Shown here: positions 1 through 64,000 of the stretch, piece after piece
How the letters are laid out: each line of letters begins with the position of its first letter
Position numbering within the stretch: position 1 is the first letter of the stretch
Assembly: GCA_037147415.1 (NCBI GenBank)
Contig: JBAWVF010000004.1
Coordinates: 1,112-65,111, forward strand
From: Rhodospirillaceae bacterium
GTDB taxonomy: Bacteria > Pseudomonadota > Alphaproteobacteria > Azospirillales > Azospirillaceae
DNA: 64,000 nucleotides
Direction of reading: 5' to 3'
Translations under genes and position numbers: made by a program
The notes under the pieces: model-generated
What the model was told of the DNA's origin: nothing
Seen by the model: only the letters and a program-made list of their open reading frames with translations
Database searches by the model: none

Positions 1-1815
1 ATTCAAAAGGATTATGTCTCAAAGACGCGATTGTCTTCACAATCACTTCTTGGAATTCTTAATGACATTCTCGATCTATCTAAAGTAGAAGCCGGGAAGA
101 TGGAGTTAAATCCGGAGGAGTTTCGTTTAGATGATTTGATGAAAACTCTTGCAACTGTTGCTGCTGCTAACGCACGTGATAAAAATATTGAGGTTCTTTT
201 TGATATTGTGCCGGGCACGCCGTTAACATTAGTGGGTGATGCTCTGCGTCTTCAACAAGTTTTAACAAATCTTGCGGGTAATGCGATTAAATTCACAGAA
301 CAGGGCGAAGTCGTTTTGTCGGTTGAGGTGGTTGGTGGCGATGATAATTGGGTGGACTTGCAGTTTACTGTTCGTGACACCGGTATTGGCATTGCACCGG
401 AACATCAGCAAACGATTTTCGATGTTTTTTCTCAGGCCGATAACACAACCAGTCGACGTTTTGGCGGGACGGGCTTGGGTTTGGCAATTTGTAGTCGCTT
501 GGTTGATTTGGCGGGTGGGCGCATTGAGTGTGAAAGCGTCGCGGGACGAGGGAGTACGTTCCGGGTCTTTCTTCGCATGGGGCGTGTGGCGCTAACGGTT
601 AAAGAGCATATTCTCTCATCGCGTGTGCCAAGAAACTTAAAAGTATTGGTTGCCGATGACAACCCGACAGCCTGTAAAATCATGGCTGCGATGATTGCTC
701 CGTTTGGCTGGACTGCGGTCGTCGTCTCGTCCGGCCGTCAGGCGCTTGACGAGATTGATCGGGCGTTGGCAACTACGCCGTTTGATTTATTGCTGCTTGA
801 TTGGCTAATGCCGGAGGTTGGTGGGTGCGAGATTGTCCGCTATCTCAAGTCACATCAGTCGCCTGAAAACATTCCCTTGATTTTAGTGGTTACCGCTTAT
901 GAATACGAGCGTGTTCGGCGCGATTCGGGTAATGAACCGTTGATTCGGGCCGTGTTGACCAAGCCGGTATCCCCGTCGATTTTGCTTGACGCTGTTGCTG
1001 TAGCCTATCCGGCGATGACGTCGGCGGATACTAAGAGCTTGCCGGTGCCTACGCTGGAGTGCGCACCCCTTGCGGGTTTATTGTTACTGTTGGTCGAGGA
1101 TAACACGATTAATCAAGTAGTTGCGCGCCGTATATTAGAAAATGCCGGGGCCGAGGTCAAGGTAGCGGGCAACGGAATCGAAGCCTTGGAGATTTTAACT
1201 GCTGAGCGGAACCGCTTCGATGTTGTATTAATGGATATTCAAATGCCTGGAATGGATGGCTATGATGCCACCAGGGCAATCAGAAATGAACTGGAATTAC
1301 TTGATTTGCCGATTATTGCAATGACGGCTAATGCTCTTGATTCCGATCGGAAACATTGTTTGGCTGCCGGGATGAATGATCACCTTGGTAAGCCATTTGT
1401 TGTTGCGCAAATGATTGCCGTCGTGTCACGCCATGCGCGCCGCTTTCGCCATGCGAACCCGGCATTGTTAACCGGCCAGCCCATCGCTGCTTTTGACAAT
1501 CCCTTGACACACGTTGCGGGTGATAAGGCTCTGCTTAAGCTTGTTATGGCGCAGTTTGTACAAATCTATGGTGATGCCGCGCGTACTTTGGCCGGTTTTC
1601 TGGCTCAAGGTGACCTGAAGCCCTTATCCAGAGTGGCGCATGACTTGAAAGGCGTCGCCGGTAATTTGGGCGCCGGGAGTTTGGCGAAACTGGCAGAACG
1701 GCTTCAGCACGCCGCTGAACAGGGCGATCTCGATCAGGTTCGGTCGGGTTGTATGGAGATCGGACAACTGATGCCGCTTGTCCTGGCGGAAGCGGCCCGT
1801 ATTGCCGAAGAGTGA
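1..1815 (+). CDS. Hybrid sensor histidine kinase/response regulator, 5'-truncated by the window edge (end of HisKA, HATPase_c, two REC domains, HPt)
   Basis: Frame +1 is open from nt 1 ([36 protein letters not shown]). Kinase boxes are [20 protein letters not shown] and GGTGLGLAI. Receivers are VLVADDNP..LLLLDWLMP and [27 protein letters not shown]. The HPt motif AHDLKGVAGNLGA lies near the C-terminus. Confidence 0.9.
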   Translation: MQKDYVSKTRLSSQSLLGILNDILDLSKVEAGKMELNPEEFRLDDLMKTLATVAAANARDKNIEVLFDIVPGTPLTLVGDALRLQQVLTNLAGNAIKFTEQGEVVLSVEVVGGDDNWVDLQFTVRDTGIGIAPEHQQTIFDVFSQADNTTSRRFGGTGLGLAICSRLVDLAGGRIECESVAGRGSTFRVFLRMGRVALTVKEHILSSRVPRNLKVLVADDNPTACKIMAAMIAPFGWTAVVVSSGRQALDEIDRALATTPFDLLLLDWLMPEVGGCEIVRYLKSHQSPENIPLILVVTAYEYERVRRDSGNEPLIRAVLTKPVSPSILLDAVAVAYPAMTSADTKSLPVPTLECAPLAGLLLLLVEDNTINQVVARRILENAGAEVKVAGNGIEALEILTAERNRFDVVLMDIQMPGMDGYDATRAIRNELELLDLPIIAMTANALDSDRKHCLAAGMNDHLGKPFVVAQMIAVVSRHARRFRHANPALLTGQPIAAFDNPLTHVAGDKALLKLVMAQFVQIYGDAARTLAGFLAQGDLKPLSRVAHDLKGVAGNLGAGSLAKLAERLQHAAEQGDLDQVRSGCMEIGQLMPLVLAEAARIAEE

Positions 1816-1837
1816 GCCCCGCCTTTGTCGGTGGGGC
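1816..1837. terminator. GC-rich hairpin between convergent genes (kinase and lepA)
   Basis: gccccgcc-tttgtc-ggtggggc forms an 8-bp stem with one G-U pair. It starts immediately after the kinase stop and is followed by ggtcttta. There is no long T-run. Confidence 0.4.
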
Positions 1838-1879
1838 GGTCTTTATCATCCACCCACCCATCAATCATCCACCCATCAA

Positions 1880-3682
1880 TCAATCATCGCCCATTTTCAG
1901 GGCGGCGATAAAGGCGGACTGCGGAATTTCAACCTGCCCGAACTGACGCATGCGCTTTTTGCCCTCTTTCTGCTTGTCCAACAGCTTGCGCTTGCGTGAA
2001 ATATCGCCGCCATAGCATTTGGCGGTAACATCTTTGCGCATGGCGCTGATGGTCTCGCGAGCGATGACTTTTGCTCCGATCGATGCCTGAACCGCAATCT
2101 TGAACAGCTGACGCGGGATTAGTTCCTTCAGCCGCTCGCACATGGCTCGGCCGCGCCGCTCGGCCTGACTGCGATGGACGATGATCGACAGCGCATCGAC
2201 CGGTTCGGCATTGACCAGGATCGACAGCTTAACCAGATCCCCTTCCTCGTAACCGTCCAGGGTGTAGTCAAAGCTGGCGTAACCCCGGCTGATCGACTTC
2301 AGGCGATCATAGAAATCGAATACGACTTCATTGAGCGGCAAACGATAGACCAGCATGGCGCGGCTGCCGGCATAGGTCAGCTCGATCTGAACGCCGCGGC
2401 GCTCGGTACACAGCTGTAAGATGCCGCCCAGATACTCGTCGGGCAGCAAGATGGTAGCCTTAATCCAAGGCTCGTCCATTTTTTCGATGCGCACCGGATC
2501 GGGCATGTCGGCTGGATTATGCATCAGGCGCACGGTGCCATCGGTCATATGTATTTTATAGACCACCGAGGGCGCAGTGGTAATCAGGTCGAGATCGAAC
2601 TCGCGCTCTAGACGCTCTTGAACAATCTCCAGGTGCAACAGGCCAAGGCAACCGCAGCGGAAGCCGAAACCCAGCGCAGCCGAGCTTTCCGCTTCAAATT
2701 GGAAACTGGCATCGTTGAGCGCAAGTTTGCCGAGCGAATCGCGCAGATGCTCAAACTCGGCGGAGTCGGTCGGGAATAATCCGCAAAACACCACCGGAAT
2801 CGAGGGCTTGAAGCCGGGCAGAGGTTCGGCGGCCAACCGGCGCTCGTCGGTCAGGGTATCGCCGACCTTGGTCTCGCTGATTTCCTTGATGCCGGCGGTG
2901 ATAAAACCGATTTCACCGGGACCGAGTTCACCGGTCAGCGTCGGTTTCGGACGGAAGACGCCGACGCGGTCAACCTCTCGGGTCGCGCCGGTTGCCATCA
3001 TGCGGACTTTCTGGCCGACTTTGAGCCGACCATCAACCACGCGCACCAGAATTACCACGCCGAGATAGGCATCGTACCAGCTATCGACCAGCAACGCTTT
3101 CAACGGTGCGGTTTCGTCGCCGGCCGGAGCGGGCAGGCGGGCGACGATTGCCTCCAGCACACCGGCAATATTCAACCCGGTTTTGGCCGAGACCATCACC
3201 GCGTTCGCAGTATCCAGCCCGATCACGTCTTCGATTTGCTGGCGGATCCGGTCGGGCTCGGCCGCGGGCAGGTCGATCTTGTTGAGAACCGGAATGATTT
3301 CGTGATTATTATCGATCGCCTGATAGACATTGGCCAGAGTTTGCGCCTCGACTCCCTGGCTGGCGTCCACCACCAGAATCGAGCCCTCGCAGGCCGCCAA
3401 CGAGCGGCTGACCTCATAGGCAAAGTCGACATGGCCGGGGGTGTCCATCAGGTTCAACTGATAAACTCGGCCATCTTGCGCTTTATAATCGAGCCGAACG
3501 GTCTGGGCCTTGATGGTGATGCCGCGCTCGCGCTCGATATCCATGCTGTCGAGCACCTGCTCGCGCATTTCACGGTCGGCCAAGCCGCCGCAGACCTGAA
3601 TTAACCGATCCGCCAGCGTCGATTTGCCGTGGTCGATATGGGCGATGATCGCGAAATTACGAATATGGCTGAGATCGGTCAT
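1880..3682 (-). CDS. lepA: Elongation factor 4 (LepA)
   Basis: 600-aa ORF. N-terminus is [27 protein letters not shown]. GTPase motifs DTPGHVDF and NKIDL are present, as is the LepA-type C-terminus ([21 protein letters not shown]). Confidence 0.97.
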
Positions 3683-3861
3683 GGGGGCCGTTCATGGGGG
3701 AGCGCAAATATCTGGCGCCGCGAACATAGGGCGCAGAGAGGCGCCGCGCAATGGTGGACTGTGCCGCCGCCTTTGATCCGATGCCTTTGTCGTCGACAAA
3801 GCCGGCTCTTTGCGGCCATATCCTCTCTGCGGGCAGGGTTCGAAGCCGGGGGTAACAATCG

Positions 3862-5109
3862 ATGATCTTTTCGCCGTTCGAGCGCATGGTGGCGATGCGA
3901 TATTTGCGGGCACGCCGCCAAGAGGGGTTCATCTCGGTGATCGCAGCGTTTTCGTTGCTGGGCATCGGGCTCGGGGTGGCGACCCTGATCATCGTCATGG
4001 CGGTGATGAACGGGTTTCGTCACGAGCTGCTCGGGCGGGTGCTCGGGCTCAACGGCCATATGAACATCTTCAGCATGACGCCGGGGCCGTTAACCGGGTT
4101 TGATGAACTGGCCGGGCGCATCGCCAAGATGCCGGGCGTAGTCAACGTGACCCCAACCGTCGAGGGCCAAGCCCTGGTGACCCAGCGCGGCACCGCTTCG
4201 GGAGCCGTGGTGCGGGCGATTCGGCCCGAAGATTTCCGGGTGCGTCCGACCCTGTCCGCCGCGATTATCGAGGGCTCGGCCGAGCGTTTCGGCGAGGATC
4301 GGGTGGCGATCGGCTATCGCATGGCGCAACGGATCGGGCTGCATGTCGGCGATACCATCACGCTCATTGCGCCCCAAGGAAAAACCACCGCTTTCGGCAC
4401 GATTCCGCGGATGCGCGCCTATCCGATCGGGGCGGTGTTTAATGTCGGCATGTTCGAATACGATAATAACTTTATTTTCATGCCACTGGAGGCTGGGCAA
4501 CTGTTCTTTCAGTATCCCGGCACGGTGTCGTCGCTGGAGGTGTTCGTCAAGGATCCTAACGATATTCGAGAAGCGGTGGACGATATAATTCCCGCTATTG
4601 CCGGTCGCGCGCGAGTGGTTGATTGGCAACAGACCAACTCCAGCTTTTTTACCGCGCTTCAGGTCGAGCGCAACGTAATGTTTTTAATTCTAACTCTGAT
4701 TATTTTGGTGGCGGCATTTAATATTATTTCAAGCTTGATTATGCTGGTCAAAGACAAGGGCCGTGATATTGCAATATTACGTACTATGGGCGCAACCCGC
4801 GGCATGATCATGCGGATATTTTTGCTGAGCGGGGCCAGCGTCGGCGTGCTCGGTACCGTGACCGGTTTGGTCCTCGGTGTCGTGTTTTGCGAGAATATTG
4901 AGTCGATTCGGCAAGCGATACAAACTCTGACCGGCACTAACTTGTTCTCTGCCGAGATCTACTTTTTAAGCCGACTGCCGGCCCAGCTTGATTGGGGCGA
5001 GGTGGCGCAAGTGGCGGTCATGGCGCTCAGCCTGTCTTTTGCGGCCACGCTTTATCCGTCCTGGCGCGCTGCGCGCCTGGATCCGGTCGAAGCCCTGCGT
5101 TACGAGTAA
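3862..5109 (+). CDS. lolC: Lipoprotein-releasing ABC transporter permease (LolC/LolE family)
   Basis: 415 aa. N-terminus is FSPFERMVAMRYLRARRQEGFISVIAAFSLLGIGLGVATLIIVMAVMNGF. It has a FtsX-type C-terminal 3-TM bundle and is followed directly by lolD. Confidence 0.9.
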   Translation: MIFSPFERMVAMRYLRARRQEGFISVIAAFSLLGIGLGVATLIIVMAVMNGFRHELLGRVLGLNGHMNIFSMTPGPLTGFDELAGRIAKMPGVVNVTPTVEGQALVTQRGTASGAVVRAIRPEDFRVRPTLSAAIIEGSAERFGEDRVAIGYRMAQRIGLHVGDTITLIAPQGKTTAFGTIPRMRAYPIGAVFNVGMFEYDNNFIFMPLEAGQLFFQYPGTVSSLEVFVKDPNDIREAVDDIIPAIAGRARVVDWQQTNSSFFTALQVERNVMFLILTLIILVAAFNIISSLIMLVKDKGRDIAILRTMGATRGMIMRIFLLSGASVGVLGTVTGLVLGVVFCENIESIRQAIQTLTGTNLFSAEIYFLSRLPAQLDWGEVAQVAVMALSLSFAATLYPSWRAARLDPVEALRYE

Positions 5110-5799
5110 ATGAGGATTGCAACGATGATCGAACTTGACGCCGTCGTTCGGACCTTTGAACAGGCCGGTACCAAGCTTGAGGTGCTGGCCGGCGCTTCTC
5201 TGCGTGTGCGGCCGGGCGAGATGGTCGCGTTGGTCGGGCCATCGGGCGCCGGTAAATCAACCTTACTTCACATCGCCGGGCTATTGGAGCAACCGGATGG
5301 GGGCGAGGTTCGCATCGCCGGTACCCCGACAATGGCGCTTGGCGACCGGGAGTTGACGCTGCTGCGGCGGCGTTCAATCGGCTTCGTGTACCAATTTCAC
5401 CATCTTCTGCCCGAGTTCTCGGCCGAAGAAAACATTGTATTGCCTCAGATGATTGCCGGAACTGCGCGGAACGTGGCGCGCGGGCGGGCCCGGGAGTTGC
5501 TGGATCGCATCGGACTTGGCGCAAGAGCCGGGCATCGGCCGGGGCGGCTCTCGGGTGGCGAGCAGCAGCGCGTTGCCATTGCGCGTGCATTGGCTAATGC
5601 TCCCGGCTTGCTGATTGCCGATGAACCGACCGGCAATCTTGACCACCATACCGCAGAGGCGGTGTTCGACCTGTTCATGCGCTTGGTGCGTGACGATGGC
5701 CTTGCTGCGCTCGTCGCGACCCATAACCTCGATTTGGCACGTCGGATGGACCGGGTGCTGGAGTTGCGCGACGGTAAGCTGATCGAGCGCGAGGGTTAA
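5110..5799 (+). CDS. lolD: Lipoprotein-releasing ABC transporter ATP-binding protein LolD
   Basis: Walker A is GPSGAGKST, the signature is LSGGEQQR and Walker B is LLIADEPT. The ATG abuts the permease stop (TAA ATG). An alternative ATG lies at 5125. Confidence 0.9.
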
Positions 5800-6071
5800 T
5801 GAACGCTAACCGGGTGCAATTCATGGCGACGCAACGCCTCAACAGCGTCGTCGCGGTGGGCAACAATCGTAAGGGGTGTGCCATCGGCGGCATGGATGGC
5901 ATAGCCGGCTTCACCGTCAACTGTAACTTGTCGAACATAGGCAACGACACCGACACCGAAGGATGCGAAATCCTTCGACGATAGCAGAGGGTTGTAAGTC
6001 TCAGGCCGAGCATTCATGGCATTCTCGCACGTGACGGACCCCGGAGGTCCGGAATCAACAGATAGAGTCAT
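5796..6071 (-). CDS. Small conserved protein, DUF1150-like (hsp20-associated)
   Basis: 91-aa ORF whose ATG overlaps the hsp20 stop (ATGA on the minus strand). The family call rests on remembered hsp20-DUF1150 synteny in alphaproteobacteria, not on a motif. Confidence 0.65.
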
Positions 6072-6544
6072 GAGGTCGGGTGATTGGTGCCGACGTCAAG
6101 TGTTCGGGTTCCGCCGGTCCGGTTACCTGGGGCTACGGTTTCAATCTTGACGGTGCGAACCTTCGAATCCGGCAGTGGGCGCTTGAGTTCAATGTTTAGC
6201 AACCCGTTGTCGAGGCTGGCGCCTGTTACCTCAATCCCTTCCGCAAGGACGAAGCTGCGCTGGAACTGGCGCGCGGCGATGCCGCGGTAAAGATATACCC
6301 TGTCTTTTTCTTCGATCTGCCGACCACGGATCACCAATTGATTATTTTCCACCTGAACGGTTAAGTCATTCATGGTAAATCCGGCGACAGCCAGGGTTAT
6401 GCGCAGCCCGGCCTCTCCGTCCTGTTCAATATTATAGGGCGGATATCCTTCGGCCGAGACTTTCGATATCCGATCAAGAGTTTGCTCAAACCGGTCGAAC
6501 CCAAGCAGGAACGGACTGTTAAAGAGTGAAAGACGTGCATTCAT
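6068..6544 (-). CDS. ibpA: Hsp20/alpha-crystallin family small heat-shock protein
   Basis: MNARLSLFNSPFLLGFDRFEQ resembles the IbpA N-terminus. The alpha-crystallin core is ITLAVAGF..LTVQVENNQLVIRG..RSFVLAEGIEV..ASLDNGLLNIEL. The start was chosen at the ATG with GGAGGA 8 nt upstream. The ORF track extends to 6616. Confidence 0.9.
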   Translation of the reverse strand: MNARLSLFNSPFLLGFDRFEQTLDRISKVSAEGYPPYNIEQDGEAGLRITLAVAGFTMNDLTVQVENNQLVIRGRQIEEKDRVYLYRGIAARQFQRSFVLAEGIEVTGASLDNGLLNIELKRPLPDSKVRTVKIETVAPGNRTGGTRTLDVGTNHPTS

Positions 6545-6967
6545 CGAGTGCATCCTCCTCCGAGCGAGCGAGTTGCAGCGGGGTCCGAACTTGGCACCCG
6601 TCTCAATAATAGTCATAAATGATTAACGCTCTGTCAACGCGCTGTATCGAATGGATGGCCTAAAGTCAGAGTGAGTCCGGTGAGCAGAAGAGCGGTTTCG
6701 GCGATAGCCGCCCCGGGGCGGAGTCGCGTTCGGTATGCAGAAATATTTTGATTCGTTGATGGATGAATGCGATGATATTCAAATTGCGGGATCGGGTTAG
6801 GCGATGTTAAATGAGAGTCGTTCTCTCATCGGCTGTTACCCCTGCTGCACAACCCTGCTCTACATGCTCGGCTCTGGAAACCGGGACAAAGATTTGGTAA
6901 GGGTAACAGCACGACCGCAATGGCCGGAATCGATAGTCGGGGCCGATGCAGGGGGGATTTGGACGTT

Positions 6968-7579
6968 ATGGAAAAGTTTGTAAAGTTGTGCGGGGTTGCT
7001 GCTCCTCTTCCTATGATTAATGTCGATACCGATATGATCATACCAAAGCAATTTTTGAAGACGATTAAGCGCACCGGACTGGGGCAAAATCTGTTCGATG
7101 AGATGCGGTTTCGTTCCGATGGCTCCGAAAATCCCGACTTTGTGTTGAATCGCCCTGCCTACAGGCATGCGAGTATTCTGGTTGCGCTTGACAATTTTGG
7201 TTGTGGATCGTCAAGAGAGCACGCGCCATGGGCGCTTCTGGATTTCGGCATACGGTGTATCATTGCGCCGTCTTTTGCCGACATTTTCTTTAACAACTGC
7301 TTTAAGAACGGTATTTTGCCGATCACACTTCCCCGTGAGCAGGTCGACCTTTTGATGCCGGGCATTGAGCGTGGCAACAATGCCATGGTTACGGTTGATT
7401 TAGAAAAGCTGGAAATCACCGGTCCCGATGGCGCTACGATTCACTTTACTATCGACCCGTTCCGTCGGCACTGCTTGCTAAACGGACTGGATGATATCGG
7501 GCTGACTTTGCAACAAACCGCTGCAATCGATGCATTCGAGAACAAACAGCGGCTGACTACGCCCTGGATGTGGGGCTGA
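6968..7579 (+). CDS. leuD: 3-isopropylmalate dehydratase small subunit
   Basis: [39 protein letters not shown] is a typical LeuD N-terminus, and the GCGSSREHA motif is present. The start was trimmed from ORF position 6920 to the ATG at 6968. Confidence 0.93.
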
Positions 7580-7675
7580 TTATTTTAGTGAGTATGAGTG
7601 TTTTAGGGCTTTTCGTCGGAGTGCGAAAGCCTTTATAAATGTCCAGAATTAAATTCCAACGGGAGTTCGCGCGCC

Positions 7676-8794
7676 ATGACCGCCAATAAGAAGCTTTTGA
7701 TTCTTCCCGGAGATGGAATCGGGCCGGAAGTGATGCGGCAGGTTCGCCGTGTCATTGACTGGATGGGACGGCGTCGGGGGATTACTTTCGACGTCAAGGA
7801 AGGGCTTGTTGGCGGTGCCGCCATTGATGCCCACGGCGTTCCGCTCACGGAGGCCACGCTGGCCGAGGCCAAGGCGGCTGACGCTGTATTGCTGGGTGCC
7901 GTTGGCGGGCCGAAATGGGACAAGATCGATTTCGAGCGTCGACCCGAAGCCGGCCTGTTGCGTTTGCGCAAAGATCTCGACCTGTTTGCTAATTTGCGCC
8001 CGGCATTGGTGCTGGATGCCTTGGTCGACGCCTCACCGCTGAAGGCGGCGATCGTCAAGGGCCTTGACATCATGATCGTTCGTGAGTTGACCGGCGGCGT
8101 CTATTTCGGTGAGCCGCGCGGGATCAAAGACCTTGGCAATGGTGTGCGCCAGGGGATTAATACCCAGGTTTATACCAGCGACGAGATTCGTCGTGTCGCA
8201 CGGGTTGCATTTGAGCTGGCACGTAAGCGTAGTCGTAAGTTGTGCTCGGTCGAAAAAGCCAATGTCATGGAAACCGGTCTGTTGTGGCGGGAAGAAGTGA
8301 CTGCGCTCCATCAGGCCGAGTTTGCGGATGTCGAGTTGTCTCATATGTATGCTGATAACTGTGCGATGCAGTTGATCAAGAACCCGCAGCAATTCGACGT
8401 CATCGTTACCGACAATTTGTTCGGTGATATGCTGTCGGACGAAGCGGCGATGCTGACCGGTTCGCTCGGGATGTTGCCTTCGGCGTCGTTGGGTGCGCCC
8501 GATGGCGAGGGACGGCGGCGCGCACTTTACGAACCAGTGCATGGTTCCGCTCCGGATATTGCGGGTCGCGATGTGGCTAACCCGATTGCCAGCCTGTTCA
8601 GCTTTGCCATGTGCCTGCGCTATTCCTTTGATCTGCCGACCGAGGCGGATTTGATTGAAAAAGCAGTGGCGCAGGTGCTTAAGGGTGGTATGCGCACGAC
8701 TGATATTATGGCGCCCGGTATGGCTCGGTGTTCTACAACCGTTATGGGCGATTCCATCGTCAGGGCGCTCGACAAATTGAATATTGCCGCCTAA
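7676..8794 (+). CDS. leuB: 3-isopropylmalate dehydrogenase
   Basis: 372 aa. Supporting motifs are [50 protein letters not shown] and [13 protein letters not shown]. Confidence 0.96.
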
Positions 8795-8811
8795 GCTGAC
8801 CTGTTACGAAT

Positions 8812-8843
8812 TAGCCCGTTCTCATAGTTACGGGGACGGGCTA
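8812..8843 (+). terminator. Hairpin downstream of leuB
   Basis: tagcccgt...acgggcta forms an 8-bp stem 18 nt after the leuB stop. The downstream tract is A/T-rich but has no clean T-run. Confidence 0.4.
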
Positions 8844-8975
8844 TTCAAAATAATTAATGACAAGGCGAAGACACTTGCTTCAAATCTAATTGCCATATTG
8901 CCGGAATTTCATATCGCTGTCGTTGCTGTTATGCTATGTGAACATTTAGACCTGTAGCAGCTCGGTTGATGTCTC

Positions 8976-10034
8976 ATGAACAGTAAGCCTGAAGCGACGG
9001 AGGAGGAGGGCAACACTCGTCGTCTCTCCGATGACGACGCCCGGGATTCGTTGCATATTCTGCCGCTTAGTATTATTCCATTGGAAACGCCGGGGCTGAT
9101 TAAATCACGGTTGATAAAAAACGTCCGGCTTCAGACTGTGGTCGAGATGTTCAGGGACGACAATGCCGGTAGCGGTCAGGTCAGCATCCAACAACTTCCC
9201 GTCTATTTTGAATCGCATGCCGATAGAATTGAACGAGACTTGGTTAAGCTGTTAAAGCTGTCCCAGTCCAATAGTTTCGACGTTTATTCCTTGAGAATTG
9301 AGTTGCGACGACTTCAGTTGAATGTTAATGACTATGAACAGCTGACGCTTTCAGATAAGAAAAAGGCTGAACTTACCGAGTATATGAAATCTTTTACACA
9401 TCCCTTGATTAAGAGTATTTATGGTTCTGATAATCAAAATATTAGCGATGTTTCTGATATTATTAAGATGTTCACCCAGCCCAATCGGGATGAAGCGGTC
9501 AAGAACCTTAAGATGATGGCGGATCGGCTGAATGTCGGGCTGATCGAGATCCCGAGTTTCTTGGAGGAGTATGGCGACATATTCTTGTCGCTGGCCTATT
9601 TTCGACGCTGCATCGACGAAGTGGTGCCGGAAGTCCAGCGCTTCGTTGAATGGATGAACGAGGTCCGCAGCAGTACGGAAGTGCGGCGCGATCAGCGATT
9701 GATCAACACGATCGACCAAATTGCCAGCGATATTACCGAAATTACTGCGTCGATTACCGGGCGCTTTGACAATTTCGATCAAAAATCGAAAGGTTTTTGG
9801 ACAGATATCAATGCTGAAACCTTTCGGACCATTCGCCAGTTGATTACTGCGCATCATGTTACGATCGGCGGCGTGCTCTGCGGGTTGGTCGTAAAGATGG
9901 GCCTGTGGAAGCTGCGATTCGCCCGCGGTGGCGGGGGGCCGAACCGCCGGATTGATTTTGTTAAATCAGAGATTCTGCCCGGGCTTGATCACATTAAAAT
10001 GTTGGAACGGTCGGCACGCGATATCAAAGTATAG
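8976..10034 (+). CDS. Hypothetical protein (352 aa), low-GC orphan
   Basis: Long ATG-initiated ORF with no competing frame and no motif I recognise. Acidic N-terminus, helical body, and one hydrophobic stretch (VTIGGVLCGLVVKMGLW). Hand counts of two 60-nt lines gave 32-40% GC, against about 72% for a leuB line. Confidence 0.75.
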   Translation: MNSKPEATEEEGNTRRLSDDDARDSLHILPLSIIPLETPGLIKSRLIKNVRLQTVVEMFRDDNAGSGQVSIQQLPVYFESHADRIERDLVKLLKLSQSNSFDVYSLRIELRRLQLNVNDYEQLTLSDKKKAELTEYMKSFTHPLIKSIYGSDNQNISDVSDIIKMFTQPNRDEAVKNLKMMADRLNVGLIEIPSFLEEYGDIFLSLAYFRRCIDEVVPEVQRFVEWMNEVRSSTEVRRDQRLINTIDQIASDITEITASITGRFDNFDQKSKGFWTDINAETFRTIRQLITAHHVTIGGVLCGLVVKMGLWKLRFARGGGGPNRRIDFVKSEILPGLDHIKMLERSARDIKV

Positions 10035-10048
10035 GCAGGCGTTCGCTG

Positions 10049-10582
10049 ATGAAGACGCTTTATTTACTGCGACATGCGAAGTCGTCATGGAATAATCCGA
10101 ATGTACCGGATCGGCTGCGTCCGCTGTCGGGCCGCGGGAGACGCGCTTCAGCTCTGATCGGCCGGTATTTACAAAATTCAAATGATAATATTCAGTCTGT
10201 CGTGTCCTCTCCGGCCCGCCGGGCGGTTGATACCGCTAACTTAGTGTTGGACGCAATCGATGGTGCACCGTTATTGCAGCAGGATGAAAGTCTTTACTTT
10301 GGCGGATGGCCTGCTTACTTGGATGTTATACATTCTTTGCCCGATTCGGTTGATCGTGCTCTGCTGGTCGGCCATGATCCGGACATCCATAGTTTGGTTT
10401 TGAAACTCGCCGGGCTCGGAACGGATAAGGCGTTGGGCGCACTGGCCGAGAAATTTCCGACCGGAGCGTTGGCCGTGCTCGAATTCGCAGGTTCCGACTG
10501 GGGGGATATTGTCCCCGGCACGGGCCACCTTCGCGCCTTTATCCGTCCGCGCGACCTAAGTCTTCAACGCTTTAAAGCTTAA
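10049..10582 (+). CDS. Histidine phosphatase family protein, SixA-like
   Basis: MKTLYLLRHAKS contains the RHA/RHG catalytic motif, with a second His motif in LLVGHDPD. The 177-aa size fits SixA-type phosphohistidine phosphatases. Confidence 0.8.
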   Translation: MKTLYLLRHAKSSWNNPNVPDRLRPLSGRGRRASALIGRYLQNSNDNIQSVVSSPARRAVDTANLVLDAIDGAPLLQQDESLYFGGWPAYLDVIHSLPDSVDRALLVGHDPDIHSLVLKLAGLGTDKALGALAEKFPTGALAVLEFAGSDWGDIVPGTGHLRAFIRPRDLSLQRFKA

Positions 10583-10691
10583 CATTGTAATGTTTTGTGT
10601 CTAAAATGCTGATGACAGCGCGCCTTTTGTGATCTATGTTCCGCCGATGTCTTCAACCTTCCGCTGACTGTTTTGATCGGAGTCGTAAAAG

Positions 10692-12371
10692 ATGGGAGCC
10701 AGTTTGTCCGCTCTTCCAATGATGGTTCGTATTGTTATTACAGCTTTTCTTGGCATTGTAGTTCTTGGTATCGCTGTTGTCTGGATTGCCGGCGATAATA
10801 TTAGCCGAGAGTTGCATCGTCGCGCAACTGTTCGCCAAGATGCCAATATGCGCATCGCGCTAGAGGTGCTACAATATAGGGGCGCAGAATATAAGGTAGC
10901 GGACGGAAAGTTTTATGCGGGAACGGTGGTCATTAATGACAATTTCGAAGTTGTGGACCGTATTCAAACCTTGATTGGCGGAGTGGCTACAATATTCATG
11001 GGCGACATTCGGGTTTCAACTAATGTTAAAAAACCGGATGGTTCGCGCGCCGTTGGTACGAAACTGGCTCAGGGGCCGGTTTATGAAACTATTTTCCGTG
11101 ATCACAAGTCTTATCGCGGTGAAGCCGATATTCTTGGCGAACCTTATTTTACGGCTTACGACCCGCTTCTGAATGCTTCCGGCGAGGTTATCGGTGTAAT
11201 GTTTGTTGGAGTAAAGCAAAGGGACTTTCTTAGTGTCATTCCGGGGATCGTCTTTAATATTGCTACAGCGGTCGTGGTGGTCGGACTTGTGATTTGCTTT
11301 GTGCTCGGGTGGTTGATCAGCCGTTTGCTTGCTCCCCTGAACTTGATGGAAGATGCCATGCTTCGACTGGCGGAGGGCGATCACACTGTCTTCGTTCCCG
11401 CCTGTGACCGTGGGGATGAAATCGGGCGGATGGGGCGGGCGGTTCAGATATTTAAGGACCATATGATTCGGGCCGATCAACTGACGACCCGGCAGCGGAC
11501 CGAGCAGGAGGCGCGCGAACGCCGTGCCCATTTAATAGAAGGCTACACTTCAGACTTTGATCGGGCGATTTCGGCCGTGGTTCAGGGCGTCACGGCGTCG
11601 GCCACCCAGTTGGAGGCGGACGCCGGAGGGATGACCGGTGCCGCAGACCAAGCAAGCGGCCAAGCATCTGCGGTTGCCGCCGCCGCGAGGGAGGCCTCCT
11701 CTAATGTCGAGACGGTGGCCGCGGCGACTGAGGAATTGACCGCTTCGGTCAATGAAATCAGGCGTCAGGTCGGCGACTCGGCCCGTATCGCTGAAACCGC
11801 GGTTGAAGAGGCCGGGCGGACTAATACAACCGTGGCAGGCTTGTTGGATGCCGCGCAAAAGATTGGCGCTATCGTCCAGTTAATCAATAATATTGCGAGT
11901 CAGACCAATTTGCTTGCGCTTAATGCAACGATTGAGGCGGCCCGCGCAGGGGATGCCGGTAAAGGCTTTGCCGTGGTTGCAAGTGAGGTTAAGAATCTTG
12001 CAAACCAAACGGCAAAGGCAACTGATGATATTCAGGCTCAAGTTGCCGATATGCAGGGTGTAACCGGTAGCGCGGTTGATGCAATTAAGGGAATCGCCGG
12101 CACTATTCGTCGCATGAGTGAAATTACCACGACCATTGCAGCAGCTGTTGACCAGCAGGGCGCCGCAACCAATGAGATTGCACGGAATGTTGAGGCTGCC
12201 TCAAGGCGCACTTTAGAGGTTTCAGATCAAATTGGCGGTGTTACCGAGGCCGCGGGTTCTACCGGAAGGATGGCCGGTCAGACCCTGTCGGCGGCTCGGG
12301 AGTTGAGTGGCCAGGCCGGTCGTCTGCGCACCGAAGTTGACGGCTTTATCGGCCGGGTTCGTGCGGCCTGA
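10692..12371 (+). CDS. Methyl-accepting chemotaxis protein with periplasmic Cache-like sensor and HAMP
   Basis: It has two TM segments flanking a sensor region ([34 protein letters not shown]). A HAMP domain follows ([21 protein letters not shown]). The MCP hairpin core is [40 protein letters not shown]. Confidence 0.93.
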
Positions 12372-12463
12372 TGGCGCATTTCTTCTGAATTTTCCTTAAT
12401 TATCAAAGAGGTTGTAATCGGCTTTTCGATCCTCTAATCAGTTGGACTTGGGTAATACGGATT

Positions 12464-12479
12464 TCCGAAAACTTTCGGA
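12464..12479. repeat. Short palindrome tccgaaa-ac-tttcgga, member of a TCCGRA/TYCGGA palindrome set
   Basis: Perfect 7-bp arms located 16 nt upstream of the CYTH/CHAD start codon. It shares the core ttcggacaag with the palindromes at 15547 and 35386. Confidence 0.6.
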
Positions 12480-12494
12480 CAAGTTTCTAACCGT

Positions 12495-14084
12495 ATGTTC
12501 GGGGGTGCCGTGGCTAACGACACTGACTTTGCTTCGCTGGCGGCAACCGGTGCCGCCGGCCGTGAAATCGAGCTGAAACTTTGCACGGAGCCGGAATGTC
12601 TGGCCCGGTTGCTACAGCATCCCGGACTGACCGCGCTGGCGGCCGGGCCACCGGTGGTGCGGCGCCAGACGACGACTTATTATGATACACCAGACCTGCG
12701 ACTGGCCGCTAAAGGCGTGGCGTTTCGGGTGCGGCAGGAAGATGACGGCCGCATCTGCCAAACCGTGAAAACCCTCAACAGTGTTGCCGCCGGTGATAAC
12801 GCCGCGGTTGCGGTTCGGCGTGAATGGGAATGGCCGTTGCCGGACGATAATCCGGACTTTCGAGTCTTGACGGCTCGCGGCGTCGATCAGTTGCTGCCGG
12901 TTGAGGCTCTGCCGGATTTGCAACCGATTTTTGCCAGTGAAATACGGCGGACCACGTTGCTCGTGCGTCCCGATGCGCTGAGTGCAATCGAAGTCGCGTT
13001 TGATGTCGGCGTGGTTCGTTGTGGTTCGCGCTTGCATCCGATATGCGAGATCGAACTGGAACTGCGGGCCGGTGCGCTGGGGCCGTTGTTCGACCTTGCG
13101 CTGGAGCTTCAGGGGGTGGTGCCGCTGCGTATCGCCGCCGATAGTAAAGCCGAAATCGGCTATCGGTTGGCCACCGGAAGACCTTATGTCACCGGAAAGT
13201 CGGAGCCGATGGCGCTGTCGCCCGCAACCGGGGTTGCCGAAGCGTTTCGTCATATCGTGCGCCATTGTTTGCGTCATCTGTTGGCCAACGAGGATTGTGC
13301 GTTGGCGGCGCTGACGGATCCGACAACCGGTGATATTGCGGCGGTGCGTTATCTGCGTCATGGTTTGCGTCGGTTGCGTCATGCTTTGATGTTATTCGCG
13401 CCGGTCATCGCGTCGCCCGATGCCGCCGGCTTTGCCGAACAGTGCCGGATGCTGGGGCGGTTGCTGGCGCCGGCTCGTGATTGGTCGATGGTCGGCCCGG
13501 TGCTGCGTCAGGCCGGGGTGGATGTGCCCGACGGGGCGCCGATTCCCGGGGCCGATTGCCTGGCGGCGCTTGAGGCAACCAAGCGGGCCCGGGCCGCGAT
13601 TTTGGCGCCCGAATTTACCCGGTTGGTGCTGGCCTGTGGCGGCTGGCTTGAGCAGGACCGTTGGAGCGAGCGGGCCGGGGATGAGTTGGTCGCCAAGTTG
13701 GCACAGTCGATTACTGATTATGCCGGGCCATGGCTGGATCAAACCTTCCGTCGGGTGCGCAAGGTTGACTTCGTGCGCGCCGATCCTGCGGAAGTCAAAG
13801 AATTGCGCCGCCGGGTGCGCCATCTGCTTTATGCTGCCGAAGCGTTTCGCGGGCTTTATATGCCGGCGGCGTCTCGGCCGTTTCTGACATCGCTGGCCGA
13901 ACTGCGCGCGGGACTTGACGAGGTCAATGATCTGCGCAAGGTTCGCGATTTGTTAAAGACGAATACGGCCCGCAACTCGGCTCGCGATGCCCGGCTGGAA
14001 CGCGCCTTTCGGGAGGCCTCGGCCCGCTTGTTGGAAGCGGCAAATCGTTTCAGGGACGTGCAGCCTTTTTGGAAGCGCGGGTAA
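12495..14084 (+). CDS. CYTH and CHAD domain-containing protein
   Basis: N-terminal REIELKL matches the ExExK motif of CYTH triphosphate-tunnel enzymes, with EIELEL further on. The C-terminal half is helical and Arg/His-rich (HIVRHCLRHLL, YLRHGLRRLRHAL, RRRVRHLLY), consistent with CHAD. Confidence 0.85.
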   Translation: MFGGAVANDTDFASLAATGAAGREIELKLCTEPECLARLLQHPGLTALAAGPPVVRRQTTTYYDTPDLRLAAKGVAFRVRQEDDGRICQTVKTLNSVAAGDNAAVAVRREWEWPLPDDNPDFRVLTARGVDQLLPVEALPDLQPIFASEIRRTTLLVRPDALSAIEVAFDVGVVRCGSRLHPICEIELELRAGALGPLFDLALELQGVVPLRIAADSKAEIGYRLATGRPYVTGKSEPMALSPATGVAEAFRHIVRHCLRHLLANEDCALAALTDPTTGDIAAVRYLRHGLRRLRHALMLFAPVIASPDAAGFAEQCRMLGRLLAPARDWSMVGPVLRQAGVDVPDGAPIPGADCLAALEATKRARAAILAPEFTRLVLACGGWLEQDRWSERAGDELVAKLAQSITDYAGPWLDQTFRRVRKVDFVRADPAEVKELRRRVRHLLYAAEAFRGLYMPAASRPFLTSLAELRAGLDEVNDLRKVRDLLKTNTARNSARDARLERAFREASARLLEAANRFRDVQPFWKRG

Positions 14085-14186
14085 TCGTGCCCTCTTTTTT
14101 TTGGCCGCGGTCGGGTGCATAATGGCCACCATCCGCCATGACGGGAGTATCGGCGGCCCCGCTTGGCGGCCGTCCGAAGAATGCGC

Positions 14187-15530
14187 ATGAATAAGCTCGA
14201 CGATTTTATCAAGACCCGGCAAATCACCGAGGTTGAGTGTCTGGTTCCCGATATGTCCGGGATTGCCCGCGGCAAGATTGTTCCCGCAGAGAAATTTTTG
14301 CGTATTCTGCGTGACCGCGGGTTACGTCTGCCTGAATCGATTTTCGTGCAGACGGTGACCGGCGATTTTCCCGAAGATGATGACGTTACCAGCAATGAAA
14401 ACTCCGACATCTATATGGTGCCGGACGAAAACACCATCCGTATGCTGCCTTGGTATACCGAGCCGACGGCTCAGGTGATCAGCGACTGCTATTATGCTAA
14501 TGGCAACCCGGTTAATATTTCACCGCGCTGGGTGCTGCGCCGGGTGCTGGAGCTTTACGAGGAGCGCGGATGGCGCCCGATCGTCGCACCCGAGCTGGAA
14601 TTCTTTTTGGTCCAGGTCAACAAAGACCCCGATTATCCGTTGCTGCCGCCGGTCGGGCGCTCGGGTCGGACCGAAAGCGGGCGTCAAGCTTACGGTATTG
14701 ACGCCGTTAATGAATTCGATCCGATCTTTGAAGATGTTTATGATTTCTGTGAAGCCCAGAATATCGATATCGATACGCTGACTCATGAAGCCGGAGTTGC
14801 TCAAATCGAGATTAACTTCAATCATGGTGATGCGCTGGAACTGGCTGACCAGACCTTTCTGTTTAAGCGTACGGTGCGCGAGACTGCCATTCGTCATCAG
14901 GTTTATGCGACGTTTATGGCCAAGCCGATGCAGGATCAGCCGGGAAGTGCGCTTCATATTCACCAAAGCGTAGTTGATAGCAAAACCGGGCGTAATTTGT
15001 TCTCTGATTCTGAGGGCACTGACACGCCATTGTTCATGTCTTATATTGCCGGCCTGCAAAAGTTTTTGCCCGCATCGATGCCGTTATTTGCACCCAATGT
15101 TAATTCTTATCGCCGATTACTGCCAGGCTCGGATGCCCCGATCAATGTGCATTGGGGGCGCGATAATCGCACGGTCGGTTTTCGGGTGCCGGTTTCGGAG
15201 CCGGATTCGCGCCGGGTTGAAAATCGGGTGGCCGGCGCGGATGCCAACCCCTATCTTGCGCTCGCCGCTTCGCTCGCGTGCGGCTATCTCGGCATGATTA
15301 ATGAGATGGAGCCGTCCGATCCGATCAAGGGCACCGCGCACCGACTGGCCTTCACGCTGCCGCGCCACCTGATGGACGCACTCAACAAGTTCAACGCCTG
15401 CAAGCCCCTGCGCGAAGTAATCGGTGAAAAATTCATGGATGCCGTGACCGCAGTCAAGACCAGCGAATATGAAGCCTATCAGCGGGTGATCAGCTCGTGG
15501 GAGCGAGAAAATCTGCTGCTGAATGTGTAA
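14187..15530 (+). CDS. Glutamine synthetase family protein (GlnA-like/gamma-glutamyl-polyamine synthetase type)
   Basis: Supporting motifs are VAPELEFFLV, HEAGVAQIEINF, TFMAKPM..PGSALHIHQSV, NSYRRL and NRVAGADANPYLA. Alternative starts lie at 14163 and 14181. Confidence 0.9.
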   Translation: MNKLDDFIKTRQITEVECLVPDMSGIARGKIVPAEKFLRILRDRGLRLPESIFVQTVTGDFPEDDDVTSNENSDIYMVPDENTIRMLPWYTEPTAQVISDCYYANGNPVNISPRWVLRRVLELYEERGWRPIVAPELEFFLVQVNKDPDYPLLPPVGRSGRTESGRQAYGIDAVNEFDPIFEDVYDFCEAQNIDIDTLTHEAGVAQIEINFNHGDALELADQTFLFKRTVRETAIRHQVYATFMAKPMQDQPGSALHIHQSVVDSKTGRNLFSDSEGTDTPLFMSYIAGLQKFLPASMPLFAPNVNSYRRLLPGSDAPINVHWGRDNRTVGFRVPVSEPDSRRVENRVAGADANPYLALAASLACGYLGMINEMEPSDPIKGTAHRLAFTLPRHLMDALNKFNACKPLREVIGEKFMDAVTAVKTSEYEAYQRVISSWERENLLLNV

Positions 15531-15546
15531 TATAACCGTGCTCGGC

Positions 15547-15572
15547 ATCTGTCCGATGATTTTCGGACAGAT
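15547..15572. terminator. Bidirectional hairpin between convergent genes
   Basis: atctgtccga-tgattt-tcggacagat forms a perfect 10-bp stem. It fills the 43-bp gap between the stops at 15530 and 15574. Confidence 0.55.
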
Positions 15573-15573
15573 A

Positions 15574-17646
15574 CTAGCAGCGGTTATATGCACATTCTAG
15601 ATGTTGTTTAAGGCGTTCTTGGAGTCCGGCAACGGTTGAATGGTAAATTCGCTCCATATCATCAATCATTGTTTCGAGGACGCCGGTGCCGGGAGCTTTG
15701 TTAAGACTGGTGGCGAATCTTGACATGCGTTGAGCCCCGAGATTGCTGGCGTCCCCGTTCAATCTATGGGCGGATTTCCGCAGTGCGTCGCGGTCGCCTG
15801 CCAGCCAGGCCGATTTAATCTCTTGAACCGCTTCCCCCATCGCGACCGGCAGGCTGATGAGCAGAGTACGGAATTCATCTTCGCCTAGAAAATCACAGAG
15901 TTCCCTGATCTGGACTTCATCAAATAAGGGTTCATTCTCATGGGGCTGGTTTTGGTCGAATTCTATGTCCGACCGGGCCGGGACAAGGTCACCGGCCTCG
16001 ATGAGCAGGTCGCTGAGCTTCCATGTCTGCTCCGGGTGCTTGAGAGTCCGGGTGATGGTCCGCAGCAAAGACTTCGCCGTATAGGGTTTGGTAATGTGCT
16101 CGTTCATGCCGGCGGCTAGAATTTGCTCCCGCTGTTCGCGGATACCATGCGCAGTAACCGCAATAATTGGCACGGTGGCCTGCGGTATAGCGAGTCCTCG
16201 AATTATTTTGGCTGTGGTAATGCCATCCATCACGGGCATTTGAATATCCATCAACACCAAATCAAAAGTATCAGCTTGTAATGCATCAAGCGCCATCTGT
16301 CCGTTTTCGACACAGACGGTGCTGTGACCGGCCTTGTGTAATACAGCTTTAATAATAGTTTGATTGATTATGCTGTCTTCGGCCACTAAAACCCGAAGCG
16401 GCGCTTGAAAGTTATCTTCCTCTACAAGAAGAGCGTGGTCTTTATTCTCGACATATCCGGAGCTGCATGGAATTGAAATCCGGAAGGTACTGCCGGATCC
16501 GGCCGTACTGTCAAGTTCAATGGTTCCCCCCATTAATTCACACAGTTTCTTTGAAATAGCCAATCCCAAGCCTGCGCCCCCGAAGCTCCGGGTGAAAGAG
16601 GAGTCTGCTTGAGTAAAGCTTTCGAATATTGCGGATTGGGATTCCGCCGGAATACCGATCCCGGTATCTGCTACGACCAGTCGAAGCTCGCCGGAACATG
16701 CGCTCGGTACATAATCAACCTCGACCCTGATACTGCCCTGTTCGGTAAACTTAATGGCATTCCCGACAATATTAAAAATTATCTGGCGAATTCTGGTGGA
16801 GTCACCGGACAAAATCTGCGGAACATTATCGCGAATGTCTGTTATAAATTCCAGTGTCTTGCGATCGGCCTCAAGCTTCAGTAAGGACAGGGCTTCGCCG
16901 ATAATAGTTGTTGTGCTGAAGTCATCTATATATAATTTGAGTCTTCCGGTTTCACATCTTGAATAATCAAGAATGTCGCTTATAATAGTTTGAAGGCTGT
17001 GCGCAGCATTATCGACAACTGTTGCATATTTTCGTTGAGTATCATTTAGATCGGTATTGAGAAGTACCTCAGTCATGCCGATGATCCCATTCATCGGTGT
17101 GCGAAGTTCATGACTCATCATTGCCAGAAAATCGGATTTAGCGCGGGTTGCCGCCAGCGCGGCATCGCGGGCCTGAACCAGATCGCGATTGGTGGCTTCA
17201 AGCTCGGCGGTGCGTTCGCACACCCGCTTTTCCAGATAAGTATTGAGATAATTGACCGCGTCGGTCTGGAATTTCAGGGTCAAATGGGCTTTGACCCGGG
17301 CGCGCAGGATCGGCGGGCTAATCGGTTTGGTAATAAAATCAACAGCACCAAGCTCTAATGCCCGAGTTTCATAGTCGATATTCGAATGAGCTGTAACGAA
17401 TATAACCGCACCTTCTTTAGTGGCCGGGTTGGATTTCAGGGCGGCACAGACAGCAAAGCCATCCATCACCGGCATTTCGGCATCTAAAAGAATAATATCG
17501 GGTTTTTTTTCTTCAGCAATCCGCAGCGCCTTCTCGCCATTGGTCGCGAAAAATAGCATCGCTTGTCCGGCCAGGATATCGCTCATCAACCGAATGGTGG
17601 TCAGGTCATCGTCGATGATCAGCAGGCGGGGGCGGGTGATGGTCAT
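15574..17646 (-). CDS. Hybrid sensor kinase: REC-HisKA-HATPase_c-REC-HPt
   Basis: The N-terminal receiver is [26 protein letters not shown]. The H-box is [14 protein letters not shown]. Kinase boxes are [19 protein letters not shown] and GGAGLGLAI. The second receiver is [24 protein letters not shown], and the HPt motif is [13 protein letters not shown]. Confidence 0.92.
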
Positions 17647-20600
17647 GCGGCACCAACGGAAAGGGATTTCAGAATTTGCGCAGCGGCTTCAAGGTCAAGC
17701 TCTTCCAGCATGCGGTCCAGGCTTTTTCTGTCCCCGAGCGAAAGTCGGGAGAGGATCATCGGGCGGAGTGAACGATATTCGTTAAGAGCGTTCAAATCTC
17801 CATTTTCCAGCAAGCCGATCAACAAATCCAGCTTGGCCGGGGTGATGTCGCCCGAACCGGCTTGCGCTTCGTCATCTTCGGCCATTGTCAGGACCGCTTG
17901 GCTGAATTTAGCGAAGGTGGCGTCCAGTTCGTTCACCATCGGGATCGTCGCGGCCAGCGGTTCGCCGGCCCTCACCGCGGTTTCGATTCGGGAGGCTTGC
18001 TTCGACAACTCAACGGCGGCCAGATTGCCGGCGGCCCCGCGCAGGGTGTGCATGACCCTGGCTGCTTGGTCCAGCCGACCGTTTCTAAGATCGGCACGGG
18101 TCCGCTCGCCGACGCCCTCGAAATCGACGACCATCCGCTTCAGCATCGAGCGCAGCAAATCCGTCTTCCCGCCGACTCGCAGCAACGCCTGGCGCAGGTC
18201 AAGCCCCGGAATATCGAACGAACAGGATTGCAGAGCGGCATCAACTTTACTATTTAATATTTGCGTTGCCGAGCGGTTGGATTTGGCGTCAGTCAGTCGG
18301 CCGACATGGTGCAGGATGGTGTTGACAAGCTGAGGCACATCAAAGGGTTTGGCAACAAAGCCGTTCATCCCGCAGCCCAAGCATTTTTCCTGATCCTCGA
18401 CTCTGACGCCGGCGGTGAGCGCGATGATCGGCAGGTCTTTCAGTTGCAACTCTTCGCGGATCAGGGCGGTTGCGGTGAAGCCGTCCATCACCGGCATTTG
18501 CGCATCCATCAGCACCAGATCGAAGTCGGGGCTATGTTCGGGCCGCAGGCGCTTGACGGCTTCGGTGCCGTCATCGGCGATTTCGACGGTGGCGCCTTCT
18601 TCCTCGAGGATGGCCCGGGCGACATCCTGATTGAGAGTGTTGTCTTCGACCACCAGAATGCGCAGCCCTTCCAACCGGGCCATGGCGATACCTTTGCCCC
18701 GCCGGACCTCGTCCAACAAAGGGCCCAGCCCGCCGTGCCGCCGCGCTTGAACTTCGGCAACAATATTAAGCAGGGCCGACGCGGTCACCGGCTTGACCAG
18801 GACGCCGTCGACGAAGTTGGCTTCCGGCGATTGGAACACCTCTTCGCGGGTGAAGGCGGTGACCATGATCACGATCGGCGGGCGGGTGCCGGCCAGCATC
18901 GCGTCTTCCCGAATTTTTTTGCTGGTTTCCAGTCCGTTCATGCCGGGCATCTGCCAGTCGATCAGCAATAAGTCGTAAGCGGTGCCTTGCTCGACTTTTT
19001 CGTGGAGTCGGTCCAGAGCGTGTTCTCCGGAATCAACGGAATCGGGATGCATGCCGATTGACTCGGCGGTGGCCGAGATATACATCCGCGCGGTCGCGTT
19101 GTCATCGACCACCAGCACTTCAAGATCGGTCAGGATGTGCTCTCGCTCGAGATCGTCTTCGATCGGGCGGCCGATCTGGAAGGGCAGGGTGAACCAGAAC
19201 TCGCTTCCTTTGCCCGGCGCGCTGATCACGCCGATGGTGCCGCCCATCAACTCGACCAAACGCTTGCAGATGACCAGACCAAGGCCGGTGCCGCCAAAGC
19301 GGCGGGTGGTGGTCATATCCGCCTGGGTGAAGGGTTGGAACAGCCGGGCCTGCTGTTCCTCGCTCAAGCCGATTCCGGTGTCGCGGACCGAGAAGCGGAC
19401 CATCACGCAATCGGAGGATTGCTCGGTTAACTCGGCATGAACCGCGACTTCACCGGTTTCGGTGAATTTGATCGCGTTGCCGACCAGATTGACCAGTATC
19501 TGCTGCAACCGGGTCGGGTCACCGCGCAGCCAGTTCGGCACCGGATTGTCGATGCCGATTATGGTTTCCAGGTCCTTGGAGGCGACCGTAACCGACATGA
19601 TGGTGGCCAGCGTGCTGATCACATCGTCCAGGCGAAAATCGATGGTCTCCAGGTCCATGCGCCCGGCATCGATTTTGGAGAAATCGAGGATGTCGTTGAG
19701 GATACCCATCAACGCCTTGCCCGAGATCGAAACCTTGTTGACGCAGTCGGCCTGCTCCGGGGTCAGCGGGGTGCGGGTGAGCAGGTGGGTCAGGCCGAGA
19801 ATCGCGTTCATCGGCGTACGAATCTCGTGGCTCATGTTGGACAGGAATTCGCTTTTCGCCATGTTGGCGTTTTCGGCGGCGGCTTTGGCGGCAGCCATGG
19901 CGATTTCCCGATACTTGCCGGTCACCGTGGTCGAGGTGCCGCGATAGCCGATAAAGCGGCCGTCGGTGTCGTACATGGGGGTGCCGCTGACCGCAGCGAT
20001 TTCCCGTTGTCCGTCCGCCCCCGCCAGATTGAATTCGATTTTACGCCAGGGGCGCCGCTCTTCGATCGCCCGGCCGCGCTCTTCCCAGGCGGCCAGATTC
20101 AGTTGATACTCCTCCGGGGTCGGGGCGAAAACGTCCTTGACTGTCCGGCCGATCAACAGTTCCGTATTGATATAGCTGGAGGATGAGCAAAAGGTAAAAC
20201 GCTCGTTTTTATCGAATTCAAAGAAAAACTCGGCAGAGGATTCAGCGAAATCACGGAAACGCTGTTCTTCGAAACGGGCGCGGCGCTCACTTTCGCGTTG
20301 CGCCGCTTCCAGCCGTTTACGCTCGGTGATGTCGAGCACGACCGCCATCAGGCTGGTGACTTCACCGGTTGCGGATTTGACCGGAATAAAACTGGCGAGC
20401 CAATGGCGCGGGATGCCGGGGGCGCTTGCGGTTTCACCGTGAAGCTCCAGATCCAGAACCGGGATGCCGGTTTCGAATATCGGGGCGATGATTTCCTTCA
20501 GACGATGGGCAAGCGGCGCGGGTAGAATATCCTCCTGTCTGCGCCCGATATGCTCGGCGACCGACATGCCATTGTTCTGCGCCAGCCGGGTGTTGACTCT

Positions 20601-21647
20601 TATATACCGGTAATCACGATCGAACTGGCTGATCGCGACCGGGGCATGCATGAACAGCGTTTCGATTTCGTTCGCCCGTATCCATGCCTCGGCTTCGCTT
20701 CGCTCCGCTCGTAGCGCGACGTCCTCGAGTTTCAGGTTGTTAAAACGCATGCGGGTGCCGACGCAGGCGAACACCATGACGGCAACGATATTTCCCAGTT
20801 CGGCGACCTGTAAGTCGAAAACCACCTTGGCCAGGGCGTCGGCATCGGCCACGATCAACAGGGGGGCAAGCCCGGAGGAAAGCAGGACCAGGGTGCACCC
20901 CAGCCCGGCACCGATCATGCCATAGTAATAAGACAGTATAATCAGTGCAGGAAGAAAAAGATTGAGTTCTCGCTTGATGTCCGGGAAATAAATGAAAAAC
21001 TCGTAATAATTACAGGCTGCAATAACCATGATAAGCGCCAAAAACAGGACAACCCTTTTGCGGGATCGCCAGTTTTGATAATAGCTTTGATTAAATTTTA
21101 TAACCGCGTCACGAAGCGCGATCGCCAAGGGTACGATGATCAGGGCGGAGGGCACGATTGACAATACCCAAGATATCGTGTTGCCGCTCACTTCCGCGAA
21201 CGTGAAATCGTGACCGTAAACGGTGAGCGCGGAGAACAAACCGGCCAGGGGGGCGGAAAACAGGCAATAGCTGATCGCGAGGATGGTGAACCAGCGGATG
21301 CAGTTTTCCGCGCTGATCTCGCCGGCATAGCGGCGGATGATCGCGGCCGGAAGCAAAGCCACCGCGCTGTCGGTGGTGGCGAGAATGACGGAGTCGCGAT
21401 AGGACGAGGTCATCACGAATTCGTTGGGAAAATCACCGAGCCAGGAGCCGATGGCAATGAACGGCCAATGGCGCGGATGGCTCAATACCAGAATCGCGAG
21501 GGTGAAGGCATCCGGCGGCCAGAATACGCAGAGCGCTGTTCCCGGTATCGCAAACAGCGAGCCGAATTTTCCCAAAAGCGCGTAGCTTATCCCGGCGAGC
21601 ACACCCAAACCGATGGACATTACCCCGGTCGGAATTCTGCTTGTCAT
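17643..21647 (-). CDS. Large hybrid sensor kinase: multi-TM (MASE1-like) sensor, PAS repeats, HisKA, HATPase_c, two REC, HPt
   Basis: About 330 aa of TM helices are followed by PAS-like segments. The H-box is [14 protein letters not shown]. Kinase boxes are [19 protein letters not shown] and GGTGLGLVI. Two receivers are present, and the HPt motif is [13 protein letters not shown]. The stop overlaps the downstream kinase ATG (ATGA at 17643-17646). The start was chosen at ATG 21647, which has GGAGGA 9 nt upstream. The ORF track extends to a TTG at 21752. Confidence 0.9.
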
Positions 21648-21933
21648 TACCCCAATTCCTCCGGCCATCAGGCCAGCCGAACCTGCCGGGGTTCGGCATG
21701 CTGCAATGCAGCATTGCAAACTACTTAATACAAAAGTTCGGGGCGGAGTCAAAGTGCTTTTTTGGAAAACTTGAGGTTCTTTTAACCAAGTCCCTGCTTT
21801 GAAACGCTAATCACTGGTTAGATTTTGCTTGCGGCGGGGCTGGTGTTAAGCCTCTTGTCTTGTTGCTTTTCCTAATGCTAAGGGTTCAGACAAAGCCTCA
21901 CGCGCTCTCACTGCACTGCAAAAAGGAAAGATC

Positions 21934-23061
21934 ATGGTTAAGACGCTTTCGTTCGGTACGGTCCTTGTCGCGGGTGCTTTGCTGGCGGCCCCGGTTTCGG
22001 CTGAGCCCGCCGTCACCGTCGGTGCCATCGAGATTCTGTCCGGGCCGAGCGCCGCCTACGGCACCGCGATCAAGGCCGGGCTGGAACTGGCGTTGGCAGA
22101 GATCAATGCGGCCGGCGGTGTTCTCGGCGGCCGGAAGCTGGAGCTGGTGATCGAGGACTCGGCGGGCAACAAGGATCAGGCGGTCAATGCCGCGCGCCGG
22201 CTGATCGGACAGAACAAGGTGCCGGCCATCATCGGCCCGACCCTGTCCAACGAGATGTTCGCGGTCGGCCCGGTGACCAATGAGCGTAAGGTGGTCACCA
22301 TCGGCACCTCGAACACCGCCAAGGGCATTACCGATATCGGGCCTTATATTTTCCGGACTTCGCTGCCGGAAGCGGATGTGGTGCCGGTGACGCTGGCGGC
22401 GGCCCGCGACAAGTTCGGGGTCAAGACCATCGCGATGATGTACGCCAACGACGACGCCTTCAGCAAATCGGGTTTCGACTCGATGAAGGCGGCGGCGGAC
22501 AAGCTGGGCCTGACCATTGCCGCCATCGAGAGTTTTAGCGGCAAGGATACCGATTTCTCGGCTCAGCTGACCAAGATCAAGGGGCTGAAGGTCGATGCCA
22601 TCACGGTCTCGGCGCTGGTCGAGCCGACTTCGGGCGTGGTGTTGCAGGCCCGTCAACTCGGCATTCCCGCCAGCATCCGTTTTATCGGCGGCAACGGCGC
22701 CAATTCACCCAAGCTGGGCGAGATTGCGGGCGAAGCGGCCGATGGTTTGCTGGTCGGCAGCCCGTGGTTCATCGCCAAACCCGATCCGGCCAATCAGGCC
22801 TTCGTCGCCGGTTTTAACAAGAGCTATGGCAAAGATCCGGACCAATTCGCGGCTCAGGCCTATGATACCTTGCATATTTTGGCCAAGGCGATTGATCGGG
22901 CCGGCAACACCGACAGCGACAGTATCCGTGAATCCTTGTTGAAGACGTCTTATACCGGCGTGATCGGACCGTTCAGCTTCACCGCCGGCCGGGATCCGGC
23001 CTCGACCGAAGGCGTGGTGGTGTTGACCATGCAGGGCGGCAAGTTCCAGATTCTGAAGTAG
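21934..23061 (+). CDS. Branched-chain amino acid (LIV-type) ABC transporter substrate-binding protein
   Basis: A signal peptide is followed by VTVGAIEILSGPSAAYGTAIKAGLELALAEINAAGGVLGGRKLELVIEDSAGN, a typical LivK/LivJ-family N-lobe. Confidence 0.9.
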   Translation: MVKTLSFGTVLVAGALLAAPVSAEPAVTVGAIEILSGPSAAYGTAIKAGLELALAEINAAGGVLGGRKLELVIEDSAGNKDQAVNAARRLIGQNKVPAIIGPTLSNEMFAVGPVTNERKVVTIGTSNTAKGITDIGPYIFRTSLPEADVVPVTLAAARDKFGVKTIAMMYANDDAFSKSGFDSMKAAADKLGLTIAAIESFSGKDTDFSAQLTKIKGLKVDAITVSALVEPTSGVVLQARQLGIPASIRFIGGNGANSPKLGEIAGEAADGLLVGSPWFIAKPDPANQAFVAGFNKSYGKDPDQFAAQAYDTLHILAKAIDRAGNTDSDSIRESLLKTSYTGVIGPFSFTAGRDPASTEGVVVLTMQGGKFQILK

Positions 23062-23069
23062 CGGTTACG

Positions 23070-23951
23070 ATGCTGCTTCAGCAACTCGTCAACGGGCTGG
23101 TGTTGGGGTCAACCTATGCGCTGTTCGCGCTGGGTTTTACCCTGATCTTCGGTGTACTGCGCATTATCAACCTGACCTACGGCTTTTACTTTTCGGTTGG
23201 GGCCTTCGTTGCGCTATGGCTGGCGCGCTCGGTCGGGGCTTCGGTCTGGCTGGCCTTGCCCGGCGGCGCGCTGGCGGCCGGGTTGGTGGCGGTGGTGCTG
23301 GATAGCCTGCTGCTGACCCGGTTGCGCCATGCCAAGGCGGGAGAACTGTCCTCGCTGATGGTGACCTTGGGCGCGGTGCTGGCGCTCTATTCCGCGATGG
23401 CGGCGCTGTTGGGCACGGAAATCCGGCGCTTTCCCTTCGGCTTTGTCGGCTCGGCGGCGCTGGAGGCGGGCGGGGTTCGGCTGTCGCTGGTGCAGATTGT
23501 GATTGTCGGCACCGCGTTCACCCTGGCGGCGCTGTTGTTCCTGGTGCTGCGCTATAGCCGGCTTGGTTTGATGATCCGGGCGCTGGCCGAGAATGAAGAC
23601 GTCGCCCGCTTGATGGGCATCGATGTTGATGCCATGGTGGTTGCGGTTTCGTTTCTGTCGGGGGTTCTGGGCGGGACCGCCGGCGTGCTGCTCGGGCTGA
23701 ATTTCAACGCGATTCAGCCCTTCATGGGCGAGGCCATGATGCTGCGCGGCTTTGCCGTCATCATCATCGGCGGCTTGGGCGATGTTCGCGGCGCCCTGGT
23801 CGCCGGGGTGACGCTGGGCGTGCTGGAGGTGCTGACCGCAGGCTATGTCTCCTCCAACGCCAAGGAGGCGGTCGGCTTCGCGATTCTGGTGCTGACCTTG
23901 TGGCTGCGCCCGGTCGGTCTGTTCGGCCGCGCGGCCATAAAGCGCGCGTGA
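23070..23951 (+). CDS. livH: Branched-chain amino acid ABC transporter permease LivH-type
   Basis: MLLQQLVNGLVLGSTYALFALGFTLIFGV is a LivH N-terminus. The C-terminus LWLRPVGLFGRAAIKRA is the canonical LivH ending. Confidence 0.92.
   Translation: MLLQQLVNGLVLGSTYALFALGFTLIFGVLRIINLTYGFYFSVGAFVALWLARSVGASVWLALPGGALAAGLVAVVLDSLLLTRLRHAKAGELSSLMVTLGAVLALYSAMAALLGTEIRRFPFGFVGSAALEAGGVRLSLVQIVIVGTAFTLAALLFLVLRYSRLGLMIRALAENEDVARLMGIDVDAMVVAVSFLSGVLGGTAGVLLGLNFNAIQPFMGEAMMLRGFAVIIIGGLGDVRGALVAGVTLGVLEVLTAGYVSSNAKEAVGFAILVLTLWLRPVGLFGRAAIKRA
23858..23919. repeat. Direct repeat copy 1 (inside the livH 3' end)
   Basis: The 62 nt cgccaaggaggcggtcggcttcgcgattctggtgctgaccttgtggctgcgcccggtcggtc are identical to 24368-24429. 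Weaker similarity continues for about 10 nt (ttcggc). Confidence 0.9.
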
Positions 23952-24367
23952 AGCCGGTCTTGACTCGCCGCCCCCGTTCGCGGCAGACTGCCAAGCGGCC
24001 GAACCGAGCGTAACACCCGCCCGGCCCGGCCTGATCATTATCATCCCGACGACGAAAGACGACAATGACTGTCGCGACTCTTATCACGGGCGCGCGTTCA
24101 CGCACAGCCCCCCGTTGCAAACCGGACCCGCCTGATCGCGTCTCGGATAGCGTTCCCATGTGAACGCTGACTGAAGGTGCGCGGGCGGTTCCCTGTCTTG
24201 CGTCGTCACGTCACCGGAGCCTTGACAAAAAGATGGGGGCGACCGGAGCGGAACGTTGCGTGTGCGGGCGAACCCGGTTTCAGAGGGATCGGAAGTCGAA
24301 GGTGCGGTGCCCGTGAAGCCCTGCGCCGCCGCCCGTGCGCCGCCGATTCCCCCTTTCACCTGGGGCT

Positions 24368-24429
24368 CGCCAAGGAGGCGGTCGGCTTCGCGATTCTGGT
24401 GCTGACCTTGTGGCTGCGCCCGGTCGGTC
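24368..24429. repeat. Direct repeat copy 2 (ectopic copy of the livH 3' end)
   Basis: Perfect 62-nt match to 23858-23919, located 510 bp downstream of copy 1. Confidence 0.9.
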
Positions 24430-24500
24430 CATTCGGCGGACGCTTCTTCTCGACTGAAAAATGTCCATGGGCTAAAATCGAAACACCAGGTGAGGCATAG
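24368..24500 (+). pseudogene. Orphan livH 3'-end fragment (duplicated tail with divergent ending)
   Basis: It encodes KEAVGFAILVLTLWLRPVG, then a non-LivH tail (PFGGRFFSTEKCPWAKIETPGEA). No upstream LivH sequence is attached. Confidence 0.6.
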
Positions 24501-24512
24501 CCTGACCTGGTG
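24484..24512. other. Near-perfect palindromic hairpin upstream of the Abi-like gene
   Basis: The sequence is caccaggt-g-aggc-ata-gcct-g-acctggtg, located 78 nt upstream of the ATG at 24590. It has no T-run. It could be an operator, a transcription stop or an RNA element. Confidence 0.4.
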
Positions 24513-24589
24513 CTCTGGGAACTATGTTGGCGGCGCATAGCAAAGCCAGTGGGGCCGATCAACTGCTCAACCAAACAATAGGCGAGTGA

Positions 24590-25663
24590 ATGGCGGAAAG
24601 TCAAGTCCCATACCCCAACCATGCCTATCAGATCACCGCTCTGCGATCAGCGCTCTCCGAACCGAGATTTAAGGCCTATCTCGCGAAAGGCGGTTACGAC
24701 GAGCAGTACGCTCTGGCTCTGTATCTCTACAATGTCAGGGTTGCCAAAGCCTTTATGTTCCCGCTCGGGGTCGCGGAAGTCACATTGCGCAACGCGATTG
24801 ATAAGAGGTTTGTCGATGTCTACGACAAGAACTGGCACAGGGATCTGCGCGTTCGGGATTCGGTGCTGACCCCGGAGAGCTTGAACGCGCTCGACAAAGC
24901 CATCACTCGTGCCGGAAACAACGCCGACCACGGGCAGGTGGTCGCCGAGTTGACATTTGACTTCTGGTCAAACTTACTGCGGCCTGACTATGGCTCATTC
25001 TGGCGAACGAACCTCAACATCGTCTTTCCGAATATCCAGCGCGGCAGGTTGCGTCACGATGTTCAGTTAATGGTCAAGGAAATCAACGTCTTCCGCAATC
25101 GGGTCGCCCACCATGAACCGGTTTTAGACCGCAATATCACAGACATTCACGCAAAAATAGTCGAGATCGTGTCGCTGCGATGCAAAGAAACAGCAGCTTG
25201 GCTCAAGCATCACTCCACAGTGAGTGCGGCTATCCGGACTCGGCCACACGGACCGGCCGCCGGATTTATGTCACTGCGCGACCGGATGGCTCGAGACTTC
25301 GTAAAGGTTCTGGGAACGACCAAACTTGACAGCCTTGCCAGCAGCTTCGATCATACCAAGCAAGCTGCCGTTCGCATAGACAGCGTTGGCGCACCGACGG
25401 CAGCTTTTGGCCCCCTTGAACTGGTCAGCTTCGTATCCCTTGACCTCCAAAAGAACGGTGGCATTACAATGCTTGCCGAGCGAACTGTTGATGATCTTTT
25501 CACCGCGATCAACGTGGCGGGAAGCTGGATTCCGATGGATGAAAGCACGCCGCTGGCCGAAGCCATCGATGCCCTGAAGCAGCAAGGAACGAACATCATC
25601 GTCGGAGTGGATGCCCAGGGTAGAGCCGTTGGGGTGCTGACGCGCGCTTGGCGCCGGTACTGA
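24590..25663 (+). CDS. Abi_2 (AbiD/AbiF-like, HEPN) domain protein with C-terminal CBS pair
   Basis: Abi_2 hallmarks are LSEPRFKAYL, ALALYLYNVRVAKAF, EVTLRNAI and AELTFDFWSNLL. INVFRNRVAHHEPV carries the HEPN Rx4H motif (R169..H174, nt 25094-25111). Residues about 225-357 read as two CBS repeats, for example RTVDDLFTAINVAGSWIPMDESTPLAEAIDALKQQGTNIIVGVDAQGRAVGVLTRA. Confidence 0.85.
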   Translation: MAESQVPYPNHAYQITALRSALSEPRFKAYLAKGGYDEQYALALYLYNVRVAKAFMFPLGVAEVTLRNAIDKRFVDVYDKNWHRDLRVRDSVLTPESLNALDKAITRAGNNADHGQVVAELTFDFWSNLLRPDYGSFWRTNLNIVFPNIQRGRLRHDVQLMVKEINVFRNRVAHHEPVLDRNITDIHAKIVEIVSLRCKETAAWLKHHSTVSAAIRTRPHGPAAGFMSLRDRMARDFVKVLGTTKLDSLASSFDHTKQAAVRIDSVGAPTAAFGPLELVSFVSLDLQKNGGITMLAERTVDDLFTAINVAGSWIPMDESTPLAEAIDALKQQGTNIIVGVDAQGRAVGVLTRAWRRY

Positions 25664-25729
25664 GGCCAATCATTCAGACAATGTCCGCTTTCCGACGCCG
25701 CCGTTGGTCTCGTCAATAGCCGCCACGGA

Positions 25730-25754
25730 CCCGAACCGGACCGTCCGGTTCGGG
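25730..25754 (+). terminator. Strong hairpin downstream of the Abi-like gene
   Basis: cccgaaccgga-ccg-tccggttcggg forms a perfect 11-bp stem 67 nt after the stop. There is no T-run. Confidence 0.4.
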
Positions 25755-25862
25755 GACCCGCTGGAGCAGCGGATTTCAAACCGAGACACGACTCTGATGG
25801 CCGGAGACTCGCAAGTCGAGCGGAAGTAGGGTATTCTGAGCTGGAACGACGGAGAAGACCCC

Positions 25863-26075
25863 ATGTCCGACGACGAACTGAAGGCGATGCTGGTTAAGCT
25901 GGTCGCCAAGATCGATGAGGAAGCGGCCAGGAATGCCGACTTCCGCGCCGGTGTGGACAGTCAATTGGCCTGTATCAACGCCCGCCTCACCGGCATCGAC
26001 AAGCGCCAGGATGACCAGAACGCCATTCTTGCCGCAATGATTCCGGTCAAAATTGCCGCTGTCGGTGGACGATAG
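25863..26075 (+). CDS. Small hypothetical protein (70 aa), predicted coiled coil
   Basis: The ATG is preceded by GGAGAAG with a 5-nt spacer. The sequence is helical and charged (MSDDELKAMLVKLVAKIDEEAARNADFRAGVDSQLACINARLTGIDKRQDDQN). The stop lies 5 nt before the livM ATG. No known family is recognised. Confidence 0.45.
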   Translation: MSDDELKAMLVKLVAKIDEEAARNADFRAGVDSQLACINARLTGIDKRQDDQNAILAAMIPVKIAAVGGR

Positions 26076-26080
26076 GGGCT

Positions 26081-26923
26081 ATGGCGGCTTGGCTGGATAA
26101 TTTTTTCTTTACCTACGAGACGCTGATTCATTCCTTGGGCGTCAACGGCTTGCTGGCGCTGTCGATGTATTGCGTGCTCGCGCTCGGGCAATTGTCGCTG
26201 GGGCAGGCGGCGTTCATGGGCATCGGCGCCTATACCGGGGCGTTGCTGACACTGAAGGCCGGGCTGCCATTCTGGTCGGTGCTGCCGCTGGCGACACTGG
26301 CTCCGGCGCTGGTGGCGCTGATTATCGGCGGGCCGACCTTGCGTCTCAGCGGGGTTTATCTGGCGATTTCGACCATTGCACTGGGGGAGGTGCTCCGTAT
26401 CTTCTACATCAACGCGGAGTCGATCACCGGCGGCGCGCTGGGTCTGTCGGGAATTCCGCGGCTGGCCGGTCCGGGGCTGATTTACGGGCTGTTGCTGGTA
26501 GCCATGCTCGGGTTTTGGCTGGTGGGTCGCTCGCGCATCGGCCGGGCGATGGAGGCCATGCGCGAAGACGAGGTTGCGGCCGGGGTGATGGGGATCAACC
26601 CGCCGCTGTATAAGCTGGGCGCGCTGGTGGTCTCTGCGATGCTGGCCGGGCTGGCCGGCTGTCTGTCGGCGCATGGCAACAGCTTCATCGGTCCGAACGA
26701 GTACGGGTTCGAGACCGCGGTCACCATCCTCAGCTTCGCCCTGCTCGGCGGTATCGGCTCGCCGGTGGCGCCCGTGCTCGGGGCGATCGTGCTGACCGCG
26801 CTGCCCGAACTGTTGCGGCCGTTGCAGGATTTCCGCCTGGTGCTGCACGGGCTGATCATCGTCATGGCGGTGCTGTTTCTGCCCGGCGGTATTCTGCCGT
26901 GGCGCTTGAGGCGGGCGCCATGA
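26081..26923 (+). CDS. livM: Branched-chain amino acid ABC transporter permease LivM-type
   Basis: Polytopic membrane protein. GQLSLGQAAFMGIGAYTGALL is the LivM motif. The stop overlaps the livG start. Confidence 0.9.
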   Translation: MAAWLDNFFFTYETLIHSLGVNGLLALSMYCVLALGQLSLGQAAFMGIGAYTGALLTLKAGLPFWSVLPLATLAPALVALIIGGPTLRLSGVYLAISTIALGEVLRIFYINAESITGGALGLSGIPRLAGPGLIYGLLLVAMLGFWLVGRSRIGRAMEAMREDEVAAGVMGINPPLYKLGALVVSAMLAGLAGCLSAHGNSFIGPNEYGFETAVTILSFALLGGIGSPVAPVLGAIVLTALPELLRPLQDFRLVLHGLIIVMAVLFLPGGILPWRLRRAP

Positions 26924-27687
26924 CGGTGTTGCTGCAAACCCGGTGCCTGACCATGCGGTTTCAAGGCTTGCTCGCGGTCGATGCGGTCGAACTGGAGGTC
27001 ACGGCCGGCGAGGTCCACGGCCTGATCGGACCCAATGGCGCCGGCAAGACCACGGTCTTTAATTTAATCTCCGGTTTGCTGCACCCGACCTCCGGCGGGG
27101 TGGTGCTTGACGGGCACGATGTTTCCGGCTTGCCGTCTCATGCGCGGACCCGGCTCGGGCTGGCGCGCACCTTTCAAAACATCCGGATGTTCGCCGACAT
27201 GACGGTGCTGGAAAACGTCATGACCGGCATGCACTCCCGGCTGAAGGCTTCGGTGGCGGCGGTGCTGCTGCATTTGCCCGGTGTGCGGGCGGAGGAGCGG
27301 GCGGCCAAGGCCCAGGCGCTGGAGTTGCTGGAATTCGTGGCGCTGGCCGATAAGGCGGGGCTGCGCTCCGGTGATTTGTCTTATGGCGAACAAAGGCGGC
27401 TGGAGATCGCGCGGGCGCTGGCGGCGGAGCCGCGGTTATTGCTGCTGGACGAGCCGGCGGCCGGGATGAACCCGGCGGAGACCGACGAGCTGGCGCTGTT
27501 GTTAAAGCGGCTCGGGCCGCTCGGGGTGACTTTGTTGGTGATCGAGCATGACATGGGCTTCATTCTGGATTTGTGCGACCGGATCACCGTACTGAATTTC
27601 GGCTGCAAGATCGCCGAGGGCCGACCGAACGAGATTCGCAACGACCCGGCCGTGATCGAGGCTTATCTGGGGACGCACCTGCAATGA
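26920..27687 (+). CDS. livG: Branched-chain amino acid ABC transporter ATP-binding protein LivG-type
   Basis: Supporting motifs are GLIGPNGAGKTT, LSYGEQRRLEIARAL and LLLLDEPAAGMNP. ATGA overlaps occur with both livM and livF. Confidence 0.92.
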   Translation: MTVLLQTRCLTMRFQGLLAVDAVELEVTAGEVHGLIGPNGAGKTTVFNLISGLLHPTSGGVVLDGHDVSGLPSHARTRLGLARTFQNIRMFADMTVLENVMTGMHSRLKASVAAVLLHLPGVRAEERAAKAQALELLEFVALADKAGLRSGDLSYGEQRRLEIARALAAEPRLLLLDEPAAGMNPAETDELALLLKRLGPLGVTLLVIEHDMGFILDLCDRITVLNFGCKIAEGRPNEIRNDPAVIEAYLGTHLQ

Positions 27688-28415
27688 CCGCACCGACGCC
27701 GTTATTGCAGGTCTCCGGTCTTCGCTTGGGCTATGGCCGGATCATGGCGGTCAAGGGCATCGATCTCGAGGTGCCGGCGGGCGGGGTGGTTTGTCTGATC
27801 GGGGCCAACGGTGCCGGCAAGACCACGACCATGCGCGGCTTGTCCGGGCTGTTGCGGGCCATCGACGGCCGGATCTGCTTCGACGGCACCGATATCACCA
27901 AGAGCGCGGCGCATCGCATCGCTCGTCTGGGGATCCGCCACGTTCCGGAAGGACGGCAGGTTTTCGCCGAAATGTCGGTGGCGGAAAACCTGGCGCTCGG
28001 CGGTTTGCAGGCGCCAAGCTCCCGCGTGTATCAGGAGCGGCGGGAGCGGGTGCTGGAGCGCTTTCCCCTGTTGCGTCAACGGCTGGCGCAATCGGCCGGT
28101 TTGCTCTCGGGCGGCGAACAGCAAATGCTGGCGTTGGCACGGGCGTTGATGGGGGCGCCGCGCTTGTTGTTGCTGGACGAGCCGAGCATGGGGCTGGCGC
28201 CGCTGTTCGTCGAGGAAATCTTCCGCATTATCACCGCGTTGAAGCGCGAGGGCACCACCATTCTGCTGGTTGAACAGAACGCCCGGGTCGCGCTGGAAAT
28301 TGCCGACCATGCCTATGTTCTGGAAAGCGGACGCATTGCCTTGCACGGGCCGGGACCGGAGATTATGCATAACCCACAAGTCGTTGCCGCCTATCTCGGC
28401 GGTTCGAACAAATAA
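27684..28415 (+). CDS. livF: Branched-chain amino acid ABC transporter ATP-binding protein LivF-type
   Basis: Supporting motifs are LIGANGAGKTTT, LSGGEQQMLALARAL and LLLLDEPSMGLAP. The start was trimmed from ORF position 27573 to the ATG overlapping the livG stop. Confidence 0.92.
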   Translation: MTAPTPLLQVSGLRLGYGRIMAVKGIDLEVPAGGVVCLIGANGAGKTTTMRGLSGLLRAIDGRICFDGTDITKSAAHRIARLGIRHVPEGRQVFAEMSVAENLALGGLQAPSSRVYQERRERVLERFPLLRQRLAQSAGLLSGGEQQMLALARALMGAPRLLLLDEPSMGLAPLFVEEIFRIITALKREGTTILLVEQNARVALEIADHAYVLESGRIALHGPGPEIMHNPQVVAAYLGGSNK

Positions 28416-28438
28416 ACGGAAAGGGAGAGAAACAGTCC

Positions 28439-29611
28439 ATGGGCACACAAAAATCACCGCGCACCGCGACGGTTGCCGGCGTACTCCTTGCCGCGTCTTT
28501 GCTCGGGAGCGGGGCGGCAACGGCGGCCGAGCCGGCCGGTCCGATCAAGATCGGGTCTTTCCTGTCGGTGACCGGCGGCGCCTCTTTCCTGGGCGATCCG
28601 GAAAAGAAGACGCTGGAGTTGGAGGTCGCCGAGATCAACAAGCGCGGCGGTGTCCATGGCCGTAAACTCGAGCTGATCACTTATGATGACACCGGCGCCG
28701 CCGACAAGGCGGCCAGCTTCGTCAAGCGGTTGATCGAAAGCGACGGCGTCGATGCGATCGTCGGCGGCAGCACCACCGCCACCACCATGGCGGCGATTCC
28801 GCTGGTGGAAAAGTCCCGGGTGCCGTTCATCTCGCTGGCCGGCGCGGTCGGGATTGTCGAGCCGGTTAAGAAATGGGTGTTCAAGACCCCGCATACCGAC
28901 CGGCTGGCCGCAGAAAAAGTTTTCGAGGATATGCGCAAGCGCGGCATCAAGCGGATCGGCCTGATTTCGGAGGACGCCGGTTTCGGCAAGTCCGGGCGCG
29001 AGCAATCCCTGCTGGTGGCCAAGAATTTCGGCATCGAGATCGTGGCTGACGAGGTTTATTCACCGAAAGACCCCGACACCACGGCGCAATTGACCAAGAT
29101 CAGCCACACGCCGGGGGTTGAGGCTTTATTTAACTTCGGTTTCGGGCAGGGACCGGCGGTGGTGACCCGCAATTACCGCCAACTCGGTTTGACCATGCCG
29201 TTCTATCAGTCGCACGGGGTTGCCTCGAAGGACTTCATCAAGCTGGTCGGCGCGGCCGGAGAGGGCATCCGTCTGCCGGCGACCGGGCTGGCCGTGGTCG
29301 ACCAATTGCCGGCCGGGGATCCGCAAAAGCCGGTGGTGACCATGTATATGGAAGTCTATCGCGATACCTATAAGGCCGATGCCTCGACCTTTGCCGGCTA
29401 TGCTTATGATGGCATCCACATTCTTGAGGAAGCGCTGTTCCACGCTACGGGCACCGACAAGGAGCGGGTGCGCGAGGAAATCGAACGGACGCGCGGCTTT
29501 GTCGGCACGACCGGACTTTACACCATGTCGCCGACCGACCATAACGGGCTGGCGCCGAACTCCTTCCATATGGTCGAAATCCGGAAGGGCGATTGGGCGT
29601 TGCTTGATTAA
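28439..29611 (+). CDS. LIV-type ABC transporter substrate-binding protein (second operon)
   Basis: A signal peptide is followed by IKIGSFLSVTGGASFLGDPEKKTLELEVAEINKRGGVHGRKLELITYDD. GGGAGAG lies upstream of the ATG. Confidence 0.9.
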   Translation: MGTQKSPRTATVAGVLLAASLLGSGAATAAEPAGPIKIGSFLSVTGGASFLGDPEKKTLELEVAEINKRGGVHGRKLELITYDDTGAADKAASFVKRLIESDGVDAIVGGSTTATTMAAIPLVEKSRVPFISLAGAVGIVEPVKKWVFKTPHTDRLAAEKVFEDMRKRGIKRIGLISEDAGFGKSGREQSLLVAKNFGIEIVADEVYSPKDPDTTAQLTKISHTPGVEALFNFGFGQGPAVVTRNYRQLGLTMPFYQSHGVASKDFIKLVGAAGEGIRLPATGLAVVDQLPAGDPQKPVVTMYMEVYRDTYKADASTFAGYAYDGIHILEEALFHATGTDKERVREEIERTRGFVGTTGLYTMSPTDHNGLAPNSFHMVEIRKGDWALLD

Positions 29612-29629
29612 CCGCGGGCCGGGCCGGGA

Positions 29630-30505
29630 ATGTCGTCGCAGTTTCTCCAATATCTGTTTTCCGGGGTTACGGTCGGGGCGATTTATGCGCTGGCCGGGCT
29701 CGGGTTTACGATCATCTACAATGCCAGCCATGTGATTAATTTCGCTCAGGGCGAGTTTATCATGATCGGCGCCATGACCACGGTGTCTTTGACCGGGCTC
29801 GGTGTGCCGCTGGTGGTGGCGGTGCCGCTGGCGGTGCTGGTGACCATGGCGGTCGGGGTGGCGGTGGCCCGCTTCGCCATCCTGCCGGCGCGCGAGGCGT
29901 CCGTGGTGACCCTGATCATCATTACCATCGGCGTCTCGATGATTCTGCGCGGGACGGCGCAGGTGTTGTGGGGCAAGGGCTACCATGCCCTGCCGTCCTT
30001 CAGCGGCGACACTCCCTTTGTCGTGGCGGGCGCGGCGCTGCTGCCGCAAAGCCTGTGGGTGCTCGGCTGTTCCGTGGTGGTGATTGCCGGGCTCGGCTGG
30101 TTTTTCGGCCGCACCCTGTACGGCAAGGCGATGCTGGCGACTTCGTGCAACCGGCTGGCGGCGCGTCTGGTCGGGATCGAGGTCTCAGGCGTGCTGCTGG
30201 CGGCGTTCGGGCTGGCGGCACTGCTCGGCGCGGTCGGCGGCATCGTGATGGCGCCGATCACCTTCACCGCAGCCGATTCCGGTATCATGCTCGGGCTGAA
30301 GGGCTTTGCCGCGGCGGCGCTCGGCGGGCTCGGCAATGGCGCGGGTGCGGTGCTTGGCGGGCTGATCCTGGGCATTTCCGAGGCGATGAGCGCGGGCTAT
30401 CTGTCCTCGTCCTATAAGGAGGCGACCGCCTTCGTCATCATCCTGCTGGTGCTGTTCTTCCGGCCGAACGGCTTGTTCGGACGTGCGGGAGCGGAACGGG
30501 TATGA
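29630..30505 (+). CDS. LivH-type permease (second operon)
   Basis: N-terminus is FLQYLFSGVTVGAIYALAGLGFTIIYNAS. C-terminus is FFRPNGLFGRAGAERV. Confidence 0.9.
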   Translation: MSSQFLQYLFSGVTVGAIYALAGLGFTIIYNASHVINFAQGEFIMIGAMTTVSLTGLGVPLVVAVPLAVLVTMAVGVAVARFAILPAREASVVTLIIITIGVSMILRGTAQVLWGKGYHALPSFSGDTPFVVAGAALLPQSLWVLGCSVVVIAGLGWFFGRTLYGKAMLATSCNRLAARLVGIEVSGVLLAAFGLAALLGAVGGIVMAPITFTAADSGIMLGLKGFAAAALGGLGNGAGAVLGGLILGISEAMSAGYLSSSYKEATAFVIILLVLFFRPNGLFGRAGAERV

Positions 30506-31442
30506 CCGAGTTCGGGACGCGCCATGGCGGGGTGATCGCGCTGGCGGTCATGGTCGCGCTGCTGCCGCTCGGGCTGCCCGACCTTTATACCTATGACATT
30601 GCGATCAATGCCGGCTTCAACGCCATCGTGTGCGTCGGCCTGAACCTGTTGATCGGCTATGCCGGTCAGATCAGCCTGGGCCACGCCGGTTTTTTCGGGC
30701 TCGGCGCATATGCTTCGGGCATTCTGACCACCCGCTACGGCTGGCCCCCGCTGGCGGCGCTGGCGGCCGGAGCGGTCGGGGTGGCGGCGCTGTCCTGGCT
30801 GGTGGCGCGGGCGGTGCTTGGGCTCAAGGGCCATTTCCTGGCGATGGCGACCATGGGGGTCGGCATTATCGTTGCGATCGTGCTCAACACGGAATCGGGG
30901 CTGACCGGCGGCTCGGACGGGCTGATGGTCGGCGATTTCTCGGTGTTCGGTTTGGTCTTGCGCGGTGAGCGCGCCTGGTACTGGGTGGTCGGCGGTCTGC
31001 TGGTGCTGGTGATCGCCGCCGCCGGTAATCTGATCGACTCGCCGGTCGGGCGCGCCTTGCGTGCGCTCCACGGCAGCGAGATCGCGGCCGAGGTCGCCGG
31101 CATCGATACCGCACGCACCAAAATCATGGTGTTCGTGCTGTCGGCCGTGCTGGCGGCGATTGTCGGCAGTCTTTACGTTCACTATGCCGGCATGATCACG
31201 CCGAGCCGGGCCGGCTTCATGAAATCGATCGAGTTGGTGACCATGGTCGTGTTCGGCGGCATGGCCTCCAGTTTCGGCGCGCTGGTCGGGGCGGTGTTTC
31301 TGACCGTGCTGCCGCAGGTATTGACCGCGTTCGAGGATTACGAGACGATTATTCTGGGTGTGATCATGGTCGGCACCATGATTTTCATGCCGCGCGGACT
31401 GGTGGTGACCCTGCGCGACCTGCTGCGGATCGGGAGACGGCC

Positions 31443-31446
<4 letters not shown>
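30502..31446 (+). CDS. LivM-type permease (second operon)
   Basis: The GQISLGHAGFFGLGAYASGIL motif is present. A 4-nt overlap occurs with the neighbour on each side. Confidence 0.9.
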
Positions 31447-32201
<755 letters not shown>

Positions 32202-32204
32202 GCG

Positions 32205-32909
32205 ATGCTGTTGGACATTTCCGATCTGACCAGCCATTACGGCCGCCTTCAGGCGCTGCGGGGGATTTCGCTGACGATCGGGCAAGGCGAGCTGATCGCC
32301 CTGATCGGGGCCAACGGCGCCGGCAAGACCTCGCTGTTGCAGGCGATATCGGGCGTGCGTGCGGTCAGCGGCGGGCGCATGCGGTTCGAGGGTCGCGATC
32401 TCGCCGGCTTGGCGCCCGAGCGGCGGGTCGATCTCGGCATCGTCCAAGTGCCCGAGGGCCGGCAGGTGTTCGCATCGCTCAGCGTCGAGGATAATCTGAG
32501 GCTGGGCGCCTATCGTCGCCGCGACCGTGAAATCGCGGCCGATCTTGCCCGCATGATCGAGCTGTTTCCGGTGCTGGGGCGCTATCGAAACCTTACCGCC
32601 GGCAGTCTGTCGGGCGGGCAACAACAAATGCTGGCGCTGGCCCGCGGTTTGATGGCGCGGCCCCGGCTGCTGCTGCTCGACGAGCCGAGCATGGGGTTAT
32701 CACCGGTACTGGTCGCCGAAGTCTTTCAAGTCATCGCGGATTTGAGGCGGGCCGGCACCACCATTTTCCTGGTCGAGCAAAACGCCCGCTCGGCGCTGGC
32801 GATTGCCGACCGCGCCTATGTCATCGAAACCGGTGCCGTCGTGCTGTCGGGCAGTGGTGCCGGGTTACTGGCCGACGACCGCGTGCGTACCGCTTATCTG
32901 GGGTTGTGA
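32205..32909 (+). CDS. LivF-type ATP-binding protein (second operon)
   Basis: Supporting motifs are LIGANGAGKTS, LSGGQQQMLALARGL and LLLLDEPSMGLSP. Confidence 0.9.
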   Translation: MLLDISDLTSHYGRLQALRGISLTIGQGELIALIGANGAGKTSLLQAISGVRAVSGGRMRFEGRDLAGLAPERRVDLGIVQVPEGRQVFASLSVEDNLRLGAYRRRDREIAADLARMIELFPVLGRYRNLTAGSLSGGQQQMLALARGLMARPRLLLLDEPSMGLSPVLVAEVFQVIADLRRAGTTIFLVEQNARSALAIADRAYVIETGAVVLSGSGAGLLADDRVRTAYLGL

Positions 32910-34106
32910 GATTAGGCGTTCTATCGGCAGCCGAACGCGCACGATGGTACCGTGGCCGGGCTCGCTGTCCAGTTCGACTCGACCGCCATGCAATTCGGCG
33001 TAGCGTTGGACGATCGGCAGGCCGATGCCGATGCCTTCGTACCGGCGGTCGAGCGCTCCGTCGCCTTGGGTGAAGGGGTCGAAGATGCGCGCCTGGATTT
33101 CCGGGCTGATTCCGGGGCCGTTGTCGGTAACGGTGATCACGATGTCCGCGTCGCAACAAACCAGCGAGGCGGTCGCGGTCCCGCCGTCATGATTGAACTT
33201 AATCGCATTGTCGAGAATAGAGAGCATCAGCTCGCGCATGCGGCGTTCGTCGGCGCGGACCAGCAGAGACGGCGAGTCCTCCAACAGCATCGAGACCCGC
33301 TTGCCCATTGCCTTGGGTGTCAGCATGGCGATGCAACGCTCGATCAGTTCACGAAGGTCGATCGGGCCGTCTTCAATCGTGACGGTCCCGGTCGCGCCCT
33401 TGGTATATTCGAGGATGCGGTTGACCATGTCGAGCAGGTGCTTGCCGCTTTCCTCGATCAGCTTGACATAGTCGAGATAGTCGGGCGGAATCGGCGGCCT
33501 CATGTCCTGAGCCGAGATCACTTCCGAAAAACCGATGATGGCGTTGAGCGGGGTCCGCAACTCGTGGCTCATCACCGACAGAAAATCCATCTTGGCGCGG
33601 TCGGCCTTGCGGGTGGCGGCCAACGCATCGGATAATTCCAGCGTGCGTTCTTCGACCCGGCGCTCCAGCTCTTTGTTCTGTTGCTTGGTTCTTTTGTACA
33701 AGGTCCGAATCTGCAACATATTGCGGACGCGCTGCACCAGTTCCCAGGCGACGAACGGCTTGGTCAGGAAATCGGAGGCGCCGACTTCCAGCGACTTGCG
33801 CCGCGTTTCCTGATCGGTCTGGGCGGTCAGCACCAGAATCGGGACATAATCATCGGCGAAAATCGGGCGCAACAGCTCGATCAACTGAAAGCCGCTGAGA
33901 TGCGGCATGCGGATATCAAGCAGGAGGATGTCCCAGGATTCGGTGCGGCAGATATCCGGAACCAGCCGCGGGTCGGTTTCCCCCCGAATCCGGCCATAGC
34001 CTTGGTGACGCAGAATCTCGCGCAGCAGATCGACATTGGACGCATTGTCGTCCACGATCAGAATCGCGGCGTCCTTGGTTTCGCGGTCGATCTCGGCGTT
34101 GATCAT
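32865..34106 (-). CDS. Response-regulator receiver fused to histidine kinase (REC-HisKA-HATPase_c)
   Basis: The receiver is ILIVDDNASN..ILLLDIRMPHLSGF..TKP. The H-box is [14 protein letters not shown]. Kinase boxes are NAIKFN, DNGPGI and GIGIGLPIV. Its 3' end overlaps the convergent livF-type gene by 45 nt. Confidence 0.9.
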   Translation of the reverse strand: MINAEIDRETKDAAILIVDDNASNVDLLREILRHQGYGRIRGETDPRLVPDICRTESWDILLLDIRMPHLSGFQLIELLRPIFADDYVPILVLTAQTDQETRRKSLEVGASDFLTKPFVAWELVQRVRNMLQIRTLYKRTKQQNKELERRVEERTLELSDALAATRKADRAKMDFLSVMSHELRTPLNAIIGFSEVISAQDMRPPIPPDYLDYVKLIEESGKHLLDMVNRILEYTKGATGTVTIEDGPIDLRELIERCIAMLTPKAMGKRVSMLLEDSPSLLVRADERRMRELMLSILDNAIKFNHDGGTATASLVCCDADIVITVTDNGPGISPEIQARIFDPFTQGDGALDRRYEGIGIGLPIVQRYAELHGGRVELDSEPGHGTIVRVRLPIERLISQPQISGTHAVVGQ

Positions 34107-34135
34107 TGTGCGGCGATCATTGTGCGGCGATCATT
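34101..34135. repeat. 14-bp tandem repeat (2.5 copies) spanning the REC-HK start codon
   Basis: The repeat is gatcattgtgcggc x2 plus gatcatt. On the minus strand each copy reads ATGATCGCCGCACAATGA, that is MIAAQ-stop, with the stop overlapping the next ATG. Confidence 0.85.
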
Positions 34136-34208
34136 ATGCTGTCCGTTTCCTTCGGCGGTCGGATGCAGCGACACTCTCGCAAAAAACGAACGAAACTCCA
34201 ACAGTTTA

Positions 34209-34670
34209 TTATGAGCCGGCCTTGCGTTCCCAGCCTCCGCCCGGCGATTGTTGCCAGTAGGTCAGGTCGTGGCCGGCAGCCTTGCAGGTGCGCCAGCGCC
34301 GTCTGGCCGCAGCCACGGCCTCGGCATCGTTGCCGTCGAACAGGTCGCACACCAGAGTAATGCCGGGCAGCGTGCTGCAATCGGTCTCGGCCCCGTCGGT
34401 CAGAATCAGGACATTGGCCAGATTGGGGTTCTCCGCCTCCGTGGTCAGCCAGATCGGCTGCTCGGCGGGGGAGCCGTCGCGGCGGCTGCCATGGGGCAGG
34501 AACGAGGCTGGGTTTGCGGTCCACAGCAACAGATTAAGTGCCTCGACCCTTTGTTCCGAGCCGGCGAGCACCACGGCGCGCCAACCCCGTTCCAGCACCT
34601 TTTCCAGCAGGGGCGGCAGGGCTTGATCCAGGCTCTTGCGCTGAAGATGGTAAAAGCGAATCTCGGTCAT
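34209..34670 (-). CDS. holC: DNA polymerase III chi subunit
   Basis: MTEIRFYHLQRKSLDQALPPLLEKVLERGWRAVVLAGSEQRVEALNLLLWT is a typical alphaproteobacterial HolC N-terminus. Length is 153 aa. Confidence 0.9.
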   Translation of the reverse strand: MTEIRFYHLQRKSLDQALPPLLEKVLERGWRAVVLAGSEQRVEALNLLLWTANPASFLPHGSRRDGSPAEQPIWLTTEAENPNLANVLILTDGAETDCSTLPGITLVCDLFDGNDAEAVAAARRRWRTCKAAGHDLTYWQQSPGGGWERKAGS

Positions 34671-34754
34671 GGCCGATAGCTATGAACGCGCGCGGCGCGG
34701 ACGGCAACGGGAAATCGGCTTGAGCGCTATCGCGCAGAGTGATATCTTTTACGC

Positions 34755-34937
34755 ATGATAACCTCGCAGCCCATAACATCAGAACAAATCCGGGCGGCCC
34801 GGGCTTTGTTGCCGGAGGAAGTCAAAGCCCGATACGAGAGAATCATGGGCCATGCCCGAAAGATCAGATCGTTGCCGGTGTTGGACCCGAACTTTTCCCT
34901 GGATGATTTGTACGATGAAAACGGCTTGCCGAAATGA
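34755..34937 (+). CDS. Hypothetical 60-aa ORF abutting the higB remnant
   Basis: ATG ORF ending ..SLDDLYDENGLPK. Its stop overlaps the first codons of the higB remnant. I cannot place it in a family, and it may be a junction artefact of the deletion that truncated higB. Confidence 0.3.
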   Translation: MITSQPITSEQIRAARALLPEEVKARYERIMGHARKIRSLPVLDPNFSLDDLYDENGLPK

Positions 34938-35013
34938 TCGTCATCGATCAATTTCGGGTCTGTTTTGCGGTTATAAACAACAACTTCATGTTGAAATGAT
35001 CGACTATCACTGA
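34934..35013 (+). pseudogene. higB: higB (RelE/ParE-superfamily killer toxin) remnant: C-terminal about 25 codons only, frameshifted
   Basis: One frame gives ..IDQFRVCFAV.. (compare the HigB motif INDQWRICFRW) and stops at 34999. The next frame gives VEMIDYH-stop at 35013 (compare the HigB C-terminus VEIVDYH). The remnant lies 37 nt upstream of higA, as in intact higBA modules. Confidence 0.6.
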
Positions 35014-35049
35014 GTCGGTCTGTGCTTCAACTTCCGGACAGCCGAGCCC

Positions 35050-35370
35050 ATGAACCGTTTGCCCAACATACATCCCGGCGAAATCCTGCGGGAGGAGTTT
35101 CTTCTTCCGCTCGGGATTACCGCCTATCGTCTGTCAAAGGATATCGGGGTGCCTCAGACCAGAATTTCGGAGATAGTGGCCGAGCGCCGGAGCGTGACCG
35201 CAGATACCGCAGCCAGGCTCGGTCGCTATTTCGACACGTCGCCCCGGTTTTGGCTGAACCTGCAAACGGCTTACGATCTGGAGGAAATCGAGCGCGAAAA
35301 GGCGGAAGAAATCAGCGCGATTCGGGTTTACTCGAACCACGCTGTTTCCACGGCCATTCAGGCACCGTAA
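35050..35370 (+). CDS. higA: HigA-family antitoxin (XRE-type HTH)
   Basis: MNRLPNIHPGEILREEFLLPLGITAYRLSKDIGVPQTRISEIVAERRSVTADTAARLGRYFDTSPRFWLNLQTAYDL is a near-consensus HigA/VapI sequence. Confidence 0.9.
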   Translation: MNRLPNIHPGEILREEFLLPLGITAYRLSKDIGVPQTRISEIVAERRSVTADTAARLGRYFDTSPRFWLNLQTAYDLEEIEREKAEEISAIRVYSNHAVSTAIQAP

Positions 35371-35385
35371 CCCGGCGCCTTATAC

Positions 35386-35411
35386 GCTTGTCCGGAAGTT
35401 TCCGGACAAGC
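35386..35411. terminator. Perfect 12-bp palindrome after higA (TCCGGA-core family)
   Basis: The sequence is gcttgtccggaa-gt-ttccggacaagc, located 16 nt after the higA stop between convergent higA and pepA. Confidence 0.5.
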
Positions 35412-35430
35412 CGCGCTCATACGCCGCGCG

Positions 35431-35448
35431 GGGCCGCGGTCGCGGCCC
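35431..35448. terminator. Second GC hairpin between higA and pepA
   Basis: gggccgcg-gt-cgcggccc forms a perfect 8-bp stem 25 nt from the pepA stop. Confidence 0.4.
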
Positions 35449-35472
35449 GATACGGATTTTCAGAAATCCGTA

Positions 35473-36972
35473 TTATCCCTCGCAGGCCTCGGCGATGTAG
35501 CGGTCGAGCAGGCGGACGCCGAACGCGGTGCCGCCCTTGGGCACGATCGGCGCATCCTTTTTGGACCAGGTAACGCCGGCGATATCGAGGTGCGCCCACG
35601 GCAGCTCTCCGACGAAGCGCTTGATGAATTGAGCGCCGGTGATGCTGCCGCCGTTGCGGCCGGCACCGACATTCTTCATGTCGGCGATATCGGAGTTCAG
35701 TTCCTTGTCGTAAGCCTCACCCATCGGCATGCGCCACAGATTTTCACCGACCGCGCGTCCGGCGGCGGTCAGCTTTTCGGCCAGCGTGTCGTCGCTGGCG
35801 AACAGGCCGGCATATTCGGTGCCGAGCGCGACTAGGATCGCTCCGGTCAGGGTGGCAAGGTCGATCAAGGCGCGCGGCTTGAAGCGGTCCTCGGCGTACC
35901 AGACGGCATCGGCCAGCACCAGCCGGCCTTCGGCGTCGGTATTGATGACTTCGATGGTCTTGCCCGAGGCGGAGGTGACGACGTCGCCCGGGCGCTGAGC
36001 GGTGCCGGAGGGCATGTTTTCGACCAGTCCGACCACGCCGACCACATTCGTTTTCGCTTTGCGCCCGGCCAGCGCGCACAGGGTTCCGATCACGACGGCG
36101 GCGCCGGCCATGTCCCATTTCATGTCTTCCATGCCGGCGGCGCCCTTGATCGAGATGCCGCCGCTGTCGAAGGTGACGCCCTTGCCGACCAGCGCCAGCG
36201 GCTTTTGCTCGGCGGATTCAGGCGCGCCCCGCCACTTCAGCACGACCAAGCGGGGCGGATTGGCGCTGCCCTGCGCCACCCCGAGCAGCGAGCCCATGCC
36301 CAACTCGCGCAGCCGGGGTTCGTCGAGCACCTCGATTTCAAGACCGAGCCGAGTCAGTTCGGAGCAACGCTCGGCCAGCAGAATCGGCGTTAAATGATTG
36401 GCCGGCTCCGAGACCAGATTGCGGGCCAGAATGACGCCCTCGATCACCGGCTCCAGCGCGGCAAAGGCCAAGCGGGCCGCGTCGGCGTCGGTGACCTGAA
36501 TCGTCAGACCGGTCAGCGCGGGCTTTTGCTCGGGTTTTTCGGTGGTGCGGTAGCGGTCGAAGCGATAGGCGCGCAGTCGGGCGCCCAGCCCCGCCGCCGC
36601 CGCCATCCGGGCCGACTCCAACTTTGCGCCTTCGGGGATTTCGATGCGAAGCACGGCTTCGGTTTCGCCCGACTTGCCGAGAAAGGCCACGGCGGCGCCG
36701 CCCAATGCTTCGAATGATTGCTCGGTCAGGGCCTCGGGCTTGCCCGTCCCGATCAGCAACAGCCGCACCAGCGTCAGCCCGGCCGGAGCCAGCAGCTCCA
36801 GCGTTTCCTCTTTCTTGCCGGTAAAGCGACTGCTGGCGAGCGCCCTGGTCACCATGCCGCCGCTCAGCGTGTCGACCTCAAGCCCGACCGGGCCGAGGGC
36901 TTTATCCTGGCCGACGGTGAGAACCAAAGTTCCGGCTTTCGGTAAAGCGGGCTCGGCGAACGTGATTTGCAT
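35473..36972 (-). CDS. pepA: Leucyl aminopeptidase (M17)
   Basis: Supporting motifs are VGKGVTFDSGGISIK, NTDAEGRLVLAD and ATLTGA. The start was trimmed from 37137 to the ATG of MQITFAEPALPKAG. Confidence 0.93.
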   Translation of the reverse strand: MQITFAEPALPKAGTLVLTVGQDKALGPVGLEVDTLSGGMVTRALASSRFTGKKEETLELLAPAGLTLVRLLLIGTGKPEALTEQSFEALGGAAVAFLGKSGETEAVLRIEIPEGAKLESARMAAAAGLGARLRAYRFDRYRTTEKPEQKPALTGLTIQVTDADAARLAFAALEPVIEGVILARNLVSEPANHLTPILLAERCSELTRLGLEIEVLDEPRLRELGMGSLLGVAQGSANPPRLVVLKWRGAPESAEQKPLALVGKGVTFDSGGISIKGAAGMEDMKWDMAGAAVVIGTLCALAGRKAKTNVVGVVGLVENMPSGTAQRPGDVVTSASGKTIEVINTDAEGRLVLADAVWYAEDRFKPRALIDLATLTGAILVALGTEYAGLFASDDTLAEKLTAAGRAVGENLWRMPMGEAYDKELNSDIADMKNVGAGRNGGSITGAQFIKRFVGELPWAHLDIAGVTWSKKDAPIVPKGGTAFGVRLLDRYIAEACEG

Positions 36973-37247
36973 GGGAGGCGTCTCGTCAGCTGGAAGAGGG
37001 GGCGGCTGGAAAAGGAAGCGGCTGGAAAGGGCATGACTGTCATAAAGGCTCGCCCCCTGGGCCGCTGTCAAGCGTTCAGGTGGCTTCGAAGGCGGTCGGC
37101 GGTATATCGTCGAAATGATCGGCCCGCACCGCCGCAAGACGGTCCCGACCCGGCCGGGCGATTGTTACGCTCGGTTCCGGTCACTAAATAGCTTGCCGTG
37201 AACCGGGCCGGCTGTCAGACCGGTGTTTGAGCCAATCCGGAGGGATC

Positions 37248-38219
37248 ATGAAAGGGTTCGCGCGCACCATCCTGTCGATGCTGCTCCTGTTGTTGCTGAG
37301 CCTCGGTTCGGCCCGGGCCGACGGTTGGGGACAGCTGAGCTTCAACGAAGCCACCGATAGTGCCGGCGGGGTGGCGCTGCACTATGTGTTTTCCGAGCGC
37401 TTGCGGGCGAAGTCCTATGAGATCGGCTTCGTGCTGCCGTCCTCCAGCCTGCGCTTTAAGGAACTCGGCACCGGCATCGGGATCGGCCGCTACGACCAGA
37501 ATGCGCTGGTGCATCGGGTTCAACTGGAGGTCGGGCGGGCAATTCAACCCTATGGCGGCGCGGTGGTGGCCGAGGTGAGGGCGGCGAGCGGCGGCTATGC
37601 CATGAACCTGCGCGCGCGCGGGATCAGTGCGCCCGAGCGCGTGTTGACCGGAATTCAACAGGTGGCGGTCCGGGCGGTCGAGGCCTATCTGAGCGACAAC
37701 TACCTGACCCATCTGCGTGAGCATGTGGTTATCCCGGATTACGGCAGGCTGGCCGGGCACTATATCGCGGCGATGCAGCCGGTGGCCGAAGCATTGAACC
37801 GCCTGGCGCCCGATGCCGGCAAGCGCGACAAGCTGACGCTGGCGCTCACCTTCATGCAAAGCATTCCCTATGATGATTTCACGCTGCGGCGGCGGGAAAG
37901 CGGCTATGTCGTGCCGCCTGACATGCTGGTGCGCAACAAAGGCGATTGCGGCACCAAATCGGTCGCACTTGCCAGCTTATTGGCGACGCTGATTCCCGAC
38001 TTGCCGGTGGTGATTATCCTGATCCCCGAACATGCCTTGATGGGAGTCGGCATGATGGCCGGGCTATCGGAACACAGCCTGACCCGCGACGGGCGCAGCT
38101 ATTTGCTGGTGGAGCCGGTCGGGCCGGCTCAATTACCGCCCGGTCAAATCTCAAGTCAAACCCGCAAGGCGCTGGCCAACGGGCAGGATATCACCATACT
38201 GCCGGTGCGGCGGCCCTGA
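37248..38219 (+). CDS. Secreted hypothetical protein with possible transglutaminase-like Cys/His core
   Basis: GGAGGG lies upstream of the ATG. The signal peptide is MKGFARTILSMLLLLLLSLGSARA. NKGDCGTKSVALASLL ... IPEHALMGV ... LLVEPVG resembles a Cys-His-acid triad arrangement. Confidence 0.7.
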   Translation: MKGFARTILSMLLLLLLSLGSARADGWGQLSFNEATDSAGGVALHYVFSERLRAKSYEIGFVLPSSSLRFKELGTGIGIGRYDQNALVHRVQLEVGRAIQPYGGAVVAEVRAASGGYAMNLRARGISAPERVLTGIQQVAVRAVEAYLSDNYLTHLREHVVIPDYGRLAGHYIAAMQPVAEALNRLAPDAGKRDKLTLALTFMQSIPYDDFTLRRRESGYVVPPDMLVRNKGDCGTKSVALASLLATLIPDLPVVIILIPEHALMGVGMMAGLSEHSLTRDGRSYLLVEPVGPAQLPPGQISSQTRKALANGQDITILPVRRP

Positions 38220-39213
38220 AGGCTCCGCTTAAGACCCCGTTCAAGACGGCTTTGGGCGGCGGCATGCGGGTGCGCATCATCCGGGCGCCGGTCAGGTCGG
38301 CTTCGTCAAGGTCGGCTTCATCGAAATTGGCTCCGACCAGATTGGCCGAAATCAGGCTGGTGCCGCACAGCCGGGCCAGCCCCAGATCGGCCCCGGTCAG
38401 ATCGGTCACTTGGGACCGCCCGGTCGGCAGATAGGCCGGCGCCATCCGGCAGCCGGTCAAGTCCGCTCCGCGCAAACAGGCATAGCCCAGATTGGCCCCC
38501 GACAAATCGGCGCTGTAGAGATTGGCGTCCTCCAGGCAGGCGCCCGACAGGTCGGCCATGACCAAGCGAATACGCGACAGCGCCGACTCGCGCAGGACCG
38601 CACCGCGCAGGCTGGCGCCGCTCAGATTAACCCCGCGCAGATCGACCCGCGACAACTCGGCTCCGTCCAGATCGGCCCGGGCCCCGCGTCGCCCGCCGCT
38701 TTCAATCCAGCGCTCATGTTCGAAAATGGCGTGCTGAAGCTCCAGCGCCAGCGTGTCCAGGCTTTTGCTGATCCGCACGTCGGTCAGGTCGGCCGAAGCC
38801 AGATCACAGGCGCACAATGCGGCCCCGATCATGTCGGCGCCCCGAAAGCTTGCGCCGCGCACCGTGGCGTTCGAAAGATTGGCGCCGTTCAGCCGGGCGC
38901 CGCTTAGATTGGCATCGACCAGCCTGGCATCGGAAAGATCGGCGTTGCGCAGCACCGCGGCGGTCAGATTGGCCCCCTCCAGCACCGCCCGATGCAGAAT
39001 CGCGCCGCGCAAATCGGCTTGTGCCAAGTCGGCACCGCTCAGATCGGCCCCGGCCAGATTGCTGCCGGCCAAGCGGCAGCCGCGCAGATTGGCCCCGGTC
39101 AGCCGGATCCGGCGCAAATCGTGGTGCGCCAGATCGGCCTGTCGGCCACCGTCGCGCCCCTCAACCCAAAGGGTGTGTCGGTCGAATATTTCGGAGAGCG
39201 AATGATTCGTCAT
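38191..39213 (-). CDS. Pentapeptide-repeat protein
   Basis: Long runs of A(D/N)LxG-type pentapeptides occur (ANLRGCRLAGSNLAGADLSGADLAQADLRGA...). The start was trimmed to the ATG of MTNHSLSEIF. Its 3' end overlaps the convergent gene by 29 nt. Confidence 0.85.
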   Translation of the reverse strand: MTNHSLSEIFDRHTLWVEGRDGGRQADLAHHDLRRIRLTGANLRGCRLAGSNLAGADLSGADLAQADLRGAILHRAVLEGANLTAAVLRNADLSDARLVDANLSGARLNGANLSNATVRGASFRGADMIGAALCACDLASADLTDVRISKSLDTLALELQHAIFEHERWIESGGRRGARADLDGAELSRVDLRGVNLSGASLRGAVLRESALSRIRLVMADLSGACLEDANLYSADLSGANLGYACLRGADLTGCRMAPAYLPTGRSQVTDLTGADLGLARLCGTSLISANLVGANFDEADLDEADLTGARMMRTRMPPPKAVLNGVLSGAFRAAAPAVW

Positions 39214-39434
39214 CGGGGCAGCCCCTTTCCGGGCGGGATGAGCAAATATTCGCCCTAAATTCTTACTGAAAGATAAACGTCCGTCCGCCACGGCCATTTG
39301 AAAAAAAAGCGTCGCCCGGCGTGGCAATGCGGCCACGGCAGAGGGCAAATATTGCCGTGCAGCATTCATATTTTGGTGGAAGTGCCGGAGATCGCCTTAA
39401 ATAAGTGATGGTCGAGGGAAATGGTGTGCGGGCG

Positions 39435-41231
39435 ATGAACGGATTGGCGCGGCGTCTGGTGGTGATAGTAGCGGTCTGGGGATGGCTGGCGGCGGCTGTC
39501 GCGGCCCCGGCGGGTGCGCAATCGGCCGGTGAACCGGCGGTTCCCGAGTCGGCTCCGGCGGTTATTGCTCCGGTCATGGCCCCGGTCATGGCCCCGGTTG
39601 TGGCCCCGGTTGTAGTTATGCCGCCTCCGGTGCCTGCCGTGATTCCGGCCGGTCCTTTTGCCGAACTGATTGCGGCCCGGCTGAGCGCTCCCTTGGGGGT
39701 GCTCGATTCGCGCCGTCCGCCCGATGCCGCCCGCCTGCGCCGGTTCTATGAGCATCGTGAATATCGCCCGCTGTGGTTTAGCGACGCGGAGCCGGCCGCG
39801 GCAGTGCTGAGCCCGCGCGCAAAAGACTTGCAGGCGGTGACCGCGGCGTCCGAAACCGATGCTCTGCTGCCGGCCGACTATCACCCGGCGGCGATTGCGG
39901 CCCGGCTCGAGGCGGTTGAGCCCGCGCGGCGGGCCGAGCTGGATCTGCTGTTGACCGATGCCTTGATGAGCTATGCGGTCGATCTGCGCCGCGGGCGTCT
40001 GGTGCCACACGCGATTGCCGAGGAATTCGCACAGGAACCGCCGGCTTTGGATGTCGGCGAGGTCGCGCCGGCCGCACTGGCCGCACCCGATTTGCGCGTT
40101 TTTCTGGCCGGGCTGGCGCCGCCGCAGGGGCGGTATACGCGCCTGCGGGAAGCGTTGCGGATGATGCGTGGCTTCGAGAAAGCCGGGGGCTGGCCCAAGG
40201 TGCCCGAGGGGCCGAAGCTGGAGCCCGGCATTAGCGATCCGGTGGTCAAGTCGTTGCGGCGCCGCCTGAGCGTTACCGGTGAGTTGGATGCGCAACGCAA
40301 GCCGTTATCCTCGCTCTACGATCCGGTGCTGAAGGCTGCGGTGCAGCATTTTCAAGCCCGCAACGGGTTGAAGGCCGATGGCGTGATCGGCAGCCAGACC
40401 TATCAGGCGCTCAATATCAGTGCCGCCGAGCGGGTGATTTCGATCATCGCCAATATGGAACGTGAGCGCTGGATGCCGGCCGATCTCGGCCCGCGTTACG
40501 TGCTGGTCAATATCGCCGGCTTTAGTCTGCGGGCGGTCGAGGGCGGCAAGGCCGTGCTCGAGATGCCGGTGATCGTCGGAACCAAGGTGCGGCGCACGCC
40601 GATTCTGACCAGCGAAATTACCTCTCTGATCTGGAACCCGACCTGGTCGGTGCCGCATAAGCTGGCGCGTGAGGATATTCTGCCCAAATTGCGCGAGAAT
40701 CCGGGCTATCTGGCCGAGATGAATATCGTGCTCTATGACGGCTCCTACTCGGGCGGCAAGGTTAAGCCCGATGGAATCGATTGGGCTACATTCAACGATA
40801 TCAACCGTTTCCGCCTGCGGCAGATGCCGGGCGCTCACAATGCCCTGGGGCAGGTCAAGTTCAACATTCCGAACGGCTTCGACGTTTACCTGCACGACAC
40901 GCCCCATCGGGAAAAGTTCGCAAAACCGGTGCGGGCCTTAAGCTCCGGTTGCGTCCGGGTCGGCAATCCGATGGCGCTGGCCGACTTTCTGCTGACCGAT
41001 ATGCCGGAATGGACGAAGGAACGGCGCGCCGCCGTGCTGGAAAAGGGTGATACCCGGTTCGTCACCCTGCACACCCCGACCCCGGTGTTTCTGCTCTATC
41101 GCACCGCCTGGGTCGAGGAAAGCGGTGCCTTGAACTTCCGTGATGACGTTTATGGCCGGGATCTGCAGATCTTCCGGGCGATCCGTCGACTCGATGACAC
41201 CGCACCTCGCTCGGCGGCTAACGCGAGCTGA
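39435..41231 (+). CDS. L,D-transpeptidase family protein (YcbB/LdtD-like: PG-binding plus YkuD domain)
   Basis: A signal peptide is present. PG_binding_1 is VVKSLRRRLSVTGEL..AVQHFQARNGLKADGVIG. The YkuD catalytic region is VYLHDTPHREKFAKPVRALSSGCVRV. Confidence 0.9.
   Translation: MNGLARRLVVIVAVWGWLAAAVAAPAGAQSAGEPAVPESAPAVIAPVMAPVMAPVVAPVVVMPPPVPAVIPAGPFAELIAARLSAPLGVLDSRRPPDAARLRRFYEHREYRPLWFSDAEPAAAVLSPRAKDLQAVTAASETDALLPADYHPAAIAARLEAVEPARRAELDLLLTDALMSYAVDLRRGRLVPHAIAEEFAQEPPALDVGEVAPAALAAPDLRVFLAGLAPPQGRYTRLREALRMMRGFEKAGGWPKVPEGPKLEPGISDPVVKSLRRRLSVTGELDAQRKPLSSLYDPVLKAAVQHFQARNGLKADGVIGSQTYQALNISAAERVISIIANMERERWMPADLGPRYVLVNIAGFSLRAVEGGKAVLEMPVIVGTKVRRTPILTSEITSLIWNPTWSVPHKLAREDILPKLRENPGYLAEMNIVLYDGSYSGGKVKPDGIDWATFNDINRFRLRQMPGAHNALGQVKFNIPNGFDVYLHDTPHREKFAKPVRALSSGCVRVGNPMALADFLLTDMPEWTKERRAAVLEKGDTRFVTLHTPTPVFLLYRTAWVEESGALNFRDDVYGRDLQIFRAIRRLDDTAPRSAANAS
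39570..39617 (+). repeat. 12-bp in-frame tandem repeat (4 copies) in the transpeptidase N-terminal linker
   Basis: The copies are ccggtcatggcc x2, ccggttgtggcc and ccggttgtagtt, encoding APVMAPVMAPVVAPVVV. Confidence 0.85.
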
Positions 41232-41428
41232 ATCATTTTTCCATTTTGCCATGCGGCTTGTTGTCGCAGCGCGGGAAGAGAGACTCGAAGGCCGCAGAAG
41301 CCTTGGAGTTTCCTTCCGGTGCGGCGCATTGACGCATTCGCGTTGCTGCATGCGCGGTGTTGCACCTGCTAAAAATCCCGAGAAATCAAAGAGATGATAA
41401 AATATCTTTTTTATCTTCGATTTCGCGC

Positions 41429-41457
41429 TTGACAGTGGCCTTCCGCGCGGGTCCAAA
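41429..41457 (+). promoter_or_regulatory. Candidate sigma-70-type promoter for the first DUF882 gene
   Basis: TTGACA-N17-TCCAAA, about 75 nt upstream of the start codon. The -10 element is weak. Confidence 0.25.
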
Positions 41458-41529
41458 GGCAGCGAAAGCGTGGAAATCAAGCTGTTGAATATGTGCGCTA
41501 GGGCTAGTGATCAGGTGGGGGGAGGCAGC

Positions 41530-42417
41530 ATGACCGATAGAAATACCGTGTCCAAAAACGCTTCTCCGGTTTGTCGGCGTCGTTTTTTACGAGTCGGCAT
41601 CGGAGCGGTGGCAGCGGCGGCGGCACTCGATCCGGTCGATGTTTTGGCGTATTATGGCGGTTCCGCCGCTTCTGCGATGGCGCCGGTGCGTCAGGTTTCG
41701 TTGGTGAATATCAATACCTCCGAGCGGTTGACGGTCGATTACTGGGCTAACGGGCGCTATGTTACCGACGCGTTGAGAGCGGTCAGCCATTTGATGCGCG
41801 ATCATCACGACGGCTCGATCCATGCGATCGACCCGCGGTTGGTCGATCTCATGTTCGGGGTGTTCCGCCTAGCCGGCGGCTGCGGTCCGATTCAAGTCGT
41901 GTGCGGCTATCGTTCGGCACGGACCAATGCGCGGATGCGGGCCCACCATCACGGCGTTGCCGGCCATAGCCTGCATGTGTTGGGTAAGGCGGTCGATATC
42001 CGGATGCCCGACTGCGGCTTGCCGGCATTGCATCGGGCGGCTTTGGCGTTGCGGGCGGGCGGTGTCGGCTTTTACCCGCGCAGCAACTTCGTTCATATCG
42101 ATACCGGCCCGGTGCGCACCTGGGGCAGCCATGGCAGCGAGGACGAGGTTGGCGAGGCGCCGGCTTGGCGTGATGCCCTGCTGTCGGATACGCCGCGGGT
42201 TCAGCATGCCACGGACGCCGGTTTATTACCGGCGGAGAGCCACTCTTCGCACTTGGTTGACGCCGTTGCGCCGCGCGGCCGGCTTGCCTCTATTTTAGAG
42301 CGTCCGCCGGGGGTGCCGGGGCACAAACCGATGCGCGTGGCCACGCGCGATTTGGCCCCCGTGCAGTCCGAGGGCTTCTGGCTGCGGCGCAAGCCGCGGT
42401 TATCCGTCGGCGGTTAA
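41530..42417 (+). CDS. DUF882/peptidase M15A protein (YcbK/MepK-like) with Tat signal
   Basis: GGGGGGAGG lies upstream of the ATG. The twin-arginine motif is CRRRFLRVGIGAVAAAAAL. The M15 core is VVCGYRSARTNA..HSLHVLGKAVDI..GGVGFYPRSNFVHIDTGPVRTWG. Confidence 0.88.
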   Translation: MTDRNTVSKNASPVCRRRFLRVGIGAVAAAAALDPVDVLAYYGGSAASAMAPVRQVSLVNINTSERLTVDYWANGRYVTDALRAVSHLMRDHHDGSIHAIDPRLVDLMFGVFRLAGGCGPIQVVCGYRSARTNARMRAHHHGVAGHSLHVLGKAVDIRMPDCGLPALHRAALALRAGGVGFYPRSNFVHIDTGPVRTWGSHGSEDEVGEAPAWRDALLSDTPRVQHATDAGLLPAESHSSHLVDAVAPRGRLASILERPPGVPGHKPMRVATRDLAPVQSEGFWLRRKPRLSVGG

Positions 42418-42625
42418 ATCTTACTGATTCGGGGGGATAGGGGTGGTCCCTCACGAATCACTTTAAGCTGAGCGACCGCCTTGTTGCCCCGAATCCAGAA
42501 CAAACTCTGAACAGATATCTCGGGCTCCGTCCCTTGTCTTGCGACAAACCGCCGCAGTAAAGGGCGGAGATGCTTGGTTTTGGCCGGCGTCGGACTCGGG
42601 TTGAAAACTTAACGAATTTCTTACC

Positions 42626-42654
42626 TTGACAGCGACGCCATTAACCGATTCTAA
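42626..42654 (+). promoter_or_regulatory. Candidate sigma-70-type promoter for the second DUF882 gene
   Basis: TTGACA-N17-TTCTAA, about 75 nt upstream of the start codon. The geometry matches the site at 41429. Confidence 0.25.
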
Positions 42655-42727
42655 AGAGTCTGTCACCGTAACACAAAGCGATCCACAGATGCTTGGGCAA
42701 AGCGAAACCCGATTGAAAGGAGAGTTC

Positions 42728-43318
42728 ATGTCGACCGAGGATACACGGTCCGATCTGGCAACGGCAGTCGGGCGTCGCGATTTTTTATGGCTTGGTGCTG
42801 CGGCTGCATTTGCCGCGTCGGCTTTTATGCCTTCTGAAGCGCTGGCAGTACCTCATCCCGGTGGCGTGCATCGGAAATTGACCTTTCTCAACCAGCATAC
42901 CGGGGAACGTTTGTCTACCGAGTATTGGGTAAAAGGGCATTATTGCAAAGATGCATTGCGGGCGATCAATCGGGTATTTCGGGATCATCGCACCGGAGCG
43001 GTTCATCGGATCGACCCGCGCTTGCTCGACACGCTCTATGCTTTGAAGCGTCGGGTGAATGCACAGGGACCATTTCACATTGTATCGGGGTTCCGGTCGC
43101 TACAGACCAACAATATGTTGATTGAGAGCGACCATTACGGCGTCGCCCGGCATAGCTTTCATACCAAGGGGATGGCGGCCGATCTTTACCTGCCGGGGTA
43201 TAGTTTGAGCCGGTTGCACCGGGCCGCATTGTCGTTGCATGCCGGTGGCGTGGGCTATTATCCCGACAACGGCTTTATCCATGTCGATGTCGGACCGGTT
43301 CGGCGCTGGGGCGCCTGA
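42728..43318 (+). CDS. DUF882/peptidase M15A protein (second YcbK/MepK-like paralog) with Tat signal
   Basis: AAAGGAGAG lies upstream of the ATG. The Tat motif is GRRDFLWLGAAAAF. The core is IVSGFRSLQTNN..HSFHTKGMAADL..GGVGYYPDNGFIHVDVGPVRRWG. Confidence 0.88.
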   Translation: MSTEDTRSDLATAVGRRDFLWLGAAAAFAASAFMPSEALAVPHPGGVHRKLTFLNQHTGERLSTEYWVKGHYCKDALRAINRVFRDHRTGAVHRIDPRLLDTLYALKRRVNAQGPFHIVSGFRSLQTNNMLIESDHYGVARHSFHTKGMAADLYLPGYSLSRLHRAALSLHAGGVGYYPDNGFIHVDVGPVRRWGA

Positions 43319-43368
43319 CGGTTTTAGCGGTTTCAGGTTTTAACGATAATCGTCAATGAAGGTATCAG

Positions 43369-44457
43369 TCAGTCGGGCGCGCGGAACCGGGAGCGGACCG
43401 CGCAGAAATCATCGGCCAGCGCCAGCAGGCTTTCAAGCCCGTAGGCGCCGCAATCAGTCAGGCATTCGGCCAGTTCATGCGGAATGGCCTCCAGTCCGAG
43501 ATAGGCGCCGCTGATTGCCCCGGTCATGGCTGCGGTGGTATCGGCATCGCCGCCGCCGGAAATCGCCAGCCCGGTCGCGTCCATGTAATTGTCGGGCGCC
43601 GCAAGGAAGCTGTAGAGGCTCCAAAGCACGCTCGGGACCACATAGGGCGAGATTGACCCCTCGGCTTCCGGCCAACGCCCGGAGGCGGTTTCCGCCAGGG
43701 TTCGACCGGCCCGGCTGATCAGCCAGACGGCATCTTCGGGATCGCGCAGGCGTAGCGCCTTCAGCCCGTCAAGTTCGGTGGCGAAGTCCGGCTCGACCGG
43801 GCGCACCCGTTTTACCAAATAGTCGATCATGGCCTCGGCGTTCAGTCTGCCCGGTTTGGCGGTGAGCGCATAGGCCACGGCGGCGGCAATCGTGACCGAG
43901 CCGGCGATGGCGCGCGGGTCGGTATGGGTAATGCGGGCCTGGAGACAGGCGGCTTTGACCAGCGCCGCGTCGTCGTGCGGAAACATCCAACCGATCGGAG
44001 CGGCGCGCATCGCGGCACCGTTGCCGGCATAGGGTGCGGGCACCCCGGCGATGTGCCAGGGCACGCCGTTGGCCAGTCGGGCTGCGGCCTCGGTGGTGGC
44101 GCGGCCGCGGCCGACCACCCGTTGTTCGCTAAACAAGCCGGCGATTCGGCGCCCGTAATCCTCCGGCTCGAATCCAACCGACAGGGTGGCGCTTTCGACC
44201 AGTTCTCGCATAAGCTGCGAATCATCGGTATACTGACCAAAGGGATGGGGTGCGCGGCCGATGGTGCCGGCCTTTTCTGTTATCAATACCTCTTCGACAT
44301 ATTCCAGACAAATTTCGCGGGAATAGCCCTCGACCACAAAGCCGAGCGCATCCCCCAAGCACTGCCCGATCATACTGCCGCGGATACGCGCAACCGCAGG
44401 CGGCGGGCGGAGCGGCAGAAACATCGACAGCCACAGATCGAACCATTCGGTCAGCAT
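43369..44457 (-). CDS. ADP-ribosylglycohydrolase family protein
   Basis: IRGSMIGQCLGDALGFVVEGY is the N-terminal metal-site motif. GGDADTTAAMTGAISGAYLG is the C-terminal motif. The start is uncertain, and the ORF is open to 44553. Confidence 0.85.
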   Translation of the reverse strand: MLTEWFDLWLSMFLPLRPPPAVARIRGSMIGQCLGDALGFVVEGYSREICLEYVEEVLITEKAGTIGRAPHPFGQYTDDSQLMRELVESATLSVGFEPEDYGRRIAGLFSEQRVVGRGRATTEAAARLANGVPWHIAGVPAPYAGNGAAMRAAPIGWMFPHDDAALVKAACLQARITHTDPRAIAGSVTIAAAVAYALTAKPGRLNAEAMIDYLVKRVRPVEPDFATELDGLKALRLRDPEDAVWLISRAGRTLAETASGRWPEAEGSISPYVVPSVLWSLYSFLAAPDNYMDATGLAISGGGDADTTAAMTGAISGAYLGLEAIPHELAECLTDCGAYGLESLLALADDFCAVRSRFRAPD

Positions 44458-44766
44458 GGTTCCCTCAATAGCCTGATACGGCACGATATAGCGTGGAATG
44501 AGAATCCGACCATCGGGTGTTATCATGATTAACCCCCGTTGCAAGCCGTTCACAGGGCTGTCGACAGTTTATAGAGTTGGTGACGGTTATGCCAATAAAA
44601 GCGTCTCATTCGAAGTAGGAGGGCACTTTGACGGTTACTTTTCCCCATTCGCTTCGATTACGGGCTGACGCAGCGGACGGGGTAGGGAATAACCGGCCTT
44701 TCCCATGGACAAGGCGAGGACAGGCCCTTACAGTCATGAGACCTTCGACTTTTTCGGTTTCGATCC

Positions 44767-45258
44767 ATGAATGCCAGCGGCTTCGGTGTGCTTGTGCCCT
44801 ACGGTGAGGTTCCGGCGGGAACGTTGTTTTTGCGACGGTCTGCCAGCGGCCTGGGTGAAACCGTGATTCTGCTGAAAATTTCGGGCGGACACGGTGATAT
44901 CTGCATTTGTGGCCGCCCTCCCGCCGGTGAAGCTATTCAATTGCCCTGCCTGAAGCCGCCGGTTCCGGCCGAATGGCCGGTGATTGCGCTGGCCGATTTC
45001 ATTCTGGAGGTCGAAAACCGGATCGACAATGTGGTGTGGAAAGCCGACCCCGATTTCGTCAAGGCGGTAGTCTATGCCGATCCGGGCGGCGGCTTGGCGT
45101 TGAAAGCCTGGGTCAACCCGGTTCAGACCGAGTTGTTCGATCTGGCCACCGGCGCTCCCGTGGATCAGCAAGCTGCGTCGGTCGGGTTTCGGCGCTGGTC
45201 GATTATTCGCCGTAACGCCGCGGGCGAGCGGTTTGAGTTGTTTCGCTTTGACCTTTAG
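44767..45258 (+). CDS. Hypothetical protein (163 aa)
   Basis: ATG ORF divergent from the ADP-ribosylglycohydrolase gene. There is no recognisable motif and no clear SD. An antisense ORF of similar length exists, so the coding call is moderate. Confidence 0.5.
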   Translation: MNASGFGVLVPYGEVPAGTLFLRRSASGLGETVILLKISGGHGDICICGRPPAGEAIQLPCLKPPVPAEWPVIALADFILEVENRIDNVVWKADPDFVKAVVYADPGGGLALKAWVNPVQTELFDLATGAPVDQQAASVGFRRWSIIRRNAAGERFELFRFDL

Positions 45259-45349
45259 GTGCAATGTATCTTACAAAGGGGCTTGCCGATGATACGCAGG
45301 TAGCCACTTCAGGTTCTATCTTCCGTAAAGACAGGGGTATGGTTCGTCA

Positions 45350-49799
<4,450 letters not shown>

Positions 49800-49937
49800 G
49801 GTGTCCATCCTTTACCGCATTGCGGTGAGTATACGCTTCTTGCGAATAGGGGTCCATAGTCTTTGCGGCTGTTGCAGCGCAGCATAAACAAGTAAAAAAT
49901 GCTTAGCATTATTCAAGTATTCTTAAGGATTGCAAGA

Positions 49938-51113
49938 TCAAACCCGTGAAAAATGGCGGTGCAGGCGTTCGGCCGCGGTATCAAGTGCGGTATCGTGCTT
50001 GGTGAAGCAAAAACGCACGTAACCGGGCGGTGCGGCGCCGACATAAAAGGCGCTGACGGGAATTGCGGCCACGCCAGCATTAATGGTCAGGTGACGGCAG
50101 AACGCGAAATCATCATCCCCAAATCCGGCGGCGAATCGGACGGGGCGGGTGTCGGCGACCAGAAAATAGCTGCCCGCACTCGGCAATACGGTCAGCCCGG
50201 CTCGTGTCAAGCCGGCGGCCAGCCGGTCCCGCTTGTCCTGAAATCCTGTGGCCAGCCCGGTGAAGTAGCTGTCGTCTTTGCCGAGCCCGCAGGCCACCGC
50301 GCTTTGAAGGTCGGGCGGGGTGCTGAAGGTCAGATATTGATGCGCCTTGACGACCGGCTGAAGCAGGGCGGGGGCGGCGGTGATATAGCCGATTTTCCAT
50401 CCGGTCATGGAAAAGGTTTTCCCGGCCGAGCCGATCTTCAGGCAGCGCTCGCGCATGCCCGGCACAGTCATCAGCGGAATGTGCCGGCGGCCATCGAAAA
50501 TGATGTGCTCGTATACTTCATCACACACCGCATAGGCGTCGCTGTCTTGAACGAATTCAGCGATCAGCGCCAACTCGTCCGCGTCGAAGACCTTGGCGAT
50601 CGGGTTGAGCGGATCGTTCAACACCACCAGCTTGGTCCGGGGTGAAAAGGCGGCGGCCAGATCATCCCGGCTGAAGCGCCATGCCGGCGGCTTTAACGTG
50701 ACGATTCGCGGCACGCCGCCGGCCAAACGGACAATCGGCAGATAGCTGTCATACATCGGCTCGAACAGCACGACTTCGTCACCGGGGCGTATCAGGCCGA
50801 GCAGACAGGCGGTGAGCGCCTCGGTCGCGCCCGAGGTCACCATCACCTCGCGCAGCGGGTCAACCTCCAACCCGTAGAAGCGGCGGGCATGCGCCGCCAA
50901 CGCCTGACGCAAGGCCGGCGTTCCCATCATTGACGGGTACTGATTCGACTCCTCGCGCAAAGCCCGAACCGCTTCCTCGATCAGATCGGCCGGACCGCCC
51001 TGCTCGGGAAAGCCCTGTCCGAGATTGATCGCGCCGTGCTCTGCGGCAAGGCGTGAAAATACCTCGAACACCGTGGTGCCGTAGCCCGACAGGATTTCGT
51101 TACCCGGCTTCAC
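49938..51113 (-). CDS. Class I/II PLP-dependent aminotransferase (YbdL/methionine aminotransferase-like)
   Basis: Supporting motifs are TTVFEVFSRLAAEHGAINLGQGFPE, VTSGATEAL, SAGKTFSMTGWKIGY and VRFCF. I placed the start at GTG 51113, just downstream of the upstream gene's stop. The ORF is open to 51209, so the start is uncertain. Confidence 0.88.
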   Translation of the reverse strand: MKPGNEILSGYGTTVFEVFSRLAAEHGAINLGQGFPEQGGPADLIEEAVRALREESNQYPSMMGTPALRQALAAHARRFYGLEVDPLREVMVTSGATEALTACLLGLIRPGDEVVLFEPMYDSYLPIVRLAGGVPRIVTLKPPAWRFSRDDLAAAFSPRTKLVVLNDPLNPIAKVFDADELALIAEFVQDSDAYAVCDEVYEHIIFDGRRHIPLMTVPGMRERCLKIGSAGKTFSMTGWKIGYITAAPALLQPVVKAHQYLTFSTPPDLQSAVACGLGKDDSYFTGLATGFQDKRDRLAAGLTRAGLTVLPSAGSYFLVADTRPVRFAAGFGDDDFAFCRHLTINAGVAAIPVSAFYVGAAPPGYVRFCFTKHDTALDTAAERLHRHFSRV

Positions 51114-51120
51114 GGCGGGC

Positions 51121-51384
51121 TTACTTTTGACGGCGATGACGCCAAGCGTCGAAACTGCGGAACGTTTCGGGGAAGCGGCGCTTAATTCGGACGAACAACC
51201 GGCGCGCATCGGACGAGTTGCGCAGCAGGATGACCGAGCCGACCAGCAACAGGGTTACGCCCATAACCACCGGAGTGAGCGCAATCAGGATGCCGGAGAT
51301 GATCAGGGCCGTGCCGAGTCCCATCCAGACCAGTTGGCGGACACGCAGCGGCGGCAGGGTCGTGACGGACGCTAGCCACTTCAT
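51121..51384 (-). CDS. Small membrane protein (87 aa)
   Basis: MKWLASVTTLPPLRVRQLVWMGLGTALIISGILIALTPVVMGVTLLLVGSVILL gives two TM helices, followed by a basic tail. The stop lies 7 nt before the proposed aminotransferase start. Confidence 0.55.
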   Translation of the reverse strand: MKWLASVTTLPPLRVRQLVWMGLGTALIISGILIALTPVVMGVTLLLVGSVILLRNSSDARRLFVRIKRRFPETFRSFDAWRHRRQK

Positions 51385-51577
51385 AACGGTATTCCTCGAG
51401 TCTCGGGACGCCGGAGTCGGCTGGCACCCCCCATGCGTAACCCCGTACATAATGCGGGACGGGACCGGGCGTCAACTTGTGCCTTGAGCGGCTTTTTAAA
51501 CCTGCCGGAAGCCGTTGACCGCGAGGAGAATTCCGACGACCTTATGCCGTGCCGCAAATTGCTCAGAGGAAGCGCCC

Positions 51578-52093
51578 GTGCCCGCTCTCGCGTCCGACCC
51601 CGTGCTCGAGTCTCTGCTGCGCCGCTCGACGGCGGGCCGTCCGACCGCGGTCGTCTTCGTCATCAGCGCCGGAGTCCCGCATCCGTGGCCCCCGGGCTCG
51701 TGGATGGCGGTGGAGGAAACCGGCGACGCCTGCGGCACGGTTGCCGAGGGTGTCCTGGCGGAAATCGTGATTCGGCAGGCCGTGGCGGTGCTGAAGCAGG
51801 ACGAACCGTGCCTGTTGCGCAGCGGCGGGGTCGGGTTCTATCTCACCCCGGTGCCGCGGCGCGATTTGCTGGAACGCTTGCGCAACGCCCGCTTGGCCGG
51901 ACTGCCGGTGGCATTGGTCATCGATTTGGGCACCGGATTAATGACATTAGTTTTTAATGAAACTATTCACGGCGGATTTGCACCGGAACCGGCCGTACTT
52001 GGCGAAATTCGGCGGTTTATGGCCGCGGGAACCGGTGGAATTCTGGATGCCGGCGAGGACGGACGGCTGTTCGTTCACTGTCCCTCCGGATAA
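51578..52093 (+). CDS. Hypothetical protein, weak XdhC/CoxI-N-like pattern
   Basis: The GTG start has GAGGAAG 5 nt upstream, and the ORF track begins at 51515. TAVVFVISAGVPHPWPPGSWMAVEETGDACGTVAEGVLAEIVIRQAV loosely resembles the XdhC N-domain pattern. The family call is tentative. Confidence 0.5.
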   Translation: MPALASDPVLESLLRRSTAGRPTAVVFVISAGVPHPWPPGSWMAVEETGDACGTVAEGVLAEIVIRQAVAVLKQDEPCLLRSGGVGFYLTPVPRRDLLERLRNARLAGLPVALVIDLGTGLMTLVFNETIHGGFAPEPAVLGEIRRFMAAGTGGILDAGEDGRLFVHCPSG

Positions 52094-52128
52094 TATCCGC
52101 ACGAAAAAGAGGGAATTTGAATTCGGTC

Positions 52129-52157
52129 CTTGAAATCGAGCCCGTTTGACCCCTTCT
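52129..52157 (+). promoter_or_regulatory. Sigma-32 (RpoH)-consensus-like promoter upstream of cspA
   Basis: CTTGAAA-N14-CCCCTTCT compares with the E. coli RpoH consensus CTTGAAA-N13-14-CCCCATNT. It lies about 137 nt upstream of the cspA ATG. Confidence 0.25.
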
Positions 52158-52293
52158 TACTCCTCGTCATTCTGCCGTGGATAGCCGTTCTCCCGATACA
52201 TGCGGGCCGAAGTTGGTGTCGTCCCTGGAGCTATGGATGATGCGCTCGTGCGGGTCGTCCGCGGGGTGCACTACGCAATGATTGGAGACTGGG

Positions 52294-52503
52294 ATGGCTA
52301 CGGGTACCGTGAAGTGGTTCAACAGCACGAAGGGCTACGGCTTCATTCAGCCGGACAACGGCACTGCCGATGTTTTCGTGCACATTTCCGCTGTTGAGCG
52401 GGCCGGCATGAGCAGCCTGAAGGAAGGCCAGAAGCTTTCTTTCGAGCTTCAGACCGATCCGCGCAAGGGTAAGACTTCGGCAGAGAACCTTAAGGCTCTC
52501 TGA
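52294..52503 (+). CDS. cspA: Cold-shock domain protein (CspA family)
   Basis: [34 protein letters not shown] contains the RNP1 and RNP2 motifs. Length is 69 aa, and GGAG lies upstream. Confidence 0.95.
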
Positions 52504-52522
52504 ACCACGGTCACTTGTCGGG

Positions 52523-52552
52523 AAAGGGCGCCTTCGGGCGCCTTTTTCTTTT
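52523..52552 (+). terminator. Rho-independent terminator of cspA
   Basis: The sequence is aaagggcgcc-ttcg-ggcgccttt followed by ttctttt. It has a GC stem, a tetraloop and a T-run, and starts 20 nt after the stop. Confidence 0.85.
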
Positions 52553-52591
52553 CGGCAATCTTTTCTTATCGGCAGCCTTTTCGTATCGGTA

Positions 52592-52822
52592 TCAGGGCCC
52601 GGCGCCGATATGGGCATGGAGATAAGCGACGCAGGCGAAGGCCGCCCCGAGCACGAGGCAGGACAGGGTGCGCCTGATCGCGGTCAGAATGCGGCGGCGG
52701 CGGCGCGCGCGCAGGGTCATGCAATATTGGTTCTGCCAGACTCGCTGTCTTGCCTGCTGTTGGCGGCGCTCCAGATAGTCTCCCGGCGTTGCGGGCGTCG
52801 ATAATGTCACGATTCCGGACAT
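52592..52822 (-). CDS. Small hypothetical protein (76 aa), Arg-rich with C-terminal TM helix
   Basis: GGGGAGGAAAAA lies immediately upstream of the ATG, a strong SD with a 5-nt spacer. RARRRRRILTAIRRTLSCLVLGAAFACVAYL suggests a membrane anchor. No family is recognised. Confidence 0.45.
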   Translation of the reverse strand: MSGIVTLSTPATPGDYLERRQQQARQRVWQNQYCMTLRARRRRRILTAIRRTLSCLVLGAAFACVAYLHAHIGAGP

Positions 52823-52965
52823 TTTTTCCTCCCCATGGCAGCGGCGGCCGTTCGTGCATTCTGCGTGAAGGCCCTTGTCTCGGGAAGTCTAGCAAACAGC
52901 ATGCCGCAGCCGGGAAGACCCGTCGGTTCAAGCTGCTGTGAAATGATCTTGCCCCTTAAGGGCGA

Positions 52966-53009
52966 TTTTGCCGATAGCGGCAAATTTTGCCGGGTAACCC
53001 GGCAAAATT
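52966..53009. repeat. Array of four alternating TTTTGCCG / CGGCAAAA arms (overlapping palindromes)
   Basis: The first pair is tttgccg-atag-cggcaaa. Then aattttgccggg-taa-cccggcaaaatt forms a perfect 12-bp stem. The middle arms also pair with each other. A 10-bp palindrome cccttaaggg lies just upstream at 52953-52962. Confidence 0.7.
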
Positions 53010-53048
53010 TGTCTCACCGCAAAGCTTCCCTCAGAACCGTTGCTTTTC

Positions 53049-53447
53049 TCAGAACCGTTCAACGGTTTCGATAAACACCGGCTTCGGTTCGGGGCGATAA
53101 GTCTCGTCCCAGGTGATGGTTTCGAACGCGTCGATAACGGTGCGGGCCGGCAGGTCGAAACCGAGGGTGGCCGGCAGAGTCGTCATGTTGACCCGCTCGA
53201 CCTCATGCCAGGGTTGGTCGACTCGGGGATCCCAATCACGATCCCGGTCCCCGAACGAGCAGCACAGGTCGGGCAGCTGCACCTGTCCGGGGATGAAATA
53301 GAGCCCGTCTTCCAACCGCTCCTTGATGGCGGCGATGTCGTTGCTGCCGACCGGGCCGGGCAGCACCAGCTTGCACAGAATCTTGCTTCCGGGCGTAAGC
53401 CGGTAGCAATACTCGATTCGCAAATTGAACCGCTTTGAAGGGGACAT
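53049..53447 (-). CDS. Hypothetical protein (132 aa)
   Basis: The ATG has GAGG 8 nt upstream (MSPSKRFNLRIEYCYRLTPGSK...). The ORF track extends to 53630. No family is recognised. Confidence 0.55.
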   Translation of the reverse strand: MSPSKRFNLRIEYCYRLTPGSKILCKLVLPGPVGSNDIAAIKERLEDGLYFIPGQVQLPDLCCSFGDRDRDWDPRVDQPWHEVERVNMTTLPATLGFDLPARTVIDAFETITWDETYRPEPKPVFIETVERF

Positions 53448-53580
53448 GATCAGGCCTCGTCGGGCCGAAAGTCGGGATCGGAACTCTGTTCGAACGGCGA
53501 CGGACAGGCAGCCGGGAAGAGAGTTTGATTCGGTGCGCTGGCCCGGGCGTAGAAATCTTGTTGATAGAGGGGTGATGCCA

Positions 53581-54171
53581 TCATGCCTCGGCCCTCGCGA
53601 AGACCGGTCCGTCGAAGACCAGTCCGTCATAGATATCGGCCAGGGTCAGCGTGACGCCGAGCGCCGCCAGGGTCAGGACGCCTTCAAGGCCGGAGACCGC
53701 TTCTTCGGGCACCAGATGGCCACCCGAGCGGGTCCAGAGTGCGGCCTTCGGCTCGTCCTGCCAGACAATGACATAATGCGCGACGGATTCCAGCAGATCA
53801 TAATCCCGCAATTTGGCATGTTGATCGCTGTAGGCCGTTGATTTGGATAACACCTCAATGACGACCCGCGGTTCGCTTGCGTCCAGCGCGTTCGGGTCGA
53901 AGCGGCCGCAATCGACCGTCACGTCGGGATAGCGGACGCGGCCGGAGGCGCGGATCGGGACACGCAGATCGCCGGCTCCGGGCCGGCAACCGCTACCGCG
54001 CAAGCTTTGGCGCAAAGCGGTGGCAATGTTGAGGGTAATCAGGCTATGCGCTTGCGTGCCGCCGGTCATCATCACGGGGCGGCCGTCAACCAACTCATAC
54101 CGAAGCGGCTGCCGCTCTTCCCACTCCAGGAAGTCGTCGAGCAACCATGGCTGTCGCTGCGGCTCGCTCAT
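53581..54171 (-). CDS. Uma2 family endonuclease (DUF820, PD-(D/E)xK fold)
   Basis: FLEWEERQPLRYELVDGRPVMMTGGTQAHSLI ... PDVTVDC ... VIEVLSKST shows the typical Uma2 pattern. The ATG at 54171 has GGAG upstream, and a GTG alternative lies at 54177. Confidence 0.85.
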   Translation of the reverse strand: MSEPQRQPWLLDDFLEWEERQPLRYELVDGRPVMMTGGTQAHSLITLNIATALRQSLRGSGCRPGAGDLRVPIRASGRVRYPDVTVDCGRFDPNALDASEPRVVIEVLSKSTAYSDQHAKLRDYDLLESVAHYVIVWQDEPKAALWTRSGGHLVPEEAVSGLEGVLTLAALGVTLTLADIYDGLVFDGPVFARAEA

Positions 54172-54230
54172 GCTCACTCCGTACGTCGGTAAAGGATACT
54201 ATAGGAAATTCGATAAAATCTTGCCACAAT

Positions 54231-54260
54231 TTCAAGATAGATCATTTCAAGATAGATCAT
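54231..54260. repeat. Perfect 15-bp tandem direct repeat in the Uma2/chvI divergent promoter region
   Basis: The repeat is ttcaagatagatcat x2, ending 41 nt upstream of the chvI ATG. Confidence 0.9.
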
Positions 54261-54300
54261 GGGGTTCGGATACCCGAGCCCCGGGGGAGGGCCGTGCGCC

Positions 54301-54999
54301 ATGCCGCAATCGATTGTTCTGGTTGATGACGACCGCAATATCCTTACTTCGGTGTCGATGGCGCTTCAGGCCGAGGGCTTTGAGGTTCGGACGTACAGCG
54401 ACGGTGCCGAGGCGTTGAAGGGGCTGACCGGCAAGCCGGCCGATCTTGCGGTGCTTGACATCAAGATGCCGCGACTCGACGGGATGGAGTTGCTGGCGCG
54501 GCTGCGAAAGGTCTCGTCGATGCCGGTGATCTTTCTGACCTCCAAGGACGACGAGCAGGACGAAGTCGCCGGCTTGCGCCAAGGGGCGGACGATTATATC
54601 CGCAAGCCGTTTTCACAGCGCTTGCTGATCGAACGCATTCGCGCTTTGTTGCGGCGCGAGGCGATCGGGCGCGGCCGGGCGGTCGGAGAACCGGGCTTGA
54701 TGATCGTGCATGGTGATCTGAGCTTGGACGGCAGCCGGCATGTCTGTTCCTGGAAAGGTGCGGTCGTCGATCTGACGGTGACCGAGTTTCTGTTGGTCAA
54801 AGCGCTGGTGGTCAGGCCGGGGCATGTCAAGAACCGGGATCAGCTGATGGATGCCGCCTATGGTGAGCATATTTATGTGGATGACCGCACGATCGACAGT
54901 CACGTCAAGCGCGTGCGTAAGAAATTCCGTGCGGTCGATCCGGAGTTCAATCAGATAGAGACGCTGTACGGGGTCGGTTATCGTTACAAGGAGACTTGA
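54301..54999 (+). CDS. chvI: OmpR-family response regulator ChvI
   Basis: [35 protein letters not shown] is a near-signature ChvI N-terminus. A winged-helix C-terminus is present ([13 protein letters not shown]), and chvG follows. Confidence 0.9.
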
Positions 55000-55000
55000 A

Positions 55001-56593
55001 ATGGATCGACGCCGGCTGTCGCCGCTGGCTCACCGCATTCTGATGGTCAATATCTTGGCGCTGGCGATCCTGGTGGTCGGGGTGATGGTGCTGGGCCGCT
55101 ATAAAGAGCGGTTGATAGTGGATGAGCTGGCCGGGTTGTCCGCCGATGCCCGTATCCTTGCGGTGGCGCTGGCGGAAGGTGCCGCCTTAAGCGACGAGCG
55201 GAGCGGCTTGGAGCCGGAGCGGGCGCGACGCATGGTGCGCCGGTTGGTCGAGCCGGCAGACGCGCGGACCCGGCTTTTCGATGCGTCCGGTGCATTGCTG
55301 GCCGACAGTGATGATTTTCAGGAAGCCGCCCTTCCGGCCCCGGAGCGGGATGAGGAGGAGCTGCCGCCGGCCAGCCGTTGGGTGCTCAACGATCTGGAGC
55401 AGCTTTACGAGTTGATTGCCGACCATCTTCAGGGGCGCGGGGCTTTGCCCGTGTTCGATGACCGGTCGTTGCGGCATGCCGGCCAGCTCAGCGAGCTTCA
55501 GCAAGCTTTGAAAGGGGAGGCTCACTCGGCGGCGCAAGCGACCCCGGACGGGGGGCTGATGCTGATCGCGGTGATGCCGGTCGAACAAAACAAGCGGGTG
55601 GTCGGTGCCGTGTTGCTGAATCACGGCGGCGAGACGATCGGCGCGGCTGTGCAATCGTTACGGGTTGACATCCTGCATTGCTTTTTAATCGCGCTGGCGG
55701 TGACGGTGGCGTTGTCATTCTATCTGGCCGGAACCATCGTGGAGCCGATTCGGCGGCTGGCATTGGCGGCGGAACGGGTCAGGCATGGCCGGGGTCGGCA
55801 GCGCATCCCCGACTTCAGCTGCCGAAACGACGAGATCGGCGACCTGTCGCGTGCTTTGGGCGAGATGACCGATGCCTTGTGGGCGCGACTGGACGCTATC
55901 GAGCATTTTGCCGCCGACGTCGCTCATGAGATTAAAAATCCGCTGACGTCCCTGCGCAGCGCGGTCGAGACCGCGGCCCGCATCGAGGATGCCGAACGCC
56001 GCCGCCCGCTGATGGCGATCATCGAGGATGATATTCGGCGGCTCGACCGGTTGATCACCGACATTTCCGCCGCGTCCCGGGTTGATGCCGAACTCAGCCG
56101 GGCCGAGCGCGCTCCGGTTGATCTCGGCGCCATGCTCAGCATGCTGGCCGAAATCCACGCCGCAACCGCAGCCGAAAACCCGGCGTTGCCGTGCGTGGTG
56201 GTCGAACTGCCCGAAGGGGCCGGGCTGACCGTGTCGGGCTTCGAAGGGCGGCTGGTCCAGGTTTTCCAGAACCTGATCGCGAATGCACTGTCGTTCTCGC
56301 CGCCGGGGGGTACGGTCACCTTGTCGGCGCGTCGCGACGGTGACGGGGTCGCGGTTGCGGTCGGGGATCGCGGTCCCGGAATTCCCGAGGGTAAGTTACA
56401 GGCGATTTTCGAGCGCTTTTATACCGAGCGTCCACCGGGCGAAAAGTTCGGCATCCACTCCGGTCTCGGCCTCAGTATCAGCAAGCAGATTATCGAGGCG
56501 CATCATGGCAGCATCACCGCCGAAAACCGCTGCGGTCCCGATGGCGGAGTCGCAGGCGCGGTGTTCACGGTACGCCTGCCGCTAAAAAACTGA
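55001..56593 (+). CDS. chvG: Sensor histidine kinase ChvG/ExoS-type
   Basis: The N-terminus is a TM segment plus periplasmic domain (LAHRILMVNILALAILVVGVMVLGRYKERLI), followed by HAMP. The H-box is VAHEIKNPLTSLRSA. Kinase boxes are NLIANALSFSP, DRGPGI and GLGLSISKQI. Confidence 0.88.
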   Translation: MDRRRLSPLAHRILMVNILALAILVVGVMVLGRYKERLIVDELAGLSADARILAVALAEGAALSDERSGLEPERARRMVRRLVEPADARTRLFDASGALLADSDDFQEAALPAPERDEEELPPASRWVLNDLEQLYELIADHLQGRGALPVFDDRSLRHAGQLSELQQALKGEAHSAAQATPDGGLMLIAVMPVEQNKRVVGAVLLNHGGETIGAAVQSLRVDILHCFLIALAVTVALSFYLAGTIVEPIRRLALAAERVRHGRGRQRIPDFSCRNDEIGDLSRALGEMTDALWARLDAIEHFAADVAHEIKNPLTSLRSAVETAARIEDAERRRPLMAIIEDDIRRLDRLITDISAASRVDAELSRAERAPVDLGAMLSMLAEIHAATAAENPALPCVVVELPEGAGLTVSGFEGRLVQVFQNLIANALSFSPPGGTVTLSARRDGDGVAVAVGDRGPGIPEGKLQAIFERFYTERPPGEKFGIHSGLGLSISKQIIEAHHGSITAENRCGPDGGVAGAVFTVRLPLKN

Positions 56594-56617
56594 AACCGGT
56601 TCATCGGCGTAAAAGGA

Positions 56618-58156
56618 TTACAGCAACCAGGCAACCGTTCCCGCCAACGCGGCCACGGCGCCCCACAAAGCCCATAGTTCGGTGCGATAGCGCCGGGAAC
56701 CGGCTTGAACCAAGGCGGCGACGGTGTCGGGGTCGAGGCGGATGCCACGCTCCAGCAACTCGACGGTGCGTTTGGTGCTGCGGATGGCTTCGGGCACTTG
56801 GCGGAGCGCCTTGAAAAAGGCTTCCGCTTCATCGAGGACATGCGCTTCGGGGCCACGGTGCTCGCGCATCCAGTTTTCGATCAGCGGACGGGCCAGCTCC
56901 CACATATTGATTTCGGGATTGAGCGCGCGGCCAACCCCTTCGGCGGTCAACATGCTCTTTTGTAACAAAAGAAGCTGAGGCTGGGTTTCCATTTCGAACT
57001 GCTCGGTCACCGCGAACAGTTGGGCCAACAGGCGCCCGACGGAAATTTCATTGAGCGGCTTGTTGAGCAGCGGCTCTCCGATGGCGCGGCACGCCTGCGT
57101 GAACATCTCTTGCGACTGGTGCGAGGCGACGTATCCGGCCTGGAAATGGACCTGAGCCACCCGCCGGTAGTCGCCGGTCAGGAAGCCCAGCAGCATATCG
57201 GCCAAGTAATATCGTGTGGTTCGGTCAAGCCGGCCCATGATGCCGAAATCAACCGCGGTAACCCCACCGGTTTCGTTGACGAACAAATTGCCGGGGTGCA
57301 GGTCGGCATGGAAATAACCGTCCCGAAACACTTGATTAAAATACGCCGCCGATGCAATCGCGGTGACTTTACTCAGGTCGTGCCCGGCGGCAAGCAGTTT
57401 TTCAGTTTCATCAACCTTGATGCCGTGAATGCGTTCCAGGGTCAGCACATGCTTGGCGGTGCGGTCCCAGTCGACGCGCGGCACACGAAACCACGGGTCG
57501 TCGCGGAAATTGGCCGCAAGTTCGGAGGCGGCCGCGGCTTCCATCCGCAAATCCATCTCGATGCCGGTGGTGCGCTCGAACATCTCGACGATTTCGATCG
57601 GCCGTAGCCGGCGCAGTCTCGGCTGAAGCCGCAAGGCCATCTCGGTCAGCCAATAGAGCAGGTTAACGTCGCGGCGAAAGGCATGCTCGATTCCGGGGCG
57701 TAGAATCTTGACCGCGACTTCCTTACCGTCGATGGTGACGGCGAAGTGGACTTGCGCGATTGACGCCGCGGCGATGGCATTACGATCGAAGCTTTGGAAT
57801 ATCCGGTCGAGCGGCTTTTCAAGCTGTTCTTCGACGATGGCGGCGGCGGTATCTCCGGAAAATGGCGGCAAACGATCCTGAAGCCGGGCAAGGTCGGCGG
57901 CAATCTCGGCGCCGACCAGATCGGAGCGTGTCGACAGCGCCTGCCCGAGCTTGATGAAGGTCGGTCCCAGCTCGGCCAGAGCCCCGGCCAGCCGTTGACC
58001 GGGGCGACCGGCGACCCCGCGCCGCGAGATCAGGCGGGCAAACAGCGCCAACCCCGGCAGCATGTCACCGAGTTCACTCGGGAACAGGGCGTCATGCCGG
58101 GCCAGCGTCCGGATAATGACGAACAGGCGGCCGAGGTTGCGCGCGGTGCGAATCAC
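56618..58156 (-). CDS. ubiB: Ubiquinone biosynthesis protein kinase UbiB (ABC1 family)
   Basis: FIKLGQALSTRSDLVG, AAASIAQVHFA, VAVKILRPG and HADLHPGNLFV are present. Length is 512 aa with a C-terminal TM segment. Confidence 0.93.
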   Translation of the reverse strand: MIRTARNLGRLFVIIRTLARHDALFPSELGDMLPGLALFARLISRRGVAGRPGQRLAGALAELGPTFIKLGQALSTRSDLVGAEIAADLARLQDRLPPFSGDTAAAIVEEQLEKPLDRIFQSFDRNAIAAASIAQVHFAVTIDGKEVAVKILRPGIEHAFRRDVNLLYWLTEMALRLQPRLRRLRPIEIVEMFERTTGIEMDLRMEAAAASELAANFRDDPWFRVPRVDWDRTAKHVLTLERIHGIKVDETEKLLAAGHDLSKVTAIASAAYFNQVFRDGYFHADLHPGNLFVNETGGVTAVDFGIMGRLDRTTRYYLADMLLGFLTGDYRRVAQVHFQAGYVASHQSQEMFTQACRAIGEPLLNKPLNEISVGRLLAQLFAVTEQFEMETQPQLLLLQKSMLTAEGVGRALNPEINMWELARPLIENWMREHRGPEAHVLDEAEAFFKALRQVPEAIRSTKRTVELLERGIRLDPDTVAALVQAGSRRYRTELWALWGAVAALAGTVAWLL

Positions 58157-58950
58157 AGGCGCCAGCCGGAGTGAATGGCGGCGACTCCGCCGGTTAAGTT
58201 ACGGTAGCGCACTTGTCCGAAACCGGCCGCGGCGATCCGGCGGACCATACTGTCCTGGTCGGGGAATTTACGAATGCTTTCGACCAGATAACGATAAGCC
58301 GCTTCATCATCCGCGACCACGCGGCCGATTTTGGGCAGCAGCGAAAACGAATAGGTGTCGTAAAGCTCGCGCAATCCCGGCATTGTGACGTGGCTGAATT
58401 CCAGGCAGAAAAAACGCCCGCCCGGCCGGAGCACCCTATGGGCTTCCCTTAGCGCGGCGTCGATGCCGGTGACATTACGCAGGCCGAAGGCGATGGTATA
58501 GACATCGACCGAGCGGTTTGCCATCGGCAGCGCCATCGCGTCGCCGGTGATCCAGTCGAGTCCCTCGACGATGCCGCGGTCAAGGGCGCGATCCCGCCCG
58601 ACTCGCAGCATGGCTTCGTTGATGTCGCAGATATGAGCGAAGCCGCCGCCCGCTTCGAGAAAGCGGAAGGCGATATCTCCGGTGCCGCCGGCAACATCAA
58701 GCAGCACCATGCCCGGCTGCGGCCGGATTTGTGCCACCAGCGAGGCTTTCCACAGCCGGTGCACGCCACCCGACATCAAATCATTCATCAGGTCGTAGCG
58801 ACCGGCGACGCTGTCGAACACTTGGCGGACCCGGCCGGCTTTCTCGGCCGGATCGACCTCGGTAAAGCCGAACCAACGACCTTCGGCGCCCGGATCGGGG
58901 CGGGCCGCATCGCTTTTGCCGGCGTTTTTATCGGTGCTTTTGTCTGTCAT
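58153..58950 (-). CDS. ubiE: Ubiquinone/menaquinone methyltransferase UbiE
   Basis: FGFTEVDPAEKAGRVRQVFDSVAGRYDLMNDLMSGGVHRLWK and LDVAGGTGDIA (SAM motif I) are present. The stop overlaps the ubiB start. An alternative ATG lies at 58980. Confidence 0.93.
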   Translation of the reverse strand: MTDKSTDKNAGKSDAARPDPGAEGRWFGFTEVDPAEKAGRVRQVFDSVAGRYDLMNDLMSGGVHRLWKASLVAQIRPQPGMVLLDVAGGTGDIAFRFLEAGGGFAHICDINEAMLRVGRDRALDRGIVEGLDWITGDAMALPMANRSVDVYTIAFGLRNVTGIDAALREAHRVLRPGGRFFCLEFSHVTMPGLRELYDTYSFSLLPKIGRVVADDEAAYRYLVESIRKFPDQDSMVRRIAAAGFGQVRYRNLTGGVAAIHSGWRL

Positions 58951-59100
58951 TGTATCGCTCTCGCTCGTCCAACCCACCATAGCGGTTCAGGCGCCGCGGC
59001 ACCAGTCAGGTGTTGTGCGCAGTCGTGCGTTTGCCCTATGTTTGCGAATCTTTGCTCGATGTTGTGACGCGGTGGCAAAACAGAAAATATAAAGTCATGG

Positions 59101-59946
59101 CTATTGCTTAAAGCCGACCTCCTGATAAAATTCTTCGCTCGTGTGAAAAGATTTGATAATCTTGTCGATCTCCAGGCGCCTTAGCTGACTAGCACATAGC
59201 CCTTCAGTCCCGGTGATCATGTACACATTTCTGCCATCTTCAATAAAAGTTCCAAGTAAAATTAAAAGATGTCCGATAAATTGTTCATCAAATTCCTCCA
59301 TTTCCTCGAAACATGCGACAATGACCGCCGATAACGAAGAGTTAATTATCTCGCAACCTTTTGCAAGAATTGCGCTATCGGTTGGTGAGGACGTACCCTT
59401 GAAAGAAATGCCGGCGAACTCATTGGTTATGACAACTCTGACCCCGAGCATGCTGCCCATTTGATTTAACAGTACTGAATAACCATGGCCAGGACTGCCA
59501 TCTGTTTTTATCATTGGCCGAATTGATTGGGGATGATAAAAATTCTTAAAGTATGGTGCCATAGCTTTATCATGCTTTGCAATATGATTAATAATCCAAA
59601 ACTTTAGGAGTTTAAGTATTCTTTCTTTGACGGCCTGTTGTTGTTGCTTTGGAATTGTCTTACTGAAAAGACCTATGGCGCTCTTAACATTTATTCTTAG
59701 TTGGCGATGACGCTCTGCATGATCTTTGCAGTTGGCAAACCCGATTCGTTGTTGGATCGCTTCTTCCCGACTGAAATGATAGACCGTATAATATTCCAGT
59801 CTCTTCAAGGCATCAAGCAAGAGTCCTTGATCAAAGCCTGCCTCAAGCTGCTGTTCAAACTCGTTAATCAGTAAGATTAGAAATTTGTGGTCGGTATCGA
59901 TCGCGCCCCCATCGATTGACATTTGTTCGCGCCAATGTACCGGCAT
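59101..59946 (-). CDS. Hemerythrin-like domain protein with C-terminal STAS-like domain
   Basis: MPVHWREQMSIDGGAIDTDHKFLILLINEF..YTVYHFSREE..HAERH shows bacteriohemerythrin His/Glu ligand spacing. The C-terminal region of about 140 aa ends LRRLEIDKIIKSFHTSEEFYQE, which is STAS-like. Hand-counted GC is 30-37%, against about 68% in ubiE. Confidence 0.8.
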   Translation of the reverse strand: MPVHWREQMSIDGGAIDTDHKFLILLINEFEQQLEAGFDQGLLLDALKRLEYYTVYHFSREEAIQQRIGFANCKDHAERHRQLRINVKSAIGLFSKTIPKQQQQAVKERILKLLKFWIINHIAKHDKAMAPYFKNFYHPQSIRPMIKTDGSPGHGYSVLLNQMGSMLGVRVVITNEFAGISFKGTSSPTDSAILAKGCEIINSSLSAVIVACFEEMEEFDEQFIGHLLILLGTFIEDGRNVYMITGTEGLCASQLRRLEIDKIIKSFHTSEEFYQEVGFKQ

Positions 59947-60166
59947 AAAGAACCTCAACTCGGAAAATACTCAAAGCCCGGCGCACTATTCAGTTCTCAT
60001 TGAACATTGCGATAAAACTGTCAAACCGCTTGATATTCTAAATATAATCGGTGCCGGCGGTCAATGCCGGTGTGCCTGAAAATTGCCTTCTTTAATATGG
60101 CGGCTTTGTGTCAAGGTCGATAAGACGAGGCGGAACGTCGGCGACCATGCCATCCGGCAGAAACGG

Positions 60167-60193
60167 TAGCTGAAATAGCTGAAATAGCTGAGT
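60167..60193. repeat. 9-bp tandem repeat just upstream of mutM
   Basis: The copies are tagctgaaa x2 plus tagctgagt, ending 13 nt before the mutM ATG. Confidence 0.8.
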
Positions 60194-60205
60194 GGATAGT
60201 TTCGC

Positions 60206-61048
60206 ATGCCCGAACTTCCCGAAGTTGAAACCGTGTGTCGCGGGCTGGCGCCGAGATTGGTCGGGCGGCGGCTGGCGCGGGTCGAGTTGCGCCGCCAAGG
60301 CTTGCGGGTGCCGTTCACTCCCGGGATGGCGGAGCGCCTGAGCGGGCGCTCGGTGACCGCACTGTGGCGGCGGGCCAAATATATAGTGATGTGTATGGAG
60401 GATGGCGCGGCGGCGATCATTCACCTCGGCATGTCGGGCCGGATGGTGATTACGGAGTCTCCCGCGGGCGCGCCCGGCCGGCACGATCACGTGATCCTGA
60501 CCACCGATGATGGTGCGATCGTGACCTTTAACGATGCGCGGCGATTCGGCGTGATGGTGCTGTGCGAAGAGCGAGACCTGACAACGCACCCGCTGTTGGC
60601 CGGGCTCGGACCGGAGCCGCTGTCCGACGATTTCACCCCGGCGCTGCTCTCGGCCCGGTTGGCGCGCAAGATCACCCCGATCAAGGCGGCGCTGCTTGAT
60701 CAAACGGTGGTGGCCGGTCTCGGCAATATCTATGTGGTCGAGGCCTTGTTTCAGGCCGGAATCTCGCCGTTACGCAGTGCGGCTTCGGTAGCGGGCGCGG
60801 GCGCCGAGCTGTTGGTGCCGGCGATTCGCCGGGTGTTGCAGGCGGCGATTGCCGCCGGTGGCTCATCGCTGCGCGATTATGTCCAGGCATCGGGCGAACT
60901 CGGCTATTTTCAGCACAGCTTTGCCGTCTATGGCCGCGAGGGCCTGGCTTGTCCCGGCTGCTCTTGCGATCCGGCGGTGACCGGCGGCATCGAGCGGCTG
61001 GTGCAGTCGAATCGCTCAAGCTGGTGGTGTCCGCGCAAGCAAGGGTAA
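60206..61048 (+). CDS. mutM: Formamidopyrimidine-DNA glycosylase
   Basis: [14 protein letters not shown] is the catalytic N-terminus. The H2TH region is [18 protein letters not shown], and the C-terminal zinc finger is CPGC..WWCPRKQ. Confidence 0.95.
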
Positions 61049-61166
61049 CCCCTGCCTGACGGGCGATTTTGCCGGGGAAGCCATGACTCGCTTTTCGCGG
61101 CCATTTCGGGCATGTAAGGTGCTCGACTTGTAAGTTGCATAAGCGGGCTGGAGCGGCGAAATCCCA

Positions 61167-63677
61167 ATGAACAGCGGGCACAAGGTGCGAGAGCGCGAAT
61201 TGGAGCCGAAGGCTCTGGATGTTGATTCCTTGCGGCGGTCGTTTCACGAGCGGCTGATTTACGCGGTCGGCAAGGACAAGGCCAATGCCACCCGGCGCGA
61301 CTGGTTCAACGCGGTGGTGCTGTCGGTGCGCGACCGCATGGTCGAACGCTGGATGGAGACCGTCCGCGCCCAGTATCAGCAGGACGTCAAGCGCGTCTAT
61401 TATCTGTCGCTGGAATTCTTGATCGGGCGCTTGCTGACCAGCGGCATGGCCAATCTGGGGATTCTGGAGGAGTGCCGGCAGGCGCTCGGACAGATCGGGC
61501 TCGATCTCGACGAGGTGCTGGCCTCGGAGCCGGATGCGGCGCTCGGCAATGGCGGTCTCGGCCGGCTGGCGGCGTGCTTCCTCGACAGTATGGCAACGAT
61601 CGGTTTGCCGGGCATGGGATACGGCATTCGTTACGAGTTCGGCCTGTTCGAACAACATTTCGAGCGTGGTTGGCAAGTTGAGTATCCCGAGCAATGGTTG
61701 CAGTTTGGCAACCCCTGGGAGTTTCCGCGCGCCGAAGTGCTCTATCCGGTTCAGTTCTACGGCCGGGTTGAGACCGTCCGCGACGGGCCGCGCGGCACTG
61801 CGCACCGTTGGGTTGACGCCGAGCGCGTGTTGGCCGAGGCGTTCGATACGCCGGTGGTCGGCTACGGCGGGCGCACGATCAATACACTCCGTCTGTGGCA
61901 GGCGCGGGCGACCAGTGCGCTGAATCTCGGGCTGTTCGCGGTGGGCGACTATTTGCGCGCAGTCGAGCACAAGGTGTTATCGGAAAACCTGTCGCGTGTG
62001 TTGTATCCGAATGATACCACCGAGACCGGGCGAGAGCTGCGGCTGAAACAGGAATATTTCTTTACCAGTGCGTCCTTACAGGACATTTTACGGCGTTTTC
62101 TGAAACAGCATAACGACTTTACCCTCCTGTCGGACCGGGCCGCGATTCAGCTTAACGACACGCACCCGGCGATCGGGATTGCCGAATTGATGCGGTTGCT
62201 GGTCGATCATCATGCGGTTCCTTGGGAAAAGGCGTGGGAGATCACGACCAAGACCTTCTCCTACACCAACCACACCTTGTTGCCCGAGGCGCTGGAAGCG
62301 TGGCCGGTCCGCATGATGGAACGGGTTCTGCCCCGTCATATGCAGATTATTTACGATATCAACAGCCAGTTCCTGCATAATTCACGAGCCCGCTTAAACG
62401 GCGACATTGGTCGGTTGCAGCGTCTGTCGCTGATTGACGAGCGCGGCGAGCGGCGGGTGCGGATGGGCAATCTTGCCTTCATCGGCAGTCACAAGGTCAA
62501 CGGCGTGTCGGCTCTCCATACCGACATGATGAAACGGACCGTGTTCGCCGATCTTCATGCCGAGTTTCCGGAGCGCATCAACAACAAGACCAACGGCATT
62601 ACGCCGCGGCGCTGGCTGCTGGAGGCGAATCCGTCGCTGGCGCGGTTGGTGACTTCACGCATCGGACCCGGTTGGATCAGTCACCTGGATGATCTGGCGG
62701 CGTTGAAAGATTTGGCCGGCGACGAGGATTTCCAGGATTCGTTCCGACAGTCCAAGCGCGCCAACAAGGTCAGGCTGGCTGCTTATATCGCGCGACAGGT
62801 CGGCATCGAGGTTTCGACTGACAGCCTGTTCGATGCACAGGTCAAGCGTATTCATGAATACAAGCGCCAACTGATGAACTTGTTACAGACGGTGGCGCTT
62901 TACAACGACATCAAGGATAATCCCGGAGTCTCCCGGGTGCCGGTGACCAAGATATTTGCCGGCAAGGCGGCGCCTTCGTATCAAATCGCTAAACTGATCA
63001 TCAAGCTGATCAATGATGTGGCCGAGGTGGTCAATCATGACCCGGCGGTGCGCAATCAGCTGAAAATCGTGTTTCTGCCGAATTATAGCGTGACTGCGGC
63101 CGAATTGATCATTCCCGCCGCCGATCTGTCTCAGCAGATTTCAACCGCGGGCATGGAGGCGTCGGGCACCGGCAACATGAAGCTGGCGCTGAACGGTGCG
63201 TTGACCATCGGCACGCTCGATGGCGCCAATGTCGAAATTCGCGAGGCGGTCGGGCCGGAAAACATCTTCATCTTCGGCCTGACCGCCGACGAGGTGGTGG
63301 AGGTGCATCTTCAGGGCCGTGATCCGCGCCATCGAATCGCGGCGAGTCCCAAACTCGCGCGGGCGCTCCAGATGATTGCCGACGGTGCGTTCTCGCCCGA
63401 CGATCGCGGTCGCTTCCACCCGATTCTACGCTCGTTGACCGATGGCGGCGATCATTTCCTGGTCACCGCCGATTTCGATGATTATTGCCGGAGCTATGGT
63501 GAGGTGCTTGCTCTCTATAGTGACCGGGACGCCTGGACCGCCAAGGCAATTCTGAACACCGCGAGCATGGGGTGGTTTTCCAGCGATCGAACGGTCGGTG
63601 AATATGGCGATGAAATCTGGGACGTCAAACCGCTGGATGTCCCGGCTCGACCGGGCAAAGGGACCAGGGGGGCATAA
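61167..63677 (+). CDS. glgP: Glycogen/maltodextrin phosphorylase
   Basis: 836 aa. Supporting motifs are YYLSLEFLIGR and DAALGNGGLGRLAACFLDS, plus the PLP-site motif ISTAGMEASGTGNMKLALNGALTIGTLDGANVE. Confidence 0.96.
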   Translation: MNSGHKVRERELEPKALDVDSLRRSFHERLIYAVGKDKANATRRDWFNAVVLSVRDRMVERWMETVRAQYQQDVKRVYYLSLEFLIGRLLTSGMANLGILEECRQALGQIGLDLDEVLASEPDAALGNGGLGRLAACFLDSMATIGLPGMGYGIRYEFGLFEQHFERGWQVEYPEQWLQFGNPWEFPRAEVLYPVQFYGRVETVRDGPRGTAHRWVDAERVLAEAFDTPVVGYGGRTINTLRLWQARATSALNLGLFAVGDYLRAVEHKVLSENLSRVLYPNDTTETGRELRLKQEYFFTSASLQDILRRFLKQHNDFTLLSDRAAIQLNDTHPAIGIAELMRLLVDHHAVPWEKAWEITTKTFSYTNHTLLPEALEAWPVRMMERVLPRHMQIIYDINSQFLHNSRARLNGDIGRLQRLSLIDERGERRVRMGNLAFIGSHKVNGVSALHTDMMKRTVFADLHAEFPERINNKTNGITPRRWLLEANPSLARLVTSRIGPGWISHLDDLAALKDLAGDEDFQDSFRQSKRANKVRLAAYIARQVGIEVSTDSLFDAQVKRIHEYKRQLMNLLQTVALYNDIKDNPGVSRVPVTKIFAGKAAPSYQIAKLIIKLINDVAEVVNHDPAVRNQLKIVFLPNYSVTAAELIIPAADLSQQISTAGMEASGTGNMKLALNGALTIGTLDGANVEIREAVGPENIFIFGLTADEVVEVHLQGRDPRHRIAASPKLARALQMIADGAFSPDDRGRFHPILRSLTDGGDHFLVTADFDDYCRSYGEVLALYSDRDAWTAKAILNTASMGWFSSDRTVGEYGDEIWDVKPLDVPARPGKGTRGA

Positions 63678-63682
63678 TATTT

Positions 63683-63713
63683 CGGCGGCCCGAGAAAACG
63701 ACTCGGGCCGCCG
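63683..63713 (+). terminator. Hairpin downstream of glgP
   Basis: cggcggcccgag-aaaacga-ctcgggccgccg forms a perfect 12-bp stem 6 nt after the stop. There is no T-run. Confidence 0.55.
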
Positions 63714-63755
63714 GCTATAAAGATCGGCAGGGCTTCAAGACGAATTGAACTTAAT

Positions 63756-63819
63756 CGTCATTCCGGTCTTCTTACCGTCATTCCGGTCTTCTTACCGTCA
63801 TTCCCGCGGACGCGGGAAT
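63756..63819. repeat. 20-bp tandem repeat merging into a REP-like palindrome ('RGND'-type element)
   Basis: The repeat is cgtcattccggtcttcttac x2, then cgtcattcccgcg-ga-cgcgggaat. The reverse strand translates as LDSRVRGNDGKKTGMT, the junk-ORF signature of a widespread proteobacterial palindromic repeat. Confidence 0.75.
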
Positions 63820-63856
63820 CCAGCTCACCTCATCCCGAATCGCGCATTTGCGACCT

Positions 63857-63886
63857 GCGCTCCCCGCTTTCGCGGGGGGCGCTTTT
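63857..63886 (+). terminator. GC hairpin with T-run in the glgP-downstream intergenic region
   Basis: gcgctccccgc-tttc-gcggggggcgc forms an 11-bp stem with one mismatch, followed by tttt. Confidence 0.45.
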
Positions 63887-63931
63887 CGTGCGGTTGGCTT
63901 CGGCGGCTCCCGTGTTCGAGGCCGGGCGTCC

Positions 63932-64000
63932 TTACTTGATTTCCTCAATCATGCGCTGGTGGACCCAAAACTTGACCGTGTTGTTGCCGCTGAGGGTAAA
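63932..64000 (-). CDS. 3' end of an unidentified gene running off the window
   Basis: The minus strand reads ..FTLSGNNTVKFWVHQRMIEEIK-stop (TAA at 63932-63934). It is too short to identify. Confidence 0.3.
   Translation of the reverse strand, partial: FTLSGNNTVKFWVHQRMIEEIK

What the first reader, a model, noticed from the sequence alone, without database searches (positions are those of the whole stretch)
23952..26080. About 2.1 kb cargo insertion splitting the livH-livM junction of a LIV-type ABC operon
In the second LIV-type operon in this window the H/M/G genes overlap by 4 nt (30502/30505 and 31443/31446). In the first operon M/G/F do the same (26920/26923 and 27684/27687). The first operon's livH stop (23951) and livM start (26081) are separated by 2129 bp.

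That gap contains a GC-rich non-coding stretch, an ectopic copy of the livH tail, the Abi_2-CBS gene, a strong hairpin and a 70-aa ORF. No integrase, transposase or tRNA is present. The insertion mechanism and the way livMGF stays expressed are therefore both unexplained. The arrangement implies that the defence-like cargo is transcriptionally embedded in a nutrient-uptake operon.
Basis: partly seen in the sequence, partly recalled or inferred. Interest (0 to 1): 0.7.

Follow-up and report, generated by a model that had tools for sequence, protein, structure and literature searches.

The report
Toxin gene cassette wedged into transporter operon
A foreign piece of DNA with no recombinase gene sits exactly between two normally touching genes of an amino-acid transporter operon; it carries an AbiF-like RNase toxin gene fused to a nucleotide-sensor domain, with its own promoter and a conserved folded RNA leader, which makes it a tidy example of gene capture rather than a new kind of system.

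Summary
livH ends at 23951 and livM starts at 26081. In 86 of 99 orthologous livKHMGF operons these two genes are 30 nt or less apart, mostly TGAATG, and none of the 99 carries this cargo.

The gap is a mosaic of four pieces:
- 416 bp of non-coding, host-like DNA.
- A 62-nt exact copy of the livH tail.
- A portable 1.28-kb module also found in unrelated genomic contexts elsewhere at 80-91% DNA identity. It contains a promoter-like site, a 95-nt covarying leader RNA that is not in Rfam, and a 357-aa HEPN (Abi_2/AbiF-like) protein with a CBS pair.
- A hairpin and a 70-aa ORF of a small family; two of its four homologues lie on one phage-like contig.

No recombinase gene, terminal inverted repeats or cargo-flanking att sites are present. 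The junctions show microhomology: CGGTC, and GGGGCT duplicated at 24362 and 26075. The best explanation is illegitimate, microhomology-mediated insertion, possibly in two steps.

By analogy with AbiF-AbiFr, the module is probably an RNA-neutralised toxin. livMGF is probably expressed by read-through or from the module's promoter, with orf70-livM translational coupling.

This is a new variant of known kinds and of moderate interest.

The parts
21934..23061 (+). livK, the periplasmic binding protein and first gene of LIV-type operon 1
   Evidence: Pfam Peripla_BP_6 at 3e-72.
23070..23951 (+). livH permease, intact. Its tail, ...LRPVGLFGRAAIKRA*, is the native one.
   Evidence: Pfam BPD_transp_2 at 1e-37. 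The tail matches relatives, which end ...GLFGRAxxxRA*.
23858..23927 (+). R1, the native copy of the repeated livH tail segment
   Evidence: the repeat finder family D3.
23952..24367 (.). Region (a): 416 bp of GC-rich non-coding DNA starting directly after the livH TGA. Its first 76 nt resemble another intergenic region of the same genome. It ends in GGGGCT (24362-24367).
   Evidence: No codon periodicity. RNA fold z = -1.2. Positions 23954-24029 are 77% identical to the reverse complement of 37149-37223, which lies upstream of a Peptidase_M17 gene.
24368..24437 (+). R2, the ectopic copy of the livH tail. It is exact over 24368-24429 and then merges into the abi module at the microhomology CGGTC(..)TTCGGC.
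24427..25703 (+). Portable abi module: promoter, leader, gene and about 40 nt of 3' flank. It is shared with unrelated loci. Here its left end is cut short by at least about 20 nt that L074, L075 and L076 share, and by up to about 55 nt relative to L074/L075 on looser similarity.
   Evidence: blastn gives 91% identity to L074 over 24427-25703 and 80% to L075 over 24425-25688. The R. centenum leader matches 24425-24615.
24450..24478 (+). Sigma-70-like promoter candidate, TCGACT-17-TAAAAT, inside the conserved module
   Evidence: The position is conserved in the leader alignment.
24475..24569 (+). Conserved structured leader RNA with two helices, P1 and P2. It is a putative AbiFr-like antitoxin or cis-regulator.
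   Evidence: The covariance model scores 99.9 bits here. Across the two searches it gave 21 hits of 88-110 bits, all directly upstream of abi-CBS genes, and none in 70 background loci. Twenty-two pairs are 99.4% paired and four show compensatory changes. It is absent from Rfam.
24590..25663 (+). Abi_2/AbiF-like HEPN RNase (residues about 10-215, invariant R169-N-R-V-A-H174) fused to a CBS pair (residues about 230-352)
25729..25755 (+). Perfect 11-bp hairpin followed by a 6-bp hairpin. No U-tract follows, so it is not a canonical terminator.
25863..26075 (+). orf70, a small protein belonging to a rare family. Two of its four homologues lie on one phage-like contig. Its stop codon lies 5 nt before the livM ATG.
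   Evidence: Four homologues at 52-68% identity. Two of them lie on contig L126, which carries TerL_nuclease, AAA_25 and HTH genes. DNA homology is confined to the ORF.
26075..26080 (+). GGGGCT directly before the livM ATG, identical to the last 6 nt of region (a)
   Evidence: The probability of a terminal match of 6 nt or more at two fixed positions is about 4e-4.
26081..28415 (+). livM (26081-26923), livG (26920-27687) and livF (27684-28415), all intact with 4-nt overlaps

Best explanation
A mosaic of DNA with no recombinase gene has been inserted exactly between the livH stop codon and the livM start codon, by illegitimate recombination that used microhomology. It is not the product of a dedicated mobile-element enzyme.

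**What was inserted.** The functional cargo is a self-contained 1.28-kb module that also moves between defence- and toxin-antitoxin-rich spots in other Alphaproteobacteria, on plasmids and on viral contigs. The module comprises its own promoter, a roughly 95-nt structured leader RNA, and an AbiF-like HEPN RNase fused to a CBS (Bateman) nucleotide-sensor pair. A hairpin and a 70-aa ORF of a small family (two of its four homologues lie on one phage-like contig) follow it.

**Most likely history (inferred).**
1. The lineage first had the 416-bp spacer (a) between livH and livM.
2. One complex event then inserted 24368-26080 just before the livM ATG.
3. That event was either serial template switching or end joining with a captured local fragment. 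It copied 62 nt of the nearby livH tail, jumped into the foreign module at CGGTC, and returned to the chromosome at GGGGCT.

**How it most likely works (by analogy with AbiF-AbiFr and RCd22).** The leader RNA binds and neutralises the RNase and/or limits its expression. The CBS pair tunes activity to an adenosine-type ligand. Phage infection or stress releases the RNase, giving abortive infection or growth arrest.

**How livMGF stays expressed (inferred).** Everything in the gap is co-oriented and there is no intrinsic terminator, so transcripts from the livK promoter and/or the module's promoter run through. livM translation can couple to orf70, because the orf70 stop lies 5 nt upstream of the livM ATG with an AGGGG Shine-Dalgarno-like sequence.
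For: **It is an insertion.**
- 86 of 99 orthologous operons have 30 nt or less between livH and livM, mostly TGAATG, and none has abi or orf70.
- GC3 is 0.65 for abi and 0.71 for orf70, against 0.80-0.84 for the host liv genes.

**The module is portable.**
- It shares 80-91% DNA identity over 24425/7-25688/703 with loci where it sits next to Shedu (SduA_C), HEPN_Toprim_N or IS genes.
- Other homologues lie beside AbiEii, AbiEi, PLD, DISARM DrmC, MqsA and PIN genes, and on seven IMG/VR contigs.

**No dedicated mobility machinery.**
- There is no integrase, transposase or tRNA gene in the gap, and none among the ORFs checked within about 15 kb.
- No terminal inverted repeats link the ends of the insert.
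- The livH-tail repeats bracket only 448 bp, not the cargo.
- The left end of the module is cut at least about 20 nt inside the sequence shared by L074, L075 and L076.

**Microhomologies.**
- CGGTC with a further TTCGGC at the R2|module joint.
- GGGGCT at both 24362-24367 and 26075-26080, with chance about 4e-4.

**Protein.**
- RNRVAH is invariant in 37 homologues.
- Pfam Abi_2 is hit by 34 of 37 family members, and PADLOC PD-T4-5 scores 6e-14.
- The model of the N-terminal domain has one outstanding PDB match, 8vz6 (PbAbiF bound to ncRNA), at E 0.035 and probability 1.00; the next hit is at E 1.5.
- The C-terminal part matches CBS pairs with TM up to 0.75.

**Leader.**

**Precedent for RNA antitoxins of Abi_2 proteins.** PMC12373285 and PMC12737573.

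**Expression.** There is no + strand terminator-like site within 23952-26080, and there is a promoter-like site at 24450-24478.
Against: - No close relative was found. The best LivH match is 75% identical, so neither an empty site in the same species nor an intermediate state (livH-(a)-livM) has been seen. The order and number of events are inferred from junction sequence only.
- The donor sequences are unknown, so microhomology lengths are upper bounds. The (a)|R2 joint shares at most 2 nt.
- The origin of region (a) is unknown apart from a 77%-identical 76-nt stretch elsewhere in the window.
- The window protein itself is below Pfam gathering scores for both Abi_2 and CBS, and the structural match to PbAbiF is modest (TM 0.49).
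- The leader does not match the abiF motif RF03085. Two of its four covarying pairs rest on single sequences.
- There are no expression, toxicity or phage data, and the source is a metagenome-assembled genome.
Confidence: 0.6

Rival explanations
1. This is a decayed site-specific integrative element. The two livH-tail copies would be attL and attR of an element that targets the 3' end of livH and restores the gene. That would resemble the integrase-less CIMEs and tandem accretion described for ICEs (from memory). The abi-orf70 segment would be a second, accreted element whose far att site has eroded.
For: A 62-nt exact direct repeat involves the 3' end of a gene, and the gene is kept intact. 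This is the classic footprint of integrase-mediated insertion.
Against: - There is no integrase in the gap, and none among the ORFs checked in the surrounding roughly 30 kb.
- The repeats enclose only 448 bp of non-coding DNA, and the cargo lies outside them.
- No third copy or remnant of the repeat lies near livM.
- The copy joined to the gene body carries the native tail, whereas integration normally displaces the native tail to the far end.
- The R2|module joint falls inside sequence that is continuous in other abi loci.
Confidence: 0.12
2. This is an assembly artefact. The metagenome assembler may have mis-joined strain variants or unrelated contigs across the 62-nt repeat, so the tandem arrangement does not exist in any cell.
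For: The source is a MAG. The Logan k=31 contig breaks inside the repeat, which shows that the repeat has two continuations in the reads.
Against: - Two NCBI assemblies give the identical 2.4-kb sequence.
- The abi-orf70-livM join is unique sequence and is seen independently in the Logan contig.
- Region (a) links R1's continuation to R2's upstream flank, so the only path through the graph that uses all edges is the tandem one.
- A 62-nt repeat is shorter than typical reads.
Confidence: 0.05
3. The whole 2129 bp arrived as a single block by homologous recombination. The mosaic would have been assembled stepwise in another strain at the same livH|livM junction, then transferred with livH and livM as flanking homology arms, in the way that hotspot islands are exchanged.
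For: - The livH|livM junction repeatedly hosts other cargo in orthologous operons. Five of 99 have 1.2-1.8-kb inserts carrying an AraC/GyrI-like gene, a cupin gene, or two unknown ORFs, and eight have 44-312-nt elements.
- The ectopic copy is 100% identical to the resident livH over 62 nt, which implies a conspecific or local origin.
Against: This only moves the illegitimate events to a donor strain. No donor or sibling allele was found, and nothing in the flanks distinguishes it from in-situ formation.
Confidence: 0.2
4. The arrangement is ancestral or functional. The abi-CBS gene and orf70 would be long-standing, co-regulated members of this LIV operon, for example a nucleotide- or amino-acid-responsive regulator of uptake, rather than recent cargo.
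For: - All genes are co-oriented and tightly joined to livM.
- CBS domains sense metabolites.
- One other homologue (L135) also lies between LIV-type operons.
Against: - The cargo is absent from all 99 orthologous operons.
- The LIV genes of L135 are only 28-43% identical paralogues.
- GC3 marks the cargo as foreign.
- Homologues sit in defence, toxin-antitoxin, plasmid or viral contexts and never with orf70.
- The 62-nt repeat shows zero divergence.
Confidence: 0.03

Closest known systems
AbiF-AbiFr / AbiFCd-RCd22 type III-like toxin-antitoxin systems (Abi_2 family; PbAbiF-ncRNA structure 8VZ6; proposed ancestors of Cas13)
   Same: - A HEPN RNase of the Abi_2 family with an invariant RNxxxH motif.
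- PbAbiF is the best structural match.
- A conserved structured RNA is encoded immediately upstream on the same strand.
- It is a single-gene module found on plasmids, prophage-like contigs and defence islands.
   Different: - A C-terminal CBS pair is added.
- The leader has a different sequence and shape (two helices, invariant GCCAGUGGGGCC) and does not match RF03085.
- No terminator follows the leader.
- Neutralisation and toxicity are untested.
- Here it sits inside a nutrient-uptake operon.
PD-T4-5 (E. coli plasmid-borne single-gene abortive-infection defence, a distant AbiF/D relative; PMC9519451)
   Same: It is the best PADLOC profile hit (6e-14) over the HEPN core, and it is a single-gene, mobile system.
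   Different: The match covers only about 80 residues. PD-T4-5 has no CBS pair. No defence phenotype is known for the alphaproteobacterial clade.
HEPN-CBS fusions noted by Anantharaman et al. 2013 (PMC3710099)
   Same: A catalytically competent Abi2/Swt1-type HEPN domain is fused to CBS domains. The authors proposed that these couple nucleotide sensing to RNA degradation.
   Different: That paper described the architecture only. The conserved leader RNA and this 357-aa alphaproteobacterial clade were not described there, as far as the text searched shows.
Microhomology-mediated illegitimate recombination: homology-facilitated illegitimate recombination, or MMBIR/FoSTeS-type serial template switching (from general knowledge)
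   Same: - No recombinase gene is present.
- The joints carry 5-6 nt of GC-rich microhomology.
- A short templated copy of nearby sequence (the livH tail) is inserted at the joint.
- No chromosomal sequence is lost.
   Different: The mechanism is inferred from sequence only. One joint has 2 nt of microhomology or less, and the donor is unknown.
Defence or cargo hotspots between conserved core genes
   Same: The same intergenic position in orthologous operons holds different cargo in different genomes (5 of 99 with inserts of 1.2 kb or more, 8 of 99 with small elements).
   Different: The frequency is low. The cargo elsewhere is not defence-related (AraC/GyrI-like, cupin). Insertions also occur at other junctions of these operons. 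There are no flanking mobility genes.

Membership tests
Abi_2 / AbiD-AbiF HEPN family (Pfam PF07751) | Significant match to the family profile | tested here: inconclusive
   The window protein scores 20.6 bits (E 6e-4) against a gathering score of 25.6. However, 34 of 37 close homologues hit Abi_2 at E <= 1e-3, the best at 2.7e-7. PADLOC PD-T4-5 scores 6e-14, and tblastn finds 553 plasmid records, many of them annotated 'Abi family protein'.
Abi_2 / AbiD-AbiF HEPN family (Pfam PF07751) | HEPN catalytic motif Rx4-6H (typically RNxxxH) conserved in an all-alpha domain | tested here: met
   R169-N170-R-V-A-H174 is invariant in 37 sequences. The N-terminal 215 residues are all-helical at pLDDT of about 90.
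Abi_2 / AbiD-AbiF HEPN family (Pfam PF07751) | Fold similarity to a solved AbiF | tested here: met
   8vz6_A (PbAbiF dimer bound to ncRNA) is the single outstanding Foldseek hit, at E 0.035, probability 1.00 and TMq 0.49; the next hit is at E 1.5. The similarity is modest.
AbiF-AbiFr type III-like toxin-antitoxin | Conserved structured ncRNA encoded directly upstream of the toxin gene on the same strand | tested here: met
   A 95-nt leader gives 21 covariance-model hits of 88-110 bits, all immediately upstream of abi-CBS genes. It is 99.4% paired and four pairs show compensatory changes. Weak hits of similar shape lie 60-180 nt upstream of Abi_2 genes that lack CBS.
AbiF-AbiFr type III-like toxin-antitoxin | The RNA belongs to the abiF motif (Rfam RF03085) | tested here: not met
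   There is no RF03085 match at gathering or at E <= 5 in 23900-26100.
AbiF-AbiFr type III-like toxin-antitoxin | The protein is toxic and the RNA neutralises it by direct binding | not testable with these tools
   This needs expression assays. It has been shown for the C. difficile and Prevotellaceae homologues only (PMC12373285, PMC12737573).
CBS pair (Bateman module) | Two CBS motifs forming the beta-alpha-beta-beta-alpha pair fold | tested here: met
   Residues of about 230-352 match CBS pairs, including MJ0922, MJ0100 and AMPK gamma, with TMt 0.6-0.75 and E of 3e-5 to 7e-4. The Pfam CBS match is below threshold for the window protein.
Site-specific integrative element (integrase plus att repeats) | A tyrosine or serine recombinase gene in or next to the element | tested here: not met
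   No family hits for the other ORFs in the gap. None among the neighbouring genes checked within about 15 kb.
Site-specific integrative element (integrase plus att repeats) | Direct att repeats that bracket the cargo | tested here: not met
   The 62-nt repeats bracket only 23928-24367. The abi gene and orf70 lie outside them.
IS / transposon / MITE | Transposase gene and/or terminal inverted repeats with a target-site duplication | tested here: not met
   There is no transposase. No inverted repeat pairs the ends of the insert. A 6-nt direct repeat, GGGGCT, flanks 24368-26074, but it has no inverted repeats and its left 'end' is a copy of livH.
Defence island / hotspot | Clustering with other defence or mobile-element genes | tested here: not met
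   In the window the checked neighbours are glnA, histidine kinases, LIV operons and pepA. Homologues elsewhere do sit beside Shedu, AbiE, PLD, DISARM and toxin-antitoxin genes.

The most novel reading that the evidence does not exclude
The abi-CBS module may be a distinct, nucleotide-sensing branch of the AbiF-ncRNA systems, the proposed Cas13 ancestors, with a new class of leader RNA that acts as antitoxin or ligand- or protein-responsive switch. In this genome its promoter and leader would have become the effective control region of livMGF. Branched-chain amino-acid uptake would then be wired to the activation state of an abortive-infection toxin, and the 62-nt repeats would allow reversible loss of the 510-bp segment.
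Probability: 0.1. Interest if true: 0.7.

Novelty: new variant of a known kind. Interest (0 to 1): 0.4.

Why it matters
The locus is a clean natural example of a toxin or defence gene entering a housekeeping operon without any mobile-element enzyme. It lands precisely between a stop codon and a start codon and leaves both flanking genes intact. The junction sequences preserve the footprints of the event, namely the microhomologies and a templated copy of nearby DNA.

It also brings to light a well-populated alphaproteobacterial clade of AbiF-like HEPN-CBS proteins: 277 homologues, including copies on Agrobacterium Ti plasmids. Each of the loci examined has a conserved, covarying upstream RNA that is not in Rfam. 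Because AbiF-ncRNA pairs are now regarded as the ancestors of Cas13, a branch that adds a small-molecule sensor domain and a different RNA partner is a useful comparison point and is easy to test experimentally.

Tried and rejected
- **Rfam.** The gathering search of the whole window and the E <= 5 search of the gap gave only chance-level hits.
- **tRNA scan.** None found.
- **Close relatives.** I looked for an empty or intermediate site in the same species. Genome and metagenome scans with LivH gave at most 75% and 67% identity. Exact-protein look-ups for LivH, LivM and Abi returned only contigs that carry the insert.
- **Phage database.** blastn with the insert found no match.
- **BFVD fold search.** Nothing useful.
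- **PDB sequence searches.** Only weak CBS hits.
- **Region (a) as a decayed gene.** There is no codon periodicity and stops occur in all frames. Its RNA fold is not exceptional.
- **Region (a) as phage DNA contiguous with orf70.** The only similarity is a marginal 45-nt stretch (E 0.02), which I judged unreliable.
- **The hairpin as an intrinsic terminator.** No U-tract follows it.
- **A link between abi-CBS and LIV operons.** In L135 the gene lies between two LIV-type operons, but these are only distant paralogues, so I treated it as coincidence.
- **orf70 as a conserved partner of abi-CBS.** It is absent from all other abi loci examined.
- **Similarity between this insert and the inserts in other orthologous operons.** None.
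Full report
**1. The observation**

The + strand carries livK (21934-23061), livH (23070-23951), a 2129-bp gap, then livM (26081-26923), livG and livF. The downstream genes overlap by 4 nt (ATGA) at 26920/26923 and 27684/27687. The second LIV operon has the same overlaps at 30502/30505 and 31443/31446.

- A GC-rich stretch, 23952-24367, at 65-68% GC.
- A second copy of the livH tail, 24368-24437, matching 23858-23927 at 97% over 70 nt with 62 nt exact.
- A 357-aa ORF, 24590-25663, with weak Abi_2 and CBS Pfam hits and a PADLOC PD-T4-5 hit at 6e-14.
- An 11-bp perfect hairpin near 25729-25755.
- A 70-aa ORF, 25863-26075.

There is no tRNA and no Rfam family in the whole window. No recombinase gene lies in the gap, and none was found among the larger ORFs checked by Pfam within about 15 kb on either side. 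Those neighbours are glnA, hybrid histidine kinases, an MCP, the second LIV operon, pepA and similar genes.

**2. Is it real, and is it an insertion?**

The window comes from a Rhodospirillaceae MAG. The same 2.4 kb is 100% identical in a second NCBI metagenome assembly. An independent Logan contig runs abi-orf70-livM and begins exactly 30 nt (k-1 for k=31) before the end of the 62-nt exact repeat, as expected for a true repeat with two continuations in the reads.

I collected 119 loci encoding LivH relatives from species-representative genomes and JGI metagenomes. Ninety-nine orthologous livKHMGF operons (LivH 59-75% identical) span the junction.
- The median livH-livM distance is 2 nt.
- 86 have 30 nt or less, most often TGAATG.
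- None contains abi or orf70.

The livH copy attached to the gene body ends ...GLFGRAAIKRA*, like its relatives (...GLFGRAxxxRA*). It is therefore the native tail and the downstream copy is the ectopic one.

Host liv genes have GC3 of 0.80-0.84, abi has 0.65 and orf70 has 0.71.

One limit remains. No close relative (better than 75% LivH identity) exists in the collections searched. Exact-protein look-ups found only insert-bearing contigs. A same-species empty site has therefore not been seen.

**3. Anatomy: a mosaic of four pieces**

*(a) 23952-24367.* This 416-bp stretch has no codon periodicity (0.70/0.65/0.63), stops in all frames, and an unremarkable RNA fold. Its first 76 nt are 77% identical to the reverse complement of 37149-37223, the region upstream of a Peptidase_M17 gene in the same window. 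It therefore looks like host-type intergenic DNA.

*R2, 24368-24429(37).* This is the ectopic livH tail.

*The abi module, about 24427-25703.* blastn shows 91% identity to L074 over 24427-25703, 80% identity to L075 over 24425-25688, and a 79% match of 24425-24615 to the leader of the Rhodospirillum centenum copy. In those loci the module lies beside Shedu (SduA_C), HEPN_Toprim_N, and an IS that has split the gene from its leader. Other homologues sit next to AbiEii, AbiEi, PLD-family, DISARM DrmC, MqsA-like and PIN genes. Copies occur on Agrobacterium Ti, Rhizobium and Microvirga plasmids and on seven IMG/VR contigs. None is in a liv operon orthologous to this one, and none has orf70.

*(d) 25704-26080.* This holds the hairpin and orf70. 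orf70 has four homologues at 52-68% identity. Two of them lie on one phage-like contig with TerL_nuclease, AAA_25 and HTH genes. Homology is confined to the ORF.

**4. Junctions and mechanism of insertion**

- **No transposon or att signature.** No inverted repeat pairs the ends of the insert, and the 62-nt direct repeats enclose only 448 bp of non-coding DNA, not the cargo.
- **R2|module joint.** It reads CCCGGTCGGTC|CATTCGGCGG. The livH tail reads CCCGGTCGGTC|TGTTCGGCCG. Other abi loci read ...GCAGCGGTC|CATTCGGCGG. The two partners therefore share CGGTC and, two bases further on, TTCGGC.
- **Non-canonical break.** L074, L075 and L076 share about 20 nt of sequence further left, and L074 and L075 resemble each other more loosely for about 55 nt. 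The window's module is therefore broken at a non-canonical point.
- **GGGGCT duplication.** The last 6 nt of region (a), GGGGCT at 24362-24367, are identical to the 6 nt directly before the livM ATG (26075-26080). A terminal match of 6 nt or more at two fixed positions has a probability of about 4e-4, estimated from the window's own sequence.

The simplest reading, which is inferred, is that (a) once abutted livM as a spacer. Eight of the 99 orthologous operons have 44-312-nt elements at this position. A single complex event would then have inserted 24368-26080. The nascent or broken end copied 62 nt of the nearby livH tail, switched into foreign DNA at CGGTC, and rejoined the chromosome at GGGGCT. 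This is the pattern expected from microhomology-mediated template switching, or from end joining with a captured local fragment.

I cannot exclude that the mosaic was built in a sibling strain and then transferred by homologous recombination through livH and livM.

An integrase/att model fits poorly. There is no integrase, the cargo lies outside the repeats, there is no third repeat, and the native tail is on the wrong side.

**5. What the cargo is**

The protein family has 277 detectable homologues, nearly all about 357 aa and mostly alphaproteobacterial. In a 37-sequence alignment R169-N-R-V-A-H174, the HEPN RNxxxH motif, is invariant, as is the C-terminal RRY. Thirty-four of the 37 hit Pfam Abi_2.

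The AlphaFold model has pLDDT 88.6. It shows an all-helical N-terminal domain and a C-terminal alpha/beta domain.
- The C-terminal part matches CBS pairs (MJ0922, MJ0100, AMPK gamma and others) with TM up to 0.75.
- Modelled alone (pLDDT 90.2), the N-terminal domain has one outstanding PDB hit, 8vz6, 'PbAbiF dimer bound to ncRNA', at E 0.035 and probability 1.00. The next hit is at E 1.5.

PD-T4-5, the PADLOC match, is a plasmid-borne distant AbiF/D relative that gives abortive-infection defence against T4 (PMC9519451). HEPN-CBS fusions were noted in 2013 as possible nucleotide-responsive RNases (PMC3710099).

**6. The leader RNA**

The roughly 115 nt upstream of the start codon are conserved at the DNA level even against plasmid copies whose proteins are only about 50% identical. 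A sigma-70-like site, TCGACT-17-TAAAAT at 24450-24478, precedes it.

Sixteen leaders align with an invariant GCCAGUGGGGCC and two helices.
- RNAalifold predicts 22 pairs, four of them with compensatory changes.
- 99.4% of cells are paired, against 46% or less when partners are slid.
- The covariation score is 0.123 against 0.070 in shuffles, with 0 of 500 shuffles reaching the observed value.

A covariance model found 21 matches of 88-110 bits across two searches. All lie on the sense strand directly upstream of abi-CBS genes; the window's match is 24475-24569. Nothing turned up in about 0.9 Mb of liv background loci.

It is not in Rfam and does not match the abiF motif RF03085. Weak hits of similar shape (A-rich lead, long hairpin, second helix) lie 60-180 nt upstream of several Abi_2 genes that lack CBS.

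Published work shows that Abi_2/AbiF RNases are neutralised and down-regulated by a cis-encoded upstream ncRNA: RCd22 with two abiF motifs in C. difficile, and AbiFr in the PbAbiF structure. These pairs are proposed as the ancestors of Cas13 (PMC12373285, PMC12737573). By analogy, the window's module is most likely an RNA-neutralised HEPN toxin with an added CBS sensor. That step is inferred, not shown.

**7. How livMGF can still be expressed (inferred)**

All elements are co-oriented. The scan finds no + strand terminator-like site between 23952 and 26080, and the hairpins are not followed by a U-tract. The module supplies a promoter-like site 1.6 kb upstream of livM. The orf70 stop codon is 5 nt from the livM ATG, with an AGGGG Shine-Dalgarno-like sequence, which allows translational coupling. 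The 640 nt of untranslated RNA between livH and abi could be subject to Rho-dependent polarity, which would make the internal promoter important. This is speculation.

**8. Verdict**

The mechanism is best explained by illegitimate, microhomology-mediated capture of a portable AbiF-like HEPN-CBS module. The module has its own promoter and a previously uncatalogued leader RNA, and a small ORF with some phage-associated homologues came with it.

Nothing here is categorically new. AbiF-ncRNA systems, HEPN-CBS fusions and recombinase-free gene capture are all known. The particular combination, the precise stop|start placement inside a nutrient operon, and the distinct leader RNA make it a new variant of moderate interest.

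Noticed in passing
window 24475-24569; L074 1964-2058, L075 7873-7979, L127-L143 and L148 (and 101 coordinates): A roughly 95-nt conserved, covarying RNA motif (helices P1 and P2, invariant GCCAGUGGGGCC) lies immediately upstream of every abi-CBS gene examined, including copies on Agrobacterium Ti plasmids and IMG/VR contigs. It is not in Rfam 15.
   Followed up: yes
L155 1319-1405, L165 1348-1442, L176 1348-1442, L158 1363-1455: Weak covariance-model hits (10-19 bits) of the same overall shape lie 60-180 nt upstream of Abi_2 genes that lack a CBS pair (about 30% identity). This hints at a wider, highly divergent class of Abi_2-associated leader RNAs.
   Followed up: partly
L039 4421-4634; L100 3800-4013; L102 1399-1612; L103 5883-6096; L108 2070-2381: A 214-nt (312-nt in L108) GC-rich element with long internal inverted repeats sits exactly at the livH|livM junction in several acetobacterial or metagenomic operons. 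It looks like a MITE- or REP-like element.
   Followed up: partly
L105 5164-6361 (identical to L107 1294-2491): Two tightly packed ORFs of 182 and 215 aa with no Pfam family fill the livH|livM junction. The first starts 4 nt after the livH stop and the second ends 3 nt before the livM start. This is another operon-embedded cassette of unknown function.
   Followed up: partly
L053 949-2754; L069 8881-10203; L110 3043-4482: Related MAGs carry 1.3-1.8-kb inserts at the same junction with different cargo: an AraC/GyrI-like regulator in L053 and a cupin in L069 and L110. All share a 63-aa coiled-coil-like ORF on the opposite strand.
   Followed up: partly
L076 6557-9068 (Rhodospirillum centenum CP000613): An IS (DDE_Tnp_1 transposase) is inserted about 10 codons into the abi-CBS gene and separates it from its promoter and leader. 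This may be a natural inactivation of the toxin gene.
   Followed up: partly
window 23954-24029 and 37149-37223 (reverse strand): A 76-nt stretch at the start of the insert is 77% identical to the region upstream of a Peptidase_M17 (pepA-like) gene, including an exact 15-mer, GAACCGAGCGTAACA. This may be a repeated promoter or leader element of this genome.
   Followed up: partly
L135 2127-4716 and L136: A 61%-identical abi-CBS gene, flanked by MqsA-like and PIN genes, lies between two other LIV-type ABC operons. Those operons are only 28-43% identical to the window's, so this is probably coincidence given how many LIV operons these genomes carry.
   Followed up: yes
L126 (JADFXL010000066.1), P0122 and P0124: Two paralogues of orf70 lie on one 13.5-kb phage-like contig. 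The 3' half of the gene is highly conserved at the DNA level with the window copy.
   Followed up: partly
window 21934-32909: Two complete LIV-type livKHMGF operons lie head to tail only 23 nt apart, downstream of glnA and two large hybrid histidine kinases. This looks like a nitrogen or amino-acid uptake neighbourhood.
   Followed up: no
window 24590-25663, C-terminus: The last three residues, R-R-Y, and several C-terminal glycines are invariant across the abi-CBS family, although the extreme C-terminus is modelled with low confidence. The tail may be functionally important.
   Followed up: no

Follow-up and report, generated by a model that had tools for sequence, protein, structure and literature searches.

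A HEPN-CBS gene of the Abi_2/AbiD/F clade with a conserved structured leader RNA: a candidate RNA-regulated toxin or abortive-infection module interrupting a liv operon

The HEPN toxins of the AbiD/F kind are likely ancestors of Cas13. In this clade, the known primary regulator is an upstream RNA, in what amounts to a type III toxin-antitoxin arrangement (PMC12737573, PMC12373285, PMC13064643). AbiF is neutralised by its upstream ncRNA, which acts as an RNA antitoxin (PMC12737573, PMC12373285), and in the AbiD/F group the upstream sequences are better conserved than the genes themselves (PMC13064643). A plasmid-borne distant relative of AbiF/D, PD-T4-5, has an abortive-infection phenotype against phage T4 (Vassallo et al. 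2022, PMC9519451). Fusions of HEPN domains (Abi2/Swt1) with CBS domains were predicted by Anantharaman et al. in 2013, who proposed nucleotide-regulated RNA cleavage (PMC3710099). And DS-11 (WP_000257686.1, from E. coli; DefensePredictor, Science 2026), experimentally validated in 2025/26, is a single-protein CBS and HEPN phage defence that depends on its CBS domain as well as on its HEPN residues (PMC13092281).

Here we describe a gene of the HEPN-CBS kind in a window of 64,000 nucleotides (the whole stretch of DNA analysed) from a Rhodospirillaceae bacterium. The gene and its protein domains are as follows.

24590..25663, forward strand: gene for the HEPN-CBS protein, 357 aa, stop codon included
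24590..25249, forward strand: HEPN domain of the Abi_2 / AbiD/F / PD-T4-5 clade, aa 1-220, all-helical
25094..25111, forward strand: catalytic Rx4H motif, R169-N-R-V-A-H174, inside FRNRVAHHEP
25274..25453, forward strand: CBS repeat 1, aa 229-288, with AF2 secondary structure beta-alpha-beta-beta-alpha
25475..25660, forward strand: CBS repeat 2, aa 296-357, with Pfam CBS over aa 317-352
25643-25660, forward strand: family C-terminal signature R-A-W/H-R-R-Y-COOH, at the end of CBS repeat 2

The open reading frame is intact and begins at the first possible start codon. A first-pass annotation made from the DNA letters had proposed a HEPN domain of the Abi_2 clade whose Rx4H dyad is intact, and the motifs it relied on are all in place, at residues 22-31 (LSEPRFKAYL), 41-55 (ALALYLYNVRVAKAF), 63-70 (EVTLRNAI), 119-130 (AELTFDFWSNLL) and 165-178 (INVFRNRVAHHEPV). 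In a set of 35 full-length homologs, which have 45-82% identity to the HEPN-CBS protein, the catalytic R169 and H174 are invariant in all 35, together with N170, R171, A173, H175, E176 and P177, and likewise E63, R67, N68, D124, W126, S127 and N128. FRNRVAHHEP and EVxLRN are invariant motifs of the family. The Rx4H motif is also invariant in 26 broader homologs, and its region aligns with the Csm6 HEPN motif LRNKVAH.

Pfam, expected to recognise both halves, gives matches among the relatives and sub-threshold ones for the protein itself. Abi_2 (PF07751) matches 35 of the 35 homologs at E<0.01 (best 2.7e-7) and CBS (PF00571) matches 15 of the 35, whereas the HEPN-CBS protein alone stays under both cut-offs, with 20.6 bits vs. 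a gathering score of 25.6 for Abi_2 (E 6e-4), and 20.6 bits vs. a cut-off of 24 for CBS (E 5.9e-4, second repeat only). The best defence-model match is PD-T4-5, a single plasmid-borne gene with a HEPN core, a likeness drawn via the PADLOC model only (E 6.1e-14, 50 bits), the best-scoring stretch of which covers just aa 106-185, HMM positions 118-211 of 309. Among relatives, PADLOC reports PD-T4-5 for 26 of 26 (best 1.5e-19) and AbiD for 25 of 26 (best 2.6e-10). No NCBIfam model matches the protein, and a PHROGs search gives a single weak match, to a family of unknown function.

The AF2 model of the N-terminal domain (pLDDT 89.8, pTM 0.84) has a sole confident Foldseek match in the PDB, 8vz6_A, described as 'PbAbiF dimer bound to ncRNA' (prob 1.00, TMq 0.52); all its other matches have prob <= 0.21. 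The fold resemblance to PbAbiF is moderate, with an E of 0.038 and an rmsd of 10.3 A over 308 columns, and searching PDB sequences with the full-length and N-terminal profiles brought up CBS proteins and the Csm6 motif only, and not 8vz6. The N-terminal half is a HEPN domain of the Abi_2/AbiD/F clade, for which RNase activity and toxicity are predicted. Values of dN/dS of 0.10-0.26 vs. three homologs, in both the HEPN and the CBS domains, show that both are under purifying selection.

CBS pairs are common sensors of cellular energy charge. The two CBS repeats read from the sequence in the first-pass annotation are supported by the family profile, which matches CBS proteins in the PDB over both repeats (repeat 1 at positions 230-286, E 5e-6), and by structural comparison. 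The AF2 model has a pLDDT of ~90 over aa 229-351, and Foldseek aligns this half with 2p9m, 2ef7, 2nyc and 3kpb at a target-normalised TM of 0.67-0.75 and an rmsd of 2.6-3.3 A over 125-132 columns. There are 95 matches at E<=1e-3; the 50 listed are CBS-domain proteins, and the Bateman modules matched include AMP-, ATP- and SAM-bound ones. As modelled, the C-terminal half takes on the fold of a complete CBS (Bateman) pair.

The invariant C-terminal residues of the family are R352, R355, R356 and Y357. The canonical ribose-binding motif of the ligand cleft is G-h-h-T/S-x-x-D. Repeat 1 has AAFTxxD there in most relatives and AAFGPLE here, so that G274 and E277 stand where most relatives have Thr and Asp; W354 here is His in most. 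Repeat 2 reads GV(I/L)xRA(H/W)RRY, with His or Trp in place of Asp, and lacks the last helix. The canonical ribose-binding Thr/Asp positions are therefore substituted in both repeats, and for this reason canonical adenosine binding is uncertain. From the presence of the pair, we infer that the protein may be gated by a ligand.

The HEPN-CBS architecture has precedent, and the initial statement that no characterised example was known went too far: besides the 2013 predictions (PMC3710099) and DS-11 (PMC13092281), plasmid copies of this very family are often annotated 'Abi family protein' already. The 2013 HEPN-CBS(-HD) examples (alr3009, Pelobacter gi 118580987), compared here by description only, have CBS and a HEPN predicted to be active, as in our protein; they differ in having HD partners, and no link to an RNA partner or to AbiD/F proper was made for them. 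DS-11 resembles our protein in being a single polypeptide with a CBS pair and an Rx4H HEPN of the Swt1/Abi2-like kind, and both are remotely similar to PD-T4-5; its need for both parts is also the logic that we propose for our protein. The order of domains in DS-11, however, is reversed: an N-terminal extension, CBS at 134-241, and then the HEPN with R330/H335. An hhalign comparison gives a probability of 0.4% (E 0.16) over 47 HEPN-core columns with the LTF..W / RN..H..P motifs, and no detectable overall homology, which together with the reversed order points to an independent fusion. An upstream RNA is so far unreported for DS-11. Searching DNA with L010, the homolog from Providencia, a method blind to distant relatives, turned up no copy of our family in E. 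coli. Csm6/Csx1 (CARF-HEPN, type III CRISPR) are HEPN RNases under allosteric control of a nucleotide-binding sensor in one protein, the arrangement proposed here, with an alignable catalytic motif, but their sensor is a CARF domain that binds cyclic oligoadenylates, whereas the HEPN-CBS protein has CBS and no CRISPR association.

The view of the gene as a stand-alone enzyme overlooked a conserved structured leader of ~105 nt directly 5' of the ORF, with these elements.

24450..24478, forward strand: putative sigma-70-like promoter (TCGACT, 17 nt, TAAAAT) from a consensus scan, ending ~6 nt before P1
24484..24589, forward strand: conserved structured leader, candidate AbiFr-like ncRNA/antitoxin; 112.6 bits with our covariance model R1
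24484..24512, forward strand: helix P1, CACCAGGUGAGGC-AUA-GCCUGACCUGGUG, 11 pairs, with compensatory double changes in 8 of the 11 and 99% of cells paired
24526..24563, forward strand: helix P2, 9 pairs, with compensatory changes in 4 and 97-98% of cells paired

In P2, positions 24526-24530 and 24532-24536 pair with 24552-24556 and 24559-24563, enclosing a variable mini-hairpin and a nearly invariant CCAGUGGGGCC. A conserved CUGCU lies just 3' of P2 (24563-24567). By eye, a third mini-helix (P3) within the P2 loop is plausible; the variable loop is out of register in the alignment. An A-rich, -10-like segment is conserved at the position of the putative promoter.

The alignment has 18 sequences from alpha- and gammaproteobacteria, and its consensus structure has 20 pairs, 12 of which show compensatory changes. 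The fraction of paired cells is 98.3% vs. 86.2% in shuffled alignments, and none of 500 shuffles reached it. Controls in which the structure was slid along the alignment give 0-1 covarying pairs, and eleven G-U cells are compatible with the coding strand only. R1 scores 89-119 bits directly upstream of the ATG in every main-clade full-length homolog scanned, and 105-111 bits at two plasmid loci (L171, L172) that were not in its training set. Scores are weaker upstream of divergent or stand-alone relatives (L014, L015, L018, L063), and weak or absent for the Xanthomonas and Stenotrophomonas homologs (L046, L047). The DNA 5' of the ORF is conserved across unrelated genomic contexts, which for the leader include Agrobacterium Ti plasmids, defence islands and gammaproteobacterial loci. 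The leader structure, on the coding strand, is conserved and covarying, and it travels with the gene.

Like PbAbiF-AbiFr (PDB 8VZ6) and C. difficile AbiFCd-RCd22, the locus has one putative HEPN toxin (RNxxxH) with a conserved structured RNA 5' of it on the same strand. As in AbiD/F systems, conservation is higher upstream than in the gene itself, and mobile elements carry both; unlike them, the family has an extra C-terminal CBS pair of ~135 aa. As in AbiF, one structured unit makes up the leader, which differs from classical type III systems (ToxIN, CptIN, TenpIN) in having no tandem short repeats upstream; TRF and a repeat search found no ToxI-like ones between 24368 and 24590. RF03085, the abiF motif of Rfam, gives no match to the leader, whose layout also differs, with a long P1 hairpin followed by P2 with a conserved internal loop. 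An Rfam search of 23500-26500, leader included, finds nothing; a relaxed scan (E<=10) over 24420-24620 returns only chance miRNA and snoRNA matches, RF03085 not among them, and at its gathering score the abiF motif is likewise absent from 14 related loci. RCd22 has a terminator before its ORF, whereas no obvious one separates our leader from the ORF. By analogy with the AbiD/F systems, the leader probably keeps the toxin in check and is a candidate RNA antitoxin.

The same leader might instead be a cis-acting 5' UTR, abiD1-like or a riboswitch, of a ligand-gated HEPN RNase, the kind of enzyme put forward in the first-pass annotation, that has no RNA antitoxin and is gated by CBS alone, as suggested for DS-11. 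abiD1 is under translational control via its mRNA leader (PMC13064643), and DS-11, reported to work as one protein, needs CBS Y157 and also HEPN R330/H335. The contiguity of leader and ORF, with no terminator-like site between them, would suit this explanation, and so would the highly conserved unpaired CCAGUGGGGCC and CUGCU, which are typical of ligand- or protein-binding cis-regulators. We nevertheless find it rather unlikely. The conserved structure does not include the ribosome-binding region, which differs between loci; this is a poor fit to simple sequestration of the ribosome-binding site. Structure comparison of the N-terminal domain points with confidence to a single neighbour, an AbiF-ncRNA complex. 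Moreover, a related hairpin lies upstream of closely related stand-alone HEPN proteins that have no CBS (L018, L063). We looked for CBS remnants downstream of the stand-alone 220-aa relatives and found none, so these are true single-domain proteins, and their hairpin implies that the RNA is older than the fusion to CBS. Only the main CBS-fused clade has the extended P2 region with its invariant CCAGUGGGGCC.

Since AbiD/F toxins are neutralised by an upstream ncRNA, we read the locus as an RNA-protein module of the AbiF type to which a CBS input has been added. It would be a self-contained type III toxin-antitoxin or abortive-infection module of the AbiD/F type, extended by a sensor domain, a reading to which we give a probability of about 0.6.

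The flanks of this copy carry traces of its insertion.

23070-23951, forward strand: livH, intact, with a normal LivH C-terminus
23858..23927, forward strand: copy 1 of a 70-nt repeat (direct repeat D3) at the livH 3' end, 97% identical to 24368-24437
23952..24367, no strand assigned: spacer 'X', from the livH stop codon to the duplicated livH fragment, 65.9% GC
24368..24429, forward strand: copy 2, the duplicated livH 3' fragment, meeting the cassette at a GTC microhomology (24427-24429)
24425..25703, forward strand: conserved mobile cassette (promoter region, leader RNA, ORF, ~40 nt 3' tail), ~1.28 kb, delimited by blastn edges
25863..26075, forward strand: orf70, a small gene in the insertion and outside the conserved cassette, with 4 homologs (52-68% identity) in MGE-rich contexts
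26081..26923, forward strand: livM, the right-hand flank of the insertion

The proposal that an insertion splits a conserved operon proved correct. The gap between livH and livM is ~2130 bp here (a 2.1-kb insertion), compared with 3-57 bp in 67 of the 75 metagenomic relatives that have both genes (21 and 6 bp in the two closest), and the HEPN-CBS gene is absent from the liv junction in all 75. The low GC also stands, with a smaller difference than the hand count of about 52% had suggested: the ORF has 55.7% GC (GC3 64.8%) vs. 64.9% (GC3 83.3%) for livH and 65.2% (GC3 84.0%) for livM. Similarity in blastn to loci in unrelated contexts begins and ends at the cassette edges, with identities of 90.8% (L089), 80.3% (L002) and 70.3% (L090, from ~24448), and in two pieces for a fourth locus (L001).

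Site-specific integration with a 70-bp att duplication was considered as a simple model and rejected, because the sequence after copy 2 is cassette DNA common to unrelated loci and not the native livH end, and because the junction is a 3-nt microhomology and the insert has no recombinase. The two mismatches of copy 2 to copy 1 (24430-24431) are the cassette sequence of L089. The window has no tRNA or tmRNA attachment site. Spacer X resembles neither the 80 related liv loci nor any of the Abi loci, and has no Rfam or tRNA match. An assembly artefact is unlikely, since 6.8 kb are identical in a second NCBI contig, and a Logan contig of independent origin, starting at 24400, confirms the junction of livH fragment and cassette; the joint of X and copy 2 is supported by two assemblies that may share data. 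As for orf70, a role as partner gene is ruled out by its absence beside every other homolog; it is also missing from the 80 related liv loci and all Abi loci. Neither orf70 nor the ORF at 24177-24500, which spans copy 2, has a Pfam match. A second, intact liv operon lies immediately downstream. The liv operon is interrupted by a stranded cassette, a candidate defence or toxin-antitoxin module, that has no part in amino-acid transport.

Elsewhere, the family is common on Agrobacterium Ti and rhizobial plasmids, and is also found in Providencia, Vibrio, Pseudomonas and Xanthomonas. The genomic context differs in every homolog examined. Neighbours at homolog loci include Shedu, HEPN_Toprim_N, AbiEii with a methylase, and type III CBASS. 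One copy, on a plasmid-like contig, is accompanied by genes for a McrB-type AAA_5 ATPase, an N6/N4 methylase and a resolvase, and on Ti plasmids and pRspN324c the gene lies near Gabija-like, AbiJ, RES and recombinase genes. The suggested association with defence genes is seen at several loci, but a bulk scan of 12 genome loci was mixed, with prophage, conjugation and housekeeping neighbours, some defence matches, and no clean enrichment. The HEPN-CBS gene is an accessory gene with a mobile, defence-island-associated distribution.

That distribution bears on two further explanations. The sensing of energy charge, so common among CBS pairs, would suit a housekeeping protein that regulates RNA stability according to nucleotide levels and has no link to genetic conflict, and ligand-responsive control of RNA stability by HEPN-CBS proteins was proposed in the 2013 analysis (PMC3710099). 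We judge this very improbable for a gene with a patchy distribution and a different locus in every genome examined, that is carried on plasmids, prophage regions and defence islands, has an atypical GC here, and is missing at the liv junction in 75 of 75 relatives with both genes.

The other is an addiction module of plasmids or islands that works mainly by post-segregational killing, with little or no phage defence, the copy in the window being a stranded remnant. Many copies are indeed on plasmids, 63 of them full-length in PLSDB, with a conserved position on Agrobacterium Ti plasmids; the copy here has no recombinase and sits between fragments of mobile origin, and an IS splits the R. centenum copy after codon 10. 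We hold this to be distinctly unlikely as the main role, as defence genes repeatedly adjoin the family (Shedu, CBASS, AbiE, Gabija-like, HEPN_Toprim_N) and phage resistance is conferred by the relatives PD-T4-5 and AbiD/F and by the analogous DS-11 (PMC9519451, PMC13064643, PMC13092281). The addiction and phage-defence roles are in any case compatible with each other.

For the preferred reading, a toxin-antitoxin or abortive-infection module with an added sensor, we propose the following mechanism. The promoter would drive the structured leader RNA (~105 nt) and then the HEPN ribonuclease. The leader, or a processed form of it, would bind the HEPN dimer and block the composite Rx4H active site, which would be why the cell tolerates the gene. 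The C-terminal CBS pair would be a second input, most likely through an adenine-nucleotide-type ligand and/or control of HEPN dimerisation. Infection or loss of the mobile element would upset the RNA:protein balance and/or the nucleotide pool and free RNA cleavage, and only upon such a disturbance would growth arrest or abortive infection follow. It is by analogy with the described systems that we infer RNA-mediated neutralisation, ligand binding and a phage phenotype.

A more specific version, which we put forward tentatively and as less probable than the module reading itself, is a 'two-key' ribonucleoprotein, with an AbiFr-like RNA in the HEPN active site and nucleotide reading by the CBS pair, both of which must change before firing. 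Candidate signals would be the ATP/ADP/AMP balance, Ap4A, or an adenine derivative that a phage makes or depletes. The basic tail RxHRRY-COOH, which is invariant, may assist, and the extended P2 with CCAGUGGGGCC could couple the RNA to the CBS domain or the tail.

The covariation of the leader makes direct experiments easy to design, and since the family is present in Agrobacterium, rhizobia, Providencia, Vibrio, Pseudomonas and Xanthomonas, there are hosts and phages that lend themselves to such work. The leader RNA is missing from Rfam and could become a new family. The HEPN-CBS family unites RNA-neutralised AbiD/F toxins and CBS+HEPN defence in one ~1.3 kb cassette. If the 'two-key' reading is true, this would be the first nuclease of the AbiF/Cas13 lineage under small-molecule allosteric control, and its leader would be a new, uncatalogued class of RNA motif.

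The gene under study codes for an Abi_2-clade HEPN half followed by a CBS (Bateman) pair, and it begins at the first start codon available:

24590-25663, + strand: HEPN-CBS ORF, 357 aa

Taken alone, the protein stays below the Pfam thresholds for both domains (Abi_2, 20.6 bits vs. a cut-off of 25.6; CBS, 20.6 bits vs. 24, and in repeat 2 only). Judged from its homologs' sequences, the domain evidence is much stronger: Abi_2 is matched in 35/35 of them and CBS in 15/35. The PADLOC model PD-T4-5 matches the protein itself with an E-value of 6e-14, and broader relatives match PD-T4-5 in 26/26 cases and AbiD in 25/26. In the profile of the HEPN half, LRNRIAHHEP aligns with the catalytic LRNKVAH of Csm6.

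Run on the family alignment, AlphaFold2 gives a confident full model (pLDDT 88.5), all-helical for aa 12-215 and with two beta-alpha-beta-beta-alpha units in aa 229-351. When this full model is compared to the PDB with Foldseek, there are 95 matches at E<=1e-3. The 50 matches listed are all CBS-domain proteins, and many are whole Bateman modules; isolated modules superimpose over ~128 columns (rmsd 2.6-3.3 A, target-normalised TM ~0.7), and several of the matched CBS structures carry bound AMP, ATP or SAM. The HEPN half modelled separately (pLDDT 89.8) has a sole confident structural neighbour, 8vz6, described as "PbAbiF dimer bound to ncRNA" (prob 1.00, TMq 0.52), the rest being noise. Family Pfam and PADLOC matches, AlphaFold2 and Foldseek thus agree with the first-pass annotation that this is an Abi_2-clade HEPN domain joined to a genuine CBS pair. 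The motifs it quoted are also all in place, with the codons of R169 and H174 at 25094-25111. The CBS pair departs from the canonical form: in repeat 1 the canonical ribose-binding Thr/Asp are replaced by Gly/Glu, and repeat 2 has His/Trp at the Asp position and lacks the last helix.

A search of a large protein collection finds 277 homologs at E<=0.001. Among the 120 listed, the majority are full length (~357 aa), wherever an organism is named it belongs to the Alphaproteobacteria, a Rhodospirillaceae MAG has an identical protein, and several are called "Abi family protein" or "CBS domain-containing protein". Across 35 aligned full-length homologs (45-82% identity), essentially no variation is seen in F-R169-N-R-V-A-H174-H-E-P, nor in E63/R67/N68 and D124/W126/S127/N128, and at the extreme C-terminus R352, R355, R356 and Y357 are invariant. 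Against three homologs dN/dS is 0.10-0.26 and similar for the two halves, which indicates purifying selection on both domains. Both ends of the protein, aa 1-10 (24590-24619; MAESQVPYP...) and the tail aa 352-357 (25643-25660; (R/K)(A/S)HR(R/K)Y-COOH), are strongly conserved in most alpha- and gammaproteobacterial homologs, with a Vibrio protein as one exception and two divergent homologs (L014, L015) without the tail. Both ends are nonetheless predicted as disordered (pLDDT<50), a combination that points to interaction sites missed when a monomer is modelled.

What the first-pass annotation missed is a conserved RNA upstream of the ORF. Nucleotide similarity to homolog loci in quite different contexts extends past the start codon, from ~165 nt upstream (24425), and ceases ~40 nt past the stop codon (25703). 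Over this cassette, identity is 90.8%, 80.3% and 70.3% to three such loci (L089, L002 and L090, respectively). From an alignment of the 120-nt upstream stretches of 18 full-length alpha- and gammaproteobacterial homologs, RNAalifold derives a consensus with two helices, directly preceded by a predicted promoter:

24450-24478, + strand: predicted sigma-70-like promoter, ending just ahead of P1
24484-24495 paired with 24501-24512, + strand: helix P1 (RNAalifold consensus, covariation)
24526-24530 and 24532-24536 paired with 24552-24556 and 24559-24563, + strand: helix P2 (RNAalifold consensus, covariation)

Compensatory double substitutions are found in 12 of the 20 consensus pairs. By an explicit count, 98.3% of the cells are paired vs. 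86.2% in column shuffles, a value that 0/500 shuffles reach, and 48 cells are changed on both sides of a pair vs. 15 expected. As a control, sliding the 3' partners by 1-3 columns leaves 0-1 covarying pairs. Moreover, 11 cells are G-U pairs, which on the opposite strand would be A-C mismatches, so the structure is one of coding-strand RNA and not a DNA palindrome.

R1, a covariance model built from the 18-sequence alignment, reaches 89-119 bits immediately before the ATG of every main-clade full-length homolog scanned, including two plasmid loci outside model building (110.8 bits for Agrobacterium pTi and 105.2 bits for Rhizobium pRspN324c). Scores of 32-36 bits are seen upstream of the divergent full-length L014 and L015 and of two stand-alone 210-220-aa relatives (L018, L063). 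The exceptions are Xanthomonas/Stenotrophomonas homologs, where one (L046) has only a weak match, 17.7 bits, 130-230 nt upstream, and another (L047) has none. The leader matches nothing in Rfam 15, the abiF motif RF03085 included, even at E<=10. It has no ToxI-like tandem array, being a single structured unit as in AbiF, and no obvious terminator lies between it and the ORF.

AbiF is now regarded as a type III toxin-antitoxin system, whose upstream ncRNA, AbiFr (RCd22 in C. difficile), occludes the active site of the HEPN dimer on binding to it (PMC12737573; PMC12373285). For the lactococcal AbiD/F group, conservation is higher upstream than in the genes themselves, and the upstream sequence is required for the genes to be tolerated (PMC13064643). 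The HEPN-CBS locus bears the same signature, a conserved upstream RNA. We put at roughly 60% the probability that it is an AbiF-like RNA-protein toxin-antitoxin or abortive-infection module, in which the CBS pair would supply an additional nucleotide or dimerisation input. This reading is weakened by the mismatch to RF03085, the only moderate fold match to PbAbiF, the lack of a leader-ORF terminator, and the substituted CBS repeats.

The main rival is that of the first-pass annotation, a purely ligand-gated enzyme, for which the leader would be merely a cis-regulatory 5' UTR. The HEPN-CBS architecture has precedents. Anantharaman et al. noted the HEPN-CBS combination within the Abi2/Swt1 clade in 2013 and suggested RNA cleavage regulated by nucleotide ligands (PMC3710099). 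DS-11 (WP_000257686.1), a one-protein E. coli system that joins CBS to HEPN and was validated by DefensePredictor, loses defence with Y157A (CBS), R330A or H335A (HEPN), and its authors conclude that the CBS domain controls the nuclease by binding some adenine derivative (PMC13092281). As a concept the HEPN-CBS fusion is therefore not new and has been validated in part, and the novelty first claimed for it was overstated. DS-11 has the opposite domain order, and its profile similarity to our family is not significant (E 0.16, over shared HEPN core motifs only); we read it as an apparently independent, convergent fusion. The best defence-model match is PD-T4-5, a distant AbiF/D relative that is carried on a plasmid and shows an abortive-infection phenotype (PMC9519451). 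New here is a HEPN-first, CBS-second family, ending in an RxHRRY-COOH tail, that is coupled to a conserved and uncatalogued RNA. We find the purely ligand-gated enzyme unlikely; the original interpretation holds for architecture and mobility, and its mechanism is incomplete for having missed the RNA.

A scan of species-representative genomes finds >557 relatives of the HEPN domain, the best 80 of which are mostly stand-alone proteins of ~220 aa matching aa 15-219 only. The HEPN-CBS form occurs in Alphaproteobacteria and in Oceanospirillum, Providencia, Pseudomonas, Vibrio, Xanthomonas and Stenotrophomonas. No CBS remnants are found downstream of stand-alone HEPN genes. Some stand-alone genes have a related hairpin ahead of them as well, so the RNA partner looks ancestral and the CBS pair an addition. 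Near one stand-alone AbiF-like gene of Xanthomonas cissicola, 2.6 kb away, is a C4 antisense RNA (L051:1774-1866; Rfam RF01695, 66.9 bits). Such RNAs are typical of P1/P7-type phage immunity regions, and this one points to a prophage setting.

The HEPN-CBS gene is accessory and mobile. Its closest examined homolog (88% identity) adjoins a Shedu gene; another (82%) adjoins a HEPN_Toprim_N gene, with HsdR at 9 kb; a Sphingosinicella homolog adjoins AbiEii and a methylase/HATPase pair; one of a rhizobial lineage has a type III CBASS at 5 kb; and one of 70% identity is on a plasmid-like contig with a McrB-type AAA_5 ATPase gene, an N6/N4 methylase, ParA and a resolvase. Full-length copies are on 63 PLSDB plasmids, among them 177-kb Agrobacterium Ti plasmids that have the gene at a fixed position; on pTi it is close to a tyrosine recombinase, a RES toxin and a PLD-like gene; the pRspN324c copy is close to Gabija-like, AbiJ, HNH and PLD genes. 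Defence genes recur in these individually inspected loci, but a bulk scan of 12 genome loci is more mixed (prophage structural genes, TrbL and RepC, transporters, few defence matches). That the locus is a plasmid or island addiction module with no defence role we hold to be quite improbable, and a housekeeping regulator of RNA stability very improbable indeed.

In the plasmid subclade (pTi, L171:8093-9703; pRspN324c, L172:8093-9703), a 405-aa PLD-like gene lies 16 bp downstream of the HEPN-CBS gene, followed by a 130-aa ORF, and a conserved 188-aa ORF lies ahead, so that the plasmid-lineage gene may belong to a larger operon; this larger set is missing from the window. In Rhodospirillum centenum SW (CP000613) an IS (DDE_Tnp_1) interrupts the gene after codon 10 (L001:8597-11068), with the leader RNA and MAESQAPYPD at 8597-8747, the gene body at 10001-11068, and the 8-nt TCCAGATC present at both ends. 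The N-terminus given in the annotation (MDSKPCPD...) is thus artificial, and the toxin is uncoupled from its leader.

None of the homologs examined is at the livH-livM position. The spacing between these genes is 3-57 bp in 67 of the 75 metagenomic relatives carrying both, the two closest (LivM identity 81-82%) included, vs. ~2130 bp in the window, confirming the proposed insertion into a conserved operon. The insert has four parts:

23952-24367: spacer X, 416 bp
24368-24437: duplicate of the livH 3' end, 62-70 nt, joined to the cassette at a GTC microhomology
24425-25703: cassette
25863-26075: 70-aa ORF, coiled-coil-like, just upstream of livM

Also as proposed, the gene is compositionally distinct (55.7% GC and 64.8% GC3 vs. 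~65% and 83-84% for livH and livM). A second NCBI contig is identical over the entire insertion region, and an independent Logan contig confirms the junction between livH fragment and cassette. There is no recombinase within the insert, so the cassette looks stranded. The 70-aa ORF has only four homologs (52-68% identity), in MGE-rich DNA, two of them on one 13.5-kb MAG contig with a resolvase, an IS1595 Zn-ribbon, AAA_25 and DUF4160/DUF2442.

Of two tandem liv-type branched-chain amino-acid ABC transporter operons (21934-28415 and 28439-32909), the first alone is interrupted; with the second intact, transport capacity is probably not lost. Other relatives carry different livH-livM insertions: a 1.2-kb cassette of two ORFs (182 and 215 aa) with no Pfam or NCBIfam match (L126-L128, e.g. 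L127:3790-4992), a 1.38-kb OMP beta-barrel gene (L120:3621-5001), and a 227-bp spacer (L144, L147-L149). The junction may thus receive insertions repeatedly. The start of spacer X (23954-24029) has 77% identity over 77 nt to intergenic 37149-37223 (- strand), 13 kb off, which may be a REP-like or terminator repeat. Elsewhere in the window, 15500-17500 (GC 46-50%), with a 690-aa ORF at 15574-17646 (- strand) adjoining a 1369-aa hybrid histidine kinase, may be another acquired segment.

The main interest of the locus is a well-supported new RNA motif, together with the prospect of a doubly regulated nuclease of the AbiF/Cas13 lineage.
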